Source: a virus | Taxonomy: Duplodnaviria > Caudoviricetes | Reading direction: 5' to 3' (one strand) | DNA length: 64,000 nt | Virus record (IMG/VR): IMGVR_UViG_3300042356_001602 | Part shown: piece after piece, positions 1 to 64,000 of the stretch | How positions within the stretch are numbered: position 1 is the first letter of the stretch | Layout of the letters: each line of letters begins with the position of its first letter | Notes under the pieces: model-generated | Told to the model about the DNA's origin: nothing | The model's database searches: none | The model's input: the letters and a program-made list of their open reading frames with translations, nothing else | Translations under genes and position numbers: made by a program

Positions 1-329
1 CTTCCGATCTCAGCATACAATTCGCTAGCATACTTGCCATCAGATAATTTATTTAAAGCGTTAAAAATTGACCGATTTAAAGATTCAGATTCAAAAATAA
101 AACGGTTTGAAACTTCATAAAATGAAGTAATTACGCCAGTTCTAAGCATGAAGCCACCAGAACCGACTCCTTTGTTCTTAGCATAATCTTTGCTAGATTC
201 GATAAGAGCTTCTAGTTCTTCGTCTTTTCCAAGACTAGTATTTGAAAATACATTATGGAAAGAAGGAGCTTGAGCTTGAGCTGATGGTTCTTGAAAAAGA
301 TCATCATCGTTGTCAGAGTAATGAGACAT
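1..329 (-). CDS. hypothetical protein (partial, runs off window start)
   Basis: Manually translated open frame MSHYSDNDDDLFQEP...ELYAEIG from the ATG at 329; not in the ORF track. Confidence 0.75.
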   Translation of the reverse strand, partial: MSHYSDNDDDLFQEPSAQAQAPSFHNVFSNTSLGKDEELEALIESSKDYAKNKGVGSGGFMLRTGVITSFYEVSNRFIFESESLNRSIFNALNKLSDGKYASELYAEIG

Positions 330-373
330 TAAATATCCAAACTGTAAGTGGTCTATTTTTTTGTGTAAGATTG

Positions 374-450
374 TACGGGCGACGGGAATTGAACCCGCGT
401 GCCACCAACTACCCTTTCTACACTTTATAAGAGTGAGGGGATACGCCCGT
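374..450 (-). tRNA. non-canonical tRNA-like RNA, anticodon-like loop CU-UAU-AA (Ile/AUA)
   Basis: Perfect 7-bp acceptor ACGGGCG/CGCCCGT; T-arm GCGGG-TTCAATT-CCCGT; CACT-CTTATAA-AGTG arm; D-loop-like AGTTGGT lies 3' of the anticodon arm; no encoded CCA. Confidence 0.7.
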
Positions 451-494
451 GTACGAAAACGGAGATGTATCCAAACATATTCGAAAATCTAATT

Positions 495-764
495 TCATTG
501 TGCAGTCTGTTTCTGGGGTTGTTCTTTTACAATTTGGTGCAAAGCTTGTATGCCAAGCTTGGTTATAGTATAACCTTTATCTGACTTTATAGCAAGCTGC
601 TGTCGAACAAGAACATCAAGTGAGCGCATAACAGAACTTAATCTTTTATTATACTTTGTAGGAGATAAAGCCATAAGATCATTTTCGGTAGACCATTTAT
701 GGCCCCTGATTTTAAGATAACACAATGCTACATGAGTAGGTGAATTACGCTTAATGTTAATCAT
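495..764 (-). CDS. winged-helix DNA-binding protein (putative)
   Basis: Start moved to ATG 764 behind GGAGA; helix-helix-helix then beta-hairpin pattern (LAIKSDKGYTITKLG). Confidence 0.55.
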   Translation of the reverse strand: MINIKRNSPTHVALCYLKIRGHKWSTENDLMALSPTKYNKRLSSVMRSLDVLVRQQLAIKSDKGYTITKLGIQALHQIVKEQPQKQTAQ

Positions 765-896
765 TATTTCTCCAATATAATATAAAATAAATTGACAGCA
801 GGCAATGGGGCGATATGGGGCCACTAGTGTCATTACTTTTGGTTAGCAATTCAGTCGGCTTATTTCTGTGTTTTACCACGTAGTAAGTTTGAATTT

Positions 897-1039
897 ACTA
901 GCTGCTATCAAAGCTAGTGATGGCGAACGCTCACGTCCATAAACGTTCACCATCAAATTAATTAACCAGTAGTTACAACGGAAGATATGGGTCCACCCTA
1001 AAATATTGTAATTACGTATCCACTACAGGGCTACTAGTT
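897..1039 (-). ncRNA. candidate structured intergenic RNA
   Basis: Three adjacent stems: 1031-1039/964-972 (9 bp), 944-954/919-929 (11 bp), 912-918/897-903 (7 bp). Confidence 0.3.
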
Positions 1040-1044
1040 AAATC

Positions 1045-1515
1045 TTAGTGGATATTAAATCCACCGCAGTTTTCAAGAAAGACTTGAAATTCTTTCATAA
1101 GATCTAAACTCATATGGTACCAAGCTATATGAGATGAAACTTTTAAAGTTCCATTGCAAGCATTGCACACTTTGGTGAGAATGGTTCCATCTTCTTGATT
1201 CCAGTCACGGTTGCCCGTTCCTTCACAATGTTTGCAGTCTTCCAATGGAATAGCTGCAATAGATGCATAAAAGTCAGTGATATACTGTTCTATGATTCCT
1301 TTTTCTAAGTCTTTTTTTAAAAGCTTAGATAAGGTTAACGAGTCTCTAGCATTTAATCCATCGCCAGAGTTATCATGTGGAGATTCGCATTTGCCACAGA
1401 TAGTAGGGTGAAGGTCATCAAGACATGCCCATAAAGGATGCCAGTACCAAACATTGGCACGAAAATATTCGCCCTGTTCGTTCTTTGGCTTTCTGCCATA
1501 AACGTCCATTCCCAT
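1045..1515 (-). CDS. hypothetical phage protein with DnaJ-type Zn-finger repeats
   Basis: CKHCEGTG and CNACNGT motifs. Confidence 0.7.
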   Translation of the reverse strand: MGMDVYGRKPKNEQGEYFRANVWYWHPLWACLDDLHPTICGKCESPHDNSGDGLNARDSLTLSKLLKKDLEKGIIEQYITDFYASIAAIPLEDCKHCEGTGNRDWNQEDGTILTKVCNACNGTLKVSSHIAWYHMSLDLMKEFQVFLENCGGFNIH

Positions 1516-1517
1516 GT

Positions 1518-1781
1518 TTAGTCTCCTATTAGCTTAGTGTACACTTCACCATTCTCTTGTATTTTTGTATCTTCATACGGTGCTGCAATACGACGGTAAA
1601 GTTCTAATTTTGCACACTCTAAAGCTCCAATAACTTCGTTAATGGTAGAATATGATTTACCCTTCTTATCAATAAAGTGATTAATAAGGGTAGAGATGTA
1701 ATAATTTAATTCGCCGGCATTGACTATAGCTTCAGGGCTAAGCAATATCTCGGCTCTTAATTCAGGTTTAATGTAAGGCAT
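1518..1781 (-). CDS. conserved phage hypothetical protein (DUF6899-like)
   Basis: MPYIK...GELNY...GALECAKLELYRR..PYED.KI..NG motif; start moved to MPYIK. Confidence 0.65.
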   Translation of the reverse strand: MPYIKPELRAEILLSPEAIVNAGELNYYISTLINHFIDKKGKSYSTINEVIGALECAKLELYRRIAAPYEDTKIQENGEVYTKLIGD

Positions 1782-1783
1782 AA

Positions 1784-2044
1784 TTAATAATCCTTTTCTT
1801 GTTCGCCAAAGACTTGATTCCAACATGCTGGGTGAGTTCCAGAAATCATCCATTCTCTAGTCTCTTTATCAAGCTGTGGAAATACGTCTTGAACATAAAG
1901 CCCACGAACTTTCCATTTGTTATATTGTTCTTTAGTCATTAAAAAGAATGTTTCACCTTCACAATGAATGCATACTGTATGAACATTTTCAGGACAATAA
2001 GAGTTTTCATCTTCTGCAACACGATAATAAATAACGTTAGTCAT
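1784..2044 (-). CDS. hypothetical protein, putative Zn-binding
   Basis: MTNVIYYR start overlaps the upstream stop; CxxC plus ISGTHPACW. Confidence 0.65.
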   Translation of the reverse strand: MTNVIYYRVAEDENSYCPENVHTVCIHCEGETFFLMTKEQYNKWKVRGLYVQDVFPQLDKETREWMISGTHPACWNQVFGEQEKDY

Positions 2045-2198
2045 AGGTTTCCTGTTCAGGGTAATACCAATTGTTGGTAGAAGTAGGAGCAATTTTAGAA
2101 GCAACATAAAAAATAAATATTGCAAAGAATTGCATGAAAAGAGATTCAGTTAATACTATATAGAATAACCAAATATACATAAAAATAGTTTTAAACAT
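2037..2198 (-). CDS. small membrane protein (53 aa)
   Basis: Manual translation MFKTIFMYIWLFYIVL...EQETYD; the ATG coincides with position 76 of the upstream tRNA. Confidence 0.6.
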   Translation of the reverse strand: MFKTIFMYIWLFYIVLTESLFMQFFAIFIFYVASKIAPTSTNNWYYPEQETYD

Positions 2199-2200
2199 AG

Positions 2201-2274
2201 TGGGCCCTCTGGGGCTCGAACCCAGGACACACGGATTATGAGTCCGATGCTCTAACCGACTGAGCTAAAGGCCC
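2201..2274 (-). tRNA. tRNA anticodon CAT (Ile2 or elongator Met)
   Basis: Full cloverleaf GGGCCTT...CTCATAA...TTCGAGC...AGGGCCC-A; no encoded CCA. Confidence 0.92.
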
Positions 2275-2435
2275 GTAAGACAGTTGTGAATGCTTAAATG
2301 GAAGGATAAGCATATTGGTATCACTTTGTGGACGGGCCAGTTGTAAACAAGTGGTGATCCGTAGCAATGGGGACTGTAAGCTCCCATAGATTAAAATGAT
2401 TGCATGTCACTGCATAACATTAATCAAATAAAATA

Positions 2436-2636
2436 TTAAAGCTTTCCAGCTCCTGGAATATACATATTGATCTTAGCGGATTCAAACATAACTGAAGGTT
2501 GATCATCTCTATCGTATTCAGCGCCAATTGACAATAGCTCAGTTAGCTCTTCTTTTAGTAGAGTAACTGCTAGGATGTCATCTTGAAATTCGCCAGGAAT
2601 ATCGGCATGGATTTCAACAATTAATTTAACTTTCAT
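2436..2636 (-). CDS. hypothetical protein
   Basis: ORF track; co-oriented and tightly packed. Confidence 0.6.
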   Translation of the reverse strand: MKVKLIVEIHADIPGEFQDDILAVTLLKEELTELLSIGAEYDRDDQPSVMFESAKINMYIPGAGKL

Positions 2637-2790
2637 GAGTTGGTGTAGCCTCTTCTGTAAGTAGTAAGTATAGACGAATGTCTAATAGCAGGTCTGTCAT
2701 TTCAGATGACGAGACAAGCTGTTGACCAGAAATGTCTCCAATAGCTTTATCAACCATTTGGATAGCATTGTTTTTTGGATTAATAGTCAT
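2626..2790 (-). CDS. hypothetical protein (54 aa)
   Basis: Manual translation MTINPKNNAIQMVDKAIG...; overlaps both neighbours. Confidence 0.6.
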   Translation of the reverse strand: MTINPKNNAIQMVDKAIGDISGQQLVSSSEMTDLLLDIRLYLLLTEEATPTHES

Positions 2791-3068
2791 TACGCTTCCC
2801 CTCCACGTTTTTTATATATAGTAACTGCTTTTTCTAAGGTGGTGCAGTAATCACCATTCGATGCTTCAAAGCCTTGAGGTATAGCCACAACGCTCCATAC
2901 TACGTATGGATGAAGCTCGTTCTCTTTATGACAAATAGTTATCCAATGAGCATAACTATCGTCAGGAATCCTATCAGCTTTTTTAGTAGCTGTTATAACC
3001 GTCCTATTGGTGGTGCCTACAACATCGCCAATATGAAGTTCGTTTAGTAAATTTAATTCATTTGTCAT
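2790..3068 (-). CDS. hypothetical protein
   Basis: Start moved to ATG 3068, directly after tRNA-Lys; the track start lies inside the tRNA. Confidence 0.7.
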   Translation of the reverse strand: MTNELNLLNELHIGDVVGTTNRTVITATKKADRIPDDSYAHWITICHKENELHPYVVWSVVAIPQGFEASNGDYCTTLEKAVTIYKKRGGEA

Positions 3069-3070
3069 AG

Positions 3071-3143
3071 TACGCCCTCCGGGGCTCGAACCCGGGACAC
3101 ACGGATTAAAAGTCCGATGCTCTACCAACTGAGCTAAAGGCGC
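3071..3143 (-). tRNA. tRNA-Lys(TTT)
   Basis: Full cloverleaf GCGCCTT...CTTTTAA...AGGGCGT-A. Confidence 0.93.
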
Positions 3144-3153
3144 GTGATGTCAT

Positions 3154-3366
3154 CTATGGATAGATGTCATCAATGGTAGTGGGTTCAACTATGTCTAGTG
3201 TTTGTAAAACTTGTTTAAGCTTTTTACTTTTTTTAATTTTATAACCAGCTGCATTAAGATCTTGAATAATTTTTTCTGGAATACCATGCCAGATTACAAT
3301 ACCAGAAGCAGTTAAAGAATGAGCAATAATATCAAGCTTATGTTTTTTGTGAAGTTTAAATATCAT
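3154..3366 (-). CDS. hypothetical protein
   Basis: ORF track. Confidence 0.6.
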   Translation of the reverse strand: MIFKLHKKHKLDIIAHSLTASGIVIWHGIPEKIIQDLNAAGYKIKKSKKLKQVLQTLDIVEPTTIDDIYP

Positions 3367-3400
3367 TAATTAATCCTTATGTCTATATGTATAATAACAA

Positions 3401-3601
3401 TTATACAACGCGAACGTTGATTGCTTCAGGACCTTTACGTCCTTCGCCAATATCGAATTGAACACTTTGACCTGTAGTCAATGCAGGCTGGGCAGCTTGT
3501 TCAACATTAGAAGTATGAACAAAGATGTCTCCATCTGTGTCTGTAGAAATAAAGCCAAAGCCTTTTTCTTCATTGAAAAATTTTACAATACCTGTAGGCA
3601 T
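3401..3601 (-). CDS. cspA: cold-shock domain protein
   Basis: GIVKFFNEEKGFGFI (RNP1) and DIFVHTS (RNP2). Confidence 0.95.
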   Translation of the reverse strand: MPTGIVKFFNEEKGFGFISTDTDGDIFVHTSNVEQAAQPALTTGQSVQFDIGEGRKGPEAINVRVV

Positions 3602-3851
3602 TAGTACTCGTTTCTATTATATTTTTTGTTTAATGGATTCCATAATAAATTATGGTTTCCATAGTTTTTCTACTATAAAAGTTAAAACACCTGCAATAAC
3701 TAATATGATTAGTATATCTTTCATTCGTAATAACCTTGATTTCTAGTAGAGATTCCATAAGGAGTTTGATGGATTTTGTTATAGGATTTATAACGTTGTC
3801 TAGCTGTACGCTTAAACCTAATCCTATTAATTAAATGTTGAATAGAGTAAA

Positions 3852-4139
3852 TCATATTCCATCCTTATTGATAATTCTTTTAGGTTTTCTTTTGGCATTG
3901 CCATAAGGAAAATAACCTAGTTTTACACGTTGTTCTTCTGTTTCGCCACCCCATATGCCGTACTCAAGGTTGTCACGAGCATAAGCTCTGCACTGAGTGG
4001 CTACTGGGCATTGAGAACAAATGGTCAAAGCTTTTGCTTCTCGTTTAACTCTAGCTTGAGGGCGTTCGTTATAAAGCGGAAAGAATAAATCAGTTTGATT
4101 TTTACATGCCGCTGCATCGAACCATGAAGGGTGATACAT
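3852..4139 (-). CDS. whiB: WhiB-family transcription factor
   Basis: Four Cys (C..LFFP...CSQCPVATQC) and GIWGGETEEQR. Confidence 0.93.
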   Translation of the reverse strand: MYHPSWFDAAACKNQTDLFFPLYNERPQARVKREAKALTICSQCPVATQCRAYARDNLEYGIWGGETEEQRVKLGYFPYGNAKRKPKRIINKDGI

Positions 4140-4182
4140 TTAAATCCTTAAAAGGTACTAATTTGATATAAAGGTCACTTAA

Positions 4183-4473
4183 TTAAAGAGGCCAGTGTTT
4201 TGAATCTGCCTTAGGATCTAATGCAGGTATTATATTGCATGATAGATTATGCTTTTCTTGAGTTGAATCAACCCAAGCTTTTGCTTGTTCTAAGGTAGCG
4301 AATGGACCCCATGATACAACATGGGTGTATCCATGATACTGGGCAAAGTAAGTATACTTAGGTAGATCATCTTGTTGCAAAACAGAATTATACCATTCCA
4401 TTTTTGACATATTAACATCTATATCTTCTAGAATAGATATAGTTTTAAGTGCGTTTCTAATTTTTTTAAACAT
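4183..4473 (-). CDS. hypothetical protein
   Basis: ORF track. Confidence 0.65.
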   Translation of the reverse strand: MFKKIRNALKTISILEDIDVNMSKMEWYNSVLQQDDLPKYTYFAQYHGYTHVVSWGPFATLEQAKAWVDSTQEKHNLSCNIIPALDPKADSKHWPL

Positions 4474-4476
4474 GGG

Positions 4477-4761
4477 TTAATCCTGACCAAAGTTAACGTG
4501 TACAACATTGTTTACGTCATTAGTTTTAGGGGTGTACAAGAGTACTTTAGCCAAAGCTTGAGAATAACCCTTAAATGCTGGATGATCATCTGGAATTTCA
4601 TCTCCGTACTCTGCACGATGAATGTAAAGAACACGTCCATCTTCAAAGTGGAAATCTAAACGATATCCAGAATCAGAAGTAAAAGCTTCCAAAGCATCTT
4701 CGATATTTAAATGATCAGCAGTTAAGCCATCATTTGAACGAGTTGAGTAAGTAATAAACAT
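4477..4761 (-). CDS. hypothetical protein
   Basis: Start moved to ATG 4761 (TAATG coupling with the upstream gene). Confidence 0.65.
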   Translation of the reverse strand: MFITYSTRSNDGLTADHLNIEDALEAFTSDSGYRLDFHFEDGRVLYIHRAEYGDEIPDDHPAFKGYSQALAKVLLYTPKTNDVNNVVHVNFGQD

Positions 4762-4964
4762 TATAGATACTTCCATTTATCAATTGCAGGGATGAGGCCT
4801 AAAATAGAACCATCATCCCATTTTGCAAATACAGTTCCGTTAGAATCTACCGCAGTTACTGTTCCCTGAGAGCCAGGGACAAGATTAGTGTATCTGTCGG
4901 TGCAAGTAATTATTTCTATACGTCTACCTAATAGGTGAGACATGTCATATTTGGATTTTGTCAT
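4761..4964 (-). CDS. DUF4314-like SH3-barrel protein
   Basis: G.RIE.....D.Y..LVPG..GTV..VD..GT.FAKWDDGS.LGLIP..D; start at ATG 4964 directly after tRNA-Asn. Confidence 0.75.
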   Translation of the reverse strand: MTKSKYDMSHLLGRRIEIITCTDRYTNLVPGSQGTVTAVDSNGTVFAKWDDGSILGLIPAIDKWKYL

Positions 4965-4966
4965 AG

Positions 4967-5039
4967 CTCCCAGAGTAGGGCTCGAACCTACGACCAACGG
5001 ATTAACAGTCCGTAGCTCTGCCAACTGAGCTATCTGGGA
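4967..5039 (-). tRNA. tRNA-Asn(GTT)
   Basis: Full cloverleaf TCCCAGA...CTGTTAA...TCTGGGA-G. Confidence 0.93.
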
Positions 5040-5044
5040 TTAGA

Positions 5045-5305
5045 TTAAATTATTACTTCAAGTGAAGAATCGTAATTTTGCAACTGAGGGTTATCAAGAA
5101 GTTGAATAGCAAATAACGGAGTAACGTCGTGACTATCAAAATCTGTTTCAGTGTTAGCAAATGACAAAGTCAAATTAGCTTCATGAAGAGATAATAAAAG
5201 CTCTCTAAGGTCAAGGCCTATAGGTCTAAGATTATCAATTAAGCGATGAGCTATAAGAATAAGATCTTGAGCTTCTTGACGTGTTGGTTGTATTTTTGTT
5301 TTCAT
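5045..5305 (-). CDS. hypothetical protein
   Basis: ORF track; AAGGA ribosome-binding site upstream. Confidence 0.65.
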   Translation of the reverse strand: MKTKIQPTRQEAQDLILIAHRLIDNLRPIGLDLRELLLSLHEANLTLSFANTETDFDSHDVTPLFAIQLLDNPQLQNYDSSLEVII

Positions 5306-5328
5306 GTTTTCCTTTATTGGTGGTTATT

Positions 5329-5631
5329 TTACCAACCGCAACGTGAAAATATAATTGCAGTTGATAATACATATATGAGCAAAAGTGTTTCATATCTATA
5401 GCGAGAATACACTCTTGCAGAACGTATGCCCTTGCGATAAAGAGCATCTTGTTTTCTGGCTAGATTATATTCATCTACACGATATGGATAAGTGAAGAAG
5501 TGATGATCTTCAATTGTCTTGTGATGTTTAATACCGTAATCAAATCCATCAGTAAATGGTCTGATTTTTGGAATTAAATTGTTAATAAACTTTTTCATAA
5601 GTATGTTTATTTCCTTAAAATAATTTGTCAT
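5329..5631 (-). CDS. hypothetical protein with C-terminal TM segment
   Basis: ORF track; hydrophobic C-terminus. Confidence 0.6.
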   Translation of the reverse strand: MTNYFKEINILMKKFINNLIPKIRPFTDGFDYGIKHHKTIEDHHFFTYPYRVDEYNLARKQDALYRKGIRSARVYSRYRYETLLLIYVLSTAIIFSRCGW

Positions 5632-5649
5632 GCTTATTACAGCAGACAG

Positions 5650-5733
5650 TACCCGAGACCGGACTTGAACCGGTAAGAGGTTGCCCTCCGGGGGGTTTAA
5701 GCCCCCTGCGTCTGCCTATTCCGCCACTCGGGT
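5650..5733 (-). tRNA. tRNA-Leu(TAA)
   Basis: ACCCGAG acceptor, GGCGGAATAGGCAGACGC D-arm, CTTAAAC loop, long variable arm. Confidence 0.93.
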
Positions 5734-5743
5734 GAATGGTAAA

Positions 5744-5911
5744 CTAGGTGTTTTGAGTTTTGCCAATGATGGCATCTTTAAGACAGGCTATGCATAAGAG
5801 TTTATCCATTAAAACAGATTTGTTAACATCATTAGATATTGATCCGCAAGATGAACATTTCTTTTTAAGATTAAAGTTTTGATTTAATGAGTTCTTCTGA
5901 GGGTTCTTCAT
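5744..5911 (-). CDS. small Zn-finger protein
   Basis: CSSC...CIAC; start uncertain, overlaps the upstream ORF. Confidence 0.45.
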   Translation of the reverse strand: MKNPQKNSLNQNFNLKKKCSSCGSISNDVNKSVLMDKLLCIACLKDAIIGKTQNT

Positions 5912-6158
5912 TAGATGTATACTCCTGATAGTCAATGCTTCCTTGTTCTGTCATACCAGAATTAGTAAGTATGTGATGCATGCCAGCAAAGTAACCTGAA
6001 ATGTGTTCTATTTCAGGCTTGCTGATTTTTGCGTCACCATATTCTACGAAGGTAGCATTGTCTCCAAGCATGTTTTCAACAAGCTTAATGAGTTTAATAG
6101 TTGTAGTGAGATTAGATAAATCTTCAGGAGAAGATGTTATCATCATTGCCATTGTCAT
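5871..6158 (-). CDS. hypothetical protein
   Basis: ORF track; AAAGGAAG ribosome-binding site. Confidence 0.65.
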   Translation of the reverse strand: MTMAMMITSSPEDLSNLTTTIKLIKLVENMLGDNATFVEYGDAKISKPEIEHISGYFAGMHHILTNSGMTEQGSIDYQEYTSNEEPSEELIKSKL

Positions 6159-6198
6159 AATATCTTCCTTTCTTGGGTAAGAATGTTATTGTTTTTTT

Positions 6199-6549
6199 TT
6201 ATCTATAGAATATATTTAATATAGAATCAATTATTTCTTGAGACACAGATTGTGAATCTTCGCCTACAACTAAAGCATCACCATAAATTGTAGAGTCTTG
6301 ATATATATTAGTATAAGTTCTATAAAGAACAGTTGCATCATGATTAACTTTAGGGTAAATCCCAAAGTTACTATATGATAGAATAATGAATACTTGATCA
6401 GTAATCTTTATTTTGTATGTAGGTTGATTTTGAAAAATGTAATCGATAACTTTATCGTATGCTTCCAATATAATGCAAGCACTTCCTTGATAAGGAATAT
6501 ATAAAGTTTCTATTTTGTTTTCAAGATCAAGCTCTTTTAAAAGAGTCAA
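6199..6549 (-). CDS. hypothetical protein (DUF3846-like C-terminal motif)
   Basis: N..AT.LY......D.TIYGDALVVG motif; TTG start after the S8 stop is inferred. Confidence 0.55.
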   Translation of the reverse strand: MTLLKELDLENKIETLYIPYQGSACIILEAYDKVIDYIFQNQPTYKIKITDQVFIILSYSNFGIYPKVNHDATVLYRTYTNIYQDSTIYGDALVVGEDSQSVSQEIIDSILNIFYR

Positions 6550-6550
6550 A

Positions 6551-8107
6551 CTATTTTCCTTTAAATATAGATTTGATAGTTGATGAAGAAATTTTGTTTC
6601 TAGGATATATGTTTTGATTAGAAGTGTAAGATGATGTAGAACCATCATAAGATACAGATCTCATAGCACAGTATGAAATATTCTTAGCTGGAACTTTTAA
6701 TCTGTAAACGTTCCATCCATAAGAAGCGCTACGAGGAATCATATATTCAGTAGATCCATTGCACTTTAATGTATAATAAGAAACATTTTTAAAGTTTACA
6801 TATGGATCTCTATAATAGATTTGAACATAGGTTTTAAATTTACCATCAACTTCATGTAAGTTGGGGGTAGATACTCGTTTAGGTGTAGTTCCAGGAATTG
6901 TTGTAGTGACTACAGGAAATGTAGTAGTAGTAACAATTGGGGCTACAGTGGTGGTAGTAACAGGTGCTGGAACAGTAGTTGAAACAACTGGAACTGTAGT
7001 GGTAGTCACTACAGGAATAGTAGTGGTTGCTACGGGAACTGTTGTAGTAGTTACAGGAACTACTGTAGTTGTGGTTGTGGGAGTAGTAGGAGTATCTGTT
7101 GCAAATAGATGAGCAAAGTCTAAGCGAGGAATTGTTATGCGAGCATAAGAATCGTAAGCAGTTTTAGTTGTAGATTTAAAATCAGAAACAACTTTAAAAA
7201 CAGATTGAATTCCAAACTTAGATCTGTAAACAGCAAATGCTCCAACTACAAATGGTGTTGCCATTGAAGTTCCAGAAGCTGTTCCATAAATAGCTCCAGT
7301 TTTTGAAGAGTTAATAACATAACCGGGAGCAGCTATTGTAGTATATTTACTTATATTTGAAAAATTAGTAATAGTACTTGTACCAGTGTACATAGCAGCT
7401 ACAGAAACTGAAGAAGAAATGCATGCAGGAACGCTCATTCCGTGGGAATAGTTATTACCAGCAGCAATTACTGTAGCTATATTTTTATCTCTAAGATTTT
7501 CAATAGCAGTTGTCATTGAAGGAATGTAATCATCACAAGTAGTTAAATATGTAGTGTTTCCCCCAAGAGACATATTGATTGCAGCAATATTGTAAGTATT
7601 TGAAATTGATAAAACCCAATTTAAAGCACGAGTGATATCATCGTCATATGCTGCTCCAGTAGAATCAAACACATTGATAGCAATAATATTAGATTCAGGG
7701 GCTACACCATAAAAAGAAGAATTGTATCCAGCTACAATTCCGGCAACATGAGTGCCGTGCCAGTGAACTGGCTTAGCTGCTCCTGGGCCAATCTGTTGAT
7801 TTTTGCCATTAGGACATAAGGCAGCAAAACAGGCTTCTAAAGAAACTCTGTTTTGAAAGAATGGATGAGATACTTCTACTCCTGTATCTATGATAACAGT
7901 ATAGACTCCTTGACCACGATATTGTGATTCAAAGGGAATGTTTCCAGAGATAAAGGGTATTGAGGTATTTAAAGTATGTTTAAATTTAACCCGAGAAGTT
8001 GCAGGAGCAACATCGTAGATATTGTATTGAGCTTGTGCTGGACTGTATATAAATATACTAGAAATTAAAGCAGCAGAAAGCACAAAATGCTTTAGCTTAA
8101 AGGACAT
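6551..8107 (-). CDS. secreted subtilisin-family (S8) serine protease with Pro/Thr/Val linker and C-terminal beta domain
   Basis: Signal peptide; catalytic triad IIDTG / HGTHVAG / GTSMATP; PVTTTT repeats. Confidence 0.92.
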   Translation of the reverse strand: MSFKLKHFVLSAALISSIFIYSPAQAQYNIYDVAPATSRVKFKHTLNTSIPFISGNIPFESQYRGQGVYTVIIDTGVEVSHPFFQNRVSLEACFAALCPNGKNQQIGPGAAKPVHWHGTHVAGIVAGYNSSFYGVAPESNIIAINVFDSTGAAYDDDITRALNWVLSISNTYNIAAINMSLGGNTTYLTTCDDYIPSMTTAIENLRDKNIATVIAAGNNYSHGMSVPACISSSVSVAAMYTGTSTITNFSNISKYTTIAAPGYVINSSKTGAIYGTASGTSMATPFVVGAFAVYRSKFGIQSVFKVVSDFKSTTKTAYDSYARITIPRLDFAHLFATDTPTTPTTTTTVVPVTTTTVPVATTTIPVVTTTTVPVVSTTVPAPVTTTTVAPIVTTTTFPVVTTTIPGTTPKRVSTPNLHEVDGKFKTYVQIYYRDPYVNFKNVSYYTLKCNGSTEYMIPRSASYGWNVYRLKVPAKNISYCAMRSVSYDGSTSSYTSNQNIYPRNKISSSTIKSIFKGK

Positions 8108-8181
8108 GATTTTTCCATTTCATATAAGTTATATAAATAGATAATAATTAATAAATATCTTTTTTTTGTATTTACTAAAGA

Positions 8182-9855
8182 TTAAAAGTTTTTCTTACTA
8201 GATATTTTATTCTGTAGCCATTTAGGCTTAGGATTGTTTTCGTAGTAACGAGAGATGATTTGACTAGCCATGCCCTTGGTCATGTCAGTGGTAATAGGTA
8301 TACCTATACGCTTTAATAGTTTTTGTTGAGAGTCAGTTGGGGAATCTGCTCTCCATGCTGCTGAAGAGTCAAGGAGAGCTACAGATGAAGCTCTGTTGGA
8401 TTGTATCCATTTATCAGAGCGAGCAAAAGCTTCACGCATATCAGGAGCAATACCAAGAACTCTAGTAGATTTCTGAACGTTATCATGTAGAGTTACATTC
8501 CAACGTCCAAGTGTATCGCACTTAATACGCATAGATTCAGAATTGTTTAAGCCAAGATGAAATTCATCTTCAGCTATTTCTGCCCAAACTAATTTAGAAT
8601 ATTCTAAGACAACAGGGTTAGGAGGTGGTGGCATAAATAGATTAATACGAGTATAAGCTACTTGTATATCATCAGGATTAAGAACACGAACAGCTTCGCC
8701 TGGACAATAAGATTCAAGTTCTTCAAACTTTTCAGCTACGTCTGTAAGGCTTTGTCCTTGTAAATCGAATTCTGGTGGCATACCCAATAGAGTAGGAAGG
8801 CCAATAGGCTTCTTTCCCTTTGTGGTGTCTGCAATGTCTATAATTATACAATGCTCTTTACCTTCAAATAAACGAGTACCTCGTCCAACTATTTGAGTAT
8901 AGAGGAGAGTGCTTCGAGTAGGTTTAGCTATTATGATGGCTTCTAATGATGGCTCGTCAAAGCCTTCAGTCAAAACGCCAACATTTACAATAACGGAAAT
9001 TTGTCCTTTTGCAAACTGAGCAAGGATGATTTCTCGTTCTTCTCGTGGGGTTGTCCCTACGATTACAGCTGTTTTTACCGACGCTTGGTTAAAGGATAAG
9101 GCCAAGTTTTGGGCGTGTCTGACGCCGGATGCGTATACAAGGGCTTTTTTATCCATTGCCAGATTGCGATAGGCAGCGACAACATGAGCATTACGCTCAG
9201 GGTTATCAATTTTTTCTTCCAATTGCGATTGACTATATTCGCCATTTTGGATCTCCACTTCTGAAATGTCGGTACTTGTTTTTACTCTATATCCTACGAG
9301 TGGTGATAACCACCCTTCTTGGATAAGATCTTGTATAGTTCTATAGTAGACTATTTCGTCAAAGACATCAATTAGTCTAGTAGAATCTGATCTTTGCGGC
9401 GTCGCAGTAACGCCCAGCAGAAAATCAGGAGAGAAGAAATCAATAATTCTTCTATAACTAGGAGCAGCAGCATGGTGAGCCTCATCTATAACTATGGATT
9501 TAAAGTAATCTTTAGGATATTGTTCTATACGAGGAGTATTGTTTCTACCCAAGGTAGCAACGCTGGCAACGACTACGTCTACTTTGCCAGCTTTACGTTC
9601 AGCTTGTTCAATCTCTACAGTGAGATTGGGATTACAATCTAGGATTTTGGACCTAGCTTGTTCTAATAACTCAGACCTATGAGCTAAGACTAGCATAGGT
9701 AAAGTATCTGGTTTAATTATAGGAAGCTGTGAAAATATAACAGTTTTTCCTGCACCAGTTGGAAGAACTACTAGTTGTTTCGTAATACCGTTATTAGCAT
9801 TAGTTACAACAGCATCGAGTGCTTCTTGTTGATATGGTCGCAGTGTAAATGTCAT
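8182..9855 (-). CDS. SF2 DExH helicase (ResIII/IRC3-like)
   Basis: LPTGAGKT, IDEAHH, TATPQR, LTEGFD, QIVGRGTR. Confidence 0.93.
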   Translation of the reverse strand: MTFTLRPYQQEALDAVVTNANNGITKQLVVLPTGAGKTVIFSQLPIIKPDTLPMLVLAHRSELLEQARSKILDCNPNLTVEIEQAERKAGKVDVVVASVATLGRNNTPRIEQYPKDYFKSIVIDEAHHAAAPSYRRIIDFFSPDFLLGVTATPQRSDSTRLIDVFDEIVYYRTIQDLIQEGWLSPLVGYRVKTSTDISEVEIQNGEYSQSQLEEKIDNPERNAHVVAAYRNLAMDKKALVYASGVRHAQNLALSFNQASVKTAVIVGTTPREEREIILAQFAKGQISVIVNVGVLTEGFDEPSLEAIIIAKPTRSTLLYTQIVGRGTRLFEGKEHCIIIDIADTTKGKKPIGLPTLLGMPPEFDLQGQSLTDVAEKFEELESYCPGEAVRVLNPDDIQVAYTRINLFMPPPPNPVVLEYSKLVWAEIAEDEFHLGLNNSESMRIKCDTLGRWNVTLHDNVQKSTRVLGIAPDMREAFARSDKWIQSNRASSVALLDSSAAWRADSPTDSQQKLLKRIGIPITTDMTKGMASQIISRYYENNPKPKWLQNKISSKKNF

Positions 9856-9858
9856 ATT

Positions 9859-10038
9859 TTAAAATCCAAACAGATCACATTCTCCGAAGAATGGTTCGAA
9901 GGTGAATTTATCTTCTAACTCTTTGTAGTCAAACATTTCTAGTTTACCACATACAGTAGTTTGTGAGTCTTTAATATATACGAAAGATTCAATAAATTGA
10001 AAATCTTCCTTATCTAAAAGATTAATGGGTGTTGTCAT
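9859..10038 (-). CDS. hypothetical protein (59 aa)
   Basis: Manual translation MTTPINLLDKEDFQF...CDLFGF. Confidence 0.6.
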   Translation of the reverse strand: MTTPINLLDKEDFQFIESFVYIKDSQTTVCGKLEMFDYKELEDKFTFEPFFGECDLFGF

Positions 10039-10047
10039 AATGTGTCC

Positions 10048-10707
10048 TTAAACTAAAAACGAAGCTGGTCGTTTTTGTAGGTTTTCTTTATTAATAATTT
10101 CATATATCATGTTATTGTCTTCGAAATAAGCAAGGACGTCGTCAATATGAAAAGGGCCACTGTTCTCTACGTGAGAGAAAATATAGAATAGTTCTAACAT
10201 GTCTCCAGCAGCAGATGCTTCTGTAGAATCTTCTTCTTTAGTTATGGAAATCATATTAGATTTATCGTAATCAAAAACAACTTCATTGTTATCTTGAACG
10301 ATATAAGGGAAGGTGCATATAAGACAAAAGTCAGGAGAAACAAAAGTCATATTCATGGCATCTTGTTTAGAGTTACTGTCTTGAACGTCTGTGATTACAG
10401 TATCTGTAATAACAATAAATAATTCAGAACGAATACTCATAGGAAGAAATAGTATTTCACAAAGTGATTGATACAAATCTTCTTTGCCAGAAACTGGTCG
10501 AGAGGTAACAACTGCAGAAAGATCTTTATCGCAATTGAATACTACGACAGTAGCAGAAAAGGTACTTGGACCACTTGCTTTAATTACTTCAGAAAAGAAT
10601 TTAGAAGACTTTTTTACTTGAGTCCAAGCATCGGGTAAAAGAAGGGAAGTTCTTTCATTAAAGTCTTCTGGTGTAGTGAATGTAAAATTATTGTCTTTAT
10701 CAGACAT
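10048..10707 (-). CDS. hypothetical protein
   Basis: ORF track; GGAGA ribosome-binding site. Confidence 0.75.
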   Translation of the reverse strand: MSDKDNNFTFTTPEDFNERTSLLLPDAWTQVKKSSKFFSEVIKASGPSTFSATVVVFNCDKDLSAVVTSRPVSGKEDLYQSLCEILFLPMSIRSELFIVITDTVITDVQDSNSKQDAMNMTFVSPDFCLICTFPYIVQDNNEVVFDYDKSNMISITKEEDSTEASAAGDMLELFYIFSHVENSGPFHIDDVLAYFEDNNMIYEIINKENLQKRPASFLV

Positions 10708-10792
10708 AGGGTCTCCAATTTAAAATATTAAGATAAAATAAAAAAAGCATCTGGGGATATTGCTATCCCCAGACACTTCAATTTTATATTTA

Positions 10793-13333
10793 CTAGAACT
10801 CAGCTTTGAGTCTGCGTACAGGAGTGGGTGTTTCATTGTTTGTAAACACAATAGGTGAGAATGTTGCATGATGCTTTTGGTACTCAAGCACGTCATCAAA
10901 GACGTGTTCGGTTCCATCAGGATCTGTATACAGCCACTTATTGTGCCTAAAAGTTTTGATCTTATACTCATTGTCTTCGTATTGCATGATTACACGCTTA
11001 CCAATGCCATAGTGAATGAGAGCTTTCTCAAGATATGGATATACGGTGCGGTTCATTACAATCTGGTCAGACAATTTACCTGAACTAGTAGGCTCTTTGA
11101 TGCTAGAGCAGTACAAAGCAAGTACGAAGTCATGTTGGTCTTCAATGCGTTCAAATGAATTGATTGCATCAACGACAAACTTGTACAAGTAGTCCCATTC
11201 TTCACGCTTTATAGAACCAACAGTTTGAACGAATTCGTTACTGTTAGTATTATAAATGTTCATACGGAACTTACGCAATATGGGACCAGCGTGAAAGTAC
11301 AAGCGTTCAGCAAGAGCCTGAATAGTTGGAGACAATTCAATATTCTCTTGAGAGTACTTGGTAACACGCTCTACATACAGTGCATTGTAATGCTTGCAAA
11401 GGTTATTCAAATGAGTAAGGGTACCTTCGTAGGTTTCTACTTCAGGATGCTTACGGGAAAGATTCTTAAAGCGACCGAACCATAGATCATGATCTATTGG
11501 GCGACCGGAATTAAGAACCTCTTGAATAATAGTTTCTGCTTCAGCATCAATTGCTTGACGATCACGAGGATCTGAAGTCTGAGTACATCCGTCAATAGCA
11601 GATTCTAAAGAACATACTTGAACTGGACGATGTTTTCCTAGTGTGGAAGAGTGGAGCATTGAGCCGTTTACGAAACGACCAACGTTACCACCCATCATCG
11701 CAGTATCAATGTCTGCCATAACATCTGCTACAGAATAATTTTGCTCAGTCTTACGAAGAGGTAAAGGGTTGTGATCACTCGGCAAACCAAGATATCTAAC
11801 CTGATTGTTGCGGATTGCATGAGACAATCGAACTGGCCAGTTACGACCATTTACTTCAGGAAAGCTAATCACTTCGCCATTAGCCTTAGACCAAGTAGGA
11901 TACCACTCGTCTTCAACATAGCTAAGAATGGTGTATTCACCATAGCCATTAGGAGAACGAGCGATAATAACTACTTTTTCGTTATCACGAGTACCACCGG
12001 TAAGTGTACGGTAGAACAACTTAAAGAAGTCGTCTTGATCATGACCGCCATGGCTCTCGTACATCTCGAGCCAGTCAAAGTCATTAACAACATGAACACC
12101 GATATCATTGATTCGACGAATTGTACCTTCGTCAACTTCAATGTTCCATCCGCCCATACGTGCTAACGATTCAGGAATAACCTGCTCGTAAACACTGCAC
12201 GGAATAGGAATACGGTTTTCAAGTGGCTTTGCGTGGGAGATAGCAAGAGTCTTAAACAACCACGGAGAATCCGTAATTGATAATCCCATACTGGCCCAAC
12301 GATAGCCAACGTATCCGATGCGAGCTTGAGCTTCTACATCTTCTACTTCTTTATTGTCACGTGAGAACTGACGAACAAAGTATGACTTCCAGTTGGTGAG
12401 AAGACGTCCATTGACTGCGTCTTGGAACATCTTTTCATAGTCTTCTTTGAGCCACATTTCCATGTCAGCTTTGCGGAACAACTTTGGAAAGTTGATAACA
12501 GTTTGATCATCAGTAACTACACGGGACTTAGGTCCTTGAGGTTCTGCGATAAGACGAAATCCACCAGAGTAAGCAAGTTCTTTCTTAACGTTGTCACGTG
12601 TTGAAAGAATGTCAACACCTTCTGGAAGATTATCTGAAACGATAAAGTTACCTTTAATCATTCCATCTTCGAAAAGGAGTCTACCATTAAATACTCGAGA
12701 TTCAATTAAGAATCTGCGAAGATCTGCTTGGATCTTAGGATCGTAGTATACGTCGTTTTCATCTGCTGAATTAACGGAGTCATAGATAGGCATTGCCTCT
12801 ACTGCCTTACGAATAAGGCGTGAAGAAACAATGAAGCCACCATCGAGAAGTCGAGGTGTAGCTTTTTCTACCCATTCTGCCCAACCAGATTCAAAGTTGA
12901 AACGTGTATAGTCAGTAGGGTTAACCCATTGAATATTGACGTTGTCAAAGTGAGCATTGATTAGAGCTGCACGGTGTACAGTCTTGAGACGCTTAGAGGT
13001 CTTGCCTCCACCTTTGACTTTGTATCCAGACTTAGTAAGTGCTGAAAGCCATCCGTTGGATCCTTTGAGGGAAACGGCAACAATCTTGTTTTTATCAACC
13101 AAGGCATACTCGACTGAAGGGTGAGAAATAATCTTCTCAACTTCAGCACGATCAAATACATTGGTAGGTATAGGCATTGTTGCTACACGAAACTCGGAAG
13201 CATCTACGTTTTCCATCAGCTCACGCATGATGCCGATGTCATAGAATCCGATTTGATAGTCGTTGGTAGAACGCAATGGAGCATCTTTAAATGCTTTCAT
13301 GCGTACTGTTGGTCGGTATGTATTAAAGTTCAT
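10793..13333 (-). CDS. single-subunit two-barrel RNA polymerase-like protein (YonO/RdRP-like), paralog B
   Basis: LLDGGFIVS, FNGR...MIKG (DPBB-B pattern); RIPIPCS, HGGHDQDD, IARSPNGYGEY (DPBB-A pattern); colinear with 25774..28152. Confidence 0.75.
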   Translation of the reverse strand: MNFNTYRPTVRMKAFKDAPLRSTNDYQIGFYDIGIMRELMENVDASEFRVATMPIPTNVFDRAEVEKIISHPSVEYALVDKNKIVAVSLKGSNGWLSALTKSGYKVKGGGKTSKRLKTVHRAALINAHFDNVNIQWVNPTDYTRFNFESGWAEWVEKATPRLLDGGFIVSSRLIRKAVEAMPIYDSVNSADENDVYYDPKIQADLRRFLIESRVFNGRLLFEDGMIKGNFIVSDNLPEGVDILSTRDNVKKELAYSGGFRLIAEPQGPKSRVVTDDQTVINFPKLFRKADMEMWLKEDYEKMFQDAVNGRLLTNWKSYFVRQFSRDNKEVEDVEAQARIGYVGYRWASMGLSITDSPWLFKTLAISHAKPLENRIPIPCSVYEQVIPESLARMGGWNIEVDEGTIRRINDIGVHVVNDFDWLEMYESHGGHDQDDFFKLFYRTLTGGTRDNEKVVIIARSPNGYGEYTILSYVEDEWYPTWSKANGEVISFPEVNGRNWPVRLSHAIRNNQVRYLGLPSDHNPLPLRKTEQNYSVADVMADIDTAMMGGNVGRFVNGSMLHSSTLGKHRPVQVCSLESAIDGCTQTSDPRDRQAIDAEAETIIQEVLNSGRPIDHDLWFGRFKNLSRKHPEVETYEGTLTHLNNLCKHYNALYVERVTKYSQENIELSPTIQALAERLYFHAGPILRKFRMNIYNTNSNEFVQTVGSIKREEWDYLYKFVVDAINSFERIEDQHDFVLALYCSSIKEPTSSGKLSDQIVMNRTVYPYLEKALIHYGIGKRVIMQYEDNEYKIKTFRHNKWLYTDPDGTEHVFDDVLEYQKHHATFSPIVFTNNETPTPVRRLKAEF

Positions 13334-13360
13334 AATCCCTCCTTAGGATTAGTCATTGGT

Positions 13361-13371
13361 CCCTTCTTTTT
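13361..13371 (-). promoter_or_regulatory. class II upstream motif AAAAAGAAGGG (copy before RNAP B)
   Basis: One of six copies (about 13361, 17148, 23335, 23714, 25085, 25664), each shortly upstream of a minus-strand start codon. Confidence 0.6.
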
Positions 13372-13515
13372 GTATAAACTATTCCCTTATTAAAAAATAA
13401 TTTACACAATTAGAATATTTGATACTTATATGTGTGAGTGCCAGCTGTTATATTTTCGAAGCCAGGCTGGCGCTGGTTCTTTTCAGGTATATAACTAAAC
13501 CTGTTCTTAGCATAA

Positions 13516-13713
13516 CTAAGAAACTTTACGAGCGACAGGGTAACCCAACTTAGGGCCAGAAGCCTTAGTTGATGTTGCCATGCCACTGATAATTATGTTG
13601 TAATCATTTAAAGCGTCACAAATTCGCAAGCAAATATTGTGAAGCTCATCGTGGTTGACTTTGGTTGTTTGCAGACTTTCGTAGATGTCTGAATACATTT
13701 GTGTATAGTTCAC
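13516..13713 (-). CDS. hypothetical protein
   Basis: GTG start with AAGGAG. Confidence 0.6.
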   Translation of the reverse strand: MNYTQMYSDIYESLQTTKVNHDELHNICLRICDALNDYNIIISGMATSTKASGPKLGYPVARKVS

Positions 13714-13801
13714 AAATATCTCCTTTTATAGACATGAACTACTCATCTACAGCATAAAGTTAATATGCTGTTGAAGAATGTTCAAGTAGTTTAACTTGTC
13801 A

Positions 13802-14053
13802 TTATTTTGCAGGTACCAGGAAGTTGTTAGATTTATTTCTACGAATAACAGTTCTTGCACGAATTGATAGACCTCCCCATACACCATGATTAATGTTATT
13901 TTCAATAGCATATAAAGCACATGGTGTTTTTACGGGGCAGTCTTGACAAAATGCAATAGCCTTATTAGTCCCTGATACATGATCAGAGAAAAAGAAGTTA
14001 GTATCTTTAATTGTTTTGCATTTAGCAAATCGCATAAAGGATTCTGAAATCAT
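13802..14053 (-). CDS. whiB: WhiB-family transcription factor (second copy)
   Basis: C...NFFF...CQDCPVKTPC...GVWGGLSIRAR. Confidence 0.92.
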   Translation of the reverse strand: MISESFMRFAKCKTIKDTNFFFSDHVSGTNKAIAFCQDCPVKTPCALYAIENNINHGVWGGLSIRARTVIRRNKSNNFLVPAK

Positions 14054-14055
14054 TG

Positions 14056-14643
14056 TTACTCCTGGTTAACTAGTAGGTTAGATTGATTTAAGAAGTTTTC
14101 AAACTTAGAACGACCTTTATTAGAGATGCGCCACATATTAAAAGCCCAACGATCAGGGTCAACGTCTTCGGTCCAGTGAGGATTTTTGCAGTTGAATTCA
14201 AAAACTTCACCACCTGTCATCGGGACTTTAATTATTTCAGAAGGACTAAGACAATCTTCTGGACGAGCCCATCCAAAGTTTGGATAAATTCTTTCATAGC
14301 ACCATGTCACTTTGCCAAGATTGATTCCGATAGAACGGAAGTCAGCATAAGCTGCATCTCGGTGAGAATTAATGGTGCCACCTTTGGAAACCAGACCTAA
14401 CTCTGGTTCCCATTCGAAGGTTGAGCAAATGTTTTTAACAAATGTCCAGATCTTATCATCTTGACAAGCAAGTTGATAGTCTCTGGCTTCACTTAGTGGA
14501 GCTTCGTATGGAAACCATACTCGACTCCGACCAGGTGCGTAGTTAGAAACGTCAGTGCCAAGTTGAGGTACAATATTCTCTTCGAGGTATTGAACTGCTT
14601 TGGCAACTCGTTCTGGACTTATTGTTGTAATAATATTAAGCAT
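14056..14643 (-). CDS. AlkB-like 2OG-Fe(II) dioxygenase
   Basis: HRD...H...R-W-A-F-N-M-W-R ligand pattern, N-terminal GRSRVWF. Confidence 0.6.
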   Translation of the reverse strand: MLNIITTISPERVAKAVQYLEENIVPQLGTDVSNYAPGRSRVWFPYEAPLSEARDYQLACQDDKIWTFVKNICSTFEWEPELGLVSKGGTINSHRDAAYADFRSIGINLGKVTWCYERIYPNFGWARPEDCLSPSEIIKVPMTGGEVFEFNCKNPHWTEDVDPDRWAFNMWRISNKGRSKFENFLNQSNLLVNQE

Positions 14644-14908
14644 TGTGTTCCTTAAATATAAGTTCTTTATTCTGGTTGTTTAAAACTTCATCTCTAAGAG
14701 CTTTAAGTTGATCTTCAAGATCTTTAATTTGAGAAGTTTTTTGAATAATTTGTTCAACGTTAGTTGTATCAATTTCAGCTGTGATAATAAGTTGATTAAT
14801 AATTTGAGTCATTTTTAAACCAGTTATTTTGCTAATGATATCAAGCTTTTGATATGCGTCAGGCATAAGTCTTAAACTAAAAGTATGTCTGTCTGGTAGT
14901 TTTGGCAT
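14636..14908 (-). CDS. ribbon-helix-helix protein with coiled coil
   Basis: TFSLRL.......L..IS...G.KMTQIINQLI. Confidence 0.55.
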   Translation of the reverse strand: MPKLPDRHTFSLRLMPDAYQKLDIISKITGLKMTQIINQLIITAEIDTTNVEQIIQKTSQIKDLEDQLKALRDEVLNNQNKELIFKEHNA

Positions 14909-14937
14909 TGTTATTCCTTTTTTTCTTTTAAAGTGTT

Positions 14938-15357
14938 TTATCTAAATTTGCCTGTTGCATAAAAATATTCAACAGATCCTGGTATTTTAGCTAGAATTTT
15001 CTTTGCAGTAAGCAAGGGTAATGTTTGGTTGTAAACAGCACGATGGATCTGTTTAAGATGCAATTTAGGAATTAAAGCATGGTAATATTCAGTATAATAA
15101 TACTTAATAACCCAATCAAATGTTTCTTTAGACATACCAAGAGATAGGTATACATGAGAAAGCTTTTTGTTTAATTGATTAACCTTTGCATCAGTAATGT
15201 GTGCATTTTTCTTTAAGTGTTCAATTGGAGTAGTAATAATTTCATAGAAATTAAGATATCCAGCTTCGTAAAATTTATTACGAAGAGAATTAGGTAAAGT
15301 AAAATTATTGTTTGTTACTGTTCTAATGTCTTCATAAAGGAATTTATAGATAGACAT
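14938..15357 (-). CDS. RNAP alpha-CTD-like (HhH) domain protein
   Basis: LPNSLRNKFYEAGY...LKK...VNQLNKKL...LSLGM resembles the alpha-CTD pattern. Confidence 0.5.
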   Translation of the reverse strand: MSIYKFLYEDIRTVTNNNFTLPNSLRNKFYEAGYLNFYEIITTPIEHLKKNAHITDAKVNQLNKKLSHVYLSLGMSKETFDWVIKYYYTEYYHALIPKLHLKQIHRAVYNQTLPLLTAKKILAKIPGSVEYFYATGKFR

Positions 15358-15362
15358 TTTAT

Positions 15363-15710
15363 TTATCGTGGTCCTTTAAGAAGATTAGCCATATAAATAG
15401 AATCGTTAGCAAGATATTCTACAAGAAGTAGAGCATATTTGAGTCCTTCAACTACGTAAGTAACTGAACTGCCATCTGCAGTTCCAGTTACAGCAAAAGT
15501 CTCACGACTAGGATAAGCATAAAGTGTTACTTGACCTGTGCCCATGTCTAGAAAACGAGGATCCTGTTTAGGATGCCAGTCTAACATAACTGTTAAACAG
15601 TCAGATGGAATAGGTGAATCATTTAGCTCTTCTAAACGATCATCAAGATATCTAAAAGCAAGTTGAGTATAGTATTGAAGATCAGTGGTAGCGTTATTGG
15701 TATGTAGCAT
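15363..15710 (-). CDS. hypothetical protein
   Basis: ORF track. Confidence 0.7.
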   Translation of the reverse strand: MLHTNNATTDLQYYTQLAFRYLDDRLEELNDSPIPSDCLTVMLDWHPKQDPRFLDMGTGQVTLYAYPSRETFAVTGTADGSSVTYVVEGLKYALLLVEYLANDSIYMANLLKGPR

Positions 15711-15721
15711 GTGAGTATTCC

Positions 15722-16468
15722 TTATTGTTTGAATGGGTTGTTGGGGATTTGGACTTCTTCCTTTTCGCCATCAATATAAATAAATGATGGACGATCAGGA
15801 ACAGTGTTATAATATTCTTGATAAGCTACTGCGTGGTAGTGGCTTAAGAACATTTTAATAGCAAACCTACGAGCTTGAGCATCTATCTGTTCTTGGGGAA
15901 GTTTCCCCATAGACAGAGTGTCAATGTTGGGTTTATTTTTTGAACTTACATTATCAAGAAGTTCATACGCCCGATCAGCATACATCAAGTTATTGTTGTC
16001 TTCAGTTCGTCGGGTACGATCTCTTAGATAGAGTTGTCCATAAAAGCACTTAGTGCGATTAGAGTATTTTGCAAAATTTAATCCAATTTTCCAACAGATA
16101 TTTTTAAGTTCACCATTGTATGGTATCTTAGGACTATCTTGTGGAGTTGGTTCAAATCCTGCGTAACGCCAGAGTGCTCCAGCTGTGTTAGCTTTGGTGA
16201 TATCAATGTGGGACATAATGCCCGCAGTGAGTATCGGGCCAAGGCCGTATTGATTAATACACCATTCGCCAACAACTGAAGCTGTTGAATAGTTAGTAAG
16301 TGGACGCTTAATGATAGAATCTATTGAATCAAGCGAGTCAAGCATAAGCTCGACAAGCTCGATATCATCTTCATCTTTGAGAAGATACTCAATAGAGTCT
16401 TTAGCCTCTTGGATTTTATGGTAAGAAGCTACAATCTTGCGTACAGAATTGTCATCTAAATTGGACAT
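15722..16468 (-). CDS. IS110/Nop-domain-like protein lacking the RuvC domain
   Basis: GLGPILTAGIM...ALWRYAGFEP...ELKNICW...FYGQLY...ARRFAIKMFL; no N-terminal DEDD domain; no IS ends seen. Confidence 0.7.
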   Translation of the reverse strand: MSNLDDNSVRKIVASYHKIQEAKDSIEYLLKDEDDIELVELMLDSLDSIDSIIKRPLTNYSTASVVGEWCINQYGLGPILTAGIMSHIDITKANTAGALWRYAGFEPTPQDSPKIPYNGELKNICWKIGLNFAKYSNRTKCFYGQLYLRDRTRRTEDNNNLMYADRAYELLDNVSSKNKPNIDTLSMGKLPQEQIDAQARRFAIKMFLSHYHAVAYQEYYNTVPDRPSFIYIDGEKEEVQIPNNPFKQ

Positions 16469-16494
16469 GATACTATTCCTTTATTTAATATAAG

Positions 16495-16938
16495 TTATGA
16501 GGCTTTTTTATAAGCCTTGTATTTGGTTGTTGCCTTGCGGGTAACCCAAATTGGTGCGGTAATAACTTTACCGGTACCGTATGCAACTTTAGCCAAATCA
16601 CCGGCAAGTTCTTTGCCTTTTTCTGATTTGTCTTTAGCTACAATTTTAATATGCTCTGTACGAGGAATCCCAAGAGTCTGAGCTTTGGGACTATCGTAGT
16701 TCCAGTGTAAGAATGCATAACCCGGAATTGACAGTACGGTTGATATCATGGCAGCACCAAGGGCAATTAAGCCTTGGGCACCGAATGCAATACCCAAGAT
16801 AAATGAGATTAGCACGGATATAACCATGTTAAACCATTTGTACTTATGGGCATTAATTCGCCAGCCAGCAAAGTTAGCAGCAAACATCATTTCGACAATG
16901 GTCGAAGAGATTGCTAGCATTATCATCATCATAAACAT
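16495..16938 (-). CDS. membrane protein
   Basis: Three hydrophobic segments. Confidence 0.7.
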   Translation of the reverse strand: MFMMMIMLAISSTIVEMMFAANFAGWRINAHKYKWFNMVISVLISFILGIAFGAQGLIALGAAMISTVLSIPGYAFLHWNYDSPKAQTLGIPRTEHIKIVAKDKSEKGKELAGDLAKVAYGTGKVITAPIWVTRKATTKYKAYKKAS

Positions 16939-16983
16939 TTTGTATTCTCCTATGTAAATATATAAGTCGATGTTTTGTATATA

Positions 16984-17124
16984 CTATAGTTTTGTTTTCT
17001 TTTTAAGTTTCTCCTGTTCACGTTTATATCTGTATTCAGAATCTCCTCGTAGAAAGGAGACTACCAAGACTATGAAACATAGTGGAAAGAATATAATGGC
17101 TATAGGATCTATGTATATTGACAT
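16984..17124 (-). CDS. small membrane protein (46 aa)
   Basis: Manual translation MSIYIDPIAIIFFPLCFIVLVVSFLRG...; follows a class II motif. Confidence 0.6.
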   Translation of the reverse strand: MSIYIDPIAIIFFPLCFIVLVVSFLRGDSEYRYKREQEKLKKKTKL

Positions 17125-17186
17125 AAGTTACCTTCTGTGTAGTGTTCCCTTCTTTTTTGTACGAACAAAAAAAGTGGATACATAGC

Positions 17187-17216
17187 AAAAGGGCCGGACT
17201 CTTACGAGCCCGACCC
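17187..17216 (-). terminator. intrinsic terminator
   Basis: GGGTCGGGCTC-GTAA-GAGTCCGGCCC followed by TTTT. Confidence 0.75.
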
Positions 17217-17241
17217 TGAGATGCTTTGTATTTTAATTAAC

Positions 17242-17604
17242 CTATCGGCTAAGCTCGACCCAAAGGTTCCAAGCATTAGCTTTTGTTTGATCTTGCACTA
17301 CGCAACGGCTAAATGACAATCCATCTTGACGTGCTTTGCTGTATAGGTTAGCAGCAAAGTTGTTTGCTTCTTTTTGAGTAGCAAACGGGATATTGATATG
17401 GAATGATTGGTTCATGTTTTCCAAAAGATGTGCGTACATCTGTGTGGTAATAGCATTACGCTTACGTCCACGGCCAGCTCCTATTGGAAAGCTAGCTACT
17501 GGTGTCATGAGTGAGGTTACATCAGTTATACCAAATCGCTCTGGGCGTTTGATCAACTGAGTAGCAGTGGACATGTCTGACAGGTTACGAATCCGTGTGG
17601 TCAT
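17242..17604 (-). CDS. hypothetical protein, possibly nucleic-acid binding
   Basis: ORF track; GAGRGRKR basic motif. Confidence 0.7.
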   Translation of the reverse strand: MTTRIRNLSDMSTATQLIKRPERFGITDVTSLMTPVASFPIGAGRGRKRNAITTQMYAHLLENMNQSFHINIPFATQKEANNFAANLYSKARQDGLSFSRCVVQDQTKANAWNLWVELSR

Positions 17605-17652
17605 CGTGTTCTCCTTGTATTAATGATTAAGGTTTGTATATTTCTGGATGTA

Positions 17653-18504
17653 CTATACTCTTGCTTTAATATTCCAATTGGATAGTCTGCCACTTGAAAA
17701 GTGTAGAATCCAGCTGGCAAATAAAGCGTTAAGTTCAGGGTTCATCAAATGAGTGGAATCATAGCCTGTTTCTGCCTTGAATGTTTTATACCAACATGAG
17801 TTGATCTGCAACAAGCCAGAATCAGTAGATCCATCAGAGTTTAGAGTGTCATTGAAGGCATTCGGATCACAACGTGATTCACGCCATGCAATGTATGAGA
17901 ATACTTTCCATGGTAAACCATATTTTTTAAATATAGGTTCAAATGCTGGACAATAAAACTCTGGACTAGCTGGAAGCTTAGAGTAATAGAATTTAGGAAC
18001 ATTAGGTTTAAGATAGGAGTTGTTTTTAATACAACCCCAACCATTAAAACCAACAGCTGGTCTAAAGAATGGTTTATTATTAGTTCTGTCTTCGACAGTC
18101 ATAAATTCATTCTTAGTTTGATAGCCAAATGTTGATACTCTATTAGCAACAATTATCTGTTCTAGCATTGTAGCTTTGGAGGGATGGGCAGCAAATTCAT
18201 TGCCACCGTATCCTTTCCATGTGGACTCAGCTATACCAAGTCCACCTCCCCAGTTGCCACCGTCTTGCCAGTTGCCATTTGTTTCACATTTGGCAACTTT
18301 TTTCCAGTAGTTTATTGATGGACCCATCTTGTAATAGATAGGTTTCCATTTAGTAGGATAACTGAGTAAGGTGGTACTTCGGGGCTCGGAAGAAACTTCC
18401 GAAACACCGTCGACATTCTTAGCAGATACTGATGTTGTTGTTGCTGGTAATCCTCCAGCTATTATCACCAGAAGTGACAATAATATGTTTCGTATTATGC
18501 GCAT
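17653..18504 (-). CDS. secreted two-domain lytic transglycosylase (Rpf-like plus SLT-like)
   Basis: Signal peptide; WKKVAKCETNGNW...GGLGI..STW...GG (Rpf); AWRESRCDPNAFN...DSGLLQIN (SLT). Confidence 0.85.
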   Translation of the reverse strand: MRIIRNILLSLLVIIAGGLPATTTSVSAKNVDGVSEVSSEPRSTTLLSYPTKWKPIYYKMGPSINYWKKVAKCETNGNWQDGGNWGGGLGIAESTWKGYGGNEFAAHPSKATMLEQIIVANRVSTFGYQTKNEFMTVEDRTNNKPFFRPAVGFNGWGCIKNNSYLKPNVPKFYYSKLPASPEFYCPAFEPIFKKYGLPWKVFSYIAWRESRCDPNAFNDTLNSDGSTDSGLLQINSCWYKTFKAETGYDSTHLMNPELNALFASWILHFSSGRLSNWNIKARV

Positions 18505-18531
18505 GGGTTTTCGCTCCTTTTCGTGTGGGTT

Positions 18532-18690
18532 TGAGACTTACGTCTCATTAGCAAACGCGCAGGTTGCGAAACCGAAGATGCACGGACACAACGAATTGTC
18601 CGCAGCAGTGGCAGGATTGCCTCTCCGACTTCGTAGATATAACTATCTATTTGGGTTAGGGATATTACCCTTGCCCGGTGCAAACGGGCA
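18532..18690 (-). promoter_or_regulatory. hairpin-dense 5' leader of the Rpf/SLT gene
   Basis: At least six short stems packed in about 160 nt. Confidence 0.45.
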
Positions 18691-18984
18691 TTACATATTG
18701 TATCACATAGATGATAGTGTTATTGGTTTTTAAACTTAACAGTTTGTTCCTCCAGTGTTAACCGTACAGGATATTATTTAATATAATATTTTCCTGTTTT
18801 AATTCTAAATAGAATTACGGTATAAACGGAAAAAGGAATACATTTCTTAAATGGAAGAATCCCGAGAAACTGTTGGGACAATTTCCCGGGATCTTACAAA
18901 GACATTGTACTCCTGCGCTTCGCAATAAATTAATTACGTTCTATAAATAGTAACGGTTTTTAAAGTATTACTTAGCTTTGGTGT

Positions 18985-19239
18985 CTATATTTCTGTAGAA
19001 GCGTCAATGGTCATGCTGCCACTGCTGCTGCTGTTAACAGCGACAGTGCCAGATGGATTAACTTTATATACGCCTCTACGAATTTGAGAGAATCTAGTAG
19101 AATTCTTTCGCATGTAGATGTAAACGTTTTGAACAGTGCAGTCAACTTCTGTTGCAAGTTGAGCAACAGTGATTTCAGTTCCGTTGCTGTACTTGGTATT
19201 GATGAGCTGTTCAATAGCATTTGTTTTTCCTCTTGGCAT
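18985..19239 (-). CDS. HTH DNA-binding protein
   Basis: ITVAQLATEVDCTVQNVYIYMRK followed by a wing. Confidence 0.75.
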   Translation of the reverse strand: MPRGKTNAIEQLINTKYSNGTEITVAQLATEVDCTVQNVYIYMRKNSTRFSQIRRGVYKVNPSGTVAVNSSSSGSMTIDASTEI

Positions 19240-19428
19240 TTTGGTACTCCTCTATGAGGTTGTTGTTGATAATAAGATATATAAAGATATATAGCTACAG
19301 GTGTTAAATGTAGATGATATCGGAAATATCTGAAGTTTTTCAGATACCATCATTACAAGTCATATATATTATATAGTATTAAAAACCTCAAAGGTGTATA
19401 AAATACGAGGTTTAACAAAAAATACGAT

Positions 19429-19677
19429 TTAAAAGACAATTCCTTTGGCTTCGCACAAGGCAGGAAGAGATTGAGACATGTTACTAAAGGCCTTAGACAG
19501 AGTGTCAAATCCTTCAGTTAGAGATCTCAAATCCTTGATGTTATCTTGTACGATAGGAACTGTAATTAAACAATCATAATATTTTGTATAGGTTTCGTGA
19601 AAGACTCTCAGGTTCTCAAAGAACTGAGCTTCTAACTCACCTAGAGATGAGGATGGGTTTTGTTTAGGAAGAATAAT
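19429..19677 (-). CDS. hypothetical protein (82 aa), probable non-canonical ATT start
   Basis: Open frame with no ATG/GTG/TTG near its 5' end; AAGGGG just upstream of tandem ATT codons. Confidence 0.4.
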   Translation of the reverse strand: MILPKQNPSSSLGELEAQFFENLRVFHETYTKYYDCLITVPIVQDNIKDLRSLTEGFDTLSKAFSNMSQSLPALCEAKGIVF

Positions 19678-19823
19678 CTTACCCCTTTTTAAAATAAAAT
19701 AGTGGGAAGCCCAGCCCCCAGTAGTACAAAGGACAAGACTACTGGGAACTGGGTTCGGTTAGCTTTAGATCAAGCTTGACTACCTAATGGGAGTTAGATG
19801 ATAAAGGAGGGTATATATCTAGC

Positions 19824-20114
19824 TCAGCTTGGATCTTGAAGCGTAACTTTTTCCTCGTTTTTTGACGTACTATAACCTTCAATCATATCTAGGATATCAT
19901 CAATTCTTTGAATAGACGATTGGATCCTTATATGATCTTCTTTGGTTACAGTGTTGGTCAAATCGAGGTTTAGATAGTTTTTAAGAGTAGACTGTTGAGA
20001 TAACAGTGACTTGTTAAGAATTTCTAAGTTGTTTGGATCATCGAGGATCTCGCTGAATACATTGTTCATTATATCTCTTTTCATGCCAAATCCGGCGATT
20101 AATTTTTTTTGCAA
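19824..20114 (-). CDS. hypothetical protein
   Basis: ORF track; start uncertain. Confidence 0.6.
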   Translation of the reverse strand: MQKKLIAGFGMKRDIMNNVFSEILDDPNNLEILNKSLLSQQSTLKNYLNLDLTNTVTKEDHIRIQSSIQRIDDILDMIEGYSTSKNEEKVTLQDPS

Positions 20115-20459
20115 TTAGAACGGATCAGACGCATAATCGTTGTCAAGGATTAGCTTATCTGATAGGATGTCATAGAGTTCGATATGAGACTGAGGACTGA
20201 CGTATTGATCTTGGGTATCATTTTCCATGTACTCACCAGTATATTCTATAGGTGTAGTAGGATAACTATAATACTTGTCATGCCAGGCTTCTATCTGAGA
20301 GTTTAGTTCTGGATTGCTAGTACGCATAGGAGCGTGTTCGCAATGGCCGGAACAAAAACCACTTGAATAGAATCCCATGAGCATGAAGATCTCTTGTAGT
20401 GTCTTAGGAGGATAAGGTTTAGTGGACATGTTGGTAAGTTTCTGTGTGTAGTACGCCAC
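20115..20459 (-). CDS. hypothetical protein with acidic DPF C-terminus
   Basis: ORF track. Confidence 0.6.
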   Translation of the reverse strand: MAYYTQKLTNMSTKPYPPKTLQEIFMLMGFYSSGFCSGHCEHAPMRTSNPELNSQIEAWHDKYYSYPTTPIEYTGEYMENDTQDQYVSPQSHIELYDILSDKLILDNDYASDPF

Positions 20460-20670
20460 GGATGGCGTAGGTTAGTAGGGCTAGTACCGCTAGGGCTATA
20501 GAGGCTTGAATATACATGCCAGCTATCATAAAGGTTATGAAAATGCCGGCAGAATAAAAGCTCTCTAATGCCCAATAGGATACTAATACTTTTCTAGGAG
20601 TATCTTTAGACTTAATACGGTTAATAACCTTGGCTGTAGTACGGCCTATGTGCTTAAGTAGTCGTTTCAT
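20419..20670 (-). CDS. small membrane protein
   Basis: Two hydrophobic segments; GGAG ribosome-binding site. Confidence 0.6.
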   Translation of the reverse strand: MKRLLKHIGRTTAKVINRIKSKDTPRKVLVSYWALESFYSAGIFITFMIAGMYIQASIALAVLALLTYAIRGVLHTETYQHVH

Positions 20671-20759
20671 AGATAGCTCCTGTATCAGTGTTTTATCACA
20701 TTGTATTCATAGCTTGATTAAGCATTTATAATACTTGTGTAGAGAGGGATTGTAGTGGT

Positions 20760-20789
20760 GGGTGGTGGGGACTAGTGGGGGATAGGGGG
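20760..20789 (+). other. canonical G-quadruplex-forming sequence
   Basis: GGG-TGGT-GGGG-ACTAGT-GGGGG-ATA-GGGGG in a non-coding gap. Confidence 0.55.
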
Positions 20790-20974
20790 TAGGATCCATT
20801 TATAGGGTTGTATAGTTTATACAGGTTATATATGGGTGCCCCTGTGCGAGGGTCTACCTTATGGGGTTTTATTAACAAAAAGGATCAAGGATTGATCTTA
20901 TAGTTACCCTAAAGGTATACTGTCGCTATCCTATTTATGTATATACCATAGGTAAGTAAAGCATTATTTGATTG

Positions 20975-20988
20975 CGGCGATTCTCGCC
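20975..20988. repeat. palindromic 14-bp direct repeat, copy 1 (CGGCGATTCTCGCC)
   Basis: Identical copy at 21431-21444. Confidence 0.8.
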
Positions 20989-21085
20989 CTAGGAATAAAA
21001 AATATAATATTTTAACTAGGGACATACGAAAAGCCGGCGTAGGTAACCACCATACCTACAACCGGCTTCTCAGTCCGCATATTAC

Positions 21086-21301
21086 TCAAACAGGGAGATT
21101 TACATTGTACAATCTTTTAAAGTCTCGACGCATGGGATGCAGGGCTGATTCTGTTCCATGTGTCGTGTACATTGGGCCTTGGATTGTAGAGGGGGGAACA
21201 ATCTTATATACGCCCGACTTTGCTCTTTCAACTTTAAATCCTAACCGGAGTAGCTCCGATAGGACTTTCTTCATCGTAGATGATTGGTGTTGCCGAGTCA
21301 T
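21086..21301 (-). CDS. HicA-like (dsRBD-fold) protein
   Basis: Helix, GFKVERAKSGVYKI, TTHGT, C-terminal helix. Confidence 0.55.
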   Translation of the reverse strand: MTRQHQSSTMKKVLSELLRLGFKVERAKSGVYKIVPPSTIQGPMYTTHGTESALHPMRRDFKRLYNVNLPV

Positions 21302-21430
21302 GTCTATTATTTCTCCTTATGTGAGTTGTCTGCTTAGACGATATAACTATATCAGTTGTATTGCCAGCGATCAACTCGTAGGACAAATAATTACGGCTCG
21401 AATACCGACTTTAAAATAAGGTTTAAATTT

Positions 21431-21444
21431 CGGCGATTCTCGCC
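21431..21444. repeat. palindromic 14-bp direct repeat, copy 2
   Basis: Identical to 20975-20988. Confidence 0.8.
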
Positions 21445-21523
21445 TTATAGAAAAAAATAAAAAGGCATGTTATATACCACATGGGATACATAACAATGCC
21501 TAATTAGATTTTTGTTGGTACGG

Positions 21524-21775
21524 TTAATTATTGTCACCAAATAGAGAATGTTCTTTAACAAACAGTACTCGGTTACGTTGAATTGCTTTGTCGAGACAAT
21601 CGTCACAGATGATTGCTTGATACTCGTTACAGTCAAACTCTGAGCCATAACCAGAATAAAAGTTTAGGTGTGTAGCACCATTAAGATTATTAGTATCACC
21701 TGTGCCAAATTCTTCTGGCCATAGGTAGATGACTGCTTTTTCACATACAATGCATGGTGTTAGTTGATCTCTCAT
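21524..21775 (-). CDS. Zn-finger hypothetical protein
   Basis: CIVC...ICDDC. Confidence 0.7.
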   Translation of the reverse strand: MRDQLTPCIVCEKAVIYLWPEEFGTGDTNNLNGATHLNFYSGYGSEFDCNEYQAIICDDCLDKAIQRNRVLFVKEHSLFGDNN

Positions 21776-21975
21776 TGTTTTGCCTTTGCTGCGAGTTTGC
21801 CGATGTGATCTATAGCTACTTCTTTAGATACTGGATCATCAGTAAGTAGGAGTTTGTGGATTTGATTGATGTACTGGTATAGTTTTTCTTGTGCTTCACC
21901 ATGAGCGTTGACTACTACTCTGTATTGTTCAATTAATTCTTGTTGTTGTTGGATGATTTCTTGTGGTGTGGTCAT
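21772..21975 (-). CDS. coiled-coil hypothetical protein
   Basis: ORF track; AAAGGAG ribosome-binding site. Confidence 0.7.
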   Translation of the reverse strand: MTTPQEIIQQQQELIEQYRVVVNAHGEAQEKLYQYINQIHKLLLTDDPVSKEVAIDHIGKLAAKAKQ

Positions 21976-22031
21976 TAATATTCTCCTTTGTATGAATAAA
22001 AAATGTTTTATTATATATGTTTATGTAACTA

Positions 22032-22128
22032 TGGTGCGTCTAAATGGATTCGAACCATTATAATATTAAATCTGTACTTTGGCCAAGGCCCTTTTCGAGA
22101 ACATTAATATTGATTACCTATCGACGAC
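22032..22128 (-). ncRNA. tRNA-like element with T-arm and encoded CCA, non-canonical 5' half
   Basis: AATGG-TTCGAAT-CCATT-TAGACGC-A-CCA; 8-bp AATATTAA/TTAATATT stem replaces the D/anticodon arms; acceptor pairing weak. Confidence 0.45.
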
Positions 22129-22260
22129 TAGCCTTTTATGTTGTCAATGCTAAGGACAAGCTGTAAAAAAATACTAAGACTGTTTAGAAACATCTTATGT
22201 AATTATAATAAATGTGCGTTTATACTGTATACGCACCCCACAGTTGGCAGTTACCGAAGT

Positions 22261-23262
22261 TTAGAAGGGATCTTCTTCGTTTTCAATTGCTTCAACGACA
22301 ACTGAAGTCTGCTCAGCACGTGCCGAGTTACTCCAGAGATCGCATGCAACGACTTCGCCTTGTACTGCAAGCGAGAAACGACCACAAGGAGCGTTGACTG
22401 GGTCAAAGATGTTTTGAGGAGTCTTTGAACCATTCTTTTCTACTTTGATACGCTCTTGCGAACCGGACCAGTTGCTGACCCATTGGCGAGACAGTGCAAG
22501 AAGTTCTTTACGCTTCTCTTCTGCTTCTTTTACTTTAGCTTGAGGAAGATCAGAAATCTTCTGGCCAAGCGAATGTGCCTCGAGACGAAGCTGGTATACA
22601 CGTTGGAACGTTGATACAGAAGCGTCAACAAGGTTCAAGAAACCTTGATTGGTACGCGACTTTTCACGATCGGTTGTGCCAAGCTCGAAACTGGTCATTG
22701 GAACACCTGATTGGTGTTGGTATGCAGCAACAATGCGACCAGGATTTTCAATGGAATTGGTTACATCGATTGCACCAGCAGTTTTAAAGGCATTGATGGC
22801 ATGCTTGATACCTTCTTCATGTGCACCGAATTGCTGGAAGAACAATGGCATACCGGCTGAGTAGTTCATGCCCATTGCAGCAAGGGATTCTTCGAACTTT
22901 GAACGTTCAACAGAATCACCAACAAATGCATGCAAGAGATCAACAAGACTCATGGACTCGCCATCGATGTTTACTGAAATATCAAGCTTGACAGGGTTCA
23001 TTACACCAGTGACAAGAAGGTATTCTTTACCTGTGTATGGCGATGACTGACGAAGCACTGAAAGTCGTGACAAGTTAGCTTCACGAAGGGTTACTTCTGC
23101 AGGAACTTCAATGCCATTGACGGAGCCAGTGAACTTGACTGTTTTGCCAACTACGAGGCTCTGTGTACGAGCAGTAGATTGCAAGTTGTCAATGTTCTCT
23201 GCGATTGCCGAGAATAGGTCATTTGAAAGACCGAACTTGTTGAGGATGGATGATGTAGACAT
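22261..23262 (-). CDS. hypothetical protein with acidic EEDPF tail (possible ssDNA-binding/recombination protein)
   Basis: ORF track; follows a class II motif and TAAGGAG. Confidence 0.8.
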   Translation of the reverse strand: MSTSSILNKFGLSNDLFSAIAENIDNLQSTARTQSLVVGKTVKFTGSVNGIEVPAEVTLREANLSRLSVLRQSSPYTGKEYLLVTGVMNPVKLDISVNIDGESMSLVDLLHAFVGDSVERSKFEESLAAMGMNYSAGMPLFFQQFGAHEEGIKHAINAFKTAGAIDVTNSIENPGRIVAAYQHQSGVPMTSFELGTTDREKSRTNQGFLNLVDASVSTFQRVYQLRLEAHSLGQKISDLPQAKVKEAEEKRKELLALSRQWVSNWSGSQERIKVEKNGSKTPQNIFDPVNAPCGRFSLAVQGEVVACDLWSNSARAEQTSVVVEAIENEEDPF

Positions 23263-23360
23263 ATTACTGTCTCCTTAGTTGTATAATTTTGAATAATTGT
23301 GAATAATTGTGCAAAAAGGTATATCTGAGGTATACCCTTCTTTTTGCTTATACCGCAGTG

Positions 23361-23603
23361 TTAGGCTGTGGTTGTGTTTGAGTCAGAAGTATCTTCAACT
23401 TCAGCTGGACGAACCTCGCGATAACCTTCTGCAATTGCACCGGTGATGCTACGTGTGAGATCACTGGTTTTAGAAGGTGTTACTTTGATTGCGTCTACCG
23501 TTTTACCGGTAATGCTGCTAGTTGCAGAGATAGTTTTTGCGGTTAATTTACCGAAAAGCTTAGCTGTTTTTTCTGCCATGGGTGTTTTTTCTGTTGTGGA
23601 CAT
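23361..23603 (-). CDS. hypothetical protein
   Basis: ORF track; AAAGGA ribosome-binding site. Confidence 0.65.
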   Translation of the reverse strand: MSTTEKTPMAEKTAKLFGKLTAKTISATSSITGKTVDAIKVTPSKTSDLTRSITGAIAEGYREVRPAEVEDTSDSNTTTA

Positions 23604-23621
23604 GATGTTTCCTTTTTGTGT

Positions 23622-23699
23622 TTATTGTGTGTCTGTATTTTTTCCTGGAATTATGAATTCTAGGATGTCTGTGATGAAATCGAGTAACCAATCAAGCAT
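23622..23699 (-). CDS. 25-aa peptide MLDWLLDFITDILEFIIPGKNTDTQ
   Basis: Directly after class II motif plus AAGGAAA. Confidence 0.45.
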   Translation of the reverse strand: MLDWLLDFITDILEFIIPGKNTDTQ

Positions 23700-23904
23700 T
23701 TACTGTTTCCTTTCCCTTCTTTTTTGTATTTGCTGTATTAAAAAGCGCTTTAGAAGTTAGAGAGAAAAAACAAATACAATGATCAGTCACGCCACTTCTG
23801 TGGAATGTACTGACCATTGTTATTGCTTCTGTTTGAGTTAATGATTATATAAATGGTGGCTAAGAATGCGTAATTGCATACAAAGCCAAGCATGAACATT
23901 GCCA

Positions 23905-24087
23905 TTAGCCAGCTACCTTTCTTTCAATTGGGCCGGTGTGATCTTCCCAGTTATAAACAATGTTTAGTTGTTGCTTATGGGGCCGGCGAACAACCACATT
24001 CATAAAACCTGTTACTAACATATAATTAATAATAAGAGATAAGAACGTAATTGTTGTAATTGAGCCAGTGATATACCAGTACCACAT
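23905..24087 (-). CDS. small membrane protein
   Basis: Start moved to MWYWY, coupled to the upstream stop. Confidence 0.55.
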   Translation of the reverse strand: MWYWYITGSITTITFLSLIINYMLVTGFMNVVVRRPHKQQLNIVYNWEDHTGPIERKVAG

Positions 24088-24389
24088 TAGACTGCCTGCA
24101 TTTCTGTTAACAGCGTATGTTTTGTATACCATTCCACCATTGTTGTTGAGTGGTTGCGTAAACGCTTAGAGTGTTCGTAGTTATAGTTGACACATTCTTT
24201 GAAGTATTCTGTGCCATCCATAAGTTCGATTCTTACTTTGTTTAGGCTGGTGTGATCAATAATCATAAGGACATTGAGATCCATAGACACGCGAATGTAA
24301 GCTTGACCACCATTGTGATGGTATAGCCTGTCTTCTTGTGCCGCAAGATCAATAAGTTCTAATGTTTGTAGATAGGTTATTTCTTTCAT
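24087..24389 (-). CDS. hypothetical protein
   Basis: ORF track; AAAGGA ribosome-binding site. Confidence 0.65.
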   Translation of the reverse strand: MKEITYLQTLELIDLAAQEDRLYHHNGGQAYIRVSMDLNVLMIIDHTSLNKVRIELMDGTEYFKECVNYNYEHSKRLRNHSTTMVEWYTKHTLLTEMQAV

Positions 24390-24490
24390 GAGTATTTCCT
24401 TTTTATGAATGTAGAGCGTGCTTTGTCACCGGTATAAATACCGATTACGAAACACACTGTGGTGAATGCTATTGCTAGGTGCTTACGCAT
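24386..24490 (-). CDS. 34-aa membrane peptide
   Basis: Manual translation MRKHLAIAFTTVCFVIGIY...; overlaps both neighbours. Confidence 0.5.
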   Translation of the reverse strand: MRKHLAIAFTTVCFVIGIYTGDKARSTFIKRKYS

Positions 24491-24653
24491 TTGTTTCTGC
24501 TTTCTGATGGTTATGCTTGTAGTCAGACCAATTTTGTGTTAGGTCTATTGTTTTGTCATCTTCTTTAGAATAAGTTTCTATTAGATAGACAAGGAATGCT
24601 CCGAGGTATACGCCAACTGAAAGCCAGCGTAGTCTGTTGATAATTGTGGACAT
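24483..24653 (-). CDS. small membrane protein (56 aa)
   Basis: Manual translation MSTIINRLRWLSVGVYLGAFLVYL...; AAAGGA ribosome-binding site. Confidence 0.6.
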   Translation of the reverse strand: MSTIINRLRWLSVGVYLGAFLVYLIETYSKEDDKTIDLTQNWSDYKHNHQKAETNA

Positions 24654-24879
24654 GGTATTTTCCTTTGAGAGATTGATGGATTAGGGATAAAAAAATAATA
24701 ACAAGACACACCAGTGTGGATAGCCGGTCGAGAAAAGAAAGAACCGACTATCCACAACCTGGGAGGTGTCATGCAGATAGGAAGCAGTTATTTGCAGTGT
24801 CATGCTTAGGACACTTTGTTTAAGTCTGACAGAAGACTCAGATCGACTGTCAGCTAAGCATATAAAGAATGCTTAAACT

Positions 24880-25050
24880 TTACCGCCAGGAACCGGTCTC
24901 AATCATCTCGAGAATAGTTCCACGTGGTTCGATGAACAAGTCACCTGCCGGCGAAATCCAACGGATATTTTCCATCATAGAAACAATGCTATCTGCCTCA
25001 TTAATAAGGGTAACAGTGTCATTGATTAGGTTTTCTAGTTTTGTATACAT
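24880..25050 (-). CDS. hypothetical protein (56 aa)
   Basis: Manual translation MYTKLENLIND...; TAAGGAGG site and class II motif upstream. Confidence 0.65.
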   Translation of the reverse strand: MYTKLENLINDTVTLINEADSIVSMMENIRWISPAGDLFIEPRGTILEMIETGSWR

Positions 25051-25211
25051 GGTATTCCTCCTTAGGAATATTTTTGGGCTTACACCCTTCTTTTTTGACA
25101 GAATTCTCTTTTGTATGCACTAGTTGAAGGACTAGTCAGAAAAAGGGGGAAGTCCCAGCAGACCCGCACTTGTGATGCGAATCTACTGGGACAGGGGGAC
25201 TTGACCAGCCG

Positions 25212-25625
25212 TTAGACCAGAAGGTCGTCATCTCCGTCGTCACCCAGAAGAGCACGAAGCTCATCAGAGATAGACATTGTGGAGCTGACGACTGTCAACT
25301 GGCTTGGACCTTGAGCCCAGCACGAAGCTTGGAGCTCTGAGATCTGAACACCATCTGAGTTGATGAATGTGTTCAACTTGGCCTCAGTGACGACGATTTC
25401 ATCACAGGACAACGCAAGCTTGACGCCGTTTGCCTTGGCCTTGGCAAATGCCTTGGTCATTGCTTCGAGCTGATTTGGAAACACGGTCATCGTGATCCGC
25501 TCAGCATTGCCGATGTTGTCAGACTTGTTGAGCCCGACCAAGACAGTAAAGAACTGAGTTCCGTCTGCCTTGTTGTTGACCTTCGGCGAGGTGTTGATGT
25601 AGATGAGTTTTTTGGATAGGGACAT
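25212..25625 (-). CDS. beta-rich protein with acidic tail (OB-fold/SSB-like?), paralog 1
   Basis: Aligns by eye with 28317..28760; ends DDGDDDLLV; start at MSLSKK behind GGAGG. Confidence 0.7.
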   Translation of the reverse strand: MSLSKKLIYINTSPKVNNKADGTQFFTVLVGLNKSDNIGNAERITMTVFPNQLEAMTKAFAKAKANGVKLALSCDEIVVTEAKLNTFINSDGVQISELQASCWAQGPSQLTVVSSTMSISDELRALLGDDGDDDLLV

Positions 25626-25773
25626 TGTGGGACCTCCTAAGGTCGTTATGGATGAGGTAATCACCCTTCTTTTTAGACAGAAAGTCCAGTTTAGAAGAGT
25701 ATCTTGGCATGCTATAGATTAAACATGCACTAAAGAGATTTTAGAAGCAATATAATATTTGCTCCTATAGTCT

Positions 25774-28152
25774 CTAGATTGAGTTGAGTGCTCGGATGAA
25801 CCAATCAATTGGCTGCTTGGGGCTCTTTGCACTGAACGTGTACAACCACTGGTCGTGATTGGCCTTCGGATACTGACGCTTGGCAACATATGACTGATAA
25901 GCCAGTGCCAGTATCTTGCGGTTCATGTAGTCGACACCCTTGTCTGGGTTGTCATCAATACGAGTGAACAGATCACATAGGTAATCTACCCATGCTTCTG
26001 CAGTCATGATGCGACGCTTAACACTGATCTTTTGGTGTTCTAGAGCTGCATTGAGCAGTTCTTCTTCTGTCCACTGGATATTGAACAGCACCTCTGGCTC
26101 AACAAGCGTTGCATTCAGGTGGTCTGACATTTCGGAAACAGTGGTTCGCACCAGTATTTCTCGTTGGATATGCATCTGGCACCAAGGAGACTCTTCAACC
26201 GTAGTGGTTTCAAGGTCCTTAGCATGCACCTCTGGCATACGAGTTACCATCCAGAACATATCCATCTTGGTACCGTTAAGACCATTTGTTTCACGGATTT
26301 GGCGGTATAGTTCACCAACCCATTGTGCAATGAGCTTTACGTCAGCAACAGTAGCGAGTCCCTGTTCAATGCCGTCAATGATGTCTTCGTTACGAGCAAC
26401 AGGATTCTTGATGTATTCGTTGATTAGAGCATGCCAAAGGATCTTGGGCAGTACTGCAGAACCAACTCCACCAGGGAATGCCATTGCCACTAGTCGACTA
26501 CGTCCTTCATCTCCCAGAGAATACTCAGGGTTGATCTTCAGAATAGAGCTACCAGGAAGGGTTCCGGGAACAACCAAATTGTTCTCTTCCAGGTACGAAG
26601 ATTGAGGAACAGCCTTGAACAGCTCCTCATAGTCAATGACAGGCGGGAATGCAGTATACCGATGGAATACTGGGCCATAGTTCTCGATTGGGATCATTGA
26701 CCATTCACCAAAGTCATTTGGGTTACGGAGAATGAACGCCATAAGCTTGATGTTCCCATCAGCAAAGCGAACTAGTCGGACATGGATCTTCCATGTATCG
26801 TCTAGGTCATCCCCACCATGGTTGATGTGGTTCTTCTCGAAGTACTTACCAGGTACCGCAAAGCAGTGTGTCTTCTTGTGGTAATAGCCACAGTCATTGT
26901 ACACATTCTTGAATCCGAAGATTGAGAGTGCTTCTTGAGTCATTACGTGAGTGGCATATGCCCATTCAACCGGGAACCAGTGATACTGCTTATGACGCCA
27001 TACATTGCCCATGCCTTCATTTCCTTCGTTAGCACCAAGGAATGACCGCTTCAAACCATTTACTGTCAACCAGCGAAGTGTTTGTGTTGCATTAAATGGG
27101 ATTCCAGCTTGATCAAGATCACGAACAGCCTTTTGCACAATCTCAAGCGTAGAGACAGGTCGACGGAATTCATCTTCCTCACTAGCTTGATACTGGGCAA
27201 CAGCATTGTTGTTATCTACCAAGGTAGTCATGAACTTGAATTGGTTACCTTCTGCAAGGTCGACCTTTGCTTGTTCAAGAGTACCTATTAGGCCACGAAT
27301 GACATCTTCTTGAGTATACAGACCATTTACCTTCTGGTAGATGGCCATGGTAAGGTCATCACTCTTGACAGGGATAGCCGAGTACGACGGTTCGATTGTA
27401 GCAAACTGCCAACCCTTAGTGCTGATCTCGGGCTTGATGTTGGGACCAAAGGTCTTGATATCGTACCCATCCATCATCTTATCTGGGAGGACTAGAGCAT
27501 TGCCCTTGATCAACCCATCTTTCATGAGGACTCGGATCTGAACTACTGATGTTTGACCATCAAGGATTAGTGCAATCTGTTTGTTGATCCATTCACGTGA
27601 TGCACGATGGTTACTCACAACACAGCGTATAGCAAAGCTTTGGCTGATTGCGGAGATTCCATCTACATCACTATCGATGTACCCAAGATCTAGGTGGTCG
27701 ATAGTTTGAACCTTGATGTTGCCATCGGGATCATATGTCCACATGCATGACATGCGAACAATTTCAGCCAACCGCTTGCTCATCTTCTTTGAGTTCTTGA
27801 TCACAAGACCAACCTCATCGAGTCCAGCAAGCCACGTTGTCGTACGTCCACGATGGGGCTTCACACCTTTGATCCGCACTGTGTACTGATCTGATGAGTT
27901 GCTCCAACGCAGGATTTCTGAATTGGCTAGGATTGGCATAGCTGTAGGATCCTGTGAAGGAACCACACCATGCCATTGTTTTTGGATCTTTCGCACTTCG
28001 ATCCGGTAATGATCCGGAAAGAATTGCTCAAGAAAGGCGGGCCAATAAGGACCACCATCGAACTCCTCAAGAACTTTATCATTCTCAAGGAGAGGGACCG
28101 CAGTGATGAGCCGGAACCAGCCATCATTACGTTTGATAATACCATGAAACAT
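25774..28152 (-). CDS. single-subunit two-barrel RNA polymerase-like protein (YonO/RdRP-like), paralog A
   Basis: DVDGISAIS, VQIR...LIKG (RdRP-type DG..IS/QIR/KG); NHGGDDLDD; ILRNPNDFGEW. Confidence 0.78.
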   Translation of the reverse strand: MFHGIIKRNDGWFRLITAVPLLENDKVLEEFDGGPYWPAFLEQFFPDHYRIEVRKIQKQWHGVVPSQDPTAMPILANSEILRWSNSSDQYTVRIKGVKPHRGRTTTWLAGLDEVGLVIKNSKKMSKRLAEIVRMSCMWTYDPDGNIKVQTIDHLDLGYIDSDVDGISAISQSFAIRCVVSNHRASREWINKQIALILDGQTSVVQIRVLMKDGLIKGNALVLPDKMMDGYDIKTFGPNIKPEISTKGWQFATIEPSYSAIPVKSDDLTMAIYQKVNGLYTQEDVIRGLIGTLEQAKVDLAEGNQFKFMTTLVDNNNAVAQYQASEEDEFRRPVSTLEIVQKAVRDLDQAGIPFNATQTLRWLTVNGLKRSFLGANEGNEGMGNVWRHKQYHWFPVEWAYATHVMTQEALSIFGFKNVYNDCGYYHKKTHCFAVPGKYFEKNHINHGGDDLDDTWKIHVRLVRFADGNIKLMAFILRNPNDFGEWSMIPIENYGPVFHRYTAFPPVIDYEELFKAVPQSSYLEENNLVVPGTLPGSSILKINPEYSLGDEGRSRLVAMAFPGGVGSAVLPKILWHALINEYIKNPVARNEDIIDGIEQGLATVADVKLIAQWVGELYRQIRETNGLNGTKMDMFWMVTRMPEVHAKDLETTTVEESPWCQMHIQREILVRTTVSEMSDHLNATLVEPEVLFNIQWTEEELLNAALEHQKISVKRRIMTAEAWVDYLCDLFTRIDDNPDKGVDYMNRKILALAYQSYVAKRQYPKANHDQWLYTFSAKSPKQPIDWFIRALNSI

Positions 28153-28203
28153 GATACTCTCGCTTTCTGTTGAATTGGAGGCTTCAACATAGCCTTTGTT
28201 TTG

Positions 28204-28251
28204 TGGATAGGGTCTAGATTCAAGGTCTATAGTCTATCCATAAAGAGAAAA
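28204..28251 (-). promoter_or_regulatory. class I cassette motif a (T-tract-ATGGATAG-hairpin), upstream of RNAP A
   Basis: TTTTCTCTTT-ATGGATAG...CTATCCA. Confidence 0.7.
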
Positions 28252-28316
28252 CCCCTTTCGGGGCCCTCTCTTCTTCCAACAGAATGCTGTTAGGTAGGTC
28301 TCGTTGAATCCAACGA

Positions 28317-28760
28317 CTAGAGGATGTCACCATCTTCTTTGTCGTTGTAGTCCCCAAGAAGCTTCCGGAGCTCCTCTGAGACGCCCATGGATGAACCAAG
28401 AACATCAAGAGTCTTTTCTCCGTTAGCCCACACTGAAGCTGCAAAGCCATTAATAGCTACACCATCTTTGATGTAGTTGTTCGGCTTTACTTCCGTAAGA
28501 GTGAACTCGTCACACTTCAGAACCAACTTCAACCCAGCTGCTTTTGCCTTAGCAAATGCATCAGCCATCAATTCGAGCTTGTCGGGAAAGATTGTCATCT
28601 TTACCTTGAGCGTCTTGGCTTGTGCCTCGGTTACTCCCTTTGCAGAGAGCAAGTCCGGGGTCAGCCCAATCAGGACAGTCCAGAAGACTGATCCATCCTT
28701 CATGTTATTGATAGCTGGTGCTGTGTTGACGTACAAGTACGCCTTCTTTGTTGCTGACAT
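28317..28760 (-). CDS. beta-rich protein with acidic tail (OB-fold/SSB-like?), paralog 2
   Basis: Aligns with 25212..25625; ends DKEDGDIL; start at MSATKK behind GGAGG. Confidence 0.7.
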   Translation of the reverse strand: MSATKKAYLYVNTAPAINNMKDGSVFWTVLIGLTPDLLSAKGVTEAQAKTLKVKMTIFPDKLELMADAFAKAKAAGLKLVLKCDEFTLTEVKPNNYIKDGVAINGFAASVWANGEKTLDVLGSSMGVSEELRKLLGDYNDKEDGDIL

Positions 28761-28871
28761 GACAACCTCCAAGTTGTATGTAGAACGCATATGCACGGAA
28801 TGTACATATGACTACTATTTACTCGTTTAACCTGGAGCTGTTAAGCCACAGGACCCGCACTAAGTACTGGC

Positions 28872-28907
28872 TGGATATAGATCTAGGATCTACCCATAAA
28901 AAAAAGA
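28872..28907 (-). promoter_or_regulatory. class I cassette motif b
   Basis: TCTTTTTTTT-ATGGGTAGATC-CTA-GATCTATATCCA. Confidence 0.7.
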
Positions 28908-29004
28908 TTTAAGCTCTAGGTCTAGGGTCACGTCCCAATGTATTAGCGATAGTTGCACTAGTGATAGTTTTATTATTTAATAATATGATCCATGTCATGA
29001 CGAA

Positions 29005-29283
29005 TCACTCCTCGATCTCATCAAAGAGACTTGGCTTGTGAAACCATGGGCAGACAGGAGTTGGTTGGACTTTCCTGTCATGCATGTAGATGAATTGATA
29101 GCACGCCCGGCACAAGATCAATCTGTTAGGATTGTTTGATGTAAACGTGTCATACTGGCGATCATCCAGTCCATGGCTACGACATTCATCGCATTCTTTC
29201 ATTCCGCTGTATTGCCAGGTACGACGGCTCTTTTTCTTGTTGTATGACATTTCTGTCTCCTTTTTGTTATTGTTGTTTTTCAT
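29005..29283 (-). CDS. Zn-finger (HNH-like?) hypothetical protein
   Basis: CDEC...LCRAC; start uncertain. Confidence 0.6.
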   Translation of the reverse strand: MKNNNNKKETEMSYNKKKSRRTWQYSGMKECDECRSHGLDDRQYDTFTSNNPNRLILCRACYQFIYMHDRKVQPTPVCPWFHKPSLFDEIEE

Positions 29284-29284
29284 G

Positions 29285-31159
29285 TTATTGTTCCCAGTAG
29301 TTGTTCATTGTTACTTTTAGTTCATCTTTCAAGAATTTCACAATTGGCTTACGTGTTTCTTCAGGAAGAGGCTGATTGTGCTTGCCAAGCAACTGTGTCA
29401 TGTCGCCATTTACAGGAACTTCAAGTGTACCAATATAGGCAACGTTGTTCTGAATCTCTGCATGACCGATCCATTGACCTTCAATGTCCTTGAACCCAAT
29501 GATGATTGTTTGACCATTGTAAACACGATCTGCATAAGAGCCAATGCAATTGTTCTGAGTAGCTCCCCATTCAACAAGGTCATGCGTCATTTTAGGAACA
29601 ATCATCTGAATTCCTTCTGCAATCCACTTTCCATCAAATTCTGCAAATGTGTTATAGAACTTGGTCTTGGTGAGTTTCTTGTTCTGCGTCTTGATTTTGT
29701 TGTACTCTGCTGTAACAAAGTCATGGATCTCTTCAACATTCATCCTTGATCGTGCCACGTGCTGCTTAATTGCAGTTCTGTGATTGCGACTCTTTATCGC
29801 AGTAAACATATGTGCTGCATCAACAGCGTGCTGCCCATTTAAATACAAATGACCAAGATCTTTGTCAGGTGTAAACATTTGCAAGAGATATTCATCCTTA
29901 TAACCAAAGTCCCGAAAGAATGCCTTAAAACGTTTTCTCATTACAGGACTTGAGTTATAGCGCATGTAGTTACAGACTACGTCAAGATCCAACTTCTCTA
30001 ATACTTGAGGGTTGAACCCACGCGCAATGATCAATAAGTTGATAGCTCCACGAAGATGATCCAATGTCTTGATGTTATTGATGTCACCAAAGATCTTCTT
30101 AGTTACTCCATGAGGATGCATGTAAGCCTTATTCAAGATCTTCTTAGTGGACATCTCTCCACCAATCCAGTAGATATCGCTCTGGGTAATTCCATTTGGA
30201 TACAGACCTACTGATGTACCACCATACTCAGTTGGCATGTACTTGAGGATTTTCAATACATCTTCTTCCTTAATCAACTGATCACGCAGACCGAGCATTG
30301 TGATCTCAATTGCGGCATCGGTTGGAACCAATTTCTTCCTTGCCATCTGACTGTAACCAATACCCCAAATGGGAGCACCTGTCTTCTTGTTCTTCCACAT
30401 GAGACGATAACCGTTATCAGTCTTGTTCATGAATAGAACTCCAGGCCACTTCTTCTCATAGTGCTGACCTCTGGTGTTGATGGTTGCTGTTTTGAACTCA
30501 ACAATCCAACCAGCTTTTTCTCCAGGCATTTCAGATACATACATCTGATTGATGGAGACGTAATCAAACAACTTGGAATCCTGATACTCATCTCCATATG
30601 TTTGTTCAAGTTTCAAGACCCGCTTGGTACGTGAACCTTTTTGCATGGATCGAGTTGAATATGCATGAAGTGGAGAGAAATCGTCTTCACCAGAAACGTA
30701 CACACCCAATTTGTCTACCTTCTCATTGAACTTCTTAATGGCATTTCTTGCATCCAAGTAGTTGTCATTAATAAGTGCCAATGATTCTATTACTTCAATC
30801 TTGGACAGAGGAGTTTGCTTTAAAATACGAGCTTTTGGGAAAGAACGATCATTGCCCACCACAGTCATAATGCTTAAACGATGATCCATCTCAGCTTGAT
30901 TCATTACGTGTTGGATTTGACTGATATCAAGTATCGCCTTTGCCAAGTCCATTGAATCCATTTCTGCTGGATTGATGCCTGCAAACCAGAGGTTGTATTC
31001 CTCTAGCGTGCCTGTTCTTGTTTTGATTGTGAGCTTCATGGGCTCGGTCTCCTTTTCTATCGGGAATGGGTTTGTCTCTTGTGGAGAGGGGATTGGTGGT
31101 TTTGGATAGTGGGTGGATGGGACATCAGTTTGCTCGAAACTGTTCATGGTTACCTCCAT
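29285..31159 (-). CDS. PcfJ-like domain protein
   Basis: C-terminal PK...DLVEWG..QNNCIGSY...V..G...I motif. Confidence 0.7.
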   Translation of the reverse strand: MEVTMNSFEQTDVPSTHYPKPPIPSPQETNPFPIEKETEPMKLTIKTRTGTLEEYNLWFAGINPAEMDSMDLAKAILDISQIQHVMNQAEMDHRLSIMTVVGNDRSFPKARILKQTPLSKIEVIESLALINDNYLDARNAIKKFNEKVDKLGVYVSGEDDFSPLHAYSTRSMQKGSRTKRVLKLEQTYGDEYQDSKLFDYVSINQMYVSEMPGEKAGWIVEFKTATINTRGQHYEKKWPGVLFMNKTDNGYRLMWKNKKTGAPIWGIGYSQMARKKLVPTDAAIEITMLGLRDQLIKEEDVLKILKYMPTEYGGTSVGLYPNGITQSDIYWIGGEMSTKKILNKAYMHPHGVTKKIFGDINNIKTLDHLRGAINLLIIARGFNPQVLEKLDLDVVCNYMRYNSSPVMRKRFKAFFRDFGYKDEYLLQMFTPDKDLGHLYLNGQHAVDAAHMFTAIKSRNHRTAIKQHVARSRMNVEEIHDFVTAEYNKIKTQNKKLTKTKFYNTFAEFDGKWIAEGIQMIVPKMTHDLVEWGATQNNCIGSYADRVYNGQTIIIGFKDIEGQWIGHAEIQNNVAYIGTLEVPVNGDMTQLLGKHNQPLPEETRKPIVKFLKDELKVTMNNYWEQ

Positions 31160-31185
31160 GTTGGGACCTGGCGAAGGTCTTGGTT

Positions 31186-31203
31186 CTAGCCATAAAAAAA
31201 AGA
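31186..31203 (-). promoter_or_regulatory. class I cassette motif c
   Basis: TCTTTTTTTT-ATGGCTAG. Confidence 0.65.
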
Positions 31204-31256
31204 TTTTGATATTATAAATATAGTTATAGGATTAAAGGCTAATATTACTCACACGC

Positions 31257-31688
31257 CTACCACCAAACCTTTGCATCGATTACATTCAACCCAAGGCTCT
31301 TCATCATCTCCAGGTTAGGATCTTCGTCATCCATGGCCCATTGGAGATCGTATTTCTTCATTAGCATGTTAATCATATTCTCCTTATATTTCCTGCTGCT
31401 AATACCATCCCACCTTAGAGGCCTGTGCCAGATCGAATCAACTAAATGATCAATCTCTAATTGCCGCAACTTCTTCCAAGTATTAACCTTGCAATTCTGT
31501 CCACGTGCAGTTAAGAACACAAGCTCATAGCCCATCAATTTAAAGGCTTGAAGCATAGCTATACCCCCATCTAGTGCATCTGCATTGAGCGTTTCTTGTA
31601 CCCACTGGTCATTACGCTCCATTGACCAGTTTGGTGTGACACTCACAAGAGTGCCGTCGATGTCCACAAGGACAGCTTTTGGTTTCAT
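31257..31688 (-). CDS. HAD-family phosphatase (PNKP phosphatase-like)
   Basis: VLVDIDGTL, FLTARG, AMDDE. Confidence 0.85.
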   Translation of the reverse strand: MKPKAVLVDIDGTLVSVTPNWSMERNDQWVQETLNADALDGGIAMLQAFKLMGYELVFLTARGQNCKVNTWKKLRQLEIDHLVDSIWHRPLRWDGISSRKYKENMINMLMKKYDLQWAMDDEDPNLEMMKSLGLNVIDAKVWW

Positions 31689-31700
31689 GATTTTCTCCGA

Positions 31701-31748
31701 TCACTAGGGCCTAGACTTGATGTCTAGTGACTACCCATAAAAGAAAAA
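31701..31748 (-). promoter_or_regulatory. class I cassette motif d
   Basis: Terminator hairpin then TTTTTCTTTT-ATGGGTAG followed by CTAG-rich stems. Confidence 0.7.
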
Positions 31749-31782
31749 CCTGGGAACTGACCCCAGGTATTCTTTCTCGCAT

Positions 31783-31971
31783 TTAAGCTGATCGCTTGTT
31801 GCAGAATTGACAAGGTGCATCGGTGTTGATACCTTTAACCCCATTGTCGTTCGTCCATTCAGTTGCTTGCCAACCTACTGGATTTGGTCCGTATTGCTTT
31901 TTGATTGCATTGTTCATACAATCTTTACAGGAAACTGTTACTCCCCTGTATGCATACATCCATTCTTTCAT
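31783..31971 (-). CDS. small Zn-finger protein
   Basis: CKDC...CQFC. Confidence 0.65.
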   Translation of the reverse strand: MKEWMYAYRGVTVSCKDCMNNAIKKQYGPNPVGWQATEWTNDNGVKGINTDAPCQFCNKRSA

Positions 31972-32005
31972 GATATACCCCTTTCAAAAGGTAGATTATT
32001 TTGTT

Positions 32006-32055
32006 TGAGCAGGACATCCCTTCTTGGGACCTAAGACCTACTCATAAAAAGAAAA
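32006..32055 (-). promoter_or_regulatory. class I cassette motif e
   Basis: TTTTCTTTTT-ATGAGTAGG...CCTGCTCA hairpin. Confidence 0.7.
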
Positions 32056-32151
32056 CTCCCCGAAGGGAGTCTTCTTAATCACCAATTATAATAATATGTA
32101 TAGGATGGTAAATCCTCTTATACTCAGTGGCTATTAAGCTAACTGAGTGGT

Positions 32152-32361
32152 TTAGCCTTCAGCCAAATGAGTGGTACCGACAACGGTTCCAGCAGGAGAT
32201 GACAAGAGCGTAATGTAGTGAGTCTTCGCATCAGCGAATGCTTTGCAATTTTTGTCGTCAATAGACATTGTTGACAAACGCTCCTCAGTGTACGCAAGTA
32301 GACGCACCGCATACTCTCTTGATATTTCCGTAGACATTGCTGTCTCCTTCGGGATGAACAT
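32152..32361 (-). CDS. hypothetical protein
   Basis: GGAGG ribosome-binding site. Confidence 0.65.
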   Translation of the reverse strand: MFIPKETAMSTEISREYAVRLLAYTEERLSTMSIDDKNCKAFADAKTHYITLLSSPAGTVVGTTHLAEG

Positions 32362-32407
32362 GTTTTACCTCCATGTTCTAATGCCCACATCGGAGTGATG
32401 CAGGACT

Positions 32408-32439
32408 TGGCAATCGTCAAACTACCCATAAAAGAAAAA
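32408..32439 (-). promoter_or_regulatory. class I cassette motif f
   Basis: TTTTTCTTTT-ATGGGTAGT-TTGACG-ATTGCC. Confidence 0.7.
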
Positions 32440-32524
32440 CCTCCCGAAAGAGGTTCGTCTTTTCTCATTTTATGTTTCCAGGCATGAGTGCCTAGCTGTT
32501 ACACAGCTTAGTCAGCAATTGGAG

Positions 32525-32806
32525 TTATTTGTTACACGCTGGATGCGTGCACGTAACCCCTGCTGAGACCGAACTACTTTCTGATGGGTACCACCGTCCG
32601 AAGTCTACATTCCTGATGAGAACATCAGTGAAGGTAACCTCCTTCTGGCATACCTCACAGACCTTTTTGGTTGTGGGTTTGTAAAACGTCCTGAGACGAG
32701 AATCAATCCAGGTTACCCCGTAATTGAGACAAGTCTCACACGCATACTCCCCACACCCGCAAGGAGTGTAGTTGGCCATGAAATCATCAAGTGTTAAAAA
32801 CACCAT
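32525..32806 (-). CDS. Cys-rich Zn-finger protein
   Basis: CGCG..ACETC, CEVC, CTHPAC; start moved to ATG behind AAAGGAG. Confidence 0.7.
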   Translation of the reverse strand: MVFLTLDDFMANYTPCGCGEYACETCLNYGVTWIDSRLRTFYKPTTKKVCEVCQKEVTFTDVLIRNVDFGRWYPSESSSVSAGVTCTHPACNK

Positions 32807-32872
32807 GACAATCTCCTTTCCCCATGGTTTCACCCATGGATAAAGGCGCACACCGGGTTGGCGTACGACTCG

Positions 32873-32910
32873 GCAATCACCCGTGATGATGACTACCTAT
32901 AAAAGAAAAA
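32873..32910 (-). promoter_or_regulatory. class I cassette motif g
   Basis: TTTTTCTTTT-ATAGGTAGTCA...TGATTGCC. Confidence 0.7.
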
Positions 32911-32994
32911 CCCCAGGGGATTGCCCTGAGGTTCTTCTTGACAGAGTATTTATCTACGCCCCTGACTGGCGCAAGCACAAATGGCTAAACCAAG

Positions 32995-33246
32995 TTAATT
33001 ACTTGGTAGTTGGATAAGTTGTCCTGGGTAAATGGTTGAGCCACCAATAAGCTTTACTGTCTTATTCCTGGCATTCTCCAAGTTCCCTGTACAACCATTT
33101 TCCTTGAGTACATCCCATACTGTGTCGTTTTGTTGAACGATAACAGTAACGGATGGGCAAGTGAATTGTTCGTTAGACTCAAGCACTTTGACTAATCCGA
33201 AGATTACCAAAGTAGCAAGAACCCAACGTACTATGGTTTTACGCAT
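32995..33246 (-). CDS. membrane-anchored LysM-domain protein
   Basis: N-terminal TM; VIVQQNDTVW...N.......IYPGQLIQLP. Confidence 0.8.
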   Translation of the reverse strand: MRKTIVRWVLATLVIFGLVKVLESNEQFTCPSVTVIVQQNDTVWDVLKENGCTGNLENARNKTVKLIGGSTIYPGQLIQLPSN

Positions 33247-33264
33247 GGATACTTTCCTCCTTTC

Positions 33265-33310
33265 TGAATAGATGGCCTACCAAGCCTAGAATCTATCCAT
33301 AAAAAAAAGA
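33265..33310 (-). promoter_or_regulatory. class I cassette motif h
   Basis: TCTTTTTTTT-ATGGATAGAT...ATCTATTCA. Confidence 0.7.
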
Positions 33311-33320
33311 ACGTACATAA

Positions 33321-33489
33321 GAGGGTATACCCCCGTACCCTCGTTAAAACTTTACAACACATATACTATTCACTATTACCACCCTGAAAATTTTCCCCTA
33401 TTTCTAAAGCCTATTTGTTTTATACCTGTATATAGGTTTTCTTCAAATACCGTTCGCTCTCAAAATTTTTCCCCTAAAAATTCTCCCTA
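33321..33489. repeat. strand-switch region with hairpin and three AAAATT(T/C)TCCC(C)TA repeats
   Basis: Hairpin 33321-33342; repeats at 33387, 33462, 33476. Confidence 0.55.
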
Positions 33490-33576
33490 CGAGTTGCTAA
33501 CACACAAAACCACTGATAAGTTATCTCTCAAGTCGGAAATCGCCGGCAAAACAATACAGAAAGTAAAACTACTACA

Positions 33577-33726
33577 ATGACTATAGATCCAGAGAACATG
33601 ATCCTAGAAACTACAGATACCGTAGAGACGTTCCTATCTGACTATATGAAGTCTGATTACGACTCATACAGATCAGCCTACGGTGATACCGAATACGATT
33701 CAGACAACTACGGATACGATTACTAA
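33577..33726 (+). CDS. acidic Tyr-rich peptide (49 aa)
   Basis: Manual translation MTIDPENMILE...YDSDNYGYDY. Confidence 0.55.
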   Translation: MTIDPENMILETTDTVETFLSDYMKSDYDSYRSAYGDTEYDSDNYGYDY

Positions 33727-33763
33727 TCGATCCTTATACAATAGATAGAAAGACCACTCACTA

Positions 33764-34324
33764 ATGACAAATCCAACAATGCCAAATAATATAATGGTAG
33801 GCTCAGAGAAGTTGTTCAGAACAAAAGCTCCCTGGAGACTAGATAGTTCCTTCATAGGACAGCTATCTAAAGATCACAGATTATTATTGTTTAAAACAAT
33901 GTTCTCAGACGTAGACTACAGACATAGCGTAAATGTAAAGAAAATCTCTAAGAAGCTATATAATATCTCACAGATCAAACATGAACACCTGACTTTTATA
34001 GGACTGGGTCAAGATACACAAGTATTATTAGATCTGTATAATAAGTATGGATTCAAGTTTGATACAGCTATACTGATTAACAATACTATACCTATACACA
34101 AACTAGATCCTCTACTTGAATTTTGTGCGGTCTATAACTTTTGGACTAAAGATATGGGCTTTGACAACCGCATTGAATGGGCCGAGATCAATGAGTGCGT
34201 AAGAACAAAAATTCCAGCTCACCTCTCGAACAGATTAGCTCTAGAAGTGGCTGGATGTTTAATATATGAAAGATACGAACTAACGCATCTAGAGAACAAT
34301 TATTCTAAGATATTATATGTTTAG
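33764..34324 (+). CDS. hypothetical protein
   Basis: ORF track. Confidence 0.7.
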   Translation: MTNPTMPNNIMVGSEKLFRTKAPWRLDSSFIGQLSKDHRLLLFKTMFSDVDYRHSVNVKKISKKLYNISQIKHEHLTFIGLGQDTQVLLDLYNKYGFKFDTAILINNTIPIHKLDPLLEFCAVYNFWTKDMGFDNRIEWAEINECVRTKIPAHLSNRLALEVAGCLIYERYELTHLENNYSKILYV

Positions 34325-34614
34325 TCTTCGTAATCATTAGGATTGAATGTAAATACATTGGGAATGTCTTTAGCAAGTGATCTGACGACATCTTCTTGAG
34401 GTTGTTTAGTCAAACTTACTAAGTCTTCAACAATTTCCCATTGAGCAGTAGAAAAGACGGCTAGAGTAATCTGGCCGTCTTCTTCGTGTAACACCGTAAT
34501 AACAGAGTCTTCCATATCAGGAATGTCATCTAGGTTAACTAGGAACTCCCCCGAATCACCACCCATCTCACCAGAGACTATGATTCTCTTCATTAACTCT
34601 ATGAAATATTCCAT
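34321..34614 (-). CDS. acidic hypothetical protein
   Basis: ORF track. Confidence 0.7.
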   Translation of the reverse strand: MEYFIELMKRIIVSGEMGGDSGEFLVNLDDIPDMEDSVITVLHEEDGQITLAVFSTAQWEIVEDLVSLTKQPQEDVVRSLAKDIPNVFTFNPNDYED

Positions 34615-34876
34615 ATAAGTAGTCTTTCTACTAGGAGTTGTGTATCAATTTAAAAAAAATAAACGCCCGATTTTTTTAGGCGCGGTTTTGTTTAGGCATT
34701 GGTCTATTCACTTTAGTCATAGGGATACCATTTGAAGAAGCTAAGTTCCTCGCTCTACCCATGTTTTTCATACTTCTAGTATTAGACTGTTTTGCAGCCC
34801 CAGAAAACATCTTACCGAAATTACTACCTCTACTCATGAAATCTCCTTAGAGTTAGAATGTAGTTGTAATAGTAAT

Positions 34877-35164
34877 TTAAAAATCTTCAGATTTGCGTAA
34901 ATCGTTACGAATATCTTCTAAAGCTTTTTGAACTCTATCTATTCTACGATCAAGCTTTTCTATAAAGCCGTTTGAGAACTTGAAGTTAAGGTTGAGAGAC
35001 ATAGCTGCACCTTCAAAGGCAGAATACTTAATGATTGCGCCTTCGCTACCAAACTTAAGCTTTTTGTTAGACTTTTCGTCTTTTTTCTTAAATTGATAGA
35101 CATTTGTCTCATCTTCTGAGAAATATTTATAATACTCTTTGTAAAATTCTTCTTCATTATTCAT
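34877..35164 (-). CDS. hypothetical protein
   Basis: ORF track; GGAG ribosome-binding site. Confidence 0.7.
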   Translation of the reverse strand: MNNEEEFYKEYYKYFSEDETNVYQFKKKDEKSNKKLKFGSEGAIIKYSAFEGAAMSLNLNFKFSNGFIEKLDRRIDRVQKALEDIRNDLRKSEDF

Positions 35165-35312
35165 GTTCTATAATCTCCGTCCATTTATCGCCACATTCTC
35201 TACATTCAATGAATAGGCACTTTTGTTCTTGTTTTTTGCCTGGCTTAACAATAAAGTTAGTTGGCACTGGGCAGTCTGGACATGGGTCTATGTCAAATTT
35301 GTTTGGCTGCAT
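35157..35312 (-). CDS. Zn-ribbon protein (51 aa)
   Basis: Manual translation MQPNKFDIDPCPDC...ECRECGDKW; overlaps the recA end. Confidence 0.6.
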   Translation of the reverse strand: MQPNKFDIDPCPDCPVPTNFIVKPGKKQEQKCLFIECRECGDKWTEIIEHE

Positions 35313-36279
35313 CTTTGATCTTGTTTTTTATCTCATTAAACAGTTCTGTATTGTCACGCAAGTTTGTTATTGCGTTTTCTCTACCTTGTGCAAAAAGTTC
35401 ACCTTCTTGATAAATCCACGCACCTTTTTGCGTAAAGATTCCTTGGTCCACTGCCACATCAAAAACACATCCATGTTCGTCTATTCCTTTTCCGTAAAAT
35501 ATATTAAATTCTGTTATCTTCATAGGGGGTGCCATCTTATTCTTGATGATCTTAACCTTAGAAGTAATTCCAATTGGGTTTCCAGACTTATCCTTGATAT
35601 CTTCCTTCTTGCGAATGTCGATACGCACAGATGCTGCATACTTCAATGCCATACCACCTGGAGTGGTCTCTGGGTTGCCGAACATTATACCAATCTTACT
35701 TCTTAATTGGTTAATGAATATAATAAGAGTTTTGTGCTCATTAGCTAATCCAACAAGCTTACGCAATGCTTTCGACATCATGCGTGCCTGCAAGCCCATC
35801 TGGTTTGCCTCCATATCGCCCTCAAGCTCTGCCTTAGGGATCAAAGAAGCAACTGAGTCTACTACTACCAGACCAATCTCTCCGGTCCTAATAAGCTTGT
35901 CTACGATCTCTAAACCTTGCTCGCCGTAATCGGGCTGAGCTAAAAGTAATTCATCTAGGTCTACACCAACGGCTTGCATGTAAATTGGATCAAGAGCATG
36001 CTCTGCATCTACATATGCACAACGAATGCCAAGCTTTTGTGCTTGTGCAACCACTGACAAAGCAAGTGTTGATTTACCAGAAGACTCTGGTCCAAATATT
36101 TCTACTACTCTACCTTTTGGTAGACCACCAATTCCTAATACCTTATCAAGAGATAAAGCACCTGTTGGGATTGCGGGCCATTTTTCAAAGTGGGAAGAAC
36201 CTAATCTCATTACAGATCCGGTACCAAATTGTCTTTCGATTTGAGCTATGGCTAACTCAAGTTGTTTTGATTCATCCAT
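35293..36279 (-). CDS. recA: RecA recombinase
   Basis: GPESSGKST, VVVDSVASL, IFINQLR, KNKMAPP. Confidence 0.97.
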   Translation of the reverse strand: MDESKQLELAIAQIERQFGTGSVMRLGSSHFEKWPAIPTGALSLDKVLGIGGLPKGRVVEIFGPESSGKSTLALSVVAQAQKLGIRCAYVDAEHALDPIYMQAVGVDLDELLLAQPDYGEQGLEIVDKLIRTGEIGLVVVDSVASLIPKAELEGDMEANQMGLQARMMSKALRKLVGLANEHKTLIIFINQLRSKIGIMFGNPETTPGGMALKYAASVRIDIRKKEDIKDKSGNPIGITSKVKIIKNKMAPPMKITEFNIFYGKGIDEHGCVFDVAVDQGIFTQKGAWIYQEGELFAQGRENAITNLRDNTELFNEIKNKIKDAAKQI

Positions 36280-36493
36280 GTATACATTCTACCACAGGCA
36301 TAGCTTCATCAGTAGGTTTGCACTCGATAGCTTTTATCTTATCTATAACCTTTTGCTTAGCTTCTTTTAATTGCCATCTCAACTCGTAATCTGCAGCAAG
36401 TGTTTTTTCGTTGATTTGATCTAACAACCTATATAATTTTTGTAGTTCCAATTGTTTGGGGTTCTTTTTTTGCAAGGGGAGAACGTCTTTCAT
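36272..36493 (-). CDS. hypothetical protein
   Basis: Start moved to MKDVLP; weak support. Confidence 0.45.
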   Translation of the reverse strand: MKDVLPLQKKNPKQLELQKLYRLLDQINEKTLAADYELRWQLKEAKQKVIDKIKAIECKPTDEAMPVVECIHG

Positions 36494-36544
36494 GATATAC
36501 TTTGGGACAACAAATATAGCATAGAAGCACAGGAATAACAACAC

Positions 36545-36694
36545 ATGAAAAAAGTAGAGTTTGATCTCGATTATGTCAGAGCAGTAAAACTATTAAAGAC
36601 AAAGATTAACACTCCGCATGACCTAATTAGGTACTGGGCATTTAGTGGTCCTTGTTTAGAACCACATCCAGAAATAGAAGATATTTCCGAGTAG
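36545..36694 (+). CDS. hypothetical protein (49 aa)
   Basis: Manual translation MKKVEFDLDYVRAVKLLK... Confidence 0.5.
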   Translation: MKKVEFDLDYVRAVKLLKTKINTPHDLIRYWAFSGPCLEPHPEIEDISE

Positions 36695-36846
36695 GATTTG
36701 ACAAGTACCGTATAGTGGGGTGTATAATCTGTATACAGCAGCCCTATCTAACCTATGGGTTATCCGTAGCTAGCAAAGCATACACGTTAGTTTAATAATA
36801 CTATGTGTACCAATACACTATACAGGTGCTTAAAATTATTTTTAAG

Positions 36847-36853
36847 TTACTAT
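36847..36853 (+). promoter_or_regulatory. candidate late promoter element TTACTAT
   Basis: Intergenic copies at 36847, 38360, 52880 (GTACTAT), 55734, 59467, each about 27-40 nt before a start codon. Confidence 0.5.
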
Positions 36854-36879
36854 AGGTTTAACAGCCTAGGAGTTAGTGT

Positions 36880-38359
36880 ATGAGAATATATCAAATATTC
36901 TTTCCAGAATTAGCAACGTATGTTAAGTTTAAAGTTTTGGACCCAGAAGAGATCCAGACTTTCTTATCTTCATGTCCTAAAGTTGAATCTGAATTAGAGT
37001 TCAAAAAATTTAAGAAGAAGGTTATTGAGCATTTTATTTTTAACCTAAAGAATGAAATCTCTGAATGCTTACGAGCAATGTCACGCAAATCTGCTGAGAA
37101 ATGCTTAGATGCAATATACGCAGGCTGCGTTATGCTAAACCCAGGTTTGGATATAGACCGGATGGATAAACATTGCCTATGATGCACCAATGCATATCAA
37201 TCCATTTTTATTTGATGACGAAGATGATATAGCTTCTAAAGCATTCCTTGATACAATTAAAAACTTTAGAGGTAAATTTCCTAAAGTAGATGAAAACGAT
37301 CTACCAATCTCAGGTAATGCTAAAGAAAAGCCAGACGTTAAGTCTAAGCAGATTACTAAGCAAAAGTTCCTTGGTTTAGAGCCTTATCTTAAGAATAATA
37401 TTATTGGCCAAGAGCATGCTGTTAGTGCTTTAATAAATGCATTAAGAAGATCTCAGACTGGATTACATGATCCAGATAGACCATTGGGTGTTTTCTTATT
37501 TGCTGGATCTTCTGGAGTTGGAAAAACGCATCTAGCTAATGCTCTTCATAAATATCTATTTGGGTCAGATTATCCAATGGTTAGAATCGATTGTGGAGAA
37601 TTTCAACATAAGCACGAGAATCAGAAACTAATAGGTTCTCCTCCCGGCTATGTAGGTCATGACGAAGGTGGGCAGTTAGTTAACCTAGTCAAGAAATATC
37701 CTTATACTGTAATACTTCTTGATGAAGTAGAAAAAGCTCATCCGGATCTATGGAATACATTCTTAAGAGTTTTTGATGACGGAGTGTTAACTGATGGTAA
37801 AGGTGAAATTGTAAACTTTAAAAATACAATTATTATTATGACCACAAATCTTGGAAATGATAAAACATCTGAACATTTACTTTCTGGCGGAGCTGGATTC
37901 ACCAACAATGTTAATTACAAAACTGGGACAAAGATAGTACCAAGTAGATCGATCGTTGAGAGAAATACAAACGACGCAGTTAAAAAACATTTTAAACCAG
38001 AGTTTTTAAATAGAATAGACAAAACTGTTATATTTAATTATCTATCAGACGAAGACTGCTCAAGAATAGCACAGCTGGAGATGTCGGTAATAGCAGAGAA
38101 ACTTTCCAAAAAAGGCTTTTCAATGGAGTATAACGATAACGTTATCTCTGGATTGATTGCAGAAGGAATAGATTCAATCAAGGGAGCTAGAGGTTTAGCT
38201 CAAATAAGAAGAGATAAAATAGAATCTCAGCTAGCAGAGTCGATAATGGACAACCCAACACCAAGAGGATCCATATTTCAAATAGACTATGAAGATTCTG
38301 TATTTAAGTTTAATGTAATTAAGCCATCTAAAAAACAGGACTTAATAAAAGAAGCATAG
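36880..38359 (+). CDS. ClpA/B-type AAA+ ATPase (D2 ring only) with +1 frameshift at CGG 37159-37161
   Basis: GSSGVGKT, RIDCGEF, LLDEVEKAH, FKPEFLNRID, GARGL; the N-terminal ORF joins in the +1 frame after CGG. Confidence 0.85.
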
Positions 38360-38399
38360 TTACTATTAAGTGGTAAATAGTTTAAATTAGGAGACAACA

Positions 38400-38591
38400 A
38401 TGCGAGCAGTAGGTACATCATCCGGAGCTATGGGTCTTTTGGGACAAGCTAAAAGTGGAATAAAAAGCATGGGATATAAAAAAGGTGCTGCAGTTGCAGC
38501 TGGCGTAGTTGGCGCAGGTGCCATGATGAGAAGAAGAAAATCTGGATTAGATAGTATGCCAGGTAGACCAACTGGGATAAGGAACTACTAA
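38400..38591 (+). CDS. small Gly/Ala-rich membrane-associated protein
   Basis: ORF track; AGGAG ribosome-binding site. Confidence 0.7.
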   Translation: MRAVGTSSGAMGLLGQAKSGIKSMGYKKGAAVAAGVVGAGAMMRRRKSGLDSMPGRPTGIRNY

Positions 38592-38592
38592 G

Positions 38593-38874
38593 ATGGCAAG
38601 ATTTAATTCAATGTATAGGTCTGTTGGCACCATGGCTCAAACAGTTCTTCATGGCACTAAAGCAGCTGCACCAGCTGCACCAGCTGGAATGAGAGGGTCG
38701 GCAACGACACGACTTGCAGCTACGAGAGCATCACAAATAAAAACTGGCAAAAGAGTAGTTGGCGGAGCTGCTGCTATGGCACTCATGGGTAGAGCCAATA
38801 GAGAAAAGCCAGTTGGTGGATATAATCCAAGGAGACCAGTTATGCCAGTTCCCCAAAATGGAAGACCAATGTAA
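38593..38874 (+). CDS. Ala/Arg-rich hypothetical protein
   Basis: ORF track. Confidence 0.7.
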   Translation: MARFNSMYRSVGTMAQTVLHGTKAAAPAAPAGMRGSATTRLAATRASQIKTGKRVVGGAAAMALMGRANREKPVGGYNPRRPVMPVPQNGRPM

Positions 38875-38875
38875 T

Positions 38876-39286
38876 ATGACTAATTGGGAAAGTTTTATTA
38901 ATGAGTCAGGTGATTTTGAGCTGCCTAACTTTTTATATAGAACTATTAATGATTTGATGAAACAGTCTTTGGACATGGGCACATTATTGTCTAACGACCA
39001 ACATAAATTAAGAGCCTATAAAGAACAGACTAAAAAAATGTTTAAAGCACGTTGGTTTGAAATAGCTAAAGCTCTTGAGTTTTTTAATATAATAGACCCA
39101 TGTATTTGTTCTTTAAGCGAAAAAGAACTATACTGTGATGTTTGTAAAGGTGCTAGATTTATAATTAGCTCAACGTTAACTGCCGACGAGATGAAGGAAG
39201 TTGGCTTCTTTATTAACGCAGCAGACAATTTAGAAATAGTACAAAAGCTTCAAAAGAGTCTTAACGAAATACTAATGGATCGTTAG
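38876..39286 (+). CDS. hypothetical protein with Zn-finger
   Basis: Start moved to MTNWES; CIC...CDVCKG. Confidence 0.7.
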   Translation: MTNWESFINESGDFELPNFLYRTINDLMKQSLDMGTLLSNDQHKLRAYKEQTKKMFKARWFEIAKALEFFNIIDPCICSLSEKELYCDVCKGARFIISSTLTADEMKEVGFFINAADNLEIVQKLQKSLNEILMDR

Positions 39287-39288
39287 AT

Positions 39289-39462
39289 GTGTTATGTCCA
39301 AGGTGCGATTTCAAGTTAGAAAACATTGTAGAGTTTTTCATAGAAGAACCTGAATTTATATATACAAAAGAATATTATTGTACTAAATGTAAAAGTTCTA
39401 TGATAGAACACTTTGACAACAATGGTTTCTATGCAACAGAGTGGATTGATTTTAATGTCTAA
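39289..39462 (+). CDS. Zn-ribbon protein (57 aa)
   Basis: Manual translation (GTG) LCPRC...YYCTKC. Confidence 0.65.
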   Translation: MLCPRCDFKLENIVEFFIEEPEFIYTKEYYCTKCKSSMIEHFDNNGFYATEWIDFNV

Positions 39463-40171
39463 TATAGAAAAAGCAAATAATAAGAATGGTTTCATGAAAG
39501 AATTTGAGTCTTTAAGACCAGATCTTTTTTTTCCGGATCACTGGAATGAAGAACAGATAAATAAAGCTATAGAATTGGTTAAGCCACAAAAAACACGAAC
39601 TGCAATGTTCTCTTCAATTCCAATGAATTGTGAAGCAGAGAGATGTGTATATGCTTCAACATGTCCATTGTTGAAAGAAAACGTTGCTCCAAAGAATAAC
39701 CCGTGCCCAATAGAGATGTCGATGGTTTCTCAATTTACTGCCGAATATCTTGAGCAGCTAGATGTTAATCCTAACAACTTGGTAGAAGTTTCAATGGTTA
39801 GAGATTTAGTCGACCAAGAAGTTCAGTACATTAGAAAAACAAAACTACTTGCCAAAGAACACTTCATTCAAGAAAATGTTATTGGAATAGATCAAGATGG
39901 TCAACCAATACTTAAGAAAGAATTACATTTAGCTGTAGAACTAGAAGACAAGCTACACAAGCGTCGCAAGGATCTTAGAAATCAATTACTTGCAACGAGA
40001 GAAGCTAAAGCTAAAGTTGGTCAAGTTCAACTTGATACAGCACAAGCAATTTCAGATATTATCAATAAAGTTCAATCTATAGAAAATCAAAGAGAAAAAA
40101 TTCTTAAACAAAAACTTGGAACTTATGAGGTAGACGATTATATTGAATCACAGGAAATAAAGGATGAGTAA
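39455..40171 (+). CDS. Cys-cluster helical protein (possible terminase small subunit)
   Basis: C....C.....C.........CPIE then coiled coils; function inferred from position only. Confidence 0.6.
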   Translation: MSNIEKANNKNGFMKEFESLRPDLFFPDHWNEEQINKAIELVKPQKTRTAMFSSIPMNCEAERCVYASTCPLLKENVAPKNNPCPIEMSMVSQFTAEYLEQLDVNPNNLVEVSMVRDLVDQEVQYIRKTKLLAKEHFIQENVIGIDQDGQPILKKELHLAVELEDKLHKRRKDLRNQLLATREAKAKVGQVQLDTAQAISDIINKVQSIENQREKILKQKLGTYEVDDYIESQEIKDE

Positions 40172-43100
40172 ATTAGACGATCTAGTCAATATGTACAAGA
40201 GATTGTTTCCTCATATACCTGAAGAAGAGATAAAAGAAAAGGTAATGCGAAATGCAAGGATCGGTGTTGATCCTGTGTTATCTTCAGCAGTATTGGACAT
40301 GCATCCTACGGATTTGCACCCAGGGGATACAGTAATGGAAAGGTTAAAAGACCTTCAAGCTTCATATGGAAAAGCATTAGAAGCAGAACTGGAAATGCCA
40401 ATTTCAACTCTTGAAAAAAATCAAACAATTCAAACCGCAATGTCAGCTCCAACTATGAATCTCAGTTTGATATCAGATAGACAGGTTAGAAACGCTCTAA
40501 ATGATCAATGGCAAGAATTAACTATGGGTGGACTTAATGAAAATGTTGGGTTTCCATCAGTCTTAATTCCATCAGGAAACGTTAGATCACAAAGTGTTTT
40601 ATACAACATGCCCGATTCTAACCATCCATTATCAGTTCTAATGTCAGGTAGAGCTGTTTCAGTCTCTAATGAAAAAGTTGGAGAAAAAGCTATGTCAGTT
40701 TCTTCCAGTGCTATCCCAACAGTTGAATATTTGCAAACAATGATTTCTAGGAGAGACCCCCAAGAAGTAGTACAGCAAGCAATTGATAATGGAAGAAGAT
40801 TGAGAATAATGACTTCTGACATTGAGACAGGTGGAGTTGGTCCGTATGACTTAGCTAGATCTGTTTTTGGGCAAACGTACGAAATGCCAACCGATACAGC
40901 AACAGATGTTGCTGGAGCTCTAAAAGGTATTAGCCAAAGCACTAGCCCATCAGATACTTTTAACTTTCATATGTTACTGCCAGAAATGCAGACTCTAACA
41001 AGGGGTCAAAGAAGAGGTCTTCCTGCAGTTCAGTTGGGAGGACGTTTAGCTGACATAGAAAGTGGAAGACTCTTACCCGGAGGAGGTATGTCCTCAGGTG
41101 CTGGTCGAATATTTGATCTTACAACCAAACAAGGAAGAATTGATTCAGCAGCGGAACTAACCAAGTACCTTCAGTCAATAGCTGACCCAGACACAATGTT
41201 GCTTGGTAATAACTTTGTTAGTTTTGACATACCAAGGTTATTAGCTACAGCATCTGCAATACCAGAGTTCATGGAAAATCCAGAAGCCAGAGGAATAATA
41301 GAAGCTGTACAAAAAAAAGCTGCTAGCGATAGTGTGATAGATGTTACTCAAATGTCTAGGCAATATTTATCTGGAATAGTAAGAGACAGAATGGCTTCTC
41401 TTGTTATGACTCCTGAAACTATAATAGAACGTGGACTAACTTCTCTTTTATCTCCAGAAAGTTTAGCAAAAGCTGGCATAGTAGGAGAAGGCGTTAAGCC
41501 TTTCAGTATTGAAAATGTAGTTACGTCAACTAATGTATTAGAACAAATGTACGATTTCACGGACTCTGCTGGCAACACTCCTATGAGGCAAGCTGTACTA
41601 GATTTAGCTGGTGGATCTCACATCTCTGAATTAGACGCACAGTTATCTATGTCAATTTATAGGGGTATTGTAAGTGGAGATTTAGATATTCAAAATCCTT
41701 CTAAAAGAGCAGATCTATCAACGACTAGAGGGCAAAGCATAGCTTCTGCATTAGATGCAGTCAGTAGAGCAACTGCTACTGTACCAACTTCTAATATAGC
41801 AAGCATGGGCGAAATTTCAGATCAGGTATTTGATTTTTTAACTGATCCGTCTGGTGCTTCAGATAGAACATTAATCGGTGCAAGAGTCAAGATTATTGAT
41901 AGCGCAACTGGACAAGTAGAGGGATTTCTACATTATAATCCTGAAATAAGTGCATATGAAAAAGTCTTTTCCGATCCAAGAAGAGCGCCTCAACGCATGT
42001 CTTCAGCAAAAGATGCCAGAAATGTAATTAGAAGAGCAATGTCAGAAACAGAAATCAAAACGGCAAAAGATGGATCTACGTATACGGAATATGGACCAAA
42101 CGTTATTTCTACTGGAATAAACGTTGCAGAAGCAAGTCAGATGAACTCTACTTTAGCAGCGGTATCAAGATTCTCTGGTCTTTCAACGATAGCTAGAGGA
42201 CCAGGAGCATTTTTATCAACTGAAGCAGACGAAGATGCTTTTGTTGCGGCAATGACAACTACTAGAAAACATATAGGTTTTCCACACTTAAGTGACAGGC
42301 CAGAATCAGTAACATCAGGGCCAAGAAAACTTGTGAACAATATGTTATATCGTTTCGAGATGCCGAACGCTGCATCTATGGCAACAGCACAAGATCTTAT
42401 ATATCAAGGAGGAGCAGGATTAGCCGTTCTAGATCCAGTTATGAGATCTAACTTTGTTGCCATCTCTACATTAACTTCTGCAGTACCATACCAAGGTGAT
42501 ATGAGTGAAATGGCTAAAGAAATAGCTAGAAAAGCAGAAGCACAAAGAGCAGTAGCAGAAGGTAGAATTATGACCGATGCGCAAATTGAAGCTCTTGTTT
42601 CTACAATGCCACAGGCACAAATAGATTCAATCAACTTAAGAGCAACAGATAGTTCATTATATTTATCAGAACAAACTGTATCTCATGTTCCGGTAATCAA
42701 AAAGACTAGGTTAATTAGTACTCAAACAATGCAGCCGACTAAGCCATTAATATCTCGTTCAGTCCTTTCTGAAATGAGAATTACCGAGGGCGGCAAGTCC
42801 GTTCCAATGGTAGATTCTGCATTTTGGAAAAAAGCTGGACTAGATACTTCTACTCTTTCTATAGTAAAAACTCCAACTAGGGATATTGTAAACTTAGTTG
42901 CTGGCAAAGGAGGAATGGCGAGAGATGACGCAGGAACTTTTGCAGAATCGTTATTAGACGTATTGAAGGCTAAGACTTCATTAACAGTTGAAGAGATGGT
43001 TGAACAAGGGTTGTCTTACAGTCTTGAAGAAGCCGGTCAAATAAAAGCGCTTTTGGCAAACAACACTCCTGAAGTAGTACAAAGGTTAAGACAATTCTCC

Positions 43101-43838
43101 GAAGGATTAGCACAAAGATTAATGGAATCTGGTCCTGCTATTGGAGCAATTGAAGGCGAAGAAGCACGAGGTATCACAGCAGTTCTACAGAAGGCTGGTT
43201 CAGACATTGGAAACGATCAACCTGCCATAGCTAGAGGTATGGTTTTTCAAACTCAAAGAATGGGCGAAGAAACAATTAGTTTCTCCGGATCAATCCCGCA
43301 AGCAGCAAGAGATCAGTTATCTCACATGGGTGGAGCAGAATCTGCTGCAGTCAATTCAGAGTTAAGTGGCAGTTTAATGCAAGAACATTTGCAAGCTTTA
43401 GGTAAAGCAGAGTCTAGTGACACATTTATGGGCAAGCTAAAAAATATCTTTCATAAAGACAGGGTAGATGCTGGAGTCTTTGGAACTAAGTTTGGCAGGA
43501 ATAGAACAGGCAGAGATGCCGCTATCTTGGACGGTCTAGCTAAAATTAAACCAAAATTAGCATTGGGAACAATTGCTGTTGGAGCAGCAAGTGCTGGTTA
43601 CTATTTAGCTAAGAAGCAAAGATTAAATAAAATGTATGATCAAACCATGCAACAGCAACCTTATGAAGATCAAGGAATGATTCAGCAGGCAAATTCTAGT
43701 ATTCAACAAGATAATCAACAGACAAGCGCTAGAAGAGATCCTTTAGTCACAGCTGGCGTTGTTGGAAATTTAGACAGAAATAAAATTGGGCATACGGGGA
43801 TGGGCCCAAATAAATATAACCATCTTTACGGAGGATAA
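40164..43838 (+). CDS. large protein with DEDDh 3'-5' exonuclease domain and C-terminal TM-like segment
   Basis: SDIETGG, GNNFVSFDIPRL, SHISELD; GTIAVGAASAGYYL near the C-terminus. Confidence 0.75.
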   Translation: MSKLDDLVNMYKRLFPHIPEEEIKEKVMRNARIGVDPVLSSAVLDMHPTDLHPGDTVMERLKDLQASYGKALEAELEMPISTLEKNQTIQTAMSAPTMNLSLISDRQVRNALNDQWQELTMGGLNENVGFPSVLIPSGNVRSQSVLYNMPDSNHPLSVLMSGRAVSVSNEKVGEKAMSVSSSAIPTVEYLQTMISRRDPQEVVQQAIDNGRRLRIMTSDIETGGVGPYDLARSVFGQTYEMPTDTATDVAGALKGISQSTSPSDTFNFHMLLPEMQTLTRGQRRGLPAVQLGGRLADIESGRLLPGGGMSSGAGRIFDLTTKQGRIDSAAELTKYLQSIADPDTMLLGNNFVSFDIPRLLATASAIPEFMENPEARGIIEAVQKKAASDSVIDVTQMSRQYLSGIVRDRMASLVMTPETIIERGLTSLLSPESLAKAGIVGEGVKPFSIENVVTSTNVLEQMYDFTDSAGNTPMRQAVLDLAGGSHISELDAQLSMSIYRGIVSGDLDIQNPSKRADLSTTRGQSIASALDAVSRATATVPTSNIASMGEISDQVFDFLTDPSGASDRTLIGARVKIIDSATGQVEGFLHYNPEISAYEKVFSDPRRAPQRMSSAKDARNVIRRAMSETEIKTAKDGSTYTEYGPNVISTGINVAEASQMNSTLAAVSRFSGLSTIARGPGAFLSTEADEDAFVAAMTTTRKHIGFPHLSDRPESVTSGPRKLVNNMLYRFEMPNAASMATAQDLIYQGGAGLAVLDPVMRSNFVAISTLTSAVPYQGDMSEMAKEIARKAEAQRAVAEGRIMTDAQIEALVSTMPQAQIDSINLRATDSSLYLSEQTVSHVPVIKKTRLISTQTMQPTKPLISRSVLSEMRITEGGKSVPMVDSAFWKKAGLDTSTLSIVKTPTRDIVNLVAGKGGMARDDAGTFAESLLDVLKAKTSLTVEEMVEQGLSYSLEEAGQIKALLANNTPEVVQRLRQFSEGLAQRLMESGPAIGAIEGEEARGITAVLQKAGSDIGNDQPAIARGMVFQTQRMGEETISFSGSIPQAARDQLSHMGGAESAAVNSELSGSLMQEHLQALGKAESSDTFMGKLKNIFHKDRVDAGVFGTKFGRNRTGRDAAILDGLAKIKPKLALGTIAVGAASAGYYLAKKQRLNKMYDQTMQQQPYEDQGMIQQANSSIQQDNQQTSARRDPLVTAGVVGNLDRNKIGHTGMGPNKYNHLYGG

Positions 43839-43843
43839 CCAAA

Positions 43844-44510
43844 ATGCCAATAAGCGCAGATTCAGTAAGTTCAGGCATAGATGCTGGTAGAAGCATGCTA
43901 TCTATGATAGGATCATCTGGCATTGGCCAATTAGCTAAAGATGTAATGGGCTCTAAAAAAGGTAAAGCAGCAGTTCTTGGTGGATTATTTTTAGCTGGTG
44001 TTGGAAAAGAAGTAGTAAGACCAACCATTAAAGCTGGATTAGATGTAGCCTTTGATGATCCAAATGCAGATCAAAAAGTACTTGGAACAGATCTAACTCC
44101 TTCAATGTTGATTGGAGCCAACGTAGGAGGTCCCGTAGGAAGCCTTGCAAGGGGTGCTAACGCCTATAGATTTGGAGTTGGTGGCACTGACCCCTATACT
44201 GCTCAAAGGAACGTAGGAAGAGCTGGAGCAGCTATTGGTGCTGTTGGTGGTGGATTAATGCGGCTATGGACAAAAGGGAACTAAAGGAGCTATAATCGGA
44301 GCTATTGCTGGCGGAGCTGCTGGAAACGTAGCAGGAAGAGTAACAGGTGCAGGTGGATCTTTAATGTTTGCTAAAAACTATGCGCAAACAAATGCTCAAA
44401 TATTAAATCAATCTCCCTTTTATAATAAATCACTAATGACAGCAGACAGAATGAATGCTAGTGGGGACATTGTTCTCGGAGCTCATAACACCAGAAGAGG
44501 TCAATACTAA
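43844..44510 (+). CDS. Gly/Ala-rich virion/membrane protein with +1 frameshift at CGG 44261-44263
   Basis: The +1 frame continues the Gly/Ala-rich sequence for 82 codons and ends in TAATG coupled to the next gene. Confidence 0.75.
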
Positions 44511-46141
44511 TGGCTGAAATGGACAATTTTTCTCAGCAAGTTCAAGGTAGTGCTCAGGCAACGGCACAACAACAAATGCCACTAGGATTAAGAGCTATGG
44601 CTGCTATGCCATTTCAGTTTGGAATAACTCAGTTAGTTGGCTGGAACGCACAAAGGTATTCTAATACAATGTTTGGAGGTGGTGTCCTCGACACCGCTTC
44701 AGGAGCTACTGGCAAAAGAGCTGCAGTTAAAAACTTTCTAGGAAGAAGAACCGGAGCATATGCCGGTGACGCAATGCAAGATAACACCCAGTATGCATTT
44801 GGTAGAAGTATCTTGGGTGATGATAGAAGCATCTTTGGCAAGAAACCACTTGGAGGTGGGCGAAAAGCAAAGGCCATGGCTATGAACGCCCCATTGAATC
44901 CAGCTACATTTTTTAGATTTGATTCTGTAGCTAGATTAGCAGGAGCACCAGGAGATCCTTCAGTGTACTCACCTTTTGGTACTGGAATGAACTTGATTAC
45001 AGGCAAAGCAGTAAGAGGAAAAGGTAGGATTGGAAACTTTGCCAGAGGTAGATACCAAGATAATTTTGATGCGGCAACTGGTGAACTACTTCCTGGAAAA
45101 GAAATATATAGCGGTGGTCTTTTTGGTCGCATTAATACCATGGGTAAAGTCATGGATTACGAAAAGCAAGTAGATGCTTTTAAAGCTTTAGGTCCAAGGA
45201 ATCCAGCTAGTTATACCAGAGGAGAGGCAAGAATAGCCAGAAGAGCAGAGAGGGCAGCTACTAAACTATCTAAATTTGATGATAGTCTTATAAAACTCGG
45301 TCGAGCAACTGGAGCTCAATTTGCTAAAACTGGCGCAACACAATATGCAACATCTGCAGCCAGTAGTGTTACCGGAATAGGACCTATTGGTTCTATCTCT
45401 GACGACGTTATTAGTGGAATACTTAAAACCGGAGCAGCAGACGTCCAAATAGGGGCAGCTGCCCAAAATATGGGTAGAGTAAAAGCACTCTCTCAAACTA
45501 TGAGAGGTTTTATTCCCCGAGGAATTTTTGAAAGTACAGCTACATTGGCCGGAAGAGGTGCTGAAATGGCTGGGACTAAAGGTTTTGATAAAGTTGCGAA
45601 TACATTTGCCAAAGCTATGGAAGGTTCCAGAATTGGATTTACTGGTGGAGGAATCAGCAGCCTAGATGATATTGGCCACATTGGCAGAACTGCTTATGGG
45701 GCAACAGGTTATGCCGACGATGCAATGAACCTGCTTAAATCTAATAATGTTGGAGCAATCAGAGGTGCAGCAGGAAGACTTGGTGCTGATGCTTTTGCTA
45801 GAAAAGAATTTGGCACTGCTGCAAAAATGGCTGGCCAATATGCAGGAACTTTTGGACCTATGGCTGGAAAGGCTTTGGGAGCATTTGGTACAGCTTCCAT
45901 GGTCTATGATATTGGTAAAGGCGTAGGAAAGATGATGATGGGAGGCGTCAATTTTGGTAAAGATGCGCTAAAATCTATGCAGGGAAGTATGAACAAACCA
46001 TTATTTGGAGCAGGATTTAAAGACAATGAAGTTGCAGCGACATCAAGATCTAGAGGCGTTATGGCTATTCAAAACTCAAGACTTAATGCAAGAAGCTCAC
46101 TTGGATCAGAGGGTGCTATGATGGCAGCACATTTTGGATAA
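44510..46141 (+). CDS. Gly/Ala-rich basic protein (tape-measure/ejection-like)
   Basis: Composition and position upstream of terminase. Confidence 0.65.
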   Translation: MAEMDNFSQQVQGSAQATAQQQMPLGLRAMAAMPFQFGITQLVGWNAQRYSNTMFGGGVLDTASGATGKRAAVKNFLGRRTGAYAGDAMQDNTQYAFGRSILGDDRSIFGKKPLGGGRKAKAMAMNAPLNPATFFRFDSVARLAGAPGDPSVYSPFGTGMNLITGKAVRGKGRIGNFARGRYQDNFDAATGELLPGKEIYSGGLFGRINTMGKVMDYEKQVDAFKALGPRNPASYTRGEARIARRAERAATKLSKFDDSLIKLGRATGAQFAKTGATQYATSAASSVTGIGPIGSISDDVISGILKTGAADVQIGAAAQNMGRVKALSQTMRGFIPRGIFESTATLAGRGAEMAGTKGFDKVANTFAKAMEGSRIGFTGGGISSLDDIGHIGRTAYGATGYADDAMNLLKSNNVGAIRGAAGRLGADAFARKEFGTAAKMAGQYAGTFGPMAGKALGAFGTASMVYDIGKGVGKMMMGGVNFGKDALKSMQGSMNKPLFGAGFKDNEVAATSRSRGVMAIQNSRLNARSSLGSEGAMMAAHFG

Positions 46142-46144
46142 TTT

Positions 46145-48019
46145 ATGAGCGCAACATTATCATCAAAAACTAAAAAGTTTAGAGAAGATTTAGAAAAACT
46201 ATCTAGAGAAGATTTATTAGAAATAATAAAAGATCAAGATATAGAAACATTCAAACAAATTAATAGAATTGAATGGGTTTTTCAAAATAAATTAAATCAT
46301 CTAACTTGGGCAGATGGAAGCACTATAACAGAACGTCCATTGACCAATAAAGAGTTATCTCTTTTAGTTGACGAACCATTTGATCTTGATATGGATCTTT
46401 TAGATCTTGGAATCTCTGGAGAACAACAAAGGCAGATACACATAGCTAAAGACCCGTGCGTGTGGGCAAGACAATTCTTACAAGCAGAAACAAGAGTCTA
46501 TCAAACTCTAATCTTAAGAGACCCTGCACTCAGAAAAGTTTTAAGAGCTGGTCGTCGTCTTGGTAAAACATTTAGTATGGCTGTTTACCTATTGCACTAT
46601 AGTTATACTCATAAAGATGGCAGATGTCTTGTTATTGCGCCAATGAAGTCTCACGTTGAATTAATCTATCAGGAAATTCTAAGACTTGCATCTAAGAATG
46701 AAATTGTAATGAACTCTATAGTTAGAAAAGTTACAAGCCCTCAATTCATGATTCAGTTCTCTAATGGATCAACAATTAGATTCTTTACATCTGGTATGCG
46801 TTCTGGCGGAAAGTCTGACGTAGCTCGTGGTCAGGAAGCACACGTTATTGTTCTTGACGAAATGGACTACATGCACGCAGATGACCTTGATGCATTATAT
46901 GCAATGCTTCAGAAAACGGCAGAAGACCAACCGGACAAAGTTTTGATTGGAGCTTCAACGCCAACTGGTAGAAGAGAACGCTTTTGGGAATGGTGTAGAT
47001 CAGAAAGATTTAAAGAGTTTTGGTTTCCATCATATTGCAACCCATATTTTGCTAAAGAGCAAGAAGACGAATTTAGGGAACAGTATTCAGAAATAGGATA
47101 CAGACATGAAATTGAAGCTGACTGGGGCGAAGACGCAGAAGGTGTATACCCAAGAAAATATGTTGATAAAGCTTTCATAGAACCAAACTGGAATTATGAT
47201 GCCGAGTTAAAGTCAGCTAGATCTTTTCACGTCATAGGAGTTGACTGGGACAAGTACGGAGCAGGTACGAACATAGTTGTTCTAGAGGTGTGCTCAGACA
47301 CCTATGAGGAGGAAAGATTCAGAAACAAAGTCAGACTTGCCTATAGAGAAGAAATAGAAAGATCTGAATATACATTAACTAAAGCAGTTTCTAGAATTGT
47401 TGATTTAAATAATATTTTTATACCAAAACATATTTATGTAGACAGAGGTTACGGAGAAGTGCAAGTAGAGCTTTTGCATAAGTACGGTGTTGAAAATCCT
47501 CTTTCTGGATTAAAACAAAAAGTAAAAGGCGTTGGATTTGGAGAGTCTATAGATCTAAGAGATCCATACACTAAACAGGTTGTTAAAAAAGAAATTAAAC
47601 CATACATGGTAGATAACTTAAGACAATATCTTGAAAAAGAATTATTAATGATTCCGGAAAAAGATAATGAAATGTATATGCAATTAATATCTTATGTTGT
47701 ATTAAGAACTACTCAAACTGGTAGACCAGTATTCGAAGCAGGCGGATCAGCACAAGATCACGCGCACGATGCATTAATCCTAGCTTTACTTTCTATAACT
47801 CAAAACTATGGAGATTTACACAAAGCAAGGTACACTACGACTACTAGCTCATTCTCCAATACGTTCTTTATGCCAGGAAGTGGCGATAGAGAAGATGATG
47901 ATACTGACGCAAGCAAAACAAAAGTATCAAACAGAACAGACTCTTTGGGTGCAAAAACATCATTGAGAAAAAGTTTTAGCAGACGTGCAAGTGCACCAAT
48001 TAAAAGACAGGTGTTTTAA
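46145..48019 (+). CDS. terL: terminase large subunit
   Basis: AGRRLGKT, IVLDEMDY, GASTP, IGVDWD, DHAHDAL. Confidence 0.93.
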   Translation: MSATLSSKTKKFREDLEKLSREDLLEIIKDQDIETFKQINRIEWVFQNKLNHLTWADGSTITERPLTNKELSLLVDEPFDLDMDLLDLGISGEQQRQIHIAKDPCVWARQFLQAETRVYQTLILRDPALRKVLRAGRRLGKTFSMAVYLLHYSYTHKDGRCLVIAPMKSHVELIYQEILRLASKNEIVMNSIVRKVTSPQFMIQFSNGSTIRFFTSGMRSGGKSDVARGQEAHVIVLDEMDYMHADDLDALYAMLQKTAEDQPDKVLIGASTPTGRRERFWEWCRSERFKEFWFPSYCNPYFAKEQEDEFREQYSEIGYRHEIEADWGEDAEGVYPRKYVDKAFIEPNWNYDAELKSARSFHVIGVDWDKYGAGTNIVVLEVCSDTYEEERFRNKVRLAYREEIERSEYTLTKAVSRIVDLNNIFIPKHIYVDRGYGEVQVELLHKYGVENPLSGLKQKVKGVGFGESIDLRDPYTKQVVKKEIKPYMVDNLRQYLEKELLMIPEKDNEMYMQLISYVVLRTTQTGRPVFEAGGSAQDHAHDALILALLSITQNYGDLHKARYTTTTSSFSNTFFMPGSGDREDDDTDASKTKVSNRTDSLGAKTSLRKSFSRRASAPIKRQVF

Positions 48020-48021
48020 CA

Positions 48022-49620
48022 ATGGCAAACTATGGACTGGGAAATTCTAGCGCAGTAGAGAATGTTTTCAATGACCCATATTCTGACGTATCTTCTTTTA
48101 ACTCTGTAGAAAAAAGACTGAATGAAGCAGGCGTAGAAGATTCTAATAAATTAGTAAATTATACTAACATTTCACAAACTCCAATTGGGCAAGTCAGATC
48201 TTACATATTTGACTGTGATCAAATTATTAAGAAATTAATTCAAGAGTTGGATGATAACCTACTTAAGGTTAATATCAATGCATATTTTTCTGTGGAGATG
48301 GAAATTGCCCATAACGCAGTTTGGCAAGATGCACAAAAGTATTATGGAAATCAACAAGATGGTGACAACACATTTACTACCATGGAAGTAAAGTCTGCTC
48401 CAGATTTTATTTGTTACAGACAATACACCTACGCACAAGAGCACAAGTGCAGAGCTTGTAGAGAGTTTGTAAAGCAATATGACATAGCTATTTCTCATAC
48501 CAGTTTTGGACATTTAATAAGTCTAAAAAAAATACTAAACTACATTAATAGTGAAGTTTCAATAATAAAAAATATAGTTATATATTATTTAGGAGAAGAG
48601 TATAAAGATGAAACAGAAGGCGAAATCGCAAAACACCTCGCAGACTGGGCAAAGGCAGTTACGCACTATACGAAACAGTTTGCCAAGGAAATCACAACCG
48701 AGTCAGTCTCAATTCCACAATCCGAATTGGATCAAATCTCTAAGAAACAAGCCGCTCAATTTCAAGCGTTTTTTTCGATCAGAATAAACTCAATTTCTTC
48801 TGAAATAAATTCTATACTTGGTTTAATTAAAAGAGATTGCGTTGACTTAGGTGATATGTTTTATAATAATTACTTAGTCCCTGCAATGACTTTTAAGTCT
48901 AAATTAATAGAACCAATAATGACAGACATTAATACAACTGCTTTTGCAAAGAACGCACCTATGCTAACGGGCGAAATGGTAGTTGCTAGTAATGCAATAG
49001 TTGGTAACCTTGGTTCTGTAACTACTGATCTTGTAGAAAAAAGAATAAATTTAGGCAAAAGAATGAGAGCCTATTTAGAGCTTTTGCGACTAAAAAGAAG
49101 ATATATTAATTACATAATTCAATTAGAAGCTTTTGCGGTTCAAAGAACAGTTGCATTAGCTTTTCCAACAGCAGATGATGTAATCAGATATAATGAAATT
49201 TTTGATCAAATATATGTAGACAATTCAAAGAGAGAAAATCTTAGGTCTTCTCACAATGACTTGGATGATCTGGACGGCGATGCCCACCCTCAATATTTAA
49301 GAGCTGACGGCGGAACAATAAAGGGCGACATAACTATTCAAAATGGGGCGAAGATAGATGGCGTTAGCTTGGCAAATCATAGTCACAATTTTGTTGATGG
49401 AAGCAACCCCATAAGTGCAAGCTCAATAGATTATGAATCTGCAAGACAAGATTATTATGATAACGTTGATAATAAACCATATTCAAACTTAGTATTATCC
49501 GGTTTTGACGCTGTTCAAAAAATAGGTGGAGGACACGAATATAGTGCCACCTTTGAAATTGAGGTAGATGATGATAAGATTAGCACTTATGATTTTGAGA
49601 TTCTTTACAAAGAGCTGTAA
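48022..49620 (+). CDS. putative virion structural protein
   Basis: Helical N-terminus; DAHPQYL...GG fibre-type motif. Confidence 0.65.
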   Translation: MANYGLGNSSAVENVFNDPYSDVSSFNSVEKRLNEAGVEDSNKLVNYTNISQTPIGQVRSYIFDCDQIIKKLIQELDDNLLKVNINAYFSVEMEIAHNAVWQDAQKYYGNQQDGDNTFTTMEVKSAPDFICYRQYTYAQEHKCRACREFVKQYDIAISHTSFGHLISLKKILNYINSEVSIIKNIVIYYLGEEYKDETEGEIAKHLADWAKAVTHYTKQFAKEITTESVSIPQSELDQISKKQAAQFQAFFSIRINSISSEINSILGLIKRDCVDLGDMFYNNYLVPAMTFKSKLIEPIMTDINTTAFAKNAPMLTGEMVVASNAIVGNLGSVTTDLVEKRINLGKRMRAYLELLRLKRRYINYIIQLEAFAVQRTVALAFPTADDVIRYNEIFDQIYVDNSKRENLRSSHNDLDDLDGDAHPQYLRADGGTIKGDITIQNGAKIDGVSLANHSHNFVDGSNPISASSIDYESARQDYYDNVDNKPYSNLVLSGFDAVQKIGGGHEYSATFEIEVDDDKISTYDFEILYKEL

Positions 49621-49622
49621 CT

Positions 49623-50600
49623 ATGTCTTGGTTTAATTATTACACTACATCAGGACTAACAACGTCCATCAAGCCTCCTATTAGAAGATCAATATCTTTT
49701 CCAGCTCTTGCTGATAATCTGAAGGTAAATGATTGGATTCATGCTCCACTAGGTGAGTTGAATATAGGTCAGGTCTTTACCTCGTCAAGTAACGTTATTC
49801 AGCAATCTTTTGATCAAGATTCATATTTGGTCACATACGAAACTGCAACGTCGACGACTGCTACTTACTCTTATATCGACGCTAATAATAATCTATACTT
49901 TAAATCTTTAACAAATGTAAACGCAGGGTCAAGACCAGATGGTGCATATTACATTTATTATCATAGTGACAATGTTCAGTACATATCCTTGATTGGCAGC
50001 AACTATGTCAGAACAGTAAATCCATCTGGTTTAAATTTCATGGGATCTCTTACTGGCTCTGGATCTAATCTTGTTAGTTATTATTCTCATTCCGTAGTAG
50101 CCGGATCCTCAAATGTTCGAGTTTCTCAAATTACTTATTTGGGAGATCCAGGAATATGGGTTAATGGAAAAACCCAAACTGCAGGAGCAAAAGTTCTAGG
50201 AAATTTTGATGGTCCAAAACTAATTATCTATGGAGATAAAGGTCCAGACAAAGGAAAGATAAACCTTAAAATAATTAAGACCTCTACAACAACAAGTGGG
50301 CAATCAGTAGTCTATACTTCAAATGGAATAGACCTTTATAGTACAAATGCTGTTGTGGACACTCCAATATTTACTATAGATTTAAATACCGAAACTTCTG
50401 TTACGGGCTTAAGTGCATATGATGATTATTATGGTTCCTTTTCCTATGAGATTGAAGTACTTGCAACCAAGAACCAAGCTTCTAGTGGAACTGGAGTTTC
50501 CATCACAAAACATGCGTACAGTAAAAATTATAAACTTTCTTTCAATAGAGAAGAGATAGATCCTTCAATATCTTTTACGAGCACCGGAGTAATACGATGA
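49623..50600 (+). CDS. putative virion beta-rich protein
   Basis: Ser/Thr/Gly-rich; GPKLIIYGDKGPDKG. Confidence 0.65.
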   Translation: MSWFNYYTTSGLTTSIKPPIRRSISFPALADNLKVNDWIHAPLGELNIGQVFTSSSNVIQQSFDQDSYLVTYETATSTTATYSYIDANNNLYFKSLTNVNAGSRPDGAYYIYYHSDNVQYISLIGSNYVRTVNPSGLNFMGSLTGSGSNLVSYYSHSVVAGSSNVRVSQITYLGDPGIWVNGKTQTAGAKVLGNFDGPKLIIYGDKGPDKGKINLKIIKTSTTTSGQSVVYTSNGIDLYSTNAVVDTPIFTIDLNTETSVTGLSAYDDYYGSFSYEIEVLATKNQASSGTGVSITKHAYSKNYKLSFNREEIDPSISFTSTGVIR

Positions 50601-52454
50601 CAATTATTAAAAAAACAATTACACGGACTTAAGCCAGACGCTAACTATCTATTTGCTCTTAAGCCTAAGAATACTGAGATAGTAGCTGTAGATGATTTAC
50701 CAGAAACTATACGAGTAAAAACTCCAGCAGTTTTGTCCGTACCATCAACCATAACTGGTTTTGGAGTTGCGGCAAATTTTGAAACAGTAATGTTTTATTT
50801 TAATCCAGTTAATGACATTGACCTAGATTCATATGCATATCAGCTATATGACGACCCTGCAGGAACGGGAACTCCAGTAGCAACTGGTAAAAACAAAGCT
50901 AACGTATTTACAATCTCAGTAACTAACTCTACTGATTCTACTCCTAAAACATATTATGGAAGAGTTGCAGTAGTTAATAGTGCTGGAACAGTGGGCGCAT
51001 ATACCAGTCTGGTTTCTTCTGGTGCAACTCCATTAATTGGGGAACAATATATTTCTAGCTTAACTGCAGCAAAAATTACTGCAGGAACAATAGGTGCACA
51101 CACAATAACTTTAGGTGGAGTAACCTCTGTTATTAAATCTTCTACATATAATGGATCTTTTGATGGAACTCAATGGACAACCGGAAGTGCTGGGTGGTTG
51201 ATATCTGGTTCTGGTCAAGCTATTTTTGATTCATCTCAAATAAGAGGTTCAATAGCAGCGGCATCAATAAACTTAAACGCGCATAACTATTGGCTTCCAA
51301 ATGCAGGAACGCCAATTTTTAAAGTTGGCAATGCAACTAATTTTTTTGAATGGGATGGAACCAACGTAAAGACTACTGGAACGGTAATTACCAACGCTAC
51401 AGTTTCTGGTGGAACAGTTGGAGGAGTTAACGCAGGCACAAATAAAATATTTTTAGGAACTGGAACATACGCAAACGCAGATACTCCTTTTTATGTAGAC
51501 ACATCTAGTAGATTTTCTTTAGGGGATAAGTTAGCTTTTGATGGGACTAATCTTTCTATTGCTGGAAACGTAACTATAGGTTCTCAGACAGCAACCGCAA
51601 TAAGTGGAGCAGTAACTACAGCAAACGACGCAGCAACAGCAGCAGCAGCAGCGCAAGTTACAGCAGATGGCAAAATAAATGGAGCAGCAGTTAATGCAAA
51701 CGTAACTTCAATATCTGGAGGCGTAATTACAACTGGAGCAATACAATCCAATAATTTTAATTGGAATGGCACCGATACATATTCAACTGCAGGTACTGGA
51801 ATTTATTTATCTAACGGACAAATCATTTCTAAAAATTTTAAAATAGATGGATCTGGAAACGCTTCGTTTCGAGGAACTATAACTGCGGCAGCAGGAACAA
51901 TTGGTGGTTATACAATTGGTGAAACATCACTAACGACAACTGCCGGTTCTAGTTCGTTTGGCAAATATTCTAGCGTATCAATAAATTCAAATGGATTAAT
52001 TAATAGCTATTATCAAGATATTACAATTTTTAGTACTCTATATGAAAATGTTAAAATAAATGGTTACGCAGACGGCGGTTCTGGAGCAATAAATATTACA
52101 GGCACGGCGAACGCCGGTAGTTTTTCAGAAAGATGGTATACATCTTATGGGGTACATAACCCATCAGATATTAGATTAAAAAATATAATTGAAGAAGACG
52201 TTAATGCACTAAACCTTATTAATAACGTTCAAACTACAAAATTTGTTTTTAAAAACGATGAAACAGAGCGTCAACATTTTGGATTTATTGCACAGCAAAT
52301 GAATGAACATATCCCCAATGCTGTTATACCCGGAGGAGAAGATCCAACTAAGCAGGCTTGGGGTATTGTGCAAGAAACGCTTATCCCATATCTTGTGAAA
52401 TCAATACAACAATTATCTGCAAAAGTTGAACAACTAGAATCTCGTCTGGTATAA
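50597..52454 (+). CDS. tail fibre/host-specificity protein with FN3-like N-terminus and S74 chaperone; +1 frameshift at CGG 50624-50626
   Basis: MTIIKKTIT-(+1)-GLKPDANY FN3-type strand; C-terminal PSDIRLKN...GFIAQQ. Confidence 0.8.
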
Positions 52455-52456
52455 TC

Positions 52457-52648
52457 TTGTACATGAATGAATCAAATTTAGACATCAACCTTATAGTTCA
52501 ATCTTTTCAAGAAAGAATTGGATTATTGATAACAGAAGTAGTAGTTAAAGAAGCGACAATCAAGCAGCTTACTATGCAGCTTCAGCAAAAGCAAGAACAA
52601 TCAGATGGGTTCGATATGCCCGCAGAAACCGTAAAGAGAGTAAAATAA
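52457..52648 (+). CDS. small coiled-coil protein (tail chaperone-like)
   Basis: ORF track. Confidence 0.65.
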   Translation: MYMNESNLDINLIVQSFQERIGLLITEVVVKEATIKQLTMQLQQKQEQSDGFDMPAETVKRVK

Positions 52649-52860
52649 TGACAAAAAAATCAGTATTACCAGAAGAGCTGGCAGAGCAGGTAGAAGAAGC
52701 TCTTGTTGCTGAAAAAGAAATGAATATCACCATTAAGATTACTAACTCTAATCTTTCTTACAAGAGTGATTTTACAGAACCAGAGACAGTTTTTTGGCTT
52801 GAAGCTATTAAAGATATTATTATCAAGAAGACATTTCAAGAGTCCGAAAGACAAAGCTGA
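52648..52860 (+). CDS. hypothetical protein
   Basis: ORF track; TAATG coupling. Confidence 0.7.
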   Translation: MTKKSVLPEELAEQVEEALVAEKEMNITIKITNSNLSYKSDFTEPETVFWLEAIKDIIIKKTFQESERQS

Positions 52861-52922
52861 ATTTAAAGAATAATAAACTGTACTATACAGTATTATCTTT
52901 AGAATTTGGAGCTAATTAGCTT

Positions 52923-54596
52923 ATGGCACTACGTCAATATTTACCTTTCCAGAAATCTGAGTTGTCTGAGTTCGACTTTGAATCAGCTCAGCTAGCTCCA
53001 GATAAAATTGGATCACTGAGCAAAGCAATGAGAGTCGCAGCTTTTGCTTTGGGCTATCGTGGCGTAAACTATTATTATACTGGAAGAACTAACTTTGAAC
53101 CTTCTCCATATAACTTTGATAGAATAATACAGGCGATAGACACTGACTCATATGTCAAGCAGGCAATGGCCAAGTATCAAGACTTGTTTTGGAAAGAAGG
53201 TTGGCAGATTGTTGGGGAAAATCCAGAAGCTGTAGCCTACTTGTATCAGAGAATAGACTACATGGAAATGGCTATGAGAAGACCATTTTTGGATTTTCTT
53301 ATTGATTTATCTGATCAATTATTCAAATTTTCAAACGTGTTTATTGTTAAAGCTAGAGCTGATTTAGCAGAGTATTTTCCTAAGGCATTAGAGCCAGTAG
53401 GTGCTGCACAGCCAGTTGTTGGATATTATCTGATACCAACTGAGCAAGCAAGAATCCTAAGAGACAAGCACAACAAGCCAAAAGCATATTTGCAGAGAAC
53501 TAATCCAATGACTTACGCGCCCACGGACAGAGATCCTAAGTGGCCAGCTGAAAGTGTTATACATTTATTCTTTGACAGAAAACCGGGAAGAATATTTGGT
53601 ACTCCATTCTTAGCAAACGTTTTGGATGATGTTGTTGCATTGCGACAGATCGAAGAAGACATTCAGAACCTAGTGCATAGAGAATTGTTCCCGCTTTATA
53701 AATACAGAATCGGAACTGCAGATCAGCCAGCTGAGCCAGAAGAAATAGATCAAGCAGCAATAGAGATTGAAAACCTTAGAGCTGAAGGTGGTTTAATCCT
53801 TCCATTCAGACATGACGTTGAAGTCATAGGTTCGCAAAACGCAGCACTTGATGCATCTAATTACTTGAATCACTTTAAAGAAAGAGTTGCAGTAGGACTT
53901 GGAGTTGCACCACATCACCTTGGAATGAGCATGGGTGGTGGCAATAGATCTGCTTCAGAAAGATTAGATACAGCACTGTACGATAAGATTAAGCATTTCC
54001 AAAAGCAATTTGCAGAAATGATAAGACTTAATGTTTTTAACGAAATATTATTTGAAGGTGGATTTGATCCAATAATTAACCCAATTGATTCATCTGTATC
54101 AGACAGATGCTATTTTAAATTTAACGAGATAGATGTTGACACTCAAGTTAAGAAAGAAACACATATAATACAAAAGTATGTAAACTCTCTTATCACCTTA
54201 GAAGAAGCAAGAATGAAGATTGGCGAAGACCCACAAGTCGATAAAGAAGATCTGTTTATGTCAGCACAAGGTCAGGTTCAGATTGACGTTGGTGCCGCAC
54301 AAGCAGATACTCAAGCAAAACTTCAGACTAGTAAAGATGTCGTTAAGGATGGAGATAAACAAACTCCAGCATCAAAAGGGCAAAGAAATATGCCTTCAAA
54401 CAGAAAAGGTGCAGGAAATGTAATGAGACCACAAAATCAACAGGGTCGCTTAACTTCACCTAACATCAAGAGATCAGACTCTGCCTGGATTGGCATGGTT
54501 GAAAATCTTCTCGAAGAGCAGTATAATGTAGTGGTAGTAGAAGATCAAGAAGATCAACAACAAGAAAATGTAAATGAGGAAAAAAATGTCAATTAA
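52923..54596 (+). CDS. portal protein
   Basis: Size, position, VIHL...IFGTP.L...DD, GLGV....LG, IT..EAR..IG. Confidence 0.85.
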   Translation: MALRQYLPFQKSELSEFDFESAQLAPDKIGSLSKAMRVAAFALGYRGVNYYYTGRTNFEPSPYNFDRIIQAIDTDSYVKQAMAKYQDLFWKEGWQIVGENPEAVAYLYQRIDYMEMAMRRPFLDFLIDLSDQLFKFSNVFIVKARADLAEYFPKALEPVGAAQPVVGYYLIPTEQARILRDKHNKPKAYLQRTNPMTYAPTDRDPKWPAESVIHLFFDRKPGRIFGTPFLANVLDDVVALRQIEEDIQNLVHRELFPLYKYRIGTADQPAEPEEIDQAAIEIENLRAEGGLILPFRHDVEVIGSQNAALDASNYLNHFKERVAVGLGVAPHHLGMSMGGGNRSASERLDTALYDKIKHFQKQFAEMIRLNVFNEILFEGGFDPIINPIDSSVSDRCYFKFNEIDVDTQVKKETHIIQKYVNSLITLEEARMKIGEDPQVDKEDLFMSAQGQVQIDVGAAQADTQAKLQTSKDVVKDGDKQTPASKGQRNMPSNRKGAGNVMRPQNQQGRLTSPNIKRSDSAWIGMVENLLEEQYNVVVVEDQEDQQQENVNEEKNVN

Positions 54597-54915
54597 AATA
54601 GTTTCAGAAATATCAAAGCAGTATCTCTTAAAAGAAGATGCTGTTGAAGGTTTTAAGGTAGCAGTAGAAAACGGTCAAACACGTTTGGCTCTTCAAGTTT
54701 TGGTTGATATCATTGACGGAATGATGGAAATTTTTGATTACGCTATGGAAGAAGTTGCTGAAGACGATAATATTATTGATGTTCCAGTAGCAGTATCATC
54801 TCCTGCGCAAGAGCCTATTAAGGTTGTTGAAGCTGTTGAAATTATTGAAGACAAAAAAGTGTCTGCAAAAAAAACAGCTGAAGTAAAAGAAGACTCTAAA
54901 CAAACAGCAGAATAA
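54586..54915 (+). CDS. hypothetical protein
   Basis: Start moved to MSIKIV behind GAGG. Confidence 0.7.
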   Translation: MSIKIVSEISKQYLLKEDAVEGFKVAVENGQTRLALQVLVDIIDGMMEIFDYAMEEVAEDDNIIDVPVAVSSPAQEPIKVVEAVEIIEDKKVSAKKTAEVKEDSKQTAE

Positions 54916-55676
54916 TGAAGTTAATAATAGGATGTCCAATTTACAAAAGAGATTGGATCTTACCACTTTGGTTTGCAGCACTTGAAAGACAGTCAATTCC
55001 TCTAAGTAAGATTGGTTTCATTTTTGAAACGTCACCAGACGATAAAGCAACTGTAAGAATGTTGAATTTGTGGAGACAGTATCATCCTGAAATTCCTTTG
55101 TTTGAAATAAGAGAACGAAACGATATACCTCACTATAATCACGAAGACAACTCAAGACAGTGGACTATTTCAAAATACGAAAATATGGTAAATCTTAGAA
55201 ACTCTCTTTTATCAAGAGTAAGAGAGCTTCAACCTGATTATTATTTTAGTCTTGATTCTGACATAATATTAAAAAACCCAAATACATTAGAACTACTAAT
55301 GGCACACATTGGTGATACAGCAGACGCAGTTAGTCCCTTAATGTTTATGACTCCTTTTGATACAAAATATCCAAGTGTCATGAATTGGATAGATCAAAAA
55401 GATTTTAGAGGTTATAGAAAAGACAATTACCCTTTGGGAAGTTATTTTAAATCTGATATAATAATGGCAGCTAAAATGATGTCTAAAGAGGTTTATAATA
55501 ATATTGACTACGAGGTACATTCTCAAGGAGAAGACCTTGGTTGGTCAAAGAACGCAGCTTTAAAGGGTTATTCCTTATATTGTGCAAGTTATATATATGC
55601 TGCTCACATAATGCACGAGAATCTTTTGCCCCAGTTTCAACAAATGGGTGACAACAGAGAACTTATTACAATTTGA
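54915..55676 (+). CDS. glycosyltransferase (GT-A fold, family 2-like)
   Basis: IIGCPIY, RNSLL, FSLDSDI (DxD), GEDLGW. Confidence 0.85.
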   Translation: MKLIIGCPIYKRDWILPLWFAALERQSIPLSKIGFIFETSPDDKATVRMLNLWRQYHPEIPLFEIRERNDIPHYNHEDNSRQWTISKYENMVNLRNSLLSRVRELQPDYYFSLDSDIILKNPNTLELLMAHIGDTADAVSPLMFMTPFDTKYPSVMNWIDQKDFRGYRKDNYPLGSYFKSDIIMAAKMMSKEVYNNIDYEVHSQGEDLGWSKNAALKGYSLYCASYIYAAHIMHENLLPQFQQMGDNRELITI

Positions 55677-55779
55677 AAACTATATAAAAATATGATATCT
55701 TTATATAAAATTGTTTAATGTTATAAAAGTAAATTACTATATATTTCAAGCAATTAAATTATGCGCATATGGAGAACCA

Positions 55780-64000: not shown

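Follow-up and report, generated by a model that had tools for sequence, protein, structure and literature searches.

The phage gene described here, 77 nt long, appears to be a new architectural variant of tRNA and most likely a working tRNA-Ile(UAU). It lies near one end of a stretch of 64,000 nt (the window, by which we mean the whole stretch of DNA that was analysed) taken from an 86-kb contig of a tailed phage from lake water, ca. 42% complete and carrying genes for the terminase, the portal and the major head protein. We consider it probable that the product works as an elongator tRNA whose core is not wired as in the cloverleaf; isoleucine is its most likely amino acid and AUA the codon that it would read. 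The evidence consists of a secondary structure with one tertiary-like pair, the conservation of individual bases, the restriction to NAU anticodons and the membership of tRNA arrays. In such a molecule U8 and A9 would be followed at once by the strand found on the 3' side of the D stem in ordinary tRNAs. An equivalent of position 26 would come next, then the anticodon arm, then a conserved linker N-GAAA, and only after these the strand of the 5' side of the D stem and the D-loop (A, R, .., GG, .., A), with the T stem joined directly to the latter. The parts are listed in Table 1, where RNA position p corresponds to window coordinate 451-p.

Table 1. Coordinates in the window of the rewired tRNA gene, its parts and the ordinary tRNA genes
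Feature	Position	Strand	Basis
Whole gene, 77 nt, rewired tRNA	374..450	-	sequence and family model R1
Acceptor stem, 5' strand, positions 1-7	444..450	-	7/7 pairs with 375-381 compensatory (142 sequences)
U8 A9, canonical-like	442..443	-	invariant in the first scan set, outside the letters fixed by the pattern
U10 C11 C12 C13, right after A9, standing in for the D-stem 3' strand (canonical 22-25)	438..441	-	pairs 11-39, 12-38, 13-37
C14, standing in for canonical position 26	437	-	invariant; placement inferred
Anticodon arm: U15.U31 and 4 bp (16-19 with 27-30), loop CUUAUAA	420..436	-	4/4 pairs compensatory
Anticodon UAU	427-429	-	sequence
Linker A32 G33 A34 A35 A36, from anticodon stem to relocated D-stem strand	415..419	-	scan with linker left free
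G37 G38 G39 U40, standing in for the D-stem 5' strand (canonical 10-13)	411..414	-	compensates changes at 11-13
Displaced D-loop A41 G42 U U G45 G46 U47 G G C50 A51 C52	399..410	-	invariant bases and 42/52 covariation
T arm, 5-bp stem and loop UUCAAUU	382..398	-	4/5 pairs compensatory
Acceptor stem, 3' strand (375-381), and discriminator A (374)	374..381	-	sequence, compensatory pairs
tRNA-Met	2200-2274	-	ARAGORN
tRNA-Lys	3070-3143	-	ARAGORN
tRNA-Asn	4966-5039	-	ARAGORN
tRNA-Leu(UAA)	5649-5733	-	ARAGORN

Read on the minus strand from 450 to 374, the sequence agrees letter for letter with the segmentation given in the preliminary description. The canonical parts that it had recognized are all there (a 7-bp acceptor stem, U8 A9, a 4-bp anticodon stem with a CUUAUAA loop, the T stem GCGGG/CCCGU with the loop UUCAAUU, and a discriminator A), and AGUUGGU does stand 3' of the anticodon arm, as it had claimed. 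Only 6 nt separate A9 from the anticodon stem, with no D hairpin among them. The central proposal, a tRNA whose D-loop is re-threaded behind the anticodon arm, had been staked on a helix enclosing that arm and on the GG of the displaced loop; both are conserved in the homologues, which supports it. CCA is not encoded in the window copy, where the discriminator is followed by CAA, and among the matches listed the 3' trailer is CCA in 34 of 295 members. Probably RNase P and 3' nucleases would free the RNA from a longer transcript and the host would add the CCA.

We aligned 142 distinct members of the family (alignment A2) and built a covariance model (R1) on their structure. Pairing holds in 98% of all cells. 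The covariation score of 0.805 compares with 0.20 for shuffled controls and at most 0.17 when the partners were slid. Compensatory changes are found at all seven pairs of the acceptor stem (97% of the cells paired), at the four pairs of the anticodon stem and at four of the five in the T stem (142 sequences). The helix around the anticodon arm is formed by C11-G39, C12-G38 and C13-G37 (window 440-438 with 412-414), with U10 opposite U40. In the same 142 sequences it is paired in 100% of the cells, with compensatory changes at each of its three pairs: 11-39 is CG in 130, AU in 8, UA in 3 and UG in 1; 12-38 is CG in 62, UA in 60, GC in 14, AU in 3 and UG in 3; and 13-37 is CG in 127, GC in 12, AU in 2 and UA in 1. 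The scans that supplied the variants accepted only sequences altered at position 12 or 13 and placed no constraint on bases 37-39, so that the compensation was not selected for. RNAalifold, run unguided, gave the same structure with the same enclosing pairs. The covariance model from homologues, which the preliminary description had suggested as a check, thus supports the fold and gives the window copy 95.9 bits (E 3e-25), within the range of the family members (84-96 bits), versus 28 bits at most for canonical tRNAs.

As to the enclosing helix itself, originally drawn as CCCT/AGGG, the enclosure of the anticodon arm stands and the register has to be shifted by one base. The original register (12-15 with 36-39) leaves 80.6% of the cells paired, and its pair 13-38 is broken in 70 of the 142 sequences. 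The register of the single-sequence minimum free energy fold (8-12 with 37-41 and 14-15 with 32-33) is also broken by changes in the homologues, and both were rejected because changes at 11, 12, 13, 32, 38 and 39 disrupt them. Nearest-neighbour energies are -25.3 kcal/mol for this other register versus -22.3 kcal/mol for the supported fold, and the stability of the lone sequence is unremarkable (z -1.44). The case therefore rests on the comparison with relatives.

The first scan pattern had TAGAAAGG and GGGTTCAA as its sole fixed letters. In the set that it returned U8, A9, U40, A41, G45, G46, U47, C50 and A51 are invariant without having been fixed by the pattern, and so are C32, U33, A35, U36 and A37 of the anticodon loop (canonical numbers). 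C14 is invariant across the members and the discriminator is A in 142 of 142 aligned ones. When the linker was left free in the search (183 sequences), G33 A34 A35 A36 proved almost invariant, and position 32 was A in 151, U in 21, C in 8 and G in 1. Many conserved columns, including some of the T-loop letters, were fixed by the search patterns, so that invariance across the family is overstated outside the columns named here. Two mismatches recur, a U.U at acceptor pair 6-67 (20 of 142) and another at the second T-stem pair (14 of 142), in columns 6/72 and 55/69 of alignment A2, and each of them is borne by whole subgroups.

How the layout is to be read follows from the order of its words. 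Canonical tRNAs have the word A14 R15 .. G18 G19 .. A21 after the 5' strand of the D stem, and R15 has Y48 as its partner. The rewired RNA has this word, as A41 R42 .. G45 G46 U47 .. A51 Y52, after G37 G38 G39 U40, and the bases of the word are likely the equivalents of A14, R15, G18 G19, A21 and Y48. The purine after the relocated stem (R42) and the pyrimidine before the T stem (Y52) covary, being A-U in 109 sequences, G-C in 27 and something else in 6, and behave like the Levitt pair 15-48; a mutual-information search for more tertiary pairs found none besides 42-52. At the other end U10 C11 C12 C13, then C14 and then the anticodon stem reproduce the order of the normal positions 22-25 and 26. 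Because of this order of strand words and the Levitt-like pair, we read the segments, in canonical numbers, as 1-9 / 22-47 / 10-21 / 48-76. From the anticodon loop to the elbow there would be ten stacked layers, as in the cloverleaf: five of the anticodon stem (four pairs and U15.U31), one of C14/N32, which would resemble 26/44, and four of the D stem (three pairs and U10.U40). Only three backbone joins would differ, namely 9 to 22, 47 to 10 through the GAAA bulge, and 21 to 48. The equivalents of the usual core and elbow bases (U8-A14, R15-Y48, and G18 G19 with the T loop) are present and conserved. With all these partners kept and ten layers available, an L shape of normal size would be expected, judging from the sequence and textbook tRNA geometry.

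Many large phages carry RNA ligases, and the gene might be imagined to encode a scrambled precursor from which cutting and ligation restore the usual cloverleaf. There is a precedent for this in the permuted and split tRNA genes of Cyanidioschyzon merolae, a red alga, and of archaea (PMC3978253), in which the order of the gene segments likewise differs from the canonical one. However, those genes are permuted at the acceptor ends and their products are processed back to a normal cloverleaf, whereas in the rewired family the acceptor strands stand at both ends of the 77-nt unit and the change is internal and apparently permanent. Two cuts and two internal ligations would be required of an RNA that has no bulge-helix-bulge or other splice motif and whose acceptor ends are already terminal. 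Since the covarying helix exists only in the collinear order, we regard a cut-and-rejoined precursor as extremely improbable.

A tRNA that keeps its wiring as transcribed shares a great deal with canonical tRNA-Ile (RF00005; with GAU, lysidine-modified Ile2 CAU or the rarer UAU). Common to both are the 7-bp acceptor stem, U8 A9, A73, the 7-nt anticodon loop C-U-NAU-A-M, the 5-bp T stem with its UUCRA loop and the signature bases A14, R15, G18 G19, A21 and Y48, and with canonical phage tRNA-Ile also the overall length of 77 nt and the position in phage tRNA arrays. The canonical molecule has a D hairpin 5' of the anticodon arm, which the rewired family lacks; instead, the D-stem strands flank the anticodon arm, the D-loop is followed at once by the T stem, and where the variable loop would normally exit there is a conserved N-GAAA linker. 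The D-armless mitochondrial tRNAs (metazoan mt-tRNA-Ser(AGY) and nematode mt-tRNAs; PMC7609411) likewise serve as tRNAs although their acceptor and anticodon stems have no D hairpin between them. However, in them the D-arm is truly lost, the contacts of GG with the T loop at the elbow are lost or weakened, and the molecules are shorter and depend on adapted partner proteins, whereas the rewired family keeps the D stem and the GG, although moved, at normal length and in bacterial translation. The allo-tRNAs and other 8/4 or 9/3 tRNAs (PMC5389517) are similarly natural and non-standard, mined from metagenomes, in some cases from phages, and have UAU among their anticodons; they differ in that their acceptor/T-stem split is altered with the D-arm in place, while the rewired family keeps the 7/5 split and rewires the D-arm.

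We have found no description of this layout in open-access papers and preprints, although it may have been published elsewhere, and it is absent from a review of non-canonical tRNAs (PMC7609411). A paper of 2024 speaks of the cloverleaf as adopted by all known bacterial tRNAs (PMC11551756). If our reading is true, the family would be a natural, full-size counter-example to a cloverleaf that is treated as universal among the tRNAs of bacterial ribosomes, with the core contacts kept and the chain threaded differently. It would reveal what architecture is really needed by the synthetase, EF-Tu, RNase P, the CCA enzyme and the ribosome, and would offer a natural scaffold for the design of orthogonal tRNAs.

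In the window ARAGORN called four ordinary tRNAs, all on the minus strand, and not the rewired gene. In a set of 224 relatives its calls overlapped with just two, both by wrong models. The expectation that standard scanners would miss the gene thus held for ARAGORN and failed for the Rfam tRNA model (RF00005), which passes marginally (32.2 bits versus a threshold of 29) by deleting 15 D-arm positions of the model, with 4 nt in their stead, and inserting 18 nt before the T stem. A tmRNA was also considered and rejected, as the RF00023 score is 17.5 bits versus a threshold of 47 and the match is confined to the tRNA-like ends. Among the ordinary genes, tRNA-Leu(UAA) was missing from the Rfam search of the whole 64 kb at the gathering threshold and scored 50.8 bits when 8 kb were searched, which is an effect of the speed filter.

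The family comprises at least 295 copies, at least 208 of them distinct, in at least 286 phage, MAG and GenBank loci. They come from four pattern scans of IMG/VR and other searches, and the family is larger than the set gathered. Members occur in phages of Actinomycetota and of Bacteroidota, and also in samples of lake, marine, soil and gut origin. A blastn search of GenBank phages retrieved the entire element from Streptomyces phages of the BE cluster and from bajarodcaudo virus 1, and later searches added two crAss-like phages, the cultured Kehishuvirus tikkala and cr130_1; a megablast of window positions 1-3000 against the same phages gave no match. Carriers in culture include phages of the Streptomyces BE cluster and a crAss-like phage whose host is Bacteroides cellulosilyticus. 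When one genome per species was scanned for 185,579 prokaryote species, there were 22 matches; each lies on a MAG contig, and Bacteroidota account for many. One member sits between tRNA-Ile(GAU) and tRNA-Lys in an array of 24 tRNAs, on a 712-kb contig of an Actinomycetota MAG (L264:3245-3330), which is either a mobile tRNA array, a prophage in the chromosome or a binning artefact. In other words, the family belongs to phages and mobile-looking tRNA arrays and not to ordinary bacterial tRNA sets.

Nearly all GenBank records lack an annotation of the gene. In Streptomyces phage EGole the member (L002:1499-1575) is labelled tRNA-Leu (codon UUA), a label incompatible with its anticodon loop, which reads GAU; the other BE-cluster records listed are blank at the matched site. 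Since ARAGORN makes no call and most records are blank or mislabelled, phage tRNA inventories and studies of codon usage are predicted to miss a common AUA decoder. The EGole member begins 13 nt after a nucleotidyltransferase gene. Ca. 260 further matches in mycobacteriophages, and those in Propionibacterium phages, cover only 25 nt of the T-arm/acceptor end and are not members of the family. Matches of this type are seen at attachment sites and, together with the missing ARAGORN call and the marginal Rfam score, could be taken to mean that the gene is a decayed tRNA gene, an attachment-site tRNA fragment or a chance likeness. With at least 208 distinct sequences, compensatory changes in every helix and invariant loop residues, such an origin is refuted by the covariation data and has practically no chance of being correct.

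The anticodons among the at least 295 members listed are UAU (224), GAU (46) and CAU (25), with no other. An architecture search blind to the anticodon, over all the loci gathered, returned 228 NAU members and a single one with ACG. This copy (L286:7912-7987, minus strand) has the rewired layout with an arginine anticodon, a GAGAA linker and a CAC/GTG enclosing helix, and the layout is therefore not strictly confined to the AUN box. The window copy combines UAU, A37, A38 and A73, the AUN-box features of bacterial IleRS substrates. The main determinants for IleRS are the anticodon and A73, and the body of the E. coli tRNA-Ile is reported to contribute C4-G69, U12-A23 and C29-G41. The window copy is without these E. 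coli-type pairs (4-69 is G-C, and the equivalents of 12-23 and 29-41 are G-C and A-U), but their absence weighs little because determinants differ between species. IleRS would accordingly be expected to charge the RNA, which would then decode AUA; an unmodified U34 could misread AUG.

Rewired genes keep the company of ordinary ones. Of 261 members among the matches listed, 257 have their nearest tRNA on the same strand, the median distance to it being 67 nt. In the same matches a rewired UAU gene accompanies a canonical GAU in 24 loci and a canonical UAU in 2, and a rewired GAU accompanies a canonical UAU in 9 and a canonical GAU in 4 (Fisher test of rewired versus ordinary tRNA-Ile anticodon, p 1.4e-4, relatedness ignored). 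Where a locus has two rewired copies they are GAU and UAU in 7 cases and both GAU in 2, again among the matches listed. The rewired tRNA and the ordinary tRNA-Ile of one phage tend to differ in anticodon, the one complementing the other. A clear case is Kehishuvirus tikkala (host Bacteroides cellulosilyticus), in which ARAGORN finds an array of 23 tRNA genes and the member (L319:2496-2572) occupies an unannotated gap between tRNA-Trp and tRNA-Met; the rewired gene has GAU and the ordinary tRNA-Ile of the array UAU. The CAU subclass, found at 25 loci among the matches listed (e.g., L179:3492-3568 on the minus strand and L160:4321-4397 on the plus strand), has acceptor stems that mostly begin GGGC or GGAC and, in these matches, never occurs together with a UAU copy. 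It could represent a lysidine-dependent tRNA-Ile2 or a tRNA-Met.

This subclass bears on the idea that the gene encodes a working tRNA of another identity, in which the body would redirect charging, e.g., to methionine, and AUA or AUY would be recoded in phage proteins. The lack of the E. coli identity pairs outside the anticodon loop would agree with this, as would a CAU subclass that may be Met rather than Ile2, and crAss-like phages are known to recode stop codons by means of their tRNAs. However, both of the main IleRS determinants are retained, and the rewired GAU and UAU genes share arrays with canonical tRNA-Ile genes of the other anticodon just as ordinary isoacceptors do, so that we hold a different identity to be very unlikely. 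In the crAss-like phage cr130_1 ARAGORN assigns the anticodon CUA (amber suppressor) to a tRNA at L320:3063-3136 that the record gives as tRNA-Gln, which fits the stop-codon recoding of these phages.

The same arrays are pertinent to a role outside translation, as a tRNA mimic or decoy. Its target would be a component of the host that it absorbs or misleads, e.g., an anticodon nuclease or some other defence directed at tRNAs, or else a protein that modifies or senses them. EF-Tu, the ribosome or modification enzymes could have difficulty with a non-standard core, and phage tRNAs have been linked to the escape from tRNA-targeting defences (PMC10264068, PMC11555353). A decoy, however, would need neither a freely varying 7-bp acceptor stem with a discriminator A, nor two or three anticodons of one codon box, nor an anticodon that complements the canonical tRNA-Ile isoacceptor of the phage. 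No known defence that targets tRNA-Ile was identified, and the data gathered lend no support to the decoy for host anticodon nucleases that the preliminary description had put forward. We therefore consider a decoy unlikely.

Returning to a tRNA that serves translation, and going beyond the single gene, we lean towards a natural and widespread non-cloverleaf tRNA that works on bacterial ribosomes in phages of several phyla, for isoleucine and in at least one arginine-like case. In it the D hairpin would have been opened at its loop and closed at the other end, with the L built along another path of the chain, and the rewiring would perhaps be adaptive. It could make the junction of the D and anticodon stems stiffer and thereby let U34 read AUA while rejecting AUG, or it could conceal the tRNA from nucleases or enzymes of the host that recognise a normal D-arm.

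The codon usage of the carrier phage agrees with a need for a tRNA that reads AUA. Its GC content is 38.6%, and AUA makes up 344 of 1144 Ile codons (30%), or 20.7 per thousand codons. The other tRNAs of the contig read AGA, UUA, AAA, AAY and AUG, and there is no ordinary tRNA-Ile on it; in what is a typical tRNA set for codons ending in A or U, the rewired gene would therefore fill the AUA slot. Decoding of AUA is in this sense well supported by the context. AUA had been described as common in the late genes, which is true for much of the structural block (40-50% of the Ile codons in the genes beside the major head gene) and untrue for the major head gene itself (58308-59375, plus strand), where none of the 23 Ile codons is AUA. 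The most highly expressed gene thus seems to avoid the codon that the rewired tRNA would read.

Contigs from RNA libraries of two studies cover window positions 318-503 and 366-536 and are centred on the gene, a weak hint of expression or of a stable RNA, and could derive from contaminating DNA. The metatranscriptomes were available as contigs, a format in which RNA ends, strand and CCA are invisible and the uncovered flanking ORFs are uninformative. A scan of window positions 1-6500 for promoters and terminators gave fewer sites than shuffled sequence and is uninformative on the transcription unit, and the ORFs on either side of the gene (495-833 and 3-329) had no match in Pfam. Further along, between ORFs 1045-1515 and 495-833, there is an ORF-free gap of ca. 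210 nt (834-1044, minus strand); a metatranscriptome contig extends over 785-916, and the gap could correspond to a leader or to a second small RNA.

Follow-up and report, generated by a model that had tools for sequence, protein, structure and literature searches.

Start codons on tRNA position 76 in an uncultured lake phage: a possible tRNA-punctuated operon

tRNA genes and the reading frames behind them

The window, that is the whole stretch of 64,000 nt analysed here (IMG/VR record IMGVR_UViG_3300042356_001602), carries a tRNA gene cluster with these features:

2037..2198, minus strand: ORF of 53 aa, small hydrophobic protein (ORF list; family alignment)
2196..2200, minus strand: junction C74-T75-A76-T-G after tRNA-CAT; ATG at 2196-2198, starting on tRNA position 76
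2201..2274, minus strand: tRNA gene with CAT anticodon, either Met or perhaps lysidine-type Ile2; RF00005, 67.1 bits; ARAGORN; discriminator A at 2201
2275..2390, minus strand: non-coding element with conserved structure, immediately upstream of tRNA-CAT (RNAalifold)
2790..3068, minus strand: ORF of 92 aa, no Pfam family (ORF list and Pfam)
3066..3070, minus strand: junction C-T-A-T-G after tRNA-Lys (sequence read); ATG at 3068
3071..3143, minus strand: tRNA-Lys(UUU); Rfam, 66.5 bits; discriminator A at 3071
4761..4964, minus strand: ORF of 67 aa, DUF4314 protein (PF14192, E 3.4e-15, residues 12-65)
4962..4966, minus strand: junction C-T-A-T-G after tRNA-Asn (sequence read); ATG at 4964
4967..5039, minus strand: tRNA-Asn(GUU); Rfam, 69.6 bits; discriminator G at 4967
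5650..5733, minus strand: tRNA-Leu(UAA), the contrast case of the same cluster (ARAGORN); ATG absent at position 76

The cloverleaf match is full for tRNA-CAT, tRNA-Lys and tRNA-Asn (Rfam, 66.5-69.6 bits), with concordant ARAGORN predictions. The 3' end of each reads N73-C-T-ATG, and a real ORF begins at each ATG. An earlier note on this DNA had described CTATG behind the discriminators 2201, 3071 and 4967, a credible ORF from each ATG, and the purine runs AGAGGG, GGAGG and GGGAG inside the tRNAs. All of this was borne out: the Rfam and ARAGORN placements and the sequence itself confirm the junctions, the ORFs encode 53, 92 and 67 aa from 2198, 3068 and 4964, and the runs sit in the 3' strands of T-stem and acceptor stem. 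The contig has 182 copies of CTATG on 2 x 86,198 positions, about 0.001 per site. Three occurrences in the same register among five tRNAs have a chance probability of about 1e-8 under the assumption of independent tRNAs, an independence that is incomplete, as a side-by-side reading suggests close paralogy of tRNA-CAT and tRNA-Lys. The gap between tRNA and gene is 0 nt on the 3' side and, for tRNA-Asn and tRNA-Lys, 5-10 nt on the 5' side. The tRNA genes adjoin protein genes directly, as tRNA punctuation of the mitochondrial type requires, and are presumably co-transcribed with them.

Other tRNAs of the cluster end differently: tRNA-Leu is followed by CTGTCTGCTGTAATAAGCATG and tRNA-Arg, located outside the window, by CAAAGGG. 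Located 3' of tRNA-Leu, TGCTGTAAT (5636-5644) resembles an extended -10 element, and TGnTATAAT is present at the equivalent place behind tRNA-Leu in relatives. Between genes, promoter-like sites numbered 22 versus 27.2 +/- 6.4 in shuffled sequences and terminator-like sites 1 versus 3.4, hence no excess of either. For the element at 2275..2390, an RNAalifold analysis of nine sequences predicted 28 pairs, 12 of them with compensatory changes; a search of Rfam with this element gave no family match.

The downstream ORFs are short, with a length of 39-97 aa for those inserted at the junctions, and a Pfam family is lacking for two of the window's three; thus they might be non-genes or begin at another codon. 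This is hardly credible in view of the alignments. The ORF behind tRNA-Asn is a DUF4314 protein (E 3.4e-15) for which no alternative start before the domain was present, and this family has N-terminal indels while the start remains at position 76. The MTNELN N-terminus of the 92-aa ORF is kept in homologues through synonymous changes, and third codon positions account for 30/51, 46/88 and 15/24 of the differences. In the family of the 53-aa ORF, likely a membrane protein by its sequence, the motifs YI..TES and NWYYP are conserved; the N-terminal length varies with the start fixed at position 76. In all 47 junctions counted among the relatives the reading frame stays open over at least 35 codons; a chance CTATG behind other phage tRNAs mostly opens only a few. 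Translation from these ATGs, a vulnerable point of the earlier note, is well backed as a start assignment by the same homologue N-termini and their synonymous changes.

Conservation of the junction among relatives

In homologous Asn, Lys and Met tRNAs, N73-C-[T/C]-ATG was present in 47 of 70 non-redundant contexts, a junction being counted where an ORF of at least 35 codons begins at offset 3, i.e., 2 nt after N73. It was found as CTATG or CCATG at tRNA-CAT in 13 non-redundant relatives, as C-[T/C]-ATG at tRNA-Lys in 19 and as CTATG at tRNA-Asn in 15. Every close relative retains it. Contexts with the ORF not at offset 3 have the start at least 14 nt away, mostly with an SD-like 4-mer; a single exception starts at offset 5, and offsets 6-13 are empty in the 70 contexts. 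The conserved spacing anticipated for related phages in the earlier note was thus observed. Grouped by us via their N-termini, the small ORFs in this register fall into at least a dozen unrelated families. The protein N-termini gain and lose residues, and the ATG is never off position 76. The 5' flank is variable, the tRNA lying 0-77 nt behind the preceding stop codon, versus an invariant 3' side.

Comparison by blastn with 50,697 phage records matched the tRNAs alone and revealed no other similarity to cultured relatives. A sample of phage tRNAs unselected for the junction was picked on the D-arm, ignoring the trailer; a survey by the CTATG pattern had been set aside as biased by design. ATG stood at offset 3 in 13 of 577 of these tRNAs, the level of the neighbouring offsets, and an ORF of at least 40 codons began there in 3 of 559. 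Since the sample has no preference for ATG on position 76, the trait is specific to this lineage and no general habit of phages. The sequence CT before ATG as a general start motif of the phage was likewise rejected (11 of 223 starts).

Gene packing offers a competing explanation: the overlap may have arisen by compaction and been spread by cassette exchange; the ORFs would be expressed in some way, and selection would not have coupled them to tRNA processing. Packing is tight in this genome, stop codon and tRNA often being 5-7 nt apart, the mutational target is just 2 nt, and once formed the overlap may be locked because any indel harms the start codon or else the tRNA tail. A possible trace of exchange is seen in one relative (L006), in which a 7-nt repeat, CTATGAC, lies on both sides of an inserted small ORF; no acceptor or T-arm copy as expected of an att-type cassette was found beyond this insertion. 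Packing leaves unexplained, however, why about a dozen independent ORF families share one register, why spacings of 6-13 nt are absent, why an invariant 3' side goes with a 5' side of 0 to 77 nt, and how conserved ORFs are translated without a Shine-Dalgarno (SD) sequence. Other intergenic spacers nearby are not minimal. We regard frozen compaction as unlikely, though as the strongest of the competing explanations.

The C-T-A tail and ribosome-binding sites

CCA is not encoded after the discriminator in any of the three window tRNAs, which have CTA instead; a minority of relatives encodes CCA. The C-T-A is also present on tRNAs without an ORF behind them, namely Ile, Arg and second copies of Lys and Asn in genome G004, and CTA or CAA ends whole tRNA arrays of unrelated phages. 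Judged by sequence, C-T-A is a "pseudo-CCA" tail on the side of the tRNA and not a signal of the ORF. Its presence without an ORF also fits gene packing. In some relatives a full CCA is followed by TG. Classical CCA-protecting pathways would cut these precursors in or after the start codon, a point that weighs against messages being made by tRNA processing. Such CCA-encoding junctions are the basis of another possibility, in which tRNA and message are exclusive fates of one precursor: a host cut at A76, behind it or some nucleotides farther 3' would destroy the start, only transcripts escaping tRNA maturation would be translated, and the ORFs would be throttled by the demand for tRNA. In Propionibacterium acnes, tRNAs with encoded CCA are indeed often cut a few nucleotides downstream (PMC3848588). 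The junctions are mostly CTA, however, not CCA, and by ribosome geometry an uncut precursor should not allow initiation, its tRNA staying folded 2 nt before the AUG. We consider exclusive fates very unlikely.

Of 103 first-ATG ORFs of the phage, 54 have an SD-like 4-mer upstream, versus 11 % in the background. The junction ORFs, as far as their sequences tell, are without a usable SD of their own. The earlier note had offered as an alternative that the purine runs in the 3' halves of the tRNAs act in this role; the precursor would be translated from them, and tRNA folding or processing would hide the runs and so repress the ORF. With GGAGG located 7 nt (Lys) and AGAGGG 6 nt (CAT) upstream of the ATG, two of the runs have a good SD spacing, but GGGAG of tRNA-Asn is just 2 nt away. 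The runs are moreover not conserved together with the junction. That of the Met tRNA decays to ACAGAG, CTGGG or CCCGG in relatives with an intact junction, and it is lost in L001-3, L007, L136 and L146. In L289, L293, L297, L298, L307 and L309, a tRNA-Lys with GGAGG has no abutting ORF, or one with a separate SD; since phages without the junction have it, GGAGG is a trait of the tRNA. Co-occurrence of GGAGG with the junction was rejected for the same tRNA-Lys, which in metagenome matches stands without an abutting ORF. No SD conserved 5-10 nt upstream and co-varying with the junction was found among the relatives. The cloverleaf is the predicted minimum-energy fold of the CAT and Asn precursors, not of the Lys precursor. 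A hidden SD is therefore a weak alternative, given a Lys run independent of the abutting ORF, an Asn spacing of 2 nt and a Met run that is lost, and we hold it to be improbable.

tRNA processing as a possible route to messages

The most far-reaching reading, to which we assign a probability of about 0.45, is that in lake actinophages of about 200 kb near-leaderless mRNAs for a varying complement of small accessory genes are made only through host tRNA 3' maturation, as an obligatory step. In the reading we prefer, the junctions would belong to a tRNA-punctuated operon with three functional tRNA genes within a run of small genes of this uncultured phage. The pseudo-CCA tail would be C74-Y75-A76, with A76 doubling as the A of the next AUG. 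A folded tRNA 2 nt upstream should bar this AUG from the ribosomal P site, so a host 3' endonuclease would first have to cut after N73 or C74. Such a cut would yield a tRNA, to be finished by the host CCA-adding enzyme, and also a 5'-monophosphate mRNA with a very short leader, which may be read by the leaderless-type pathway common in Actinomycetota. As one cut would make both tRNA and mRNA, tRNA maturation would be mechanically coupled to the expression of the downstream small gene. The predicted leader is CU or CC before the AUG for a cut after N73 and one pyrimidine for a cut after C74, and hardly any structure is predicted for the 40 nt that follow N73 (-0.1 to -1.5 kcal/mol). A start codon 2 nt after N73 without an SD agrees with the distance of 0-3 nt from the cleavage site typical of punctuation, if cleavage occurs where we place it. 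Chances are about even that tRNA 3' processing releases mRNAs with leaders of 0-2 nt that are translated by the presumed actinobacterial host. For a strict 0-nt leader the cut would have to fall after position 75, where none is known. In an ideal leaderless arrangement the ATG would follow N73 directly, and the 1-2 nt left here weigh against the proposed processing. Extra 5' nucleotides reduce leaderless translation in E. coli. Elements resembling a -10 box showed no peak 5-8 nt upstream of ORF starts in the phage, with two look-alike candidates only; promoter-derived leaderless genes, not being enriched, were dropped as support for the model.

The host is presumed to be an actinobacterium on the basis of the WhiB gene of the phage, whiB serving as an actinophage marker (PMC10914622). 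Naming the host via WhiB was given up: the one match, in a metagenome-assembled genome from a lake, has 55 % identity and is too weak. We found no CCA-adding enzyme encoded by the phage, and no match to the RNase Z-type fold (Pfam Lactamase_B_2) in five phage records; the phage thus depends on host processing. Of 81 sampled Actinomycetota genomes, about 10 have a full-length RNase Z match (TIGR02651, 245-304 bits); searches of the others gave none, the unpublished genomes G006, G023, G053 and G073 belonging to this negative part. P. acnes has no obvious RNase Z homologue, and its tRNAs are cut between C74 and C75 by an unidentified endonuclease (PMC3848588). The statement in the earlier note that CCA-less tRNAs are cut 3' of N73 by RNase Z is therefore right in that CCA is not encoded, and too firm about the enzyme, which in view of this tally and the C74/C75 cut of P. 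acnes is not established for the host. Its other premise, that leaderless translation is common in Actinomycetota, agrees with the literature: 50 mRNAs with a 0-nt leader and 88 with a leader of at most 10 nt in P. acnes (PMC3848588), 264 with a leader below 10 nt in Streptomyces coelicolor (PMC4681348). From its interpretation as a whole, the conserved spacing and the true ATG starts stand, gating of translation by tRNA processing is the proposal that fits best, RNase Z as an established factor does not stand, and the hidden SD is weak.

No report of RBS-free expression through a tRNA-maturing cut in a phage was found in the literature searched. Should a single cut both mature the tRNA and make the mRNA, genes of a bacterial virus would have a route to expression without a ribosome-binding site. 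The output of the small genes would be tied stoichiometrically to the phage's own tRNAs for A/U codons, linking gene dosage to tRNA output. The phage would be well suited to tests of the minimum leader of the leaderless pathway and of the translation of processed 5'-monophosphate ends in Actinomycetota. Gene callers that demand an SD or bar overlap with tRNAs will miss or mis-start such genes.

Mitochondrial tRNA punctuation, reportedly proposed by Ojala, Montoya and Attardi in 1981, is the closest likeness, and the phage system, if true, would be its counterpart in a bacterial virus. In both, tRNAs in a polycistronic unit directly adjoin protein genes, excision would set the 5' end of the mRNA, and the start codon lies 0-3 nt from the cut, here a predicted one, without an SD (mitochondrial punctuation is reviewed in PMC3790967). 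By this analogy, the cut that excises the tRNA probably creates a translatable message as in mitochondria. Unlike mitochondria, the phage relies as a bacterial virus on bacterial RNases and ribosomes of its host, the cluster has five or six tRNAs of which only three take part, and most other genes use SD-like sequences; cleavage and translation in the phage are predictions from sequence. With the leaderless or very-short-leader mRNAs of Actinomycetota (PMC3848588, PMC4681348), the junction genes share the lack of an SD, an AUG at or near the 5' end and a presumed host phylum rich in this class. The known examples, however, arise by transcription initiation and have a 5' triphosphate, whereas the phage mRNAs would arise endonucleolytically, with a 5' monophosphate and a fixed leader of 1-2 nt. 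For MazF of E. coli, as the work of Vesper et al. 2011 is cited in PMC4681348, an endonuclease cut just 5' of the AUG has likewise been proposed to yield translatable leaderless mRNAs, which is debated; MazF is a stress toxin acting at ACA sites, whereas the phage cut would be constitutive tRNA maturation at a site set by tRNA structure. Small accessory ORFs between phage tRNA genes are also known from the T4 tRNA region with segB, but in the passages of PMC2330249 on this region they are separate genes and a fusion of start codon and position 76 is not described. Finally, as in other CCA-less tRNAs, processed by RNase Z or by the C74/C75 pathway of P. acnes (PMC3848588), the window tRNAs lack an encoded CCA, and a CCA-adding enzyme is missing from the phage; unlike in ordinary CCA-less tRNAs, the trailer is not arbitrary, being kept as C-Y-A, and would at the same time form the 5' end of an mRNA.

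tRNA genes and start codons at position 76

Taken in reverse complement, bases 1943-65942 of an 86-kb virus contig (38 % G+C) correspond to the window, which belongs, going by its relatives, to a family of lake phages of about 200 kb. Fourteen positions differ from G000:C1:1943-65942, thus the window is a close, non-identical variant of the stored record. The tRNA genes and tRNA-like matches were:

5650-5733, minus strand, tRNA-Leu(UAA)
4967-5039, minus strand, tRNA-Asn(GUU), Rfam
3071-3143, minus strand, tRNA-Lys(UUU), Rfam
2201-2274, minus strand, tRNA with CAT anticodon, Rfam
374-450, minus strand, weak tRNA-like match (32 bits)
beyond the window limits, tRNA-Arg(UCU)

The Asn, Lys and CAT tRNAs aligned end to end to Rfam with 66.5-69.6 bits and have their discriminators at 4967, 3071 and 2201. 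The five bases right after the discriminator are C-T-A-T-G in all three, and the ATG, its A on tRNA position 76, opens ORFs of 67 aa (Asn), 92 aa (Lys) and 53 aa (CAT). An earlier note had described this junction, and Rfam discriminators and sequence reading agree with it to the base. CTATG has a frequency of about 0.001 per site in the contig; its presence in register in three of five tRNAs is far beyond chance, although the likeness of the CAT to the Lys tRNA suggests close paralogy and hence incomplete independence. Translation from these ATGs, on which the note's proposal depended, is supported by domain position, N-terminal conservation and third-position bias. The Asn-linked ORF encodes a DUF4314 protein (E 3.4e-15) with the domain starting at residue 12, and several relatives have no alternative start codon ahead of the domain. 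Ten relatives share the MTNELN N-terminus of the 92-aa ORF despite synonymous changes in its codons, and 30/51, 46/88 and 15/24 of the differences to relatives fell on third codon positions. The ORF after the CAT tRNA encodes a small hydrophobic protein, likely of the membrane, from a family in which motifs are conserved. That the junction ORFs are not genes at all is thus hardly credible.

The codons served by the phage tRNA set (UUA, AAY, AAA, AUA or AUG, AGA) agree with an A/U-rich codon use, in which AGA accounts for 49 % of the Arg, ATA for 30 % of the Ile and TTA for 26 % of the Leu codons; the tRNAs are therefore likely produced and processed in abundance. The match at 374-450, in which the D-arm region is shortened and a long insertion occurs, seems to be the positional counterpart of a tRNA-Ile(UAU) predicted by ARAGORN in relatives. 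Immediately 5' of the CAT tRNA is a conserved non-coding element, about 115 nt long (2275-2390, minus strand, alignment A1). RNAalifold on nine relatives predicted 28 pairs, 12 of them with compensatory changes, and a search of the element against Rfam gave no family match; possibly it represents a phage ncRNA not yet described, which would receive its 3' end when RNase P cleaves the CAT tRNA. In the related genome record G004 (IMGVR_UViG_3300042868_009074, 267,766 bases) the Leu-Asn-Lys-Met tRNA set is present twice, at about 9-13 kb and at about 222-250 kb, with unlike junction states; the assembly may be a chimera or concatenation of two related phages.

Conservation of the register

Relatives were gathered by protein, with the 3' half of each of tRNA-Lys and tRNA-Asn as query (blind to downstream sequence), and from metagenomes. 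Deduplication left 70 contexts, in each of which the tRNA shares at least 80 % identity with the Asn, Lys or CAT tRNA of the window. An ORF of at least 35 codons started at offset 3, i.e. on position 76, in 47 of the 70, so the spacing that the earlier note wished to see surveyed is conserved; 44 of these junctions read CTATG and three CCATG. CCATG also follows the Arg tRNA of one relative, where it opens a 93-codon ORF. One context had a start at offset 5 and none at 6-13; the remaining ORF-bearing contexts start at offset 14 or more, mostly with an SD-like 4-mer upstream (AAGG, GGAG, AGGA, GAGG).

The register is shared by more than one gene, according to our own grouping of families by N-terminal sequences, made without formal clustering. 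The Lys tRNA is followed by the 92-aa family, a "RKCSALT" family of about 42 aa, two distinct 68-aa families or a 97-aa ORF, the Asn tRNA by DUF4314 proteins with varied N-termini or at least four further families, and the CAT tRNA by the small hydrophobic proteins or an unrelated 61-aa ORF. Within families the N-terminus gained or lost 3 to 8 residues, and always the ATG stayed at position 76. The 5' flanks of the same tRNAs diverged freely, with gaps of 0 to 77 nt from the upstream stop to the tRNA.

An inserted ORF separates tRNA-Lys from the 92-aa gene in several relatives. The displaced gene is SD-led in L001; in L004, L006, L131, L136, L305 and L308 its ATG lies a few nt inside the 3' end of the small inserted ORF (e.g. 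ATGACAAATGA, 8 nt, in L004), an arrangement suggestive of translational coupling. The inserted ORF of L006 is flanked on both sides by a 7-nt CTATGAC repeat. A duplicated tRNA 3' end of the att type was looked for there and not found, no copy of acceptor or T-arm sequence being present. The CTATGAC repeat suggests microhomology as the means of cassette movement, and the register would then be copied passively; an indel would harm either the tRNA tail or the start codon, and a merely locked-in overlap is on these grounds a possible, although rather unlikely, explanation. Mutually exclusive fates are considerably less probable.

Among phages at large, 117 IMG/VR loci collected by a D-arm motif, blind to the trailer, provided 577 tRNAs. 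Their trailers were CCA (56 %), CAA (11 %) and CTA (5 %), the latter two being the commonest non-CCA forms; C74 was kept in most tRNAs and the changing base was the middle one of CCA. ATG occurred at offset 3 only 13 times, without excess over neighbouring offsets. An ORF of 40 or more codons began within 60 nt of 140 of the tRNAs, for only 3 of them at offset 3. The position-76 ATG is thus a trait of the window's lineage and no general phage habit. Among the matches listed for a CTATG-selected sample, the phage loci L053, L073 and L108 had two ORF junctions each; these could be independent recurrences.

Signals on the tRNA and on the ORF

C-T-A is a feature of the tRNA side: it also trails family tRNAs without abutting ORF, namely Ile(UAU), several Arg and the second Lys and Asn copies of the 268-kb record, and CT was not enriched before the other gene starts of the phage (11/223). 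Solely the TG immediately after A76 is specific to the ORF. Nearly all tRNAs in some unrelated phage arrays end with N73-CTA (L055, L087) or N73-CAA (L108). C74 was invariant and position 75 was T or C. A loop of the RNase P RNA reads CCA, and the pyrimidine at position 75 may persist by G-U wobble with this loop.

The SD-like purine runs within the tRNAs, pointed out in the earlier note, are present, but do not behave like a translation signal. The Asn run is only 2 nt from the ATG; in relatives retaining the junction the CAT run has degraded to ACAGAG, CTGGG or CCCGG; and the Lys GGAGG persists in the same tRNA lineage without an abutting ORF or with a separate SD (L289, L293, L297, L298, L307, L309). 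Translation from an SD embedded in the tRNA is therefore improbable. Of 103 first-ATG ORFs elsewhere in the phage, 54 have an SD-like 4-mer in front, at a background of 11 %, thus the junction ORFs form a distinct class.

Promoter-derived leaderless genes were not clearly enriched in the phage. Relatives L001-L005, L129 and L136 have TGnTATAAT, resembling an extended -10 element, after tRNA-Leu(UAA). The window has at 5629-5649 (minus strand) TGCTGTAAT, 4 nt and the ATG of ORF 5329-5631, a start that could be promoter-derived and leaderless. Look-alikes at 36268-36294 (minus strand) and 52447-52474 (plus strand) read TGGTAnAAT, 6-7 nt, ATG[G/A]ATGAATCA; the ORF behind each ATG runs for 50 codons or more, and the pair are candidates for leaderless genes that share a promoter-start module.

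tRNA processing as a proposed gate for translation

Since tRNA and ATG leave no room for a promoter, and promoter- or terminator-like sites were not in excess in the tRNA-ORF region, co-transcription of tRNAs and junction ORFs is a reasonable assumption. About a dozen nucleotides 5' of the P site have to be single-stranded to fit the mRNA channel of the ribosome. By this geometry a folded tRNA 2 nt upstream would block the seating of the AUG, and the ORF would be translated only after removal of the tRNA. Neither a CCA-adding enzyme nor an RNase Z-type fold was found in the phage, thus processing would fall to host enzymes.

The host is presumably an actinobacterium, because the phage has a WhiB gene and whiB serves as actinophage marker (PMC10914622). 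mRNA leaders of 0-10 nt are common in Actinomycetota (PMC3848588, PMC4681348). The RNase Z cut of the earlier note is an unsafe assumption: of 81 sampled Actinomycetota genomes only about 10, for the most part large, had a full-length match, and RNase Z was not found in the others searched, including the unpublished G006, G023, G053 and G073. Propionibacterium acnes has no obvious RNase Z homologue; processing sites nevertheless lie near most of its tRNA 3' ends, some between C74 and C75 of an encoded CCA (PMC3848588). By analogy, a C74/C75 cut would suit CTA and CCA junctions alike; the CCA variants fit poorly with CCA-protecting pathways. Cleavage would leave a 5'-monophosphate RNA, with CUAUG at its 5' end for a cut after N73 and UAUG for a cut after C74; with its leader of 1-2 nt it would fall short of a strictly leaderless mRNA. 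The first 40 nt of the presumed products are essentially unstructured.

We give even odds (about 0.5) to the reading that tRNA processing gates the translation of the junction ORFs. Literature searches in an incomplete library revealed no account of such a design in a phage. Its nearest model is the tRNA punctuation of mitochondria.

Follow-up and report, generated by a model that had tools for sequence, protein, structure and literature searches.

A putative non-cyclic rewiring of the catalytic barrel in two-barrel polymerase-like proteins of a lake phage

The catalytic barrel of the two-barrel polymerases is among the most conserved protein modules known, and the canonical chain order of this barrel (DPBB-A) is 1-2-alpha1-3-4-5-alpha2-6. 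To our knowledge, all structures compared to date share this order, be they from the RNA polymerases of bacteria, archaea and eukaryotes, PolD, QDE-1/RDR, crAss gp66 or P23-45 gp64/gp96.

Eight residues are universal in these enzymes: an Asp, an Arg/Lys and a Lys in barrel B, and the Arg-x-Pro pair together with three Asp in barrel A (PMC2919709). R962/P964 come before D1007 in QDE-1, R446/P448 come before D481 in Rpb1, and the bipartite motif of YonO (SPbeta) is collinear with QDE-1 691-747 and 951-1014 (PMC2919709). In the gate of QDE-1, the 2'-OH groups of both the RNA 3' end and the incoming NTP are hydrogen-bonded by the Arg, and the Pro touches the minor groove (PMC9508822). Precedents for small six-stranded barrels whose identical strand elements are wired otherwise are found among the cradle-loop barrels, i.e. 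the double-psi, RIFT, swapped-hairpin and engineered double-zeta forms (PMC11258233).

The window studied here is a stretch of 64,000 nucleotides from an uncultured lake phage of ~200 kb. Two of its genes are of interest (ORF and translation for the first, translation for the second):

10793..13333, minus strand: P0001, a two-barrel polymerase-like protein of 846 aa
25774..28152, minus strand: P0002, a paralog of P0001 of 792 aa

The two proteins share ~25% identity in two collinear blocks. The genes are old paralogs, and their products belong to a large, unannotated family present in ~200-kb lake phages. A 1224-aa ORF at 40164-43838 was examined as a candidate third polymerase and ruled out, being without the DxDD/RxP pair.

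In P0001, the motif HGGHDQDD occupies residues 428-435 (codons 12052-12029, minus strand), and R459-S-P461 lies at 11959-11951 (minus strand), 23 residues past D435. The corresponding sites of the paralog, from translation and coordinates, are:

26797..26820, minus strand: putative metal-binding loop H445-G-G-D-D449-L-D451-D452 of P0002
26719..26727, minus strand: R476-N-P478 of P0002, 23 residues past D452

R476 and P478 align with R459 and P461 both in our alignment of 107 family sequences (20-50% identity) and in a 149-sequence alignment of the domain. The original prediction of exactly 23 residues between the last Asp and the Arg in both paralogs (around 11900-12200 and 26690-26900) is borne out by translation, the sites falling within these stretches; as a family constant, however, the number fails, since the spacing runs from 14 to 45 across the family and peaks at 23 (found in 202 sequences) and at 18 (in 89 sequences). 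The canonical order, with RxP on strand 3 ahead of the Asp loop, is not found in this family: RxP comes after DxDD in 122/122 full-length representatives. The reverse arrangement, which the prediction had taken as established for known enzymes, holds in E. coli beta-prime, P23-45 gp64, QDE-1 and Rpb1. A phylogeny of the collected homologs, which had been proposed as a check, consists of two superclades with one paralog in each.

AlphaFold2 modelled the full P0001 with a mean pLDDT of 83.8 and a pTM of 0.80, and Foldseek matched this model to QDE-1 (E 8e-10), and also to RDR2 and P74-26 gp62 / P23-45-type gp64; every one of the 23 matches at E <= 0.001 is an RdRP or a phage gp62/gp64. VIA aligned it with maize RDR2 over 569 residues (Z 12.1, rmsd 7.4), with QDE-1 (Z 9.8) and with gp64 (Z 9.3, 403 residues). 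By Foldseek and VIA, the overall fold (two barrels, a bridge region and a clamp) is like that of superfamily members with solved structures. Because the model matches RDR2, QDE-1 and gp62/gp64, we place the P0001/P0002 family among the two-barrel RNA polymerases, as had been anticipated.

Pfam returned no family at E <= 1 for P0001 or P0002 (hence no membership of PF05183); single-protein searches and searches with two profiles against Pfam, PHROGs and PDB yielded no relevant match, and profile searches of PDB sequences did not reach QDE-1 or RDR2. A tblastn search with both proteins against 50,697 cultured-phage records returned nothing. Relatives of gp64 were recovered by homolog search in Thermus phages only, and neither sequence or profile similarity nor a canonical barrel A places our proteins with the P23-45 gp64/gp96 type, the likeness being at the level of the fold. 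A search of control genomes with PF00623 gave no loci usable as canonical sequences. We found no annotation for the family and, in a literature search not covering all journals, no description of it, no permuted two-barrel polymerase and no mention of the strand order 1-2-5-6-3-4.

The sole invariant columns among the 107 sequences are K114, G165, K227, G430, D432, D434, D435, R459 and P461, and those of the 149-sequence domain alignment are G, D, D, D, R and P; the DxDD/RxP pattern lies far beyond chance. Two of the sites are in the first barrel (DPBB-B):

12842..12844, minus strand: D164 of LLDGG, counterpart of QDE-1 D709 (D164 nearly invariant, G165 invariant)
12650..12655, minus strand: K227-G228 of IKGN, counterpart of the universal barrel-B Lys (K227 invariant in the 107 sequences)

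The universal active-site set is thus present in the 107 sequences as D164, K227, R459, P461, D432, D434 and D435; R218, in 'N.R.....G..KG', reaches only consensus-level conservation. The metal signature DxDxD of barrel A is replaced by GG-x-D-x-D-D. The three Asp are kept with a shifted register (loop positions 2, 4 and 5, not 1, 3 and 5), and the first position is occupied in most members by Cys, Trp, Pro, His or Ser. This register is unusual in itself.

Among described enzymes, QDE-1 and RDR2 (PDB 2J7N, 7Y7P, 7W82, 7W84) share with the phage proteins a single-chain two-barrel fold over ~560-590 residues (VIA Z 9.4-12.1), the first-barrel motifs DG..(I/V)S and KG, and an Asp loop of equal length, also preceded by GG (GG-D-Y-D-G-D in QDE-1). 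A961-R962-S963-P964 of QDE-1 is identical to the A-R-S-P gate motif of P0001. However, the RxP strand of QDE-1 lies 45 residues ahead of the first Asp, whereas that of the phage family lies 14-45 residues past the last one; the Asp motif is DxDGD (1, 3, 5) in QDE-1/RDR2 and DxDD (2, 4, 5) in the phage family; and these eukaryotic enzymes belong to PF05183, whereas the phage family has neither a match to it nor detectable sequence similarity. The Thermus phage enzymes P23-45 gp64 (non-virion), gp96 (virion, fused to the tape measure) and P74-26 gp62 (PDB 8F72, 8F5M, 8H2M) are likewise phage-encoded, minimal, single-chain two-barrel polymerases, with two anciently duplicated paralogs per phage and a similar sequence pattern in the gate hairpin (gp62/gp64: VIA Z 9.1-9.3, 374-403 residues aligned). 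Unlike our proteins, gp64 has the canonical order and a canonical DxDGD (R288-R-P290 before D326-Y-D-G-D330) and a length of ~600 residues rather than ~800-850, and no homology is seen at the sequence level. DPBB-A of beta-prime/Rpb1 shares the barrel architecture and the universal residues, with weak domain alignments from strand 1 to 6 (62-67 residues, Z 2.6-3.0), but it is threaded in the canonical way (R425-A-P427 before D460 in E. coli), sits in a separate subunit and has its alpha-1 and strand 3 set apart by a large insertion. Finally, the cradle-loop variants differ in the direction of their strands or in hairpins exchanged between the two halves, whereas the phage barrel appears to keep its slots and directions and to be changed in chain order only.

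The catalytic barrel of P0001 was mapped by DSSP on two models, the full protein (pLDDT 83.8) and the domain alone (pLDDT 95.0), and by covariation. All of the following segments are on the minus strand, and slots are named after the canonical barrel:

12173..12196, minus strand: strand 380-387, strand-1 slot (DSSP, covariation, VIA)
12125..12172, minus strand: residues 388-403, a short helix and coil, the sole remaining psi-type crossover, from slot 1 to slot 2 (DSSP)
12110..12124, minus strand: strand 404-408, strand-2 slot (covariation: antiparallel hairpin with 413-416, parallel to 467-473)
12086..12097, minus strand: strand 413-416, strand-5 slot, running into helix alpha-2 (DSSP)
12053..12082, minus strand: helix 418-427, alpha-2 (DSSP)
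12029..12052, minus strand: putative metal-binding loop H428-G-G-H-D432-Q-D434-D435 (G430, D432, D434 and D435 invariant)
11999..12028, minus strand: strand 436-445, strand-6 slot, between 380-387 and 452-459 (DSSP)
11951..11980, minus strand: strand 452-459 ending in R459-S460-P461, Arg-x-Pro gate strand, strand-3 slot (invariance, covariation)
11915..11935, minus strand: strand 467-473, strand-4 slot, closing the barrel onto 404-408 (covariation)

Both models agree on this succession (380-387, a helix, coil at 394-403, 404-408/413-416, a helix, the Asp loop, then 436-445/452-459/467-472). In particular, there is no strand at the canonical strand-3 place, between helix 388-393 and strand 404-408, since 394-403 is coil in both. 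The strand-helix-Asp loop-strand pattern that follows from 413-416 agrees with beta-prime and gp64. The reading of 380-387 and helix 388-393 as canonical strand 2 and alpha-1, suggested by a resemblance to 'LDQVGVPKSIA', was dropped: this strand is put in the strand-1 slot because of its couplings and of the VIA chain ranges, in which the strand-1 start of small double-psi barrels and of Rpb1 aligns to residue 12-13 of the domain model.

The pairings come from pseudo-likelihood covariation over 349 sequences (Neff 158, which is low; columns with <30% gaps), an analysis independent of the structural model; mean-field DCA was noisy, being disturbed by the gappy columns 443-449, and was set aside. 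Four pairings are antiparallel: 436-445 with 452-459 as a hairpin (register sum 896, score 19.1), 452-459 with 467-473 (sum 925, 18.9), 404-408 with 413-416 as a hairpin (sum 819, 16.4) and 380-387 with 436-445 (sum 820, 16.1). Two are parallel: 380-387 with 413-416 (offset 29, 15.7) and 404-408 with 467-473 (offset 69, 11.7). These six best pairings score 11.7-19.1, where the nine further pairs that we tested reach 5.0-12.8, and they close a ring 380-387 / 436-445 / 452-459 / 467-473 / 404-408 / 413-416. The published strand order of the double-psi barrel is beta3-beta1'-beta2-beta2'-beta1-beta3' (PMC11258233), and, with slots assigned from this order and our own mapping of the polymerase strands, the ring is the canonical double-psi order with both parallel pairs rightly placed. 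The RxP strand appears to lie beside the post-Asp strand, on the opposite side from strand 1, which is the canonical strand-3 slot. A few couplings fit the rewired model poorly (A391-I408, I386-V413, H414-S460).

We think it probable that each of the two genes codes for a single-chain two-barrel RNA polymerase in which DPBB-A is rewired to the order 1-2-5-6-3-4 with its slots kept. The barrel would retain the six strand slots and directions of the canonical double-psi barrel and differ in its wiring, the chain going from strand 1 over a psi-type crossover to strand 2, through a tight turn to strand 5, on via alpha-2 and the Asp loop to strand 6, and then through a second tight turn to strand 3, from which the Arg-Ser/Asn-Pro loop leads to strand 4. 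As this order differs from the canonical one, the hairpin formed by strand 3, the RxP gate loop and strand 4 would have been shifted behind strand 6, with loss of alpha-1. Since strand 3 now hairpins with strand 6, R459/P461 would stand directly opposite D435/F436, presumably where the canonical Pro-gate loop sits. R459 may then coincide in space with the canonical Arg, R459 and P461 would take the role of the QDE-1 gate Arg and Pro, and D432, D434 and D435 would bind the catalytic Mg2+. Both proteins are presumably catalytically active and may serve as the phage's own transcription enzymes. A broader statement, that this is a natural polymerase family with a non-cyclic 1-2-5-6-3-4 barrel, the Pro-gate hairpin behind the Asp loop and a shifted Asp triad, all predating an ancient jumbo-phage duplication, seems to us slightly better than an even bet.

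If this is true, what selection fixes is the geometry of the active site and not its topology, slots and catalytic residues being kept while the wiring changes. The family would then give the oldest polymerase fold a new topology, and would be a natural experiment on rebuilding a transcription active site and a natural case beside the laboratory work on how small barrels interconvert. The failure of profile methods to annotate these abundant phage enzymes would be explained as well. DxDD followed by RxP(N/S)..GE(Y/W) provides a search signature for further members, and R459, P461, D432, D434 and D435 are named targets for mutational tests of a putative phage-owned transcription system.

The original prediction had left it between a permuted and a strand-swapped DPBB-A, and had named a model with the downstream RxP outside the barrel and a canonical upstream Arg strand as the observation that would speak against either. 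A rearrangement is supported by the invariance of the downstream Arg and Pro, by the empty strand-3 place and by the covariation ring. One could nevertheless suppose a canonical barrel made of the upstream segments, with 452-473 as an outside hairpin whose Arg-x-Pro is a lineage-specific mimic, the canonical Arg having been lost. P0001 does have R374-I-P376 upstream of the Asp loop, sequential aligners span a standard barrel with 379-444 alone, and the segment that follows strand 6 in gp62 aligns with part of the hairpin (model 1..99 to chain 237..351). R374-I-P376 was dropped as a canonical gate on account of its poor conservation: R374 is Arg in just 14/107 sequences, whereas R459 and P461 are invariant. 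Moreover, two slots would remain empty, because 376-445 contains just four strands and 394-403 is coil, and the ring closes through 452-459 and 467-473, including the pairing of the latter with 404-408. We therefore regard this alternative as unlikely.

The alignments themselves deserve a comment. Over the domain model, VIA aligned full PEX1-N 13-99, the designed msDPBB_sym2 4-89, CDC48A-N 26-110 and Drosophila Rpb1 350-507 to model residues 12-77/85 only (P0001 379-452), and QDE-1 910-1028 over 72 residues. The small-barrel alignments begin at 379-380 and end at 442-447, so that the RxP hairpin is left out of the sequential alignments to full standard barrels. They are individually weak (Z 2-3; best Z 3.0 despite a pLDDT of 95), and Foldseek gave no match for the domain model at E below 1.

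A barrel with all strands antiparallel (RIFT-like or a meander), in which the hairpin 404-408/413-416 is flipped and the RxP strand keeps its place next to strand 6, is decidedly unlikely in our opinion. T404-V473 and T404-S471 would fit 404-408 antiparallel to 469-473, I386-V413 and H414-S460/N462 would fit a flipped 413-416, and PH-domain and sliding-clamp meanders are among the weak VIA matches. However, the register sums favour the parallel arrangement in both pairs, 15.7 vs 9.2 for the first and, more modestly, 11.7 vs 8.6 for 404-408/467-473. The couplings S389-D418 (the strongest single one) and P387-W421, both at the 388-403 crossover, and M393-Y425 require 413-416 to be parallel to 380-387, and, if two strands were reversed, one would hardly expect double-psi barrels to align over 51-57 residues at 2.2-2.9 A, as they do.

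A true circular permutation (order 3-4-5-alpha2-6-1-2), with 452-459 in the strand-1 slot and R459 off the canonical Arg position, is a common evolutionary route and is permitted by the twofold pseudo-symmetry of the barrel; the block 404-445 (strand-strand-helix-Asp loop-strand) does look like canonical 4-5-alpha2-6. The pairings it predicts nevertheless score low (380-387/404-408 9.1, 467-473/413-416 5.9, 413-416/452-459 5.0), those of the rewired model scoring 15.7-18.9 instead, and a permutant should align sequentially over 404-472 and not over the range observed with small barrels. We find this very improbable: of what had been predicted, a rewired strand order stands and a cyclic permutation does not, and the rewiring would be non-cyclic. 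That the proteins are catalytically dead relatives with a structural or regulatory role, their odd motif order reflecting decay, is hardly credible despite the missing DxDxD motif and the want of a Pfam, PHROG or PDB sequence match, because the invariance of Asp, Arg, Pro and Lys over hundreds of clusters and both paralog lineages, which are retained in every complete genome examined, indicates purifying selection on the active site.

To return to the proposed rewired barrel, its gate hairpin is similar in sequence to canonical ones: P0001 has VVIIARSPNGYGEY, QDE-1 has ..ARSPAH.. and gp64 has RVIFNRRPDLPTGQ. Short segment HMMs run with hmmsearch against gp64, gp96 and beta-prime gave almost no matches. 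A two-block, position-specific matrix built from the P0001-family hairpin did not pick out the canonical gate site of E. coli beta-prime, but in both gp64 (position 282) and gp96 (position 735) its highest-scoring window is the canonical gate hairpin.

The two proteins considered here, P0001 and its distant paralog P0002, are encoded on phage DNA, which carries a large terminase, portal, tail fibres, four tRNAs, a helicase and a subtilase; its source is an 86-kb fragment with an estimated completeness of 42%.

Features of the window
2200-5733: four tRNA genes
6551-8107, minus strand: subtilase-family protease (PF00082), neighbour on the strand of both polymerase genes
8182-9855, minus strand: ResIII/DEAD-type helicase, neighbour on that strand
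10793-13333, minus strand: 846-aa ORF, P0001 (ORF and translation)
25774-28152, minus strand: 792-aa ORF, P0002, distant P0001 paralog (translation)
29285-31159, minus strand: PcfJ-like protein, neighbour on that strand
40164-43838, plus strand: 1224-aa ORF immediately upstream of the large terminase

The AlphaFold2 model of P0001 (28-sequence alignment, mean pLDDT 83.8, pTM 0.80) matches only two-barrel polymerases in Foldseek, Neurospora QDE-1 leading (E 8e-10), followed by the plant RNA-dependent RNA polymerase RDR2 and the Thermus phage polymerases P74-26 gp62 and gp64. With VIA, maize RDR2 aligns over 569 residues (Z 12.1), QDE-1 scores Z 9.4-9.8, and gp64 aligns over 403 residues (Z 9.3). 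Ruprich-Robert and Thuriaux listed eight residues universal to two-barrel polymerases (QDE-1 D709, R738, K743, R962, P964, D1007, D1009 and D1011; PMC2919709), and every one has a counterpart in the P0001 family, except that R-x-P lies on the opposite side of the aspartates. The usual order, Arg-x-Pro upstream of the catalytic loop, is indeed what we see in the checked sequences of E. coli beta-prime (R425-A-P427 before D460-F-D-G-D464) and P23-45 gp64 (R288-R-P290 before D326-Y-D-G-D330). P0001, in contrast, reads H428-G-G-H-D432-Q-D434-D435, 23 residues, R459-S-P461 (window 12052-11951) and P0002 H445-G-G-D-D449-L-D451-D452, 23 residues, R476-N-P478 (26820-26719), both within the intervals of the original prediction.

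Neither protein matches anything in Pfam, PHROGs, PDB sequences or cultured-phage records, and we found no paper on this family or on a permuted two-barrel polymerase in a literature search of incomplete coverage. In metagenomes the family is large (394 clusters at 50% identity by profile search; hundreds of 90% clusters by word-based searches), and its named members are all labelled "hypothetical" or "uncharacterized". P0001 and P0002 share about 25% identity in two collinear blocks. Across 107 full-length sequences (20-50% identity) no column is invariant other than K114, G165, K227, G430, D432, D434, D435, R459 and P461 (P0001 numbering), and G, D, D, D, R and P stay invariant in a domain alignment of 149 sequences. 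RxP follows DxDD, as had been predicted, in 122/122 full-length representatives; judged from these alignments, the order is a property of the family and not a matter of chance. The predicted spacing of exactly 23 is true of P0001 and P0002 but not of the family, where anything between 14 and 45 occurs (modes 23 and 18); the agreement of the two paralogs thus amounts to a similar hairpin length. A canonical upstream Arg strand, one of the observations that the original prediction had set against itself, was not found: the upstream R374-I-P376 of P0001 has Arg in only 14/107 sequences, and residues 394-403 are coil.

The modes 18 and 23 correspond to two lengths of the strand-6/strand-3 hairpin, and P0001 columns 443-449 represent an insertion largely confined to the P0001 clade. 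In BFVD, UniProt A0A6J5NTF7 (63% identity, TM-score by query 0.97) and A0A6J5M9G6 (17%, 0.66) are public family members from "uncultured Caudovirales phage" labelled uncharacterized; the next matches are several phage proteins annotated "RNA dependent RNA polymerase" (E 1e-6 to 3e-3).

Our reference is the structure-based alignment of Chaban et al. (PMC10770324, Supplementary Fig. 7), in which barrel A, the catalytic double-psi barrel, begins (Thermus beta-prime quoted) with strand 1 (GRSVIVVGP), strand 2 (LKLHQCGLP) and helix alpha-1, continues with a strand 3 that ends in RxP (KVVLLNRAP; ..VARSP in QDE-1), and then has the gate loop, strands 4 and 5, helix alpha-2, the Asp loop and strand 6. 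Yagi and Tagami give the double-psi strand order as beta3-beta1'-beta2-beta2'-beta1-beta3' (PMC11258233). Renumbered as a single chain, this ring is 3-4-2-5-1-6, with 2 parallel to 4 and 5 to 1; because strand 6 is flanked by 1 and 3, RxP at the C-terminal end of strand 3 lies beside the Asp loop at the start of strand 6. [quoted passage not shown]

A second model, of residues 368-500 alone (149 sequences, pLDDT 95.0, pTM 0.88), has the same elements as the full-length one.

Elements of P0001 barrel A in both models
376-377: bridge
380-387, 388-393, 394-403: strand, then helix, then coil
404-408, 413-416: strand, four-residue turn, strand
418-427, 428-435: helix, then Asp loop
436-445: strand, then short turn
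452-459: strand ending in R459, then loop S460-E466
467-472 (467-473 in the covariation analysis): strand

In these models the block 413-445 is clearly the canonical strand 5, alpha-2, Asp loop and strand 6. The canonical place of strand 3, between helix 388-393 and strand 404-408, holds no strand in either model, and two additional strands, 452-459 and 467-472, follow strand 6 in both.

Pseudo-likelihood couplings were computed from 349 non-identical family sequences (113 columns with <30% gaps; Neff low, 158 at 80% identity, and a few couplings fitting poorly), and positive couplings were summed along each parallel and antiparallel register of the 15 strand pairs.

Six strand pairings from covariation
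436-445 with 452-459: antiparallel, sum 896, score 19.1
452-459 with 467-473: antiparallel, sum 925, score 18.9
404-408 with 413-416: antiparallel, sum 819, score 16.4
380-387 with 436-445: antiparallel, sum 820, score 16.1
380-387 with 413-416: parallel, offset 29, score 15.7
404-408 with 467-473: parallel, offset 69, score 11.7

The other nine pairs score 5.0-12.8, and the best of them, 436-445 with 467-473, is as expected of two strands that flank 452-459. The six pairings close one ring (380-387, 436-445, 452-459, 467-473, 404-408, 413-416), which reads 1-6-3-4-2-5, the double-psi order, once 413-416 is taken as strand 5 and 436-445 as strand 6; along the chain the slots run 1-2-5-6-3-4. 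That the gate hairpin (strand 3, Arg-x-Pro loop, strand 4) is additional to the barrel seems to us unlikely, both its strands being members of this ring. We give still less credit to an all-antiparallel barrel; according to Yagi and Tagami, all pairs become antiparallel when beta2 and beta2' are inverted (PMC11258233). In one pairing the preference for the parallel register is modest (11.7 vs 8.6). The parallel pairs of the ring, 1 with 5 and 2 with 4, coincide with the canonical positions. These parallel pairs, drawn from sequences alone, are the strongest argument that the double-psi architecture has been kept.

Against the PDB, the domain model (pLDDT 95) has no Foldseek match below E = 1, and among 48,161 chains in VIA its best Z is just 3.0, the top rows being RNA polymerase barrel A and small double-psi barrels. 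QDE-1 910-1028 aligns over 72 residues. Complete standard barrels (PEX1-N 13-99, 51 residues at 2.2 A; the designed msDPBB_sym2 4-89; CDC48A-N 26-110; Sec18p-N 26-109) and Rpb1 350-507 fall on model residues 12-77/85, that is P0001 379-452, and therefore place the standard strand 1 on 380-387 and strand 6 on 436-445; the RxP hairpin is in none of these sequential alignments. With 380-387 on the strand-1 flank of strand 6, 452-459 takes the other flank, the strand-3 slot, and, being antiparallel to strand 6, makes R459-S-P461 face D435/F436 (at sum 896, R459 is opposite F437 and P461 opposite D435). From this topology we infer that R459 is equivalent to the canonical Arg. A circular permutant, 3-4-5-6-1-2, is improbable, since the twofold pseudo-symmetry of the barrel predicts a sequential alignment across 404-472 and VIA returned none. 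Of the predicted "permuted or strand-swapped" barrel, the rewired order is thus supported by covariation and VIA ranges and the circular permutation is not.

We think it reasonably probable, then, that the barrel is rewired in the order 1-2-5-6-3-4 with R459 as the canonical Arg. Starting from 1-2-alpha1-3-4-5-alpha2-6, strands 2 and 5, spatial neighbours now joined by a four-residue turn, would have lost the intervening segment alpha1-3-4, and the 3-gate-4 hairpin would now follow strand 6, itself a neighbour of strand 3, after a tight turn; a single psi-type crossover, 388-403 from slot 1 to slot 2, would be left. The gate hairpin could conceivably have been duplicated and its first copy then lost, and we favour no particular route. 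The P0001 hairpin, K-V-V-I-I-A-R-S-P-N-G-Y-G-E-Y-T-I-L, resembles in sequence its counterparts in QDE-1 (..V-A-R-S-P-A-H-F-P..), gp64 (E-R-V-I-F-N-R-R-P-D-L-P-T-G-Q-S-A-V-E-L) and beta-prime (V-L-L-N-R-A-P-T-L-H-R-L-G-I-Q-A-F). When the family hairpin is turned into a two-block position-specific matrix, the canonical gate hairpin comes out top of about 590 windows in gp64 and of about 1270 in the N-terminal region of P23-45 gp96, and fails to come first in E. coli beta-prime; this evidence is weak, as the score is largely that of the invariant R and P.

The Asp loop (window 12029-12052 in P0001, 26797-26820 in P0002) is as long as that of QDE-1 (GG and five residues before strand 6). Its invariant aspartates occupy positions 2, 4 and 5 (GG-x-D-x-D-D), where QDE-1 has them at 1, 3 and 5 (GG-D-Y-D-G-D), so it must be shaped differently; most of the family has Cys, Trp, Pro, His or Ser at the first position, and P0002 has Asp there too. 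This shift and the hairpin move may be linked. D432, D434 and D435 would bind Mg2+, R459 would be the 2'-OH sensor and P461 the minor-groove gate.

A tree of 127 family members (FastTree, midpoint root), of which, given many long branches, we use only the deep split, has two superclades, P0001 in one and P0002 in the other. The rewired order occurs throughout both and hence predates the duplication. P0001 orthologs are found on 43 viral contigs; four genomes or contigs with both genes have one copy per superclade, branching in parallel, and in each of four IMG/VR genomes (202-211 kb, 96-100% complete, terminal repeats in 3/4) the two paralogs lie about 15 kb from one another. The phage transcription programme is probably split between the two enzymes, as the analogy of P23-45, phiKZ and AR9 suggests.

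Some P0002-clade members, such as P0385 and P0392 (1191-1213 aa), are about 400 residues longer and have a precomputed Pfam hit to PF08719, suggestive of a polymerase fused to another domain. The 1224-aa ORF at 40164-43838 was rejected as a third polymerase of the family, having no DxDD/RxP pair; it matches nothing in Pfam or PHROGs, and contains a "MTSDIETGG" stretch that recalls a DEDD exonuclease motif, as well as a C-terminal Gln-rich tail. In one of the four genomes with both paralogs (G004:C1, locus L013, 210,831 bp), a third weak match to the catalytic-domain profile (20085-20273, E 2.5e-6, profile positions 54-111 only) lies in a 972-aa open frame and may be a third, very divergent polymerase.

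Follow-up and report, generated by a model that had tools for sequence, protein, structure and literature searches.

Within the window, a stretch of 64,000 nucleotides from the genome of a jumbo phage of lake water, each of eight small genes is bounded by a terminator hairpin, a signal of the form T-tract/TTTATGGGTAG and a leader that is structured as RNA. From the sequence evidence set out below, we consider it probable that each copy of this motif marks a composite unit, a terminator combined with a promoter for a phage-encoded polymerase, with transcription starting near the ATG/GGG of the motif. All the datasets listed with the sequence of the source phage are lake-water DNA metagenomes.

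The motif, G-T7-TTTATRRNTAG, is found in eight copies within 5.1 kb, all on the minus strand. It reads ATGGATAG at 28234 and 33293, ATGGGTAG at 28890, 31731 and 32422, ATGGCTAG at 31186, ATGAGTAG at 32038 and ATAGGTAG at 32893; all eight copies of the original prediction are present, in place and with the right variants. TTTATRRNTAG has 10 matches against 1.4 expected, the remaining two being AT-rich and on the opposite strand. With a position weight matrix built from the eight sites themselves, these score 28.1-32.8 bits and the rest of the 86-kb record at most 14.6. Among 59 distinct units from five phages, 8 of the 11 motif positions (0-4 and 8-10) never vary, and the T-tract hardly does. 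Two complete relatives, of 210 and 202 kb, have the motif restricted to a single cluster each (20 and 11 copies, respectively), with every copy on the gene strand. All the motif-bearing arrays examined stop just before the gene for RNAP A, and in the window as well as in L009-L012 the last copy precedes the start of this gene by 92-94 nt.

All features of the units are on the minus strand. Unit 1 has a signal made of the T-tract and TTTATGGATAG (33293..33311), with a GC hairpin 12 nt further upstream (~33321-33342), a leader helix TGGATAGAT/ATCTATTCA (~33265-33299) and an 83-aa gene without family match (32995..33246). The signal of unit 2 (32893..32932) joins a terminator hairpin (~32911-32932) to the T-tract and TTTATAGGTAG, and is followed by a class I leader with two covarying hairpins (32839-32900) and a Cys-rich gene of at most 108 aa (32525..32851), whose RBS-supported start is the ATG near 32806. 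The leader of unit 3 (32368-32429), also of class I with two hairpins, stands between a signal of terminator hairpin (32437-32456), T-tract and TTTATGGGTAG (32422..32456) and a 69-aa gene (32152..32361). Unit 4 comprises a terminator hairpin (32055-32070), T-tract and TTTATGAGTAG (32038..32070 together), a leader helix TGAGTAGG/CCTGCTCA and a 62-aa gene (31783..31971). Unit 5, with a signal at 31731..31768 (terminator hairpin 31748-31768, T-tract and TTTATGGGTAG), has a CTAG-rich leader, the minimum-energy fold of which pairs the motif GGGT to a downstream segment with an internal loop between; its gene (31257..31688) encodes a HAD/PNKP-type phosphatase of 143 aa (PF25109, E 4e-11). The signals of units 6 and 7 consist of AAATC and the T-tract without a terminator hairpin, followed by TTTATGGCTAG in the former (31186..31204) and TTTATGGGTAG in the latter (28890..28908). 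Unit 6 holds a gene pair (29005..31159), namely a PcfJ-like gene of 624 aa (29285-31159; PF14284, E 2e-11) and a Cys-rich one of 92 aa (29005-29283). Unit 7, with a leader helix GTAGATC/GATCTAT, has one gene (28317..28760) of ~147 aa from its RBS-supported ATG (159 aa from a GTG in the ORF listing), paralogues of which are present in the arrays of relatives. In unit 8, a terminator hairpin (~28252-28266), the T-tract and TTTATGGATAG form the signal (28234..28266), and a leader helix TGGATAG/CTATCCA precedes the 792-aa gene for RNAP A (25774..28152), a predicted single-chain two-barrel RNA polymerase of the QDE-1/YonO type. One gene thus usually follows each copy, as had been proposed, the copy at 31186 having two. 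CTAG, described as conspicuous nearby, is indeed ~3.3 times as frequent in the leaders (10.8 per kb) as in the whole genome (3.2 per kb).

In the window, a GC hairpin adjoins five of the eight copies, giving the GC stem-loop and 3'-terminal U-tract of an intrinsic terminator, and in these five the T-tract doubles as a terminator tail, as anticipated. The other three, at 33293 (where the hairpin is 12 nt off), 31186 and 28890, keep the T-tract without an adjoining GC hairpin, also as anticipated. A perfect GC hairpin lies directly before the motif in 46 of the 59 units; about 13 are without one, several of them without any hairpin, and the motif is kept in all. Likewise, the first unit of the array of relative G002 retains the T-tract and the motif without a hairpin. 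An intrinsic terminator accounts for the hairpin and some of the T-tract; ATGGGTAG is not accounted for. As 46 of the units lie right behind a terminator hairpin, every downstream gene would need a start signal of its own, and the interval from the terminator to the ribosome-binding site contains no conserved element besides the motif.

The leader forms a hairpin whose 5' arm is the GGTAG of the motif, with helices starting at motif positions 4-7. A search of the eight window copies located an ungapped helix of 7-10 bp including the motif GTAG at six, and none at 31186 or 31731; the pairing had been called weak at 31186, and no motif-holding helix was located there. Overall, a GTAG-holding helix of at least 7 bp is found in 60% of the units versus 22% of the shuffles, and about one quarter of the units have no helix containing the motif GTAG. 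The proposed covariation of the stem arms is upheld by the class I leaders, in which 98% of cells are paired (28-47% after sliding) and whose covariation score was matched by 0 of 500 shuffles. The minimum free energy of the leaders is -14.9 kcal/mol for the sense strand, -11.6 for the antisense strand and -10.4 for shuffled sequences, the sense strand folding more stably than the antisense in 33 of 43 units. The loops measure 3-41 nt, and the pairing is dominated by sense-strand G:U pairs, in place of which a folded template strand would have C-A mismatches. The variable loops, the sense-strand G:U pairs and the better folding of the sense strand point to a 5' RNA leader structure and not to a hairpin of single-stranded DNA, so that the analogy with phage N4 drawn in the original prediction is not supported. 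The hairpin promoters of N4, with 5-7 bp stems and 3-nt loops, form ahead of +1 from the template strand of the DNA, whereas here the helix is at or past the presumed start; the leader hairpins do not have that geometry, and the N4 type was rejected. What is common to the two is the involvement of a hairpin and, in the reading proposed here, few early promoters read by an injected polymerase. A search of Rfam yielded only three chance-level matches, far under the gathering scores.

The motif does not resemble a sigma-70 promoter: it has no -35 element, its TATGGG never has T at position six, no TAnnnT hexamer is present, and sigma-70-like sites are not enriched. It is limited to one gene cluster of a phage that encodes its own RNA polymerases, as would be expected of promoters for a phage polymerase. 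The invariant motif, its single cluster, the end of the array at a polymerase gene and the misfit to sigma-70 thus speak for the promoter array for a phage polymerase that had been put forward. The structural model of RNAP A (pLDDT 87.6) has QDE-1 (E 4e-7), RDR2 and a P23-45-type gp64 as best Foldseek matches, and the modelled fold is that of a QDE-1/YonO-type two-barrel polymerase. RNAP B is a paralogue of RNAP A, and a third homologue of ~1750 aa, carrying an invariant LGGFDLDDKG, is encoded in the late gene block. The latter was assigned through profile homology alone (hhalign probability 93%, E 3e-7, 252 columns against the RNAP A profile), fold searches with its model being without matches. 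Judging from these similarities, the phage family appears to have three single-chain polymerases of the QDE-1/YonO type. YonO of SPbeta and gp66 of phi14:2 belong to the same single-chain two-barrel superfamily. The promoter sequence of YonO is undefined (PMC5467207), and the early transcripts that gp66 makes in the crAss-like phage phi14:2 have no common upstream motif (bioRxiv 10.1101/2020.03.07.982082); in contrast to both, a sharp candidate motif is available here.

In the mechanism that we propose, the GC hairpin and U-tract would end the transcript of the preceding gene, and the T-tract with the invariant TTTAT-GG-TAG would act as a promoter of ~19 bp, lacking a -35 element, from which a phage-specific RNA polymerase starts at or beside the ATG/GGG within the motif. 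The 5' end of the RNA, (A)UGGGUAG, would pair at once with the downstream segment into a 5'-terminal stem-loop, which probably guards the mRNA against 5'-end-dependent decay. The outcome would be a row of insulated early units, mostly of one gene, the last of which encodes RNAP A. RNAP A could next read a second promoter class downstream (ACAAAAAGAAGGG), the RNAP B gene included. The likeliest reader of the array itself would be the ~1750-aa third homologue, as a polymerase that would be present before phage protein synthesis. The putative promoter overlaps the U-tract of the preceding terminator and has almost no specific DNA upstream, an unusual arrangement.

Other functions of the motif have to be weighed against this proposal. 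The units might be processing sites, a long precursor from an upstream promoter being cut by a sequence-specific endoribonuclease where the U-tract/AUGGGUAG is single-stranded, with a hairpin on either side. Each mRNA would then be protected at its 3' end by what looks like a terminator hairpin, and would carry the leader hairpin at its 5' end. In most units the conserved segment is indeed flanked by two stem-loops, the sense-strand G:U pairs make the structure RNA-like, and polymerases without a flap domain might pass hairpin terminators (PMC5467207). We nevertheless find this unlikely, as the invariance of 8 of 11 positions along with a fixed T-tract is more typical of promoters than of RNase sites, the full motif is kept in units without an upstream hairpin and in the first unit of an array, and the DNA ahead of the array showed no conserved promoter of another kind. 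The motif could also be part of a sequence-specific terminator for a phage two-barrel polymerase (hairpin, U-tract and downstream box). There is a precedent in the pre-early region of P23-45, where seven termination sites share a conserved 26-nt motif, taken as a sign of an unusual termination by the virion polymerase, and hairpin and U-tract do adjoin the motif in most units. We hold this reading to be very unlikely. About 13 units keep the motif although they lack a perfect adjoining hairpin, and nothing obvious is to be terminated at the copy ahead of RNAP A or at the one that opens the G002 array. With junctions that did nothing but terminate, the genes behind them would be left without a start signal; furthermore, the bases of the motif pair within the downstream leader, from which it follows that the motif is transcribed with the next gene.

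The early genes of most phages are read by the host RNA polymerase, and this enzyme, alone or with a specificity factor made by the phage, might read the motif as an unusual promoter. Intrinsic terminators are signals of a host-type enzyme, and the phage encodes a WhiB, a family that binds the actinobacterial sigma-A, so that the host holoenzyme is probably in use at some stage. We give the host enzyme only a small chance of being the reader of the array, as there is no -35 element and no hexamer in the motif with the conserved T of the last -10 position, no Sigma70_r2 gene was detected in the complete relatives, and the specificity bases vary between phage lineages. Finally, one-way gene cassettes, a hairpin at each boundary and a copy number of 4 to 20 bring to mind dedicated recombination sites, either integron-like attC or N4-like hairpins of single-stranded DNA. 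We hold this to be hardly credible. No tyrosine recombinase (PF00589) was detected in the two complete relatives, G001 and G002, in searches where the controls matched, and the inverse core boxes of attC are missing, so that an integron array was rejected; the hairpins are ordinary terminators with GC stem and T-tract, the conserved core lies outside them, and the leader stems, with their very variable loops, rely on sense-strand G:U pairs. Ordinary homologous recombination at the repeated junctions would be sufficient for shuffling.

Such shuffling is apparent among the relatives. Arrays range from 4 to 20 units and differ in content among phages whose RNAP A is 94-95% identical, homology blocks span whole cassettes, and 38% of block ends, against 5% at random, fall within 15 nt of the motif. 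The comparison supports an exchange of cassettes between related phages exactly at the motif signals, and both the modularity of the genes and their shuffling between units in related phages, suspected from one sequence, are thereby substantiated. Since all junctions share the same ~30-100 bp, homologous recombination between them would add, remove and swap cassettes. In the hyperplastic regions of T4-like phages, PeSL elements, a stem-loop terminator with an early promoter, lie between small variable ORFs, and where close relatives differ by an indel or a replacement, its ends fall on these elements (PMC2839356, PMC4122927). With a terminator and motif repeated among variable ORFs, a variable number of units and breakpoints on the motif, the analogy to PeSL suggested at the outset is apt, except that PeSL carry a sigma-70 early promoter for the host enzyme, which the motif does not fit, and occur in several scattered regions instead of one contiguous array ending at a polymerase gene. 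In other lineages, the hairpin, the T-tract, five variable bases and TAG are kept, but the five bases differ (ATGGG, ATGRC, GRGGA or A-NNN-A). The altered motifs lie in one clade of the RNAP A tree, a pattern expected of a promoter that would co-evolve with its phage-encoded reader, and one that vertical descent alone would also give and that does not single out one polymerase as the reader.

The early promoters of jumbo-phage virion polymerases are AT-rich motifs of ~10 nt before early operons, found by sequence analysis, and the late promoter of phiKZ is T(-3)ATG(+1) (PMC7598289). The virion polymerase of P23-45 uses an AT-rich motif that precedes the pre-early genes, one of which encodes a second polymerase (bioRxiv 10.1101/2022.12.01.518664). 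The promoters of phiKZ, AR9 and P23-45 gp96 and the array motif are alike in being short, T/A-rich, strongly conserved, without -35 element, recognisable from the sequence alone and confined to clusters of small early genes; the TATG of the phiKZ late promoter recurs within the array motif, which also precedes a phage polymerase gene, as in P23-45. Unlike in these phages, the polymerases here are single-chain enzymes of the QDE-1/YonO type, the motif is fused to a terminator and followed by a covarying 5' hairpin, and the starts are predicted only. In the class III promoter of T7 with phi10, the G-rich initial bases are the 5' arm of a stabilising stem-loop, so that a phage-polymerase promoter whose first transcribed bases form a stem-loop, as proposed here, is known, though the T7 polymerase is an unrelated single-subunit enzyme and its 23-bp promoters have a defined upstream specificity region.

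One might speculate, tentatively and with some doubt, that the phage family runs a three-step transcription cascade of three paralogous single-chain two-barrel polymerases, each with one short promoter class. An injected polymerase C of ~1750 aa would then read the T-tract/ATGGGTAG array and thus give RNAP A, RNAP A would read ACAAAAAGAAGGG and give RNAP B, and late sites of the TTACTATA type would be read by RNAP B, by the host enzyme together with WhiB, or by both. If so, the obligatory 5' hairpin would help polymerases without lid or flap to peel the nascent RNA off the template, and a natural code of specificity, switched in some lineages, would reside in the five bases ahead of TAG.

As the original prediction had it, direct reading of positions 27900-33600 shows eight units on the minus strand, each with a T-rich tract followed by TTTATRRNTAG, at 33293, 32893, 32422, 32038, 31731, 31186, 28890 and 28234. 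A pattern search of the window gave 10 matches to TTTATRRNTAG (1.4 expected), the two outside the array being AT-rich and on the opposite strand. With a weight matrix built from the same eight copies, these score 28-33 bits and the rest of the 86-kb viral record containing the window (estimated 42% complete) at most 14.6. A GC hairpin stands directly before the motif in five copies; those at 33293, 31186 and 28890 keep the T-tract without an adjacent hairpin. After each unit come a strong ribosome-binding site and one gene (two genes in one unit), and the last unit precedes a 792-aa ORF (25774-28152), RNAP A. The array region had no match among GenBank phages (megablast), and Rfam gave none near the gathering score. 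Just upstream of the array a UvsX/RecA-type recombinase is encoded. The approximately 450 nt upstream of the first unit (33311-33760, minus strand) hold repeated AGGGGAAAAWTTT boxes and no convincing minus-strand ORF, with a possible role in regulation or as an origin.

The same motif lies upstream of the polymerase gene at loci with RNAP A homologues of 94-95% and 56% identity, the last copy being 92-94 nt before RNAP A. It forms a single cluster in complete genomes of 210 kb (20 copies in 10.7 kb) and 202 kb (11 copies in 7.7 kb), and no other intergenic word of the genome comes close to its over-representation. Among 59 distinct units, positions 0-4 (TTTAT) and 8-10 (TAG) of the motif are invariant and the G-T7 block before it is nearly so; the upstream hairpin sequences are not conserved. 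At 27 further loci, from more distant lineages, we found the succession of GC hairpin, T-tract, five bases, TAG and leader hairpin, with five bases that vary by lineage (ATGGG, ATGRC, GRGGA or A-NNN-A); ATGGG, present in three separate clades, is probably the ancestral form. The most distant lineages have unrelated repeats instead. The cassettes of one sister lineage end in tandem TAAG repeats (TAAGTAAGTAAG..., at L041:4831-4870, 6238-6270 and 8231-8245), so that each of the three reading frames meets a stop codon shortly ahead of the terminator hairpin.

When leaders were folded from the A of ATGG, mean energy was -14.9 kcal/mol for the sense strand, against -11.6 for the antisense strand and -10.4 for shuffled downstream sequence, with the sense strand folding more stably in 33 of 43 units (Wilcoxon p = 2.6e-4). 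An explicit search found an ungapped helix of at least 7 bp holding the motif GTAG in 60% of units versus 22% of shuffles; about a quarter of units, 31186 among them, had no helix holding this GTAG. The 5' arm starts at motif positions 4-7, one unit excepted, and the variable bases of the motif covary with the 3' arm (TGGCTAG/CTGGCCA, TGGATAG/CTATCCA, TGAGTAGG/CCTGCTCA, TAGGTAGT/GCTACTTA). In a subfamily of 14 leaders with two hairpins each (32368-32429 and 32839-32900 in the window, minus strand; 12 more at loci L019, L010 and L037 of relatives), 98% of cells are paired, compared with 28-47% when partners are slid, double-sided changes occur in 6 of 15 pairs, the covariation score was reached by none of 500 shuffles, and many pairs are sense-strand G:U. 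Given this covariation, sense-strand stability and G:U pairing, the leader hairpin is a real structure of RNA type. The suggested analogy to N4 DNA hairpins was not borne out, as the short stem and 3-nt loop that N4 promoters form in the template strand do not fit these leaders.

The second hairpin of the subfamily (AAGTC-STGCAYC...GRTGYRSGC), strongly covarying and without an Rfam match, follows the motif hairpin and precedes the ribosome-binding site; an RNA-binding regulator may use it as an operator. In 25 of the 59 units the motif ATG opens a four-codon ORF (MGRS, MDRF, MGSH and others) with TAG at a fixed distance, for example at 33286-33300, 32031-32045, 31724-31738, 28883-28897 and 28227-28241 (minus strand), and this terminal TAG accounts for the CTAG excess. 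A leaderless mini-ORF was rejected as a general function, since ATA replaces ATG in three units and GAGGA stands in place of ATGGG in sister lineages; the ORF probably arises incidentally from the palindromic leader.

RNAP A has no sequence match in Pfam, PHROG or PDB, and has many metagenomic homologues. Its AlphaFold model, from an alignment of 32 homologues (pLDDT 87.6), matches QDE-1 (Foldseek E 4e-7), plant RDR2 and the P23-45-type phage polymerase gp64, so that the protein is, by its predicted fold, a single-chain two-barrel RNA polymerase; it has an invariant GG-x-D-x-DD loop. A paralogue of 846 aa, RNAP B, is encoded at 10793-13333. In the complete relatives G001 (L022:5906-9976, plus strand) and G002 (about 164790-168891, minus strand), the RNAP A profile also finds a large ORF within the block of late genes, flanked by giant ORFs that exceed 1900 and 2500 aa. 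This third homologue, of about 1750 aa in most relatives and split into ORFs of 1356 and 412 aa in G001, carries an invariant LGGFDLDDKG...RQP motif throughout its family. Its profile matches that of RNAP A (probability 93%, E 3e-7, 252 columns) over both barrel signatures, and this match and the invariant motifs make it a putative polymerase and a candidate virion polymerase. Foldseek gave no match to its core model (pLDDT 73.5), and VIA-align matched the C-terminal helical stretch only. A 1224-aa late protein was rejected as a polymerase for its lack of similarity to the RNAP A profile, and the T7-like polymerase profile PF00940 was uninformative, as control genomes gave no match either.

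Two other motif classes were found. The second, (T/C)ACAAAAAGAAGGG, has six intergenic minus-strand copies (25664-25672, 25085-25093, 23714-23722, 23335-23343, 17147-17155 and 13361-13369). Every copy lies downstream of RNAP A, and 28 nt separate the last one from the start codon of RNAP B. The motif ends in GGG immediately ahead of ribosome-binding sites, is shared by G001 and G002, persists as GAAAAAGAAGGGG in relatives whose RNAP A is only 36-47% identical, and is probably a middle promoter class. The third, TTACTAT(A/T), is found 25-50 nt ahead of many late (structural) genes and also precedes the UvsX cluster (e.g. 36847, 38360, 55734, 59467 and 60641, plus strand; 34875, minus strand), and is the top word upstream of G001 late genes; many of its intragenic matches are due to chance. 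TACTAT fits the actinobacterial TAnnnT -10 element, and this class could thus be read by the host. An actinobacterial host is suggested by a WhiB-family transcription factor gene downstream of RNAP B (13802-14053, minus strand; PF02467, E 1e-14), which also suggests that the host sigma-A holoenzyme is used to some extent. The relatives come from lake-water metagenomes, and the sequencing runs listed for the sequence are lake-water DNA metagenomes only, with no RNA run.

The predicted modularity of the cassettes was upheld by comparison with relatives. Phages with an RNAP A 94-95% identical to that of the window have 4 or 20 units versus 8 here, whole cassettes are inserted exactly between junctions, and several cassettes with unrelated genes have only the junction of approximately 100 bp in common. 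Inside arrays, 38% of 117 homology-block ends lie within 15 nt of the motif, versus 5% at random. The array genes evolve fastest (35-49% identity); between the window phage and G002, RNAP A is 56% and RNAP B 67% identical, the large polymerase is 34% identical between G001 and G002, and conservation is much higher in terminase (86%), portal (80%) and UvsX (82%). The simplest explanation for the shuffling would be homologous recombination between repeated terminator/promoter junctions, as proposed for the T4 PeSL stem-loop cassettes (PMC4122927). No tyrosine recombinase was found in the complete relatives, which led us to reject an integron; that the motif is a dedicated recombination site is extremely improbable.

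Almost every unit follows a terminator that looks efficient, and the motif is the one conserved element between terminator and ribosome-binding site, which leaves it as the sole candidate start signal. A sigma-70-type promoter was rejected, as the motif does not fit one and no sigma gene was found in the complete relatives. We consider it probable that the motif array is a promoter array, as had been predicted for a phage polymerase, shorn of its N4-like hairpin. Since leader helices start inside the motif, its 3' half would be transcribed; this, the GGG end of the second class and the T(-3)ATG(+1) late promoters of phiKZ (PMC7598289) would place the transcription start at A3-G5 of TTTATGGG. 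A polymerase gene closes the array, and likewise the pre-early region that the P23-45 virion polymerase reads (bioRxiv 10.1101/2022.12.01.518664). Our preferred reader would be the large late-block homologue, injected together with the DNA; possible alternatives are the host enzyme, RNAP A and RNAP B. Lying between two hairpins, the motif might instead be an RNA processing site, which we think unlikely, and a promoter read by the host is more doubtful still. A sequence-specific terminator box has a precedent in P23-45, where the sites at which the virion polymerase terminates carry a conserved 26-nt motif; we hold such a box to be very unlikely here.

Single-chain two-barrel polymerases (YonO, crAss gp66 and QDE-1 relatives) attract broad interest as minimal relatives of the cellular polymerases, and to our knowledge their promoters are essentially unknown. 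The YonO promoter is undefined (PMC5467207), and early transcripts of the crAss-like phage phi14:2 have no common motif (bioRxiv 10.1101/2020.03.07.982082). The array belongs with known phage-polymerase early promoters and PeSL-like junctions, and may give the first sharply defined promoter family for QDE-1/YonO-type enzymes: a candidate about 19 bp long that occurs in more than 100 natural copies and has natural specificity variants across lineages, together with second and third motif classes that may map to paralogous polymerases. Although these phages are uncultured, recombinant proteins make promoter recognition by two-barrel enzymes directly testable in vitro. The array also provides a clear case, outside T4, of terminator/promoter junctions acting as recombination points, which would have led, in abundant freshwater, probably actinobacterial, jumbo phages, to arrays of 4-20 cassettes of host-takeover-type genes.
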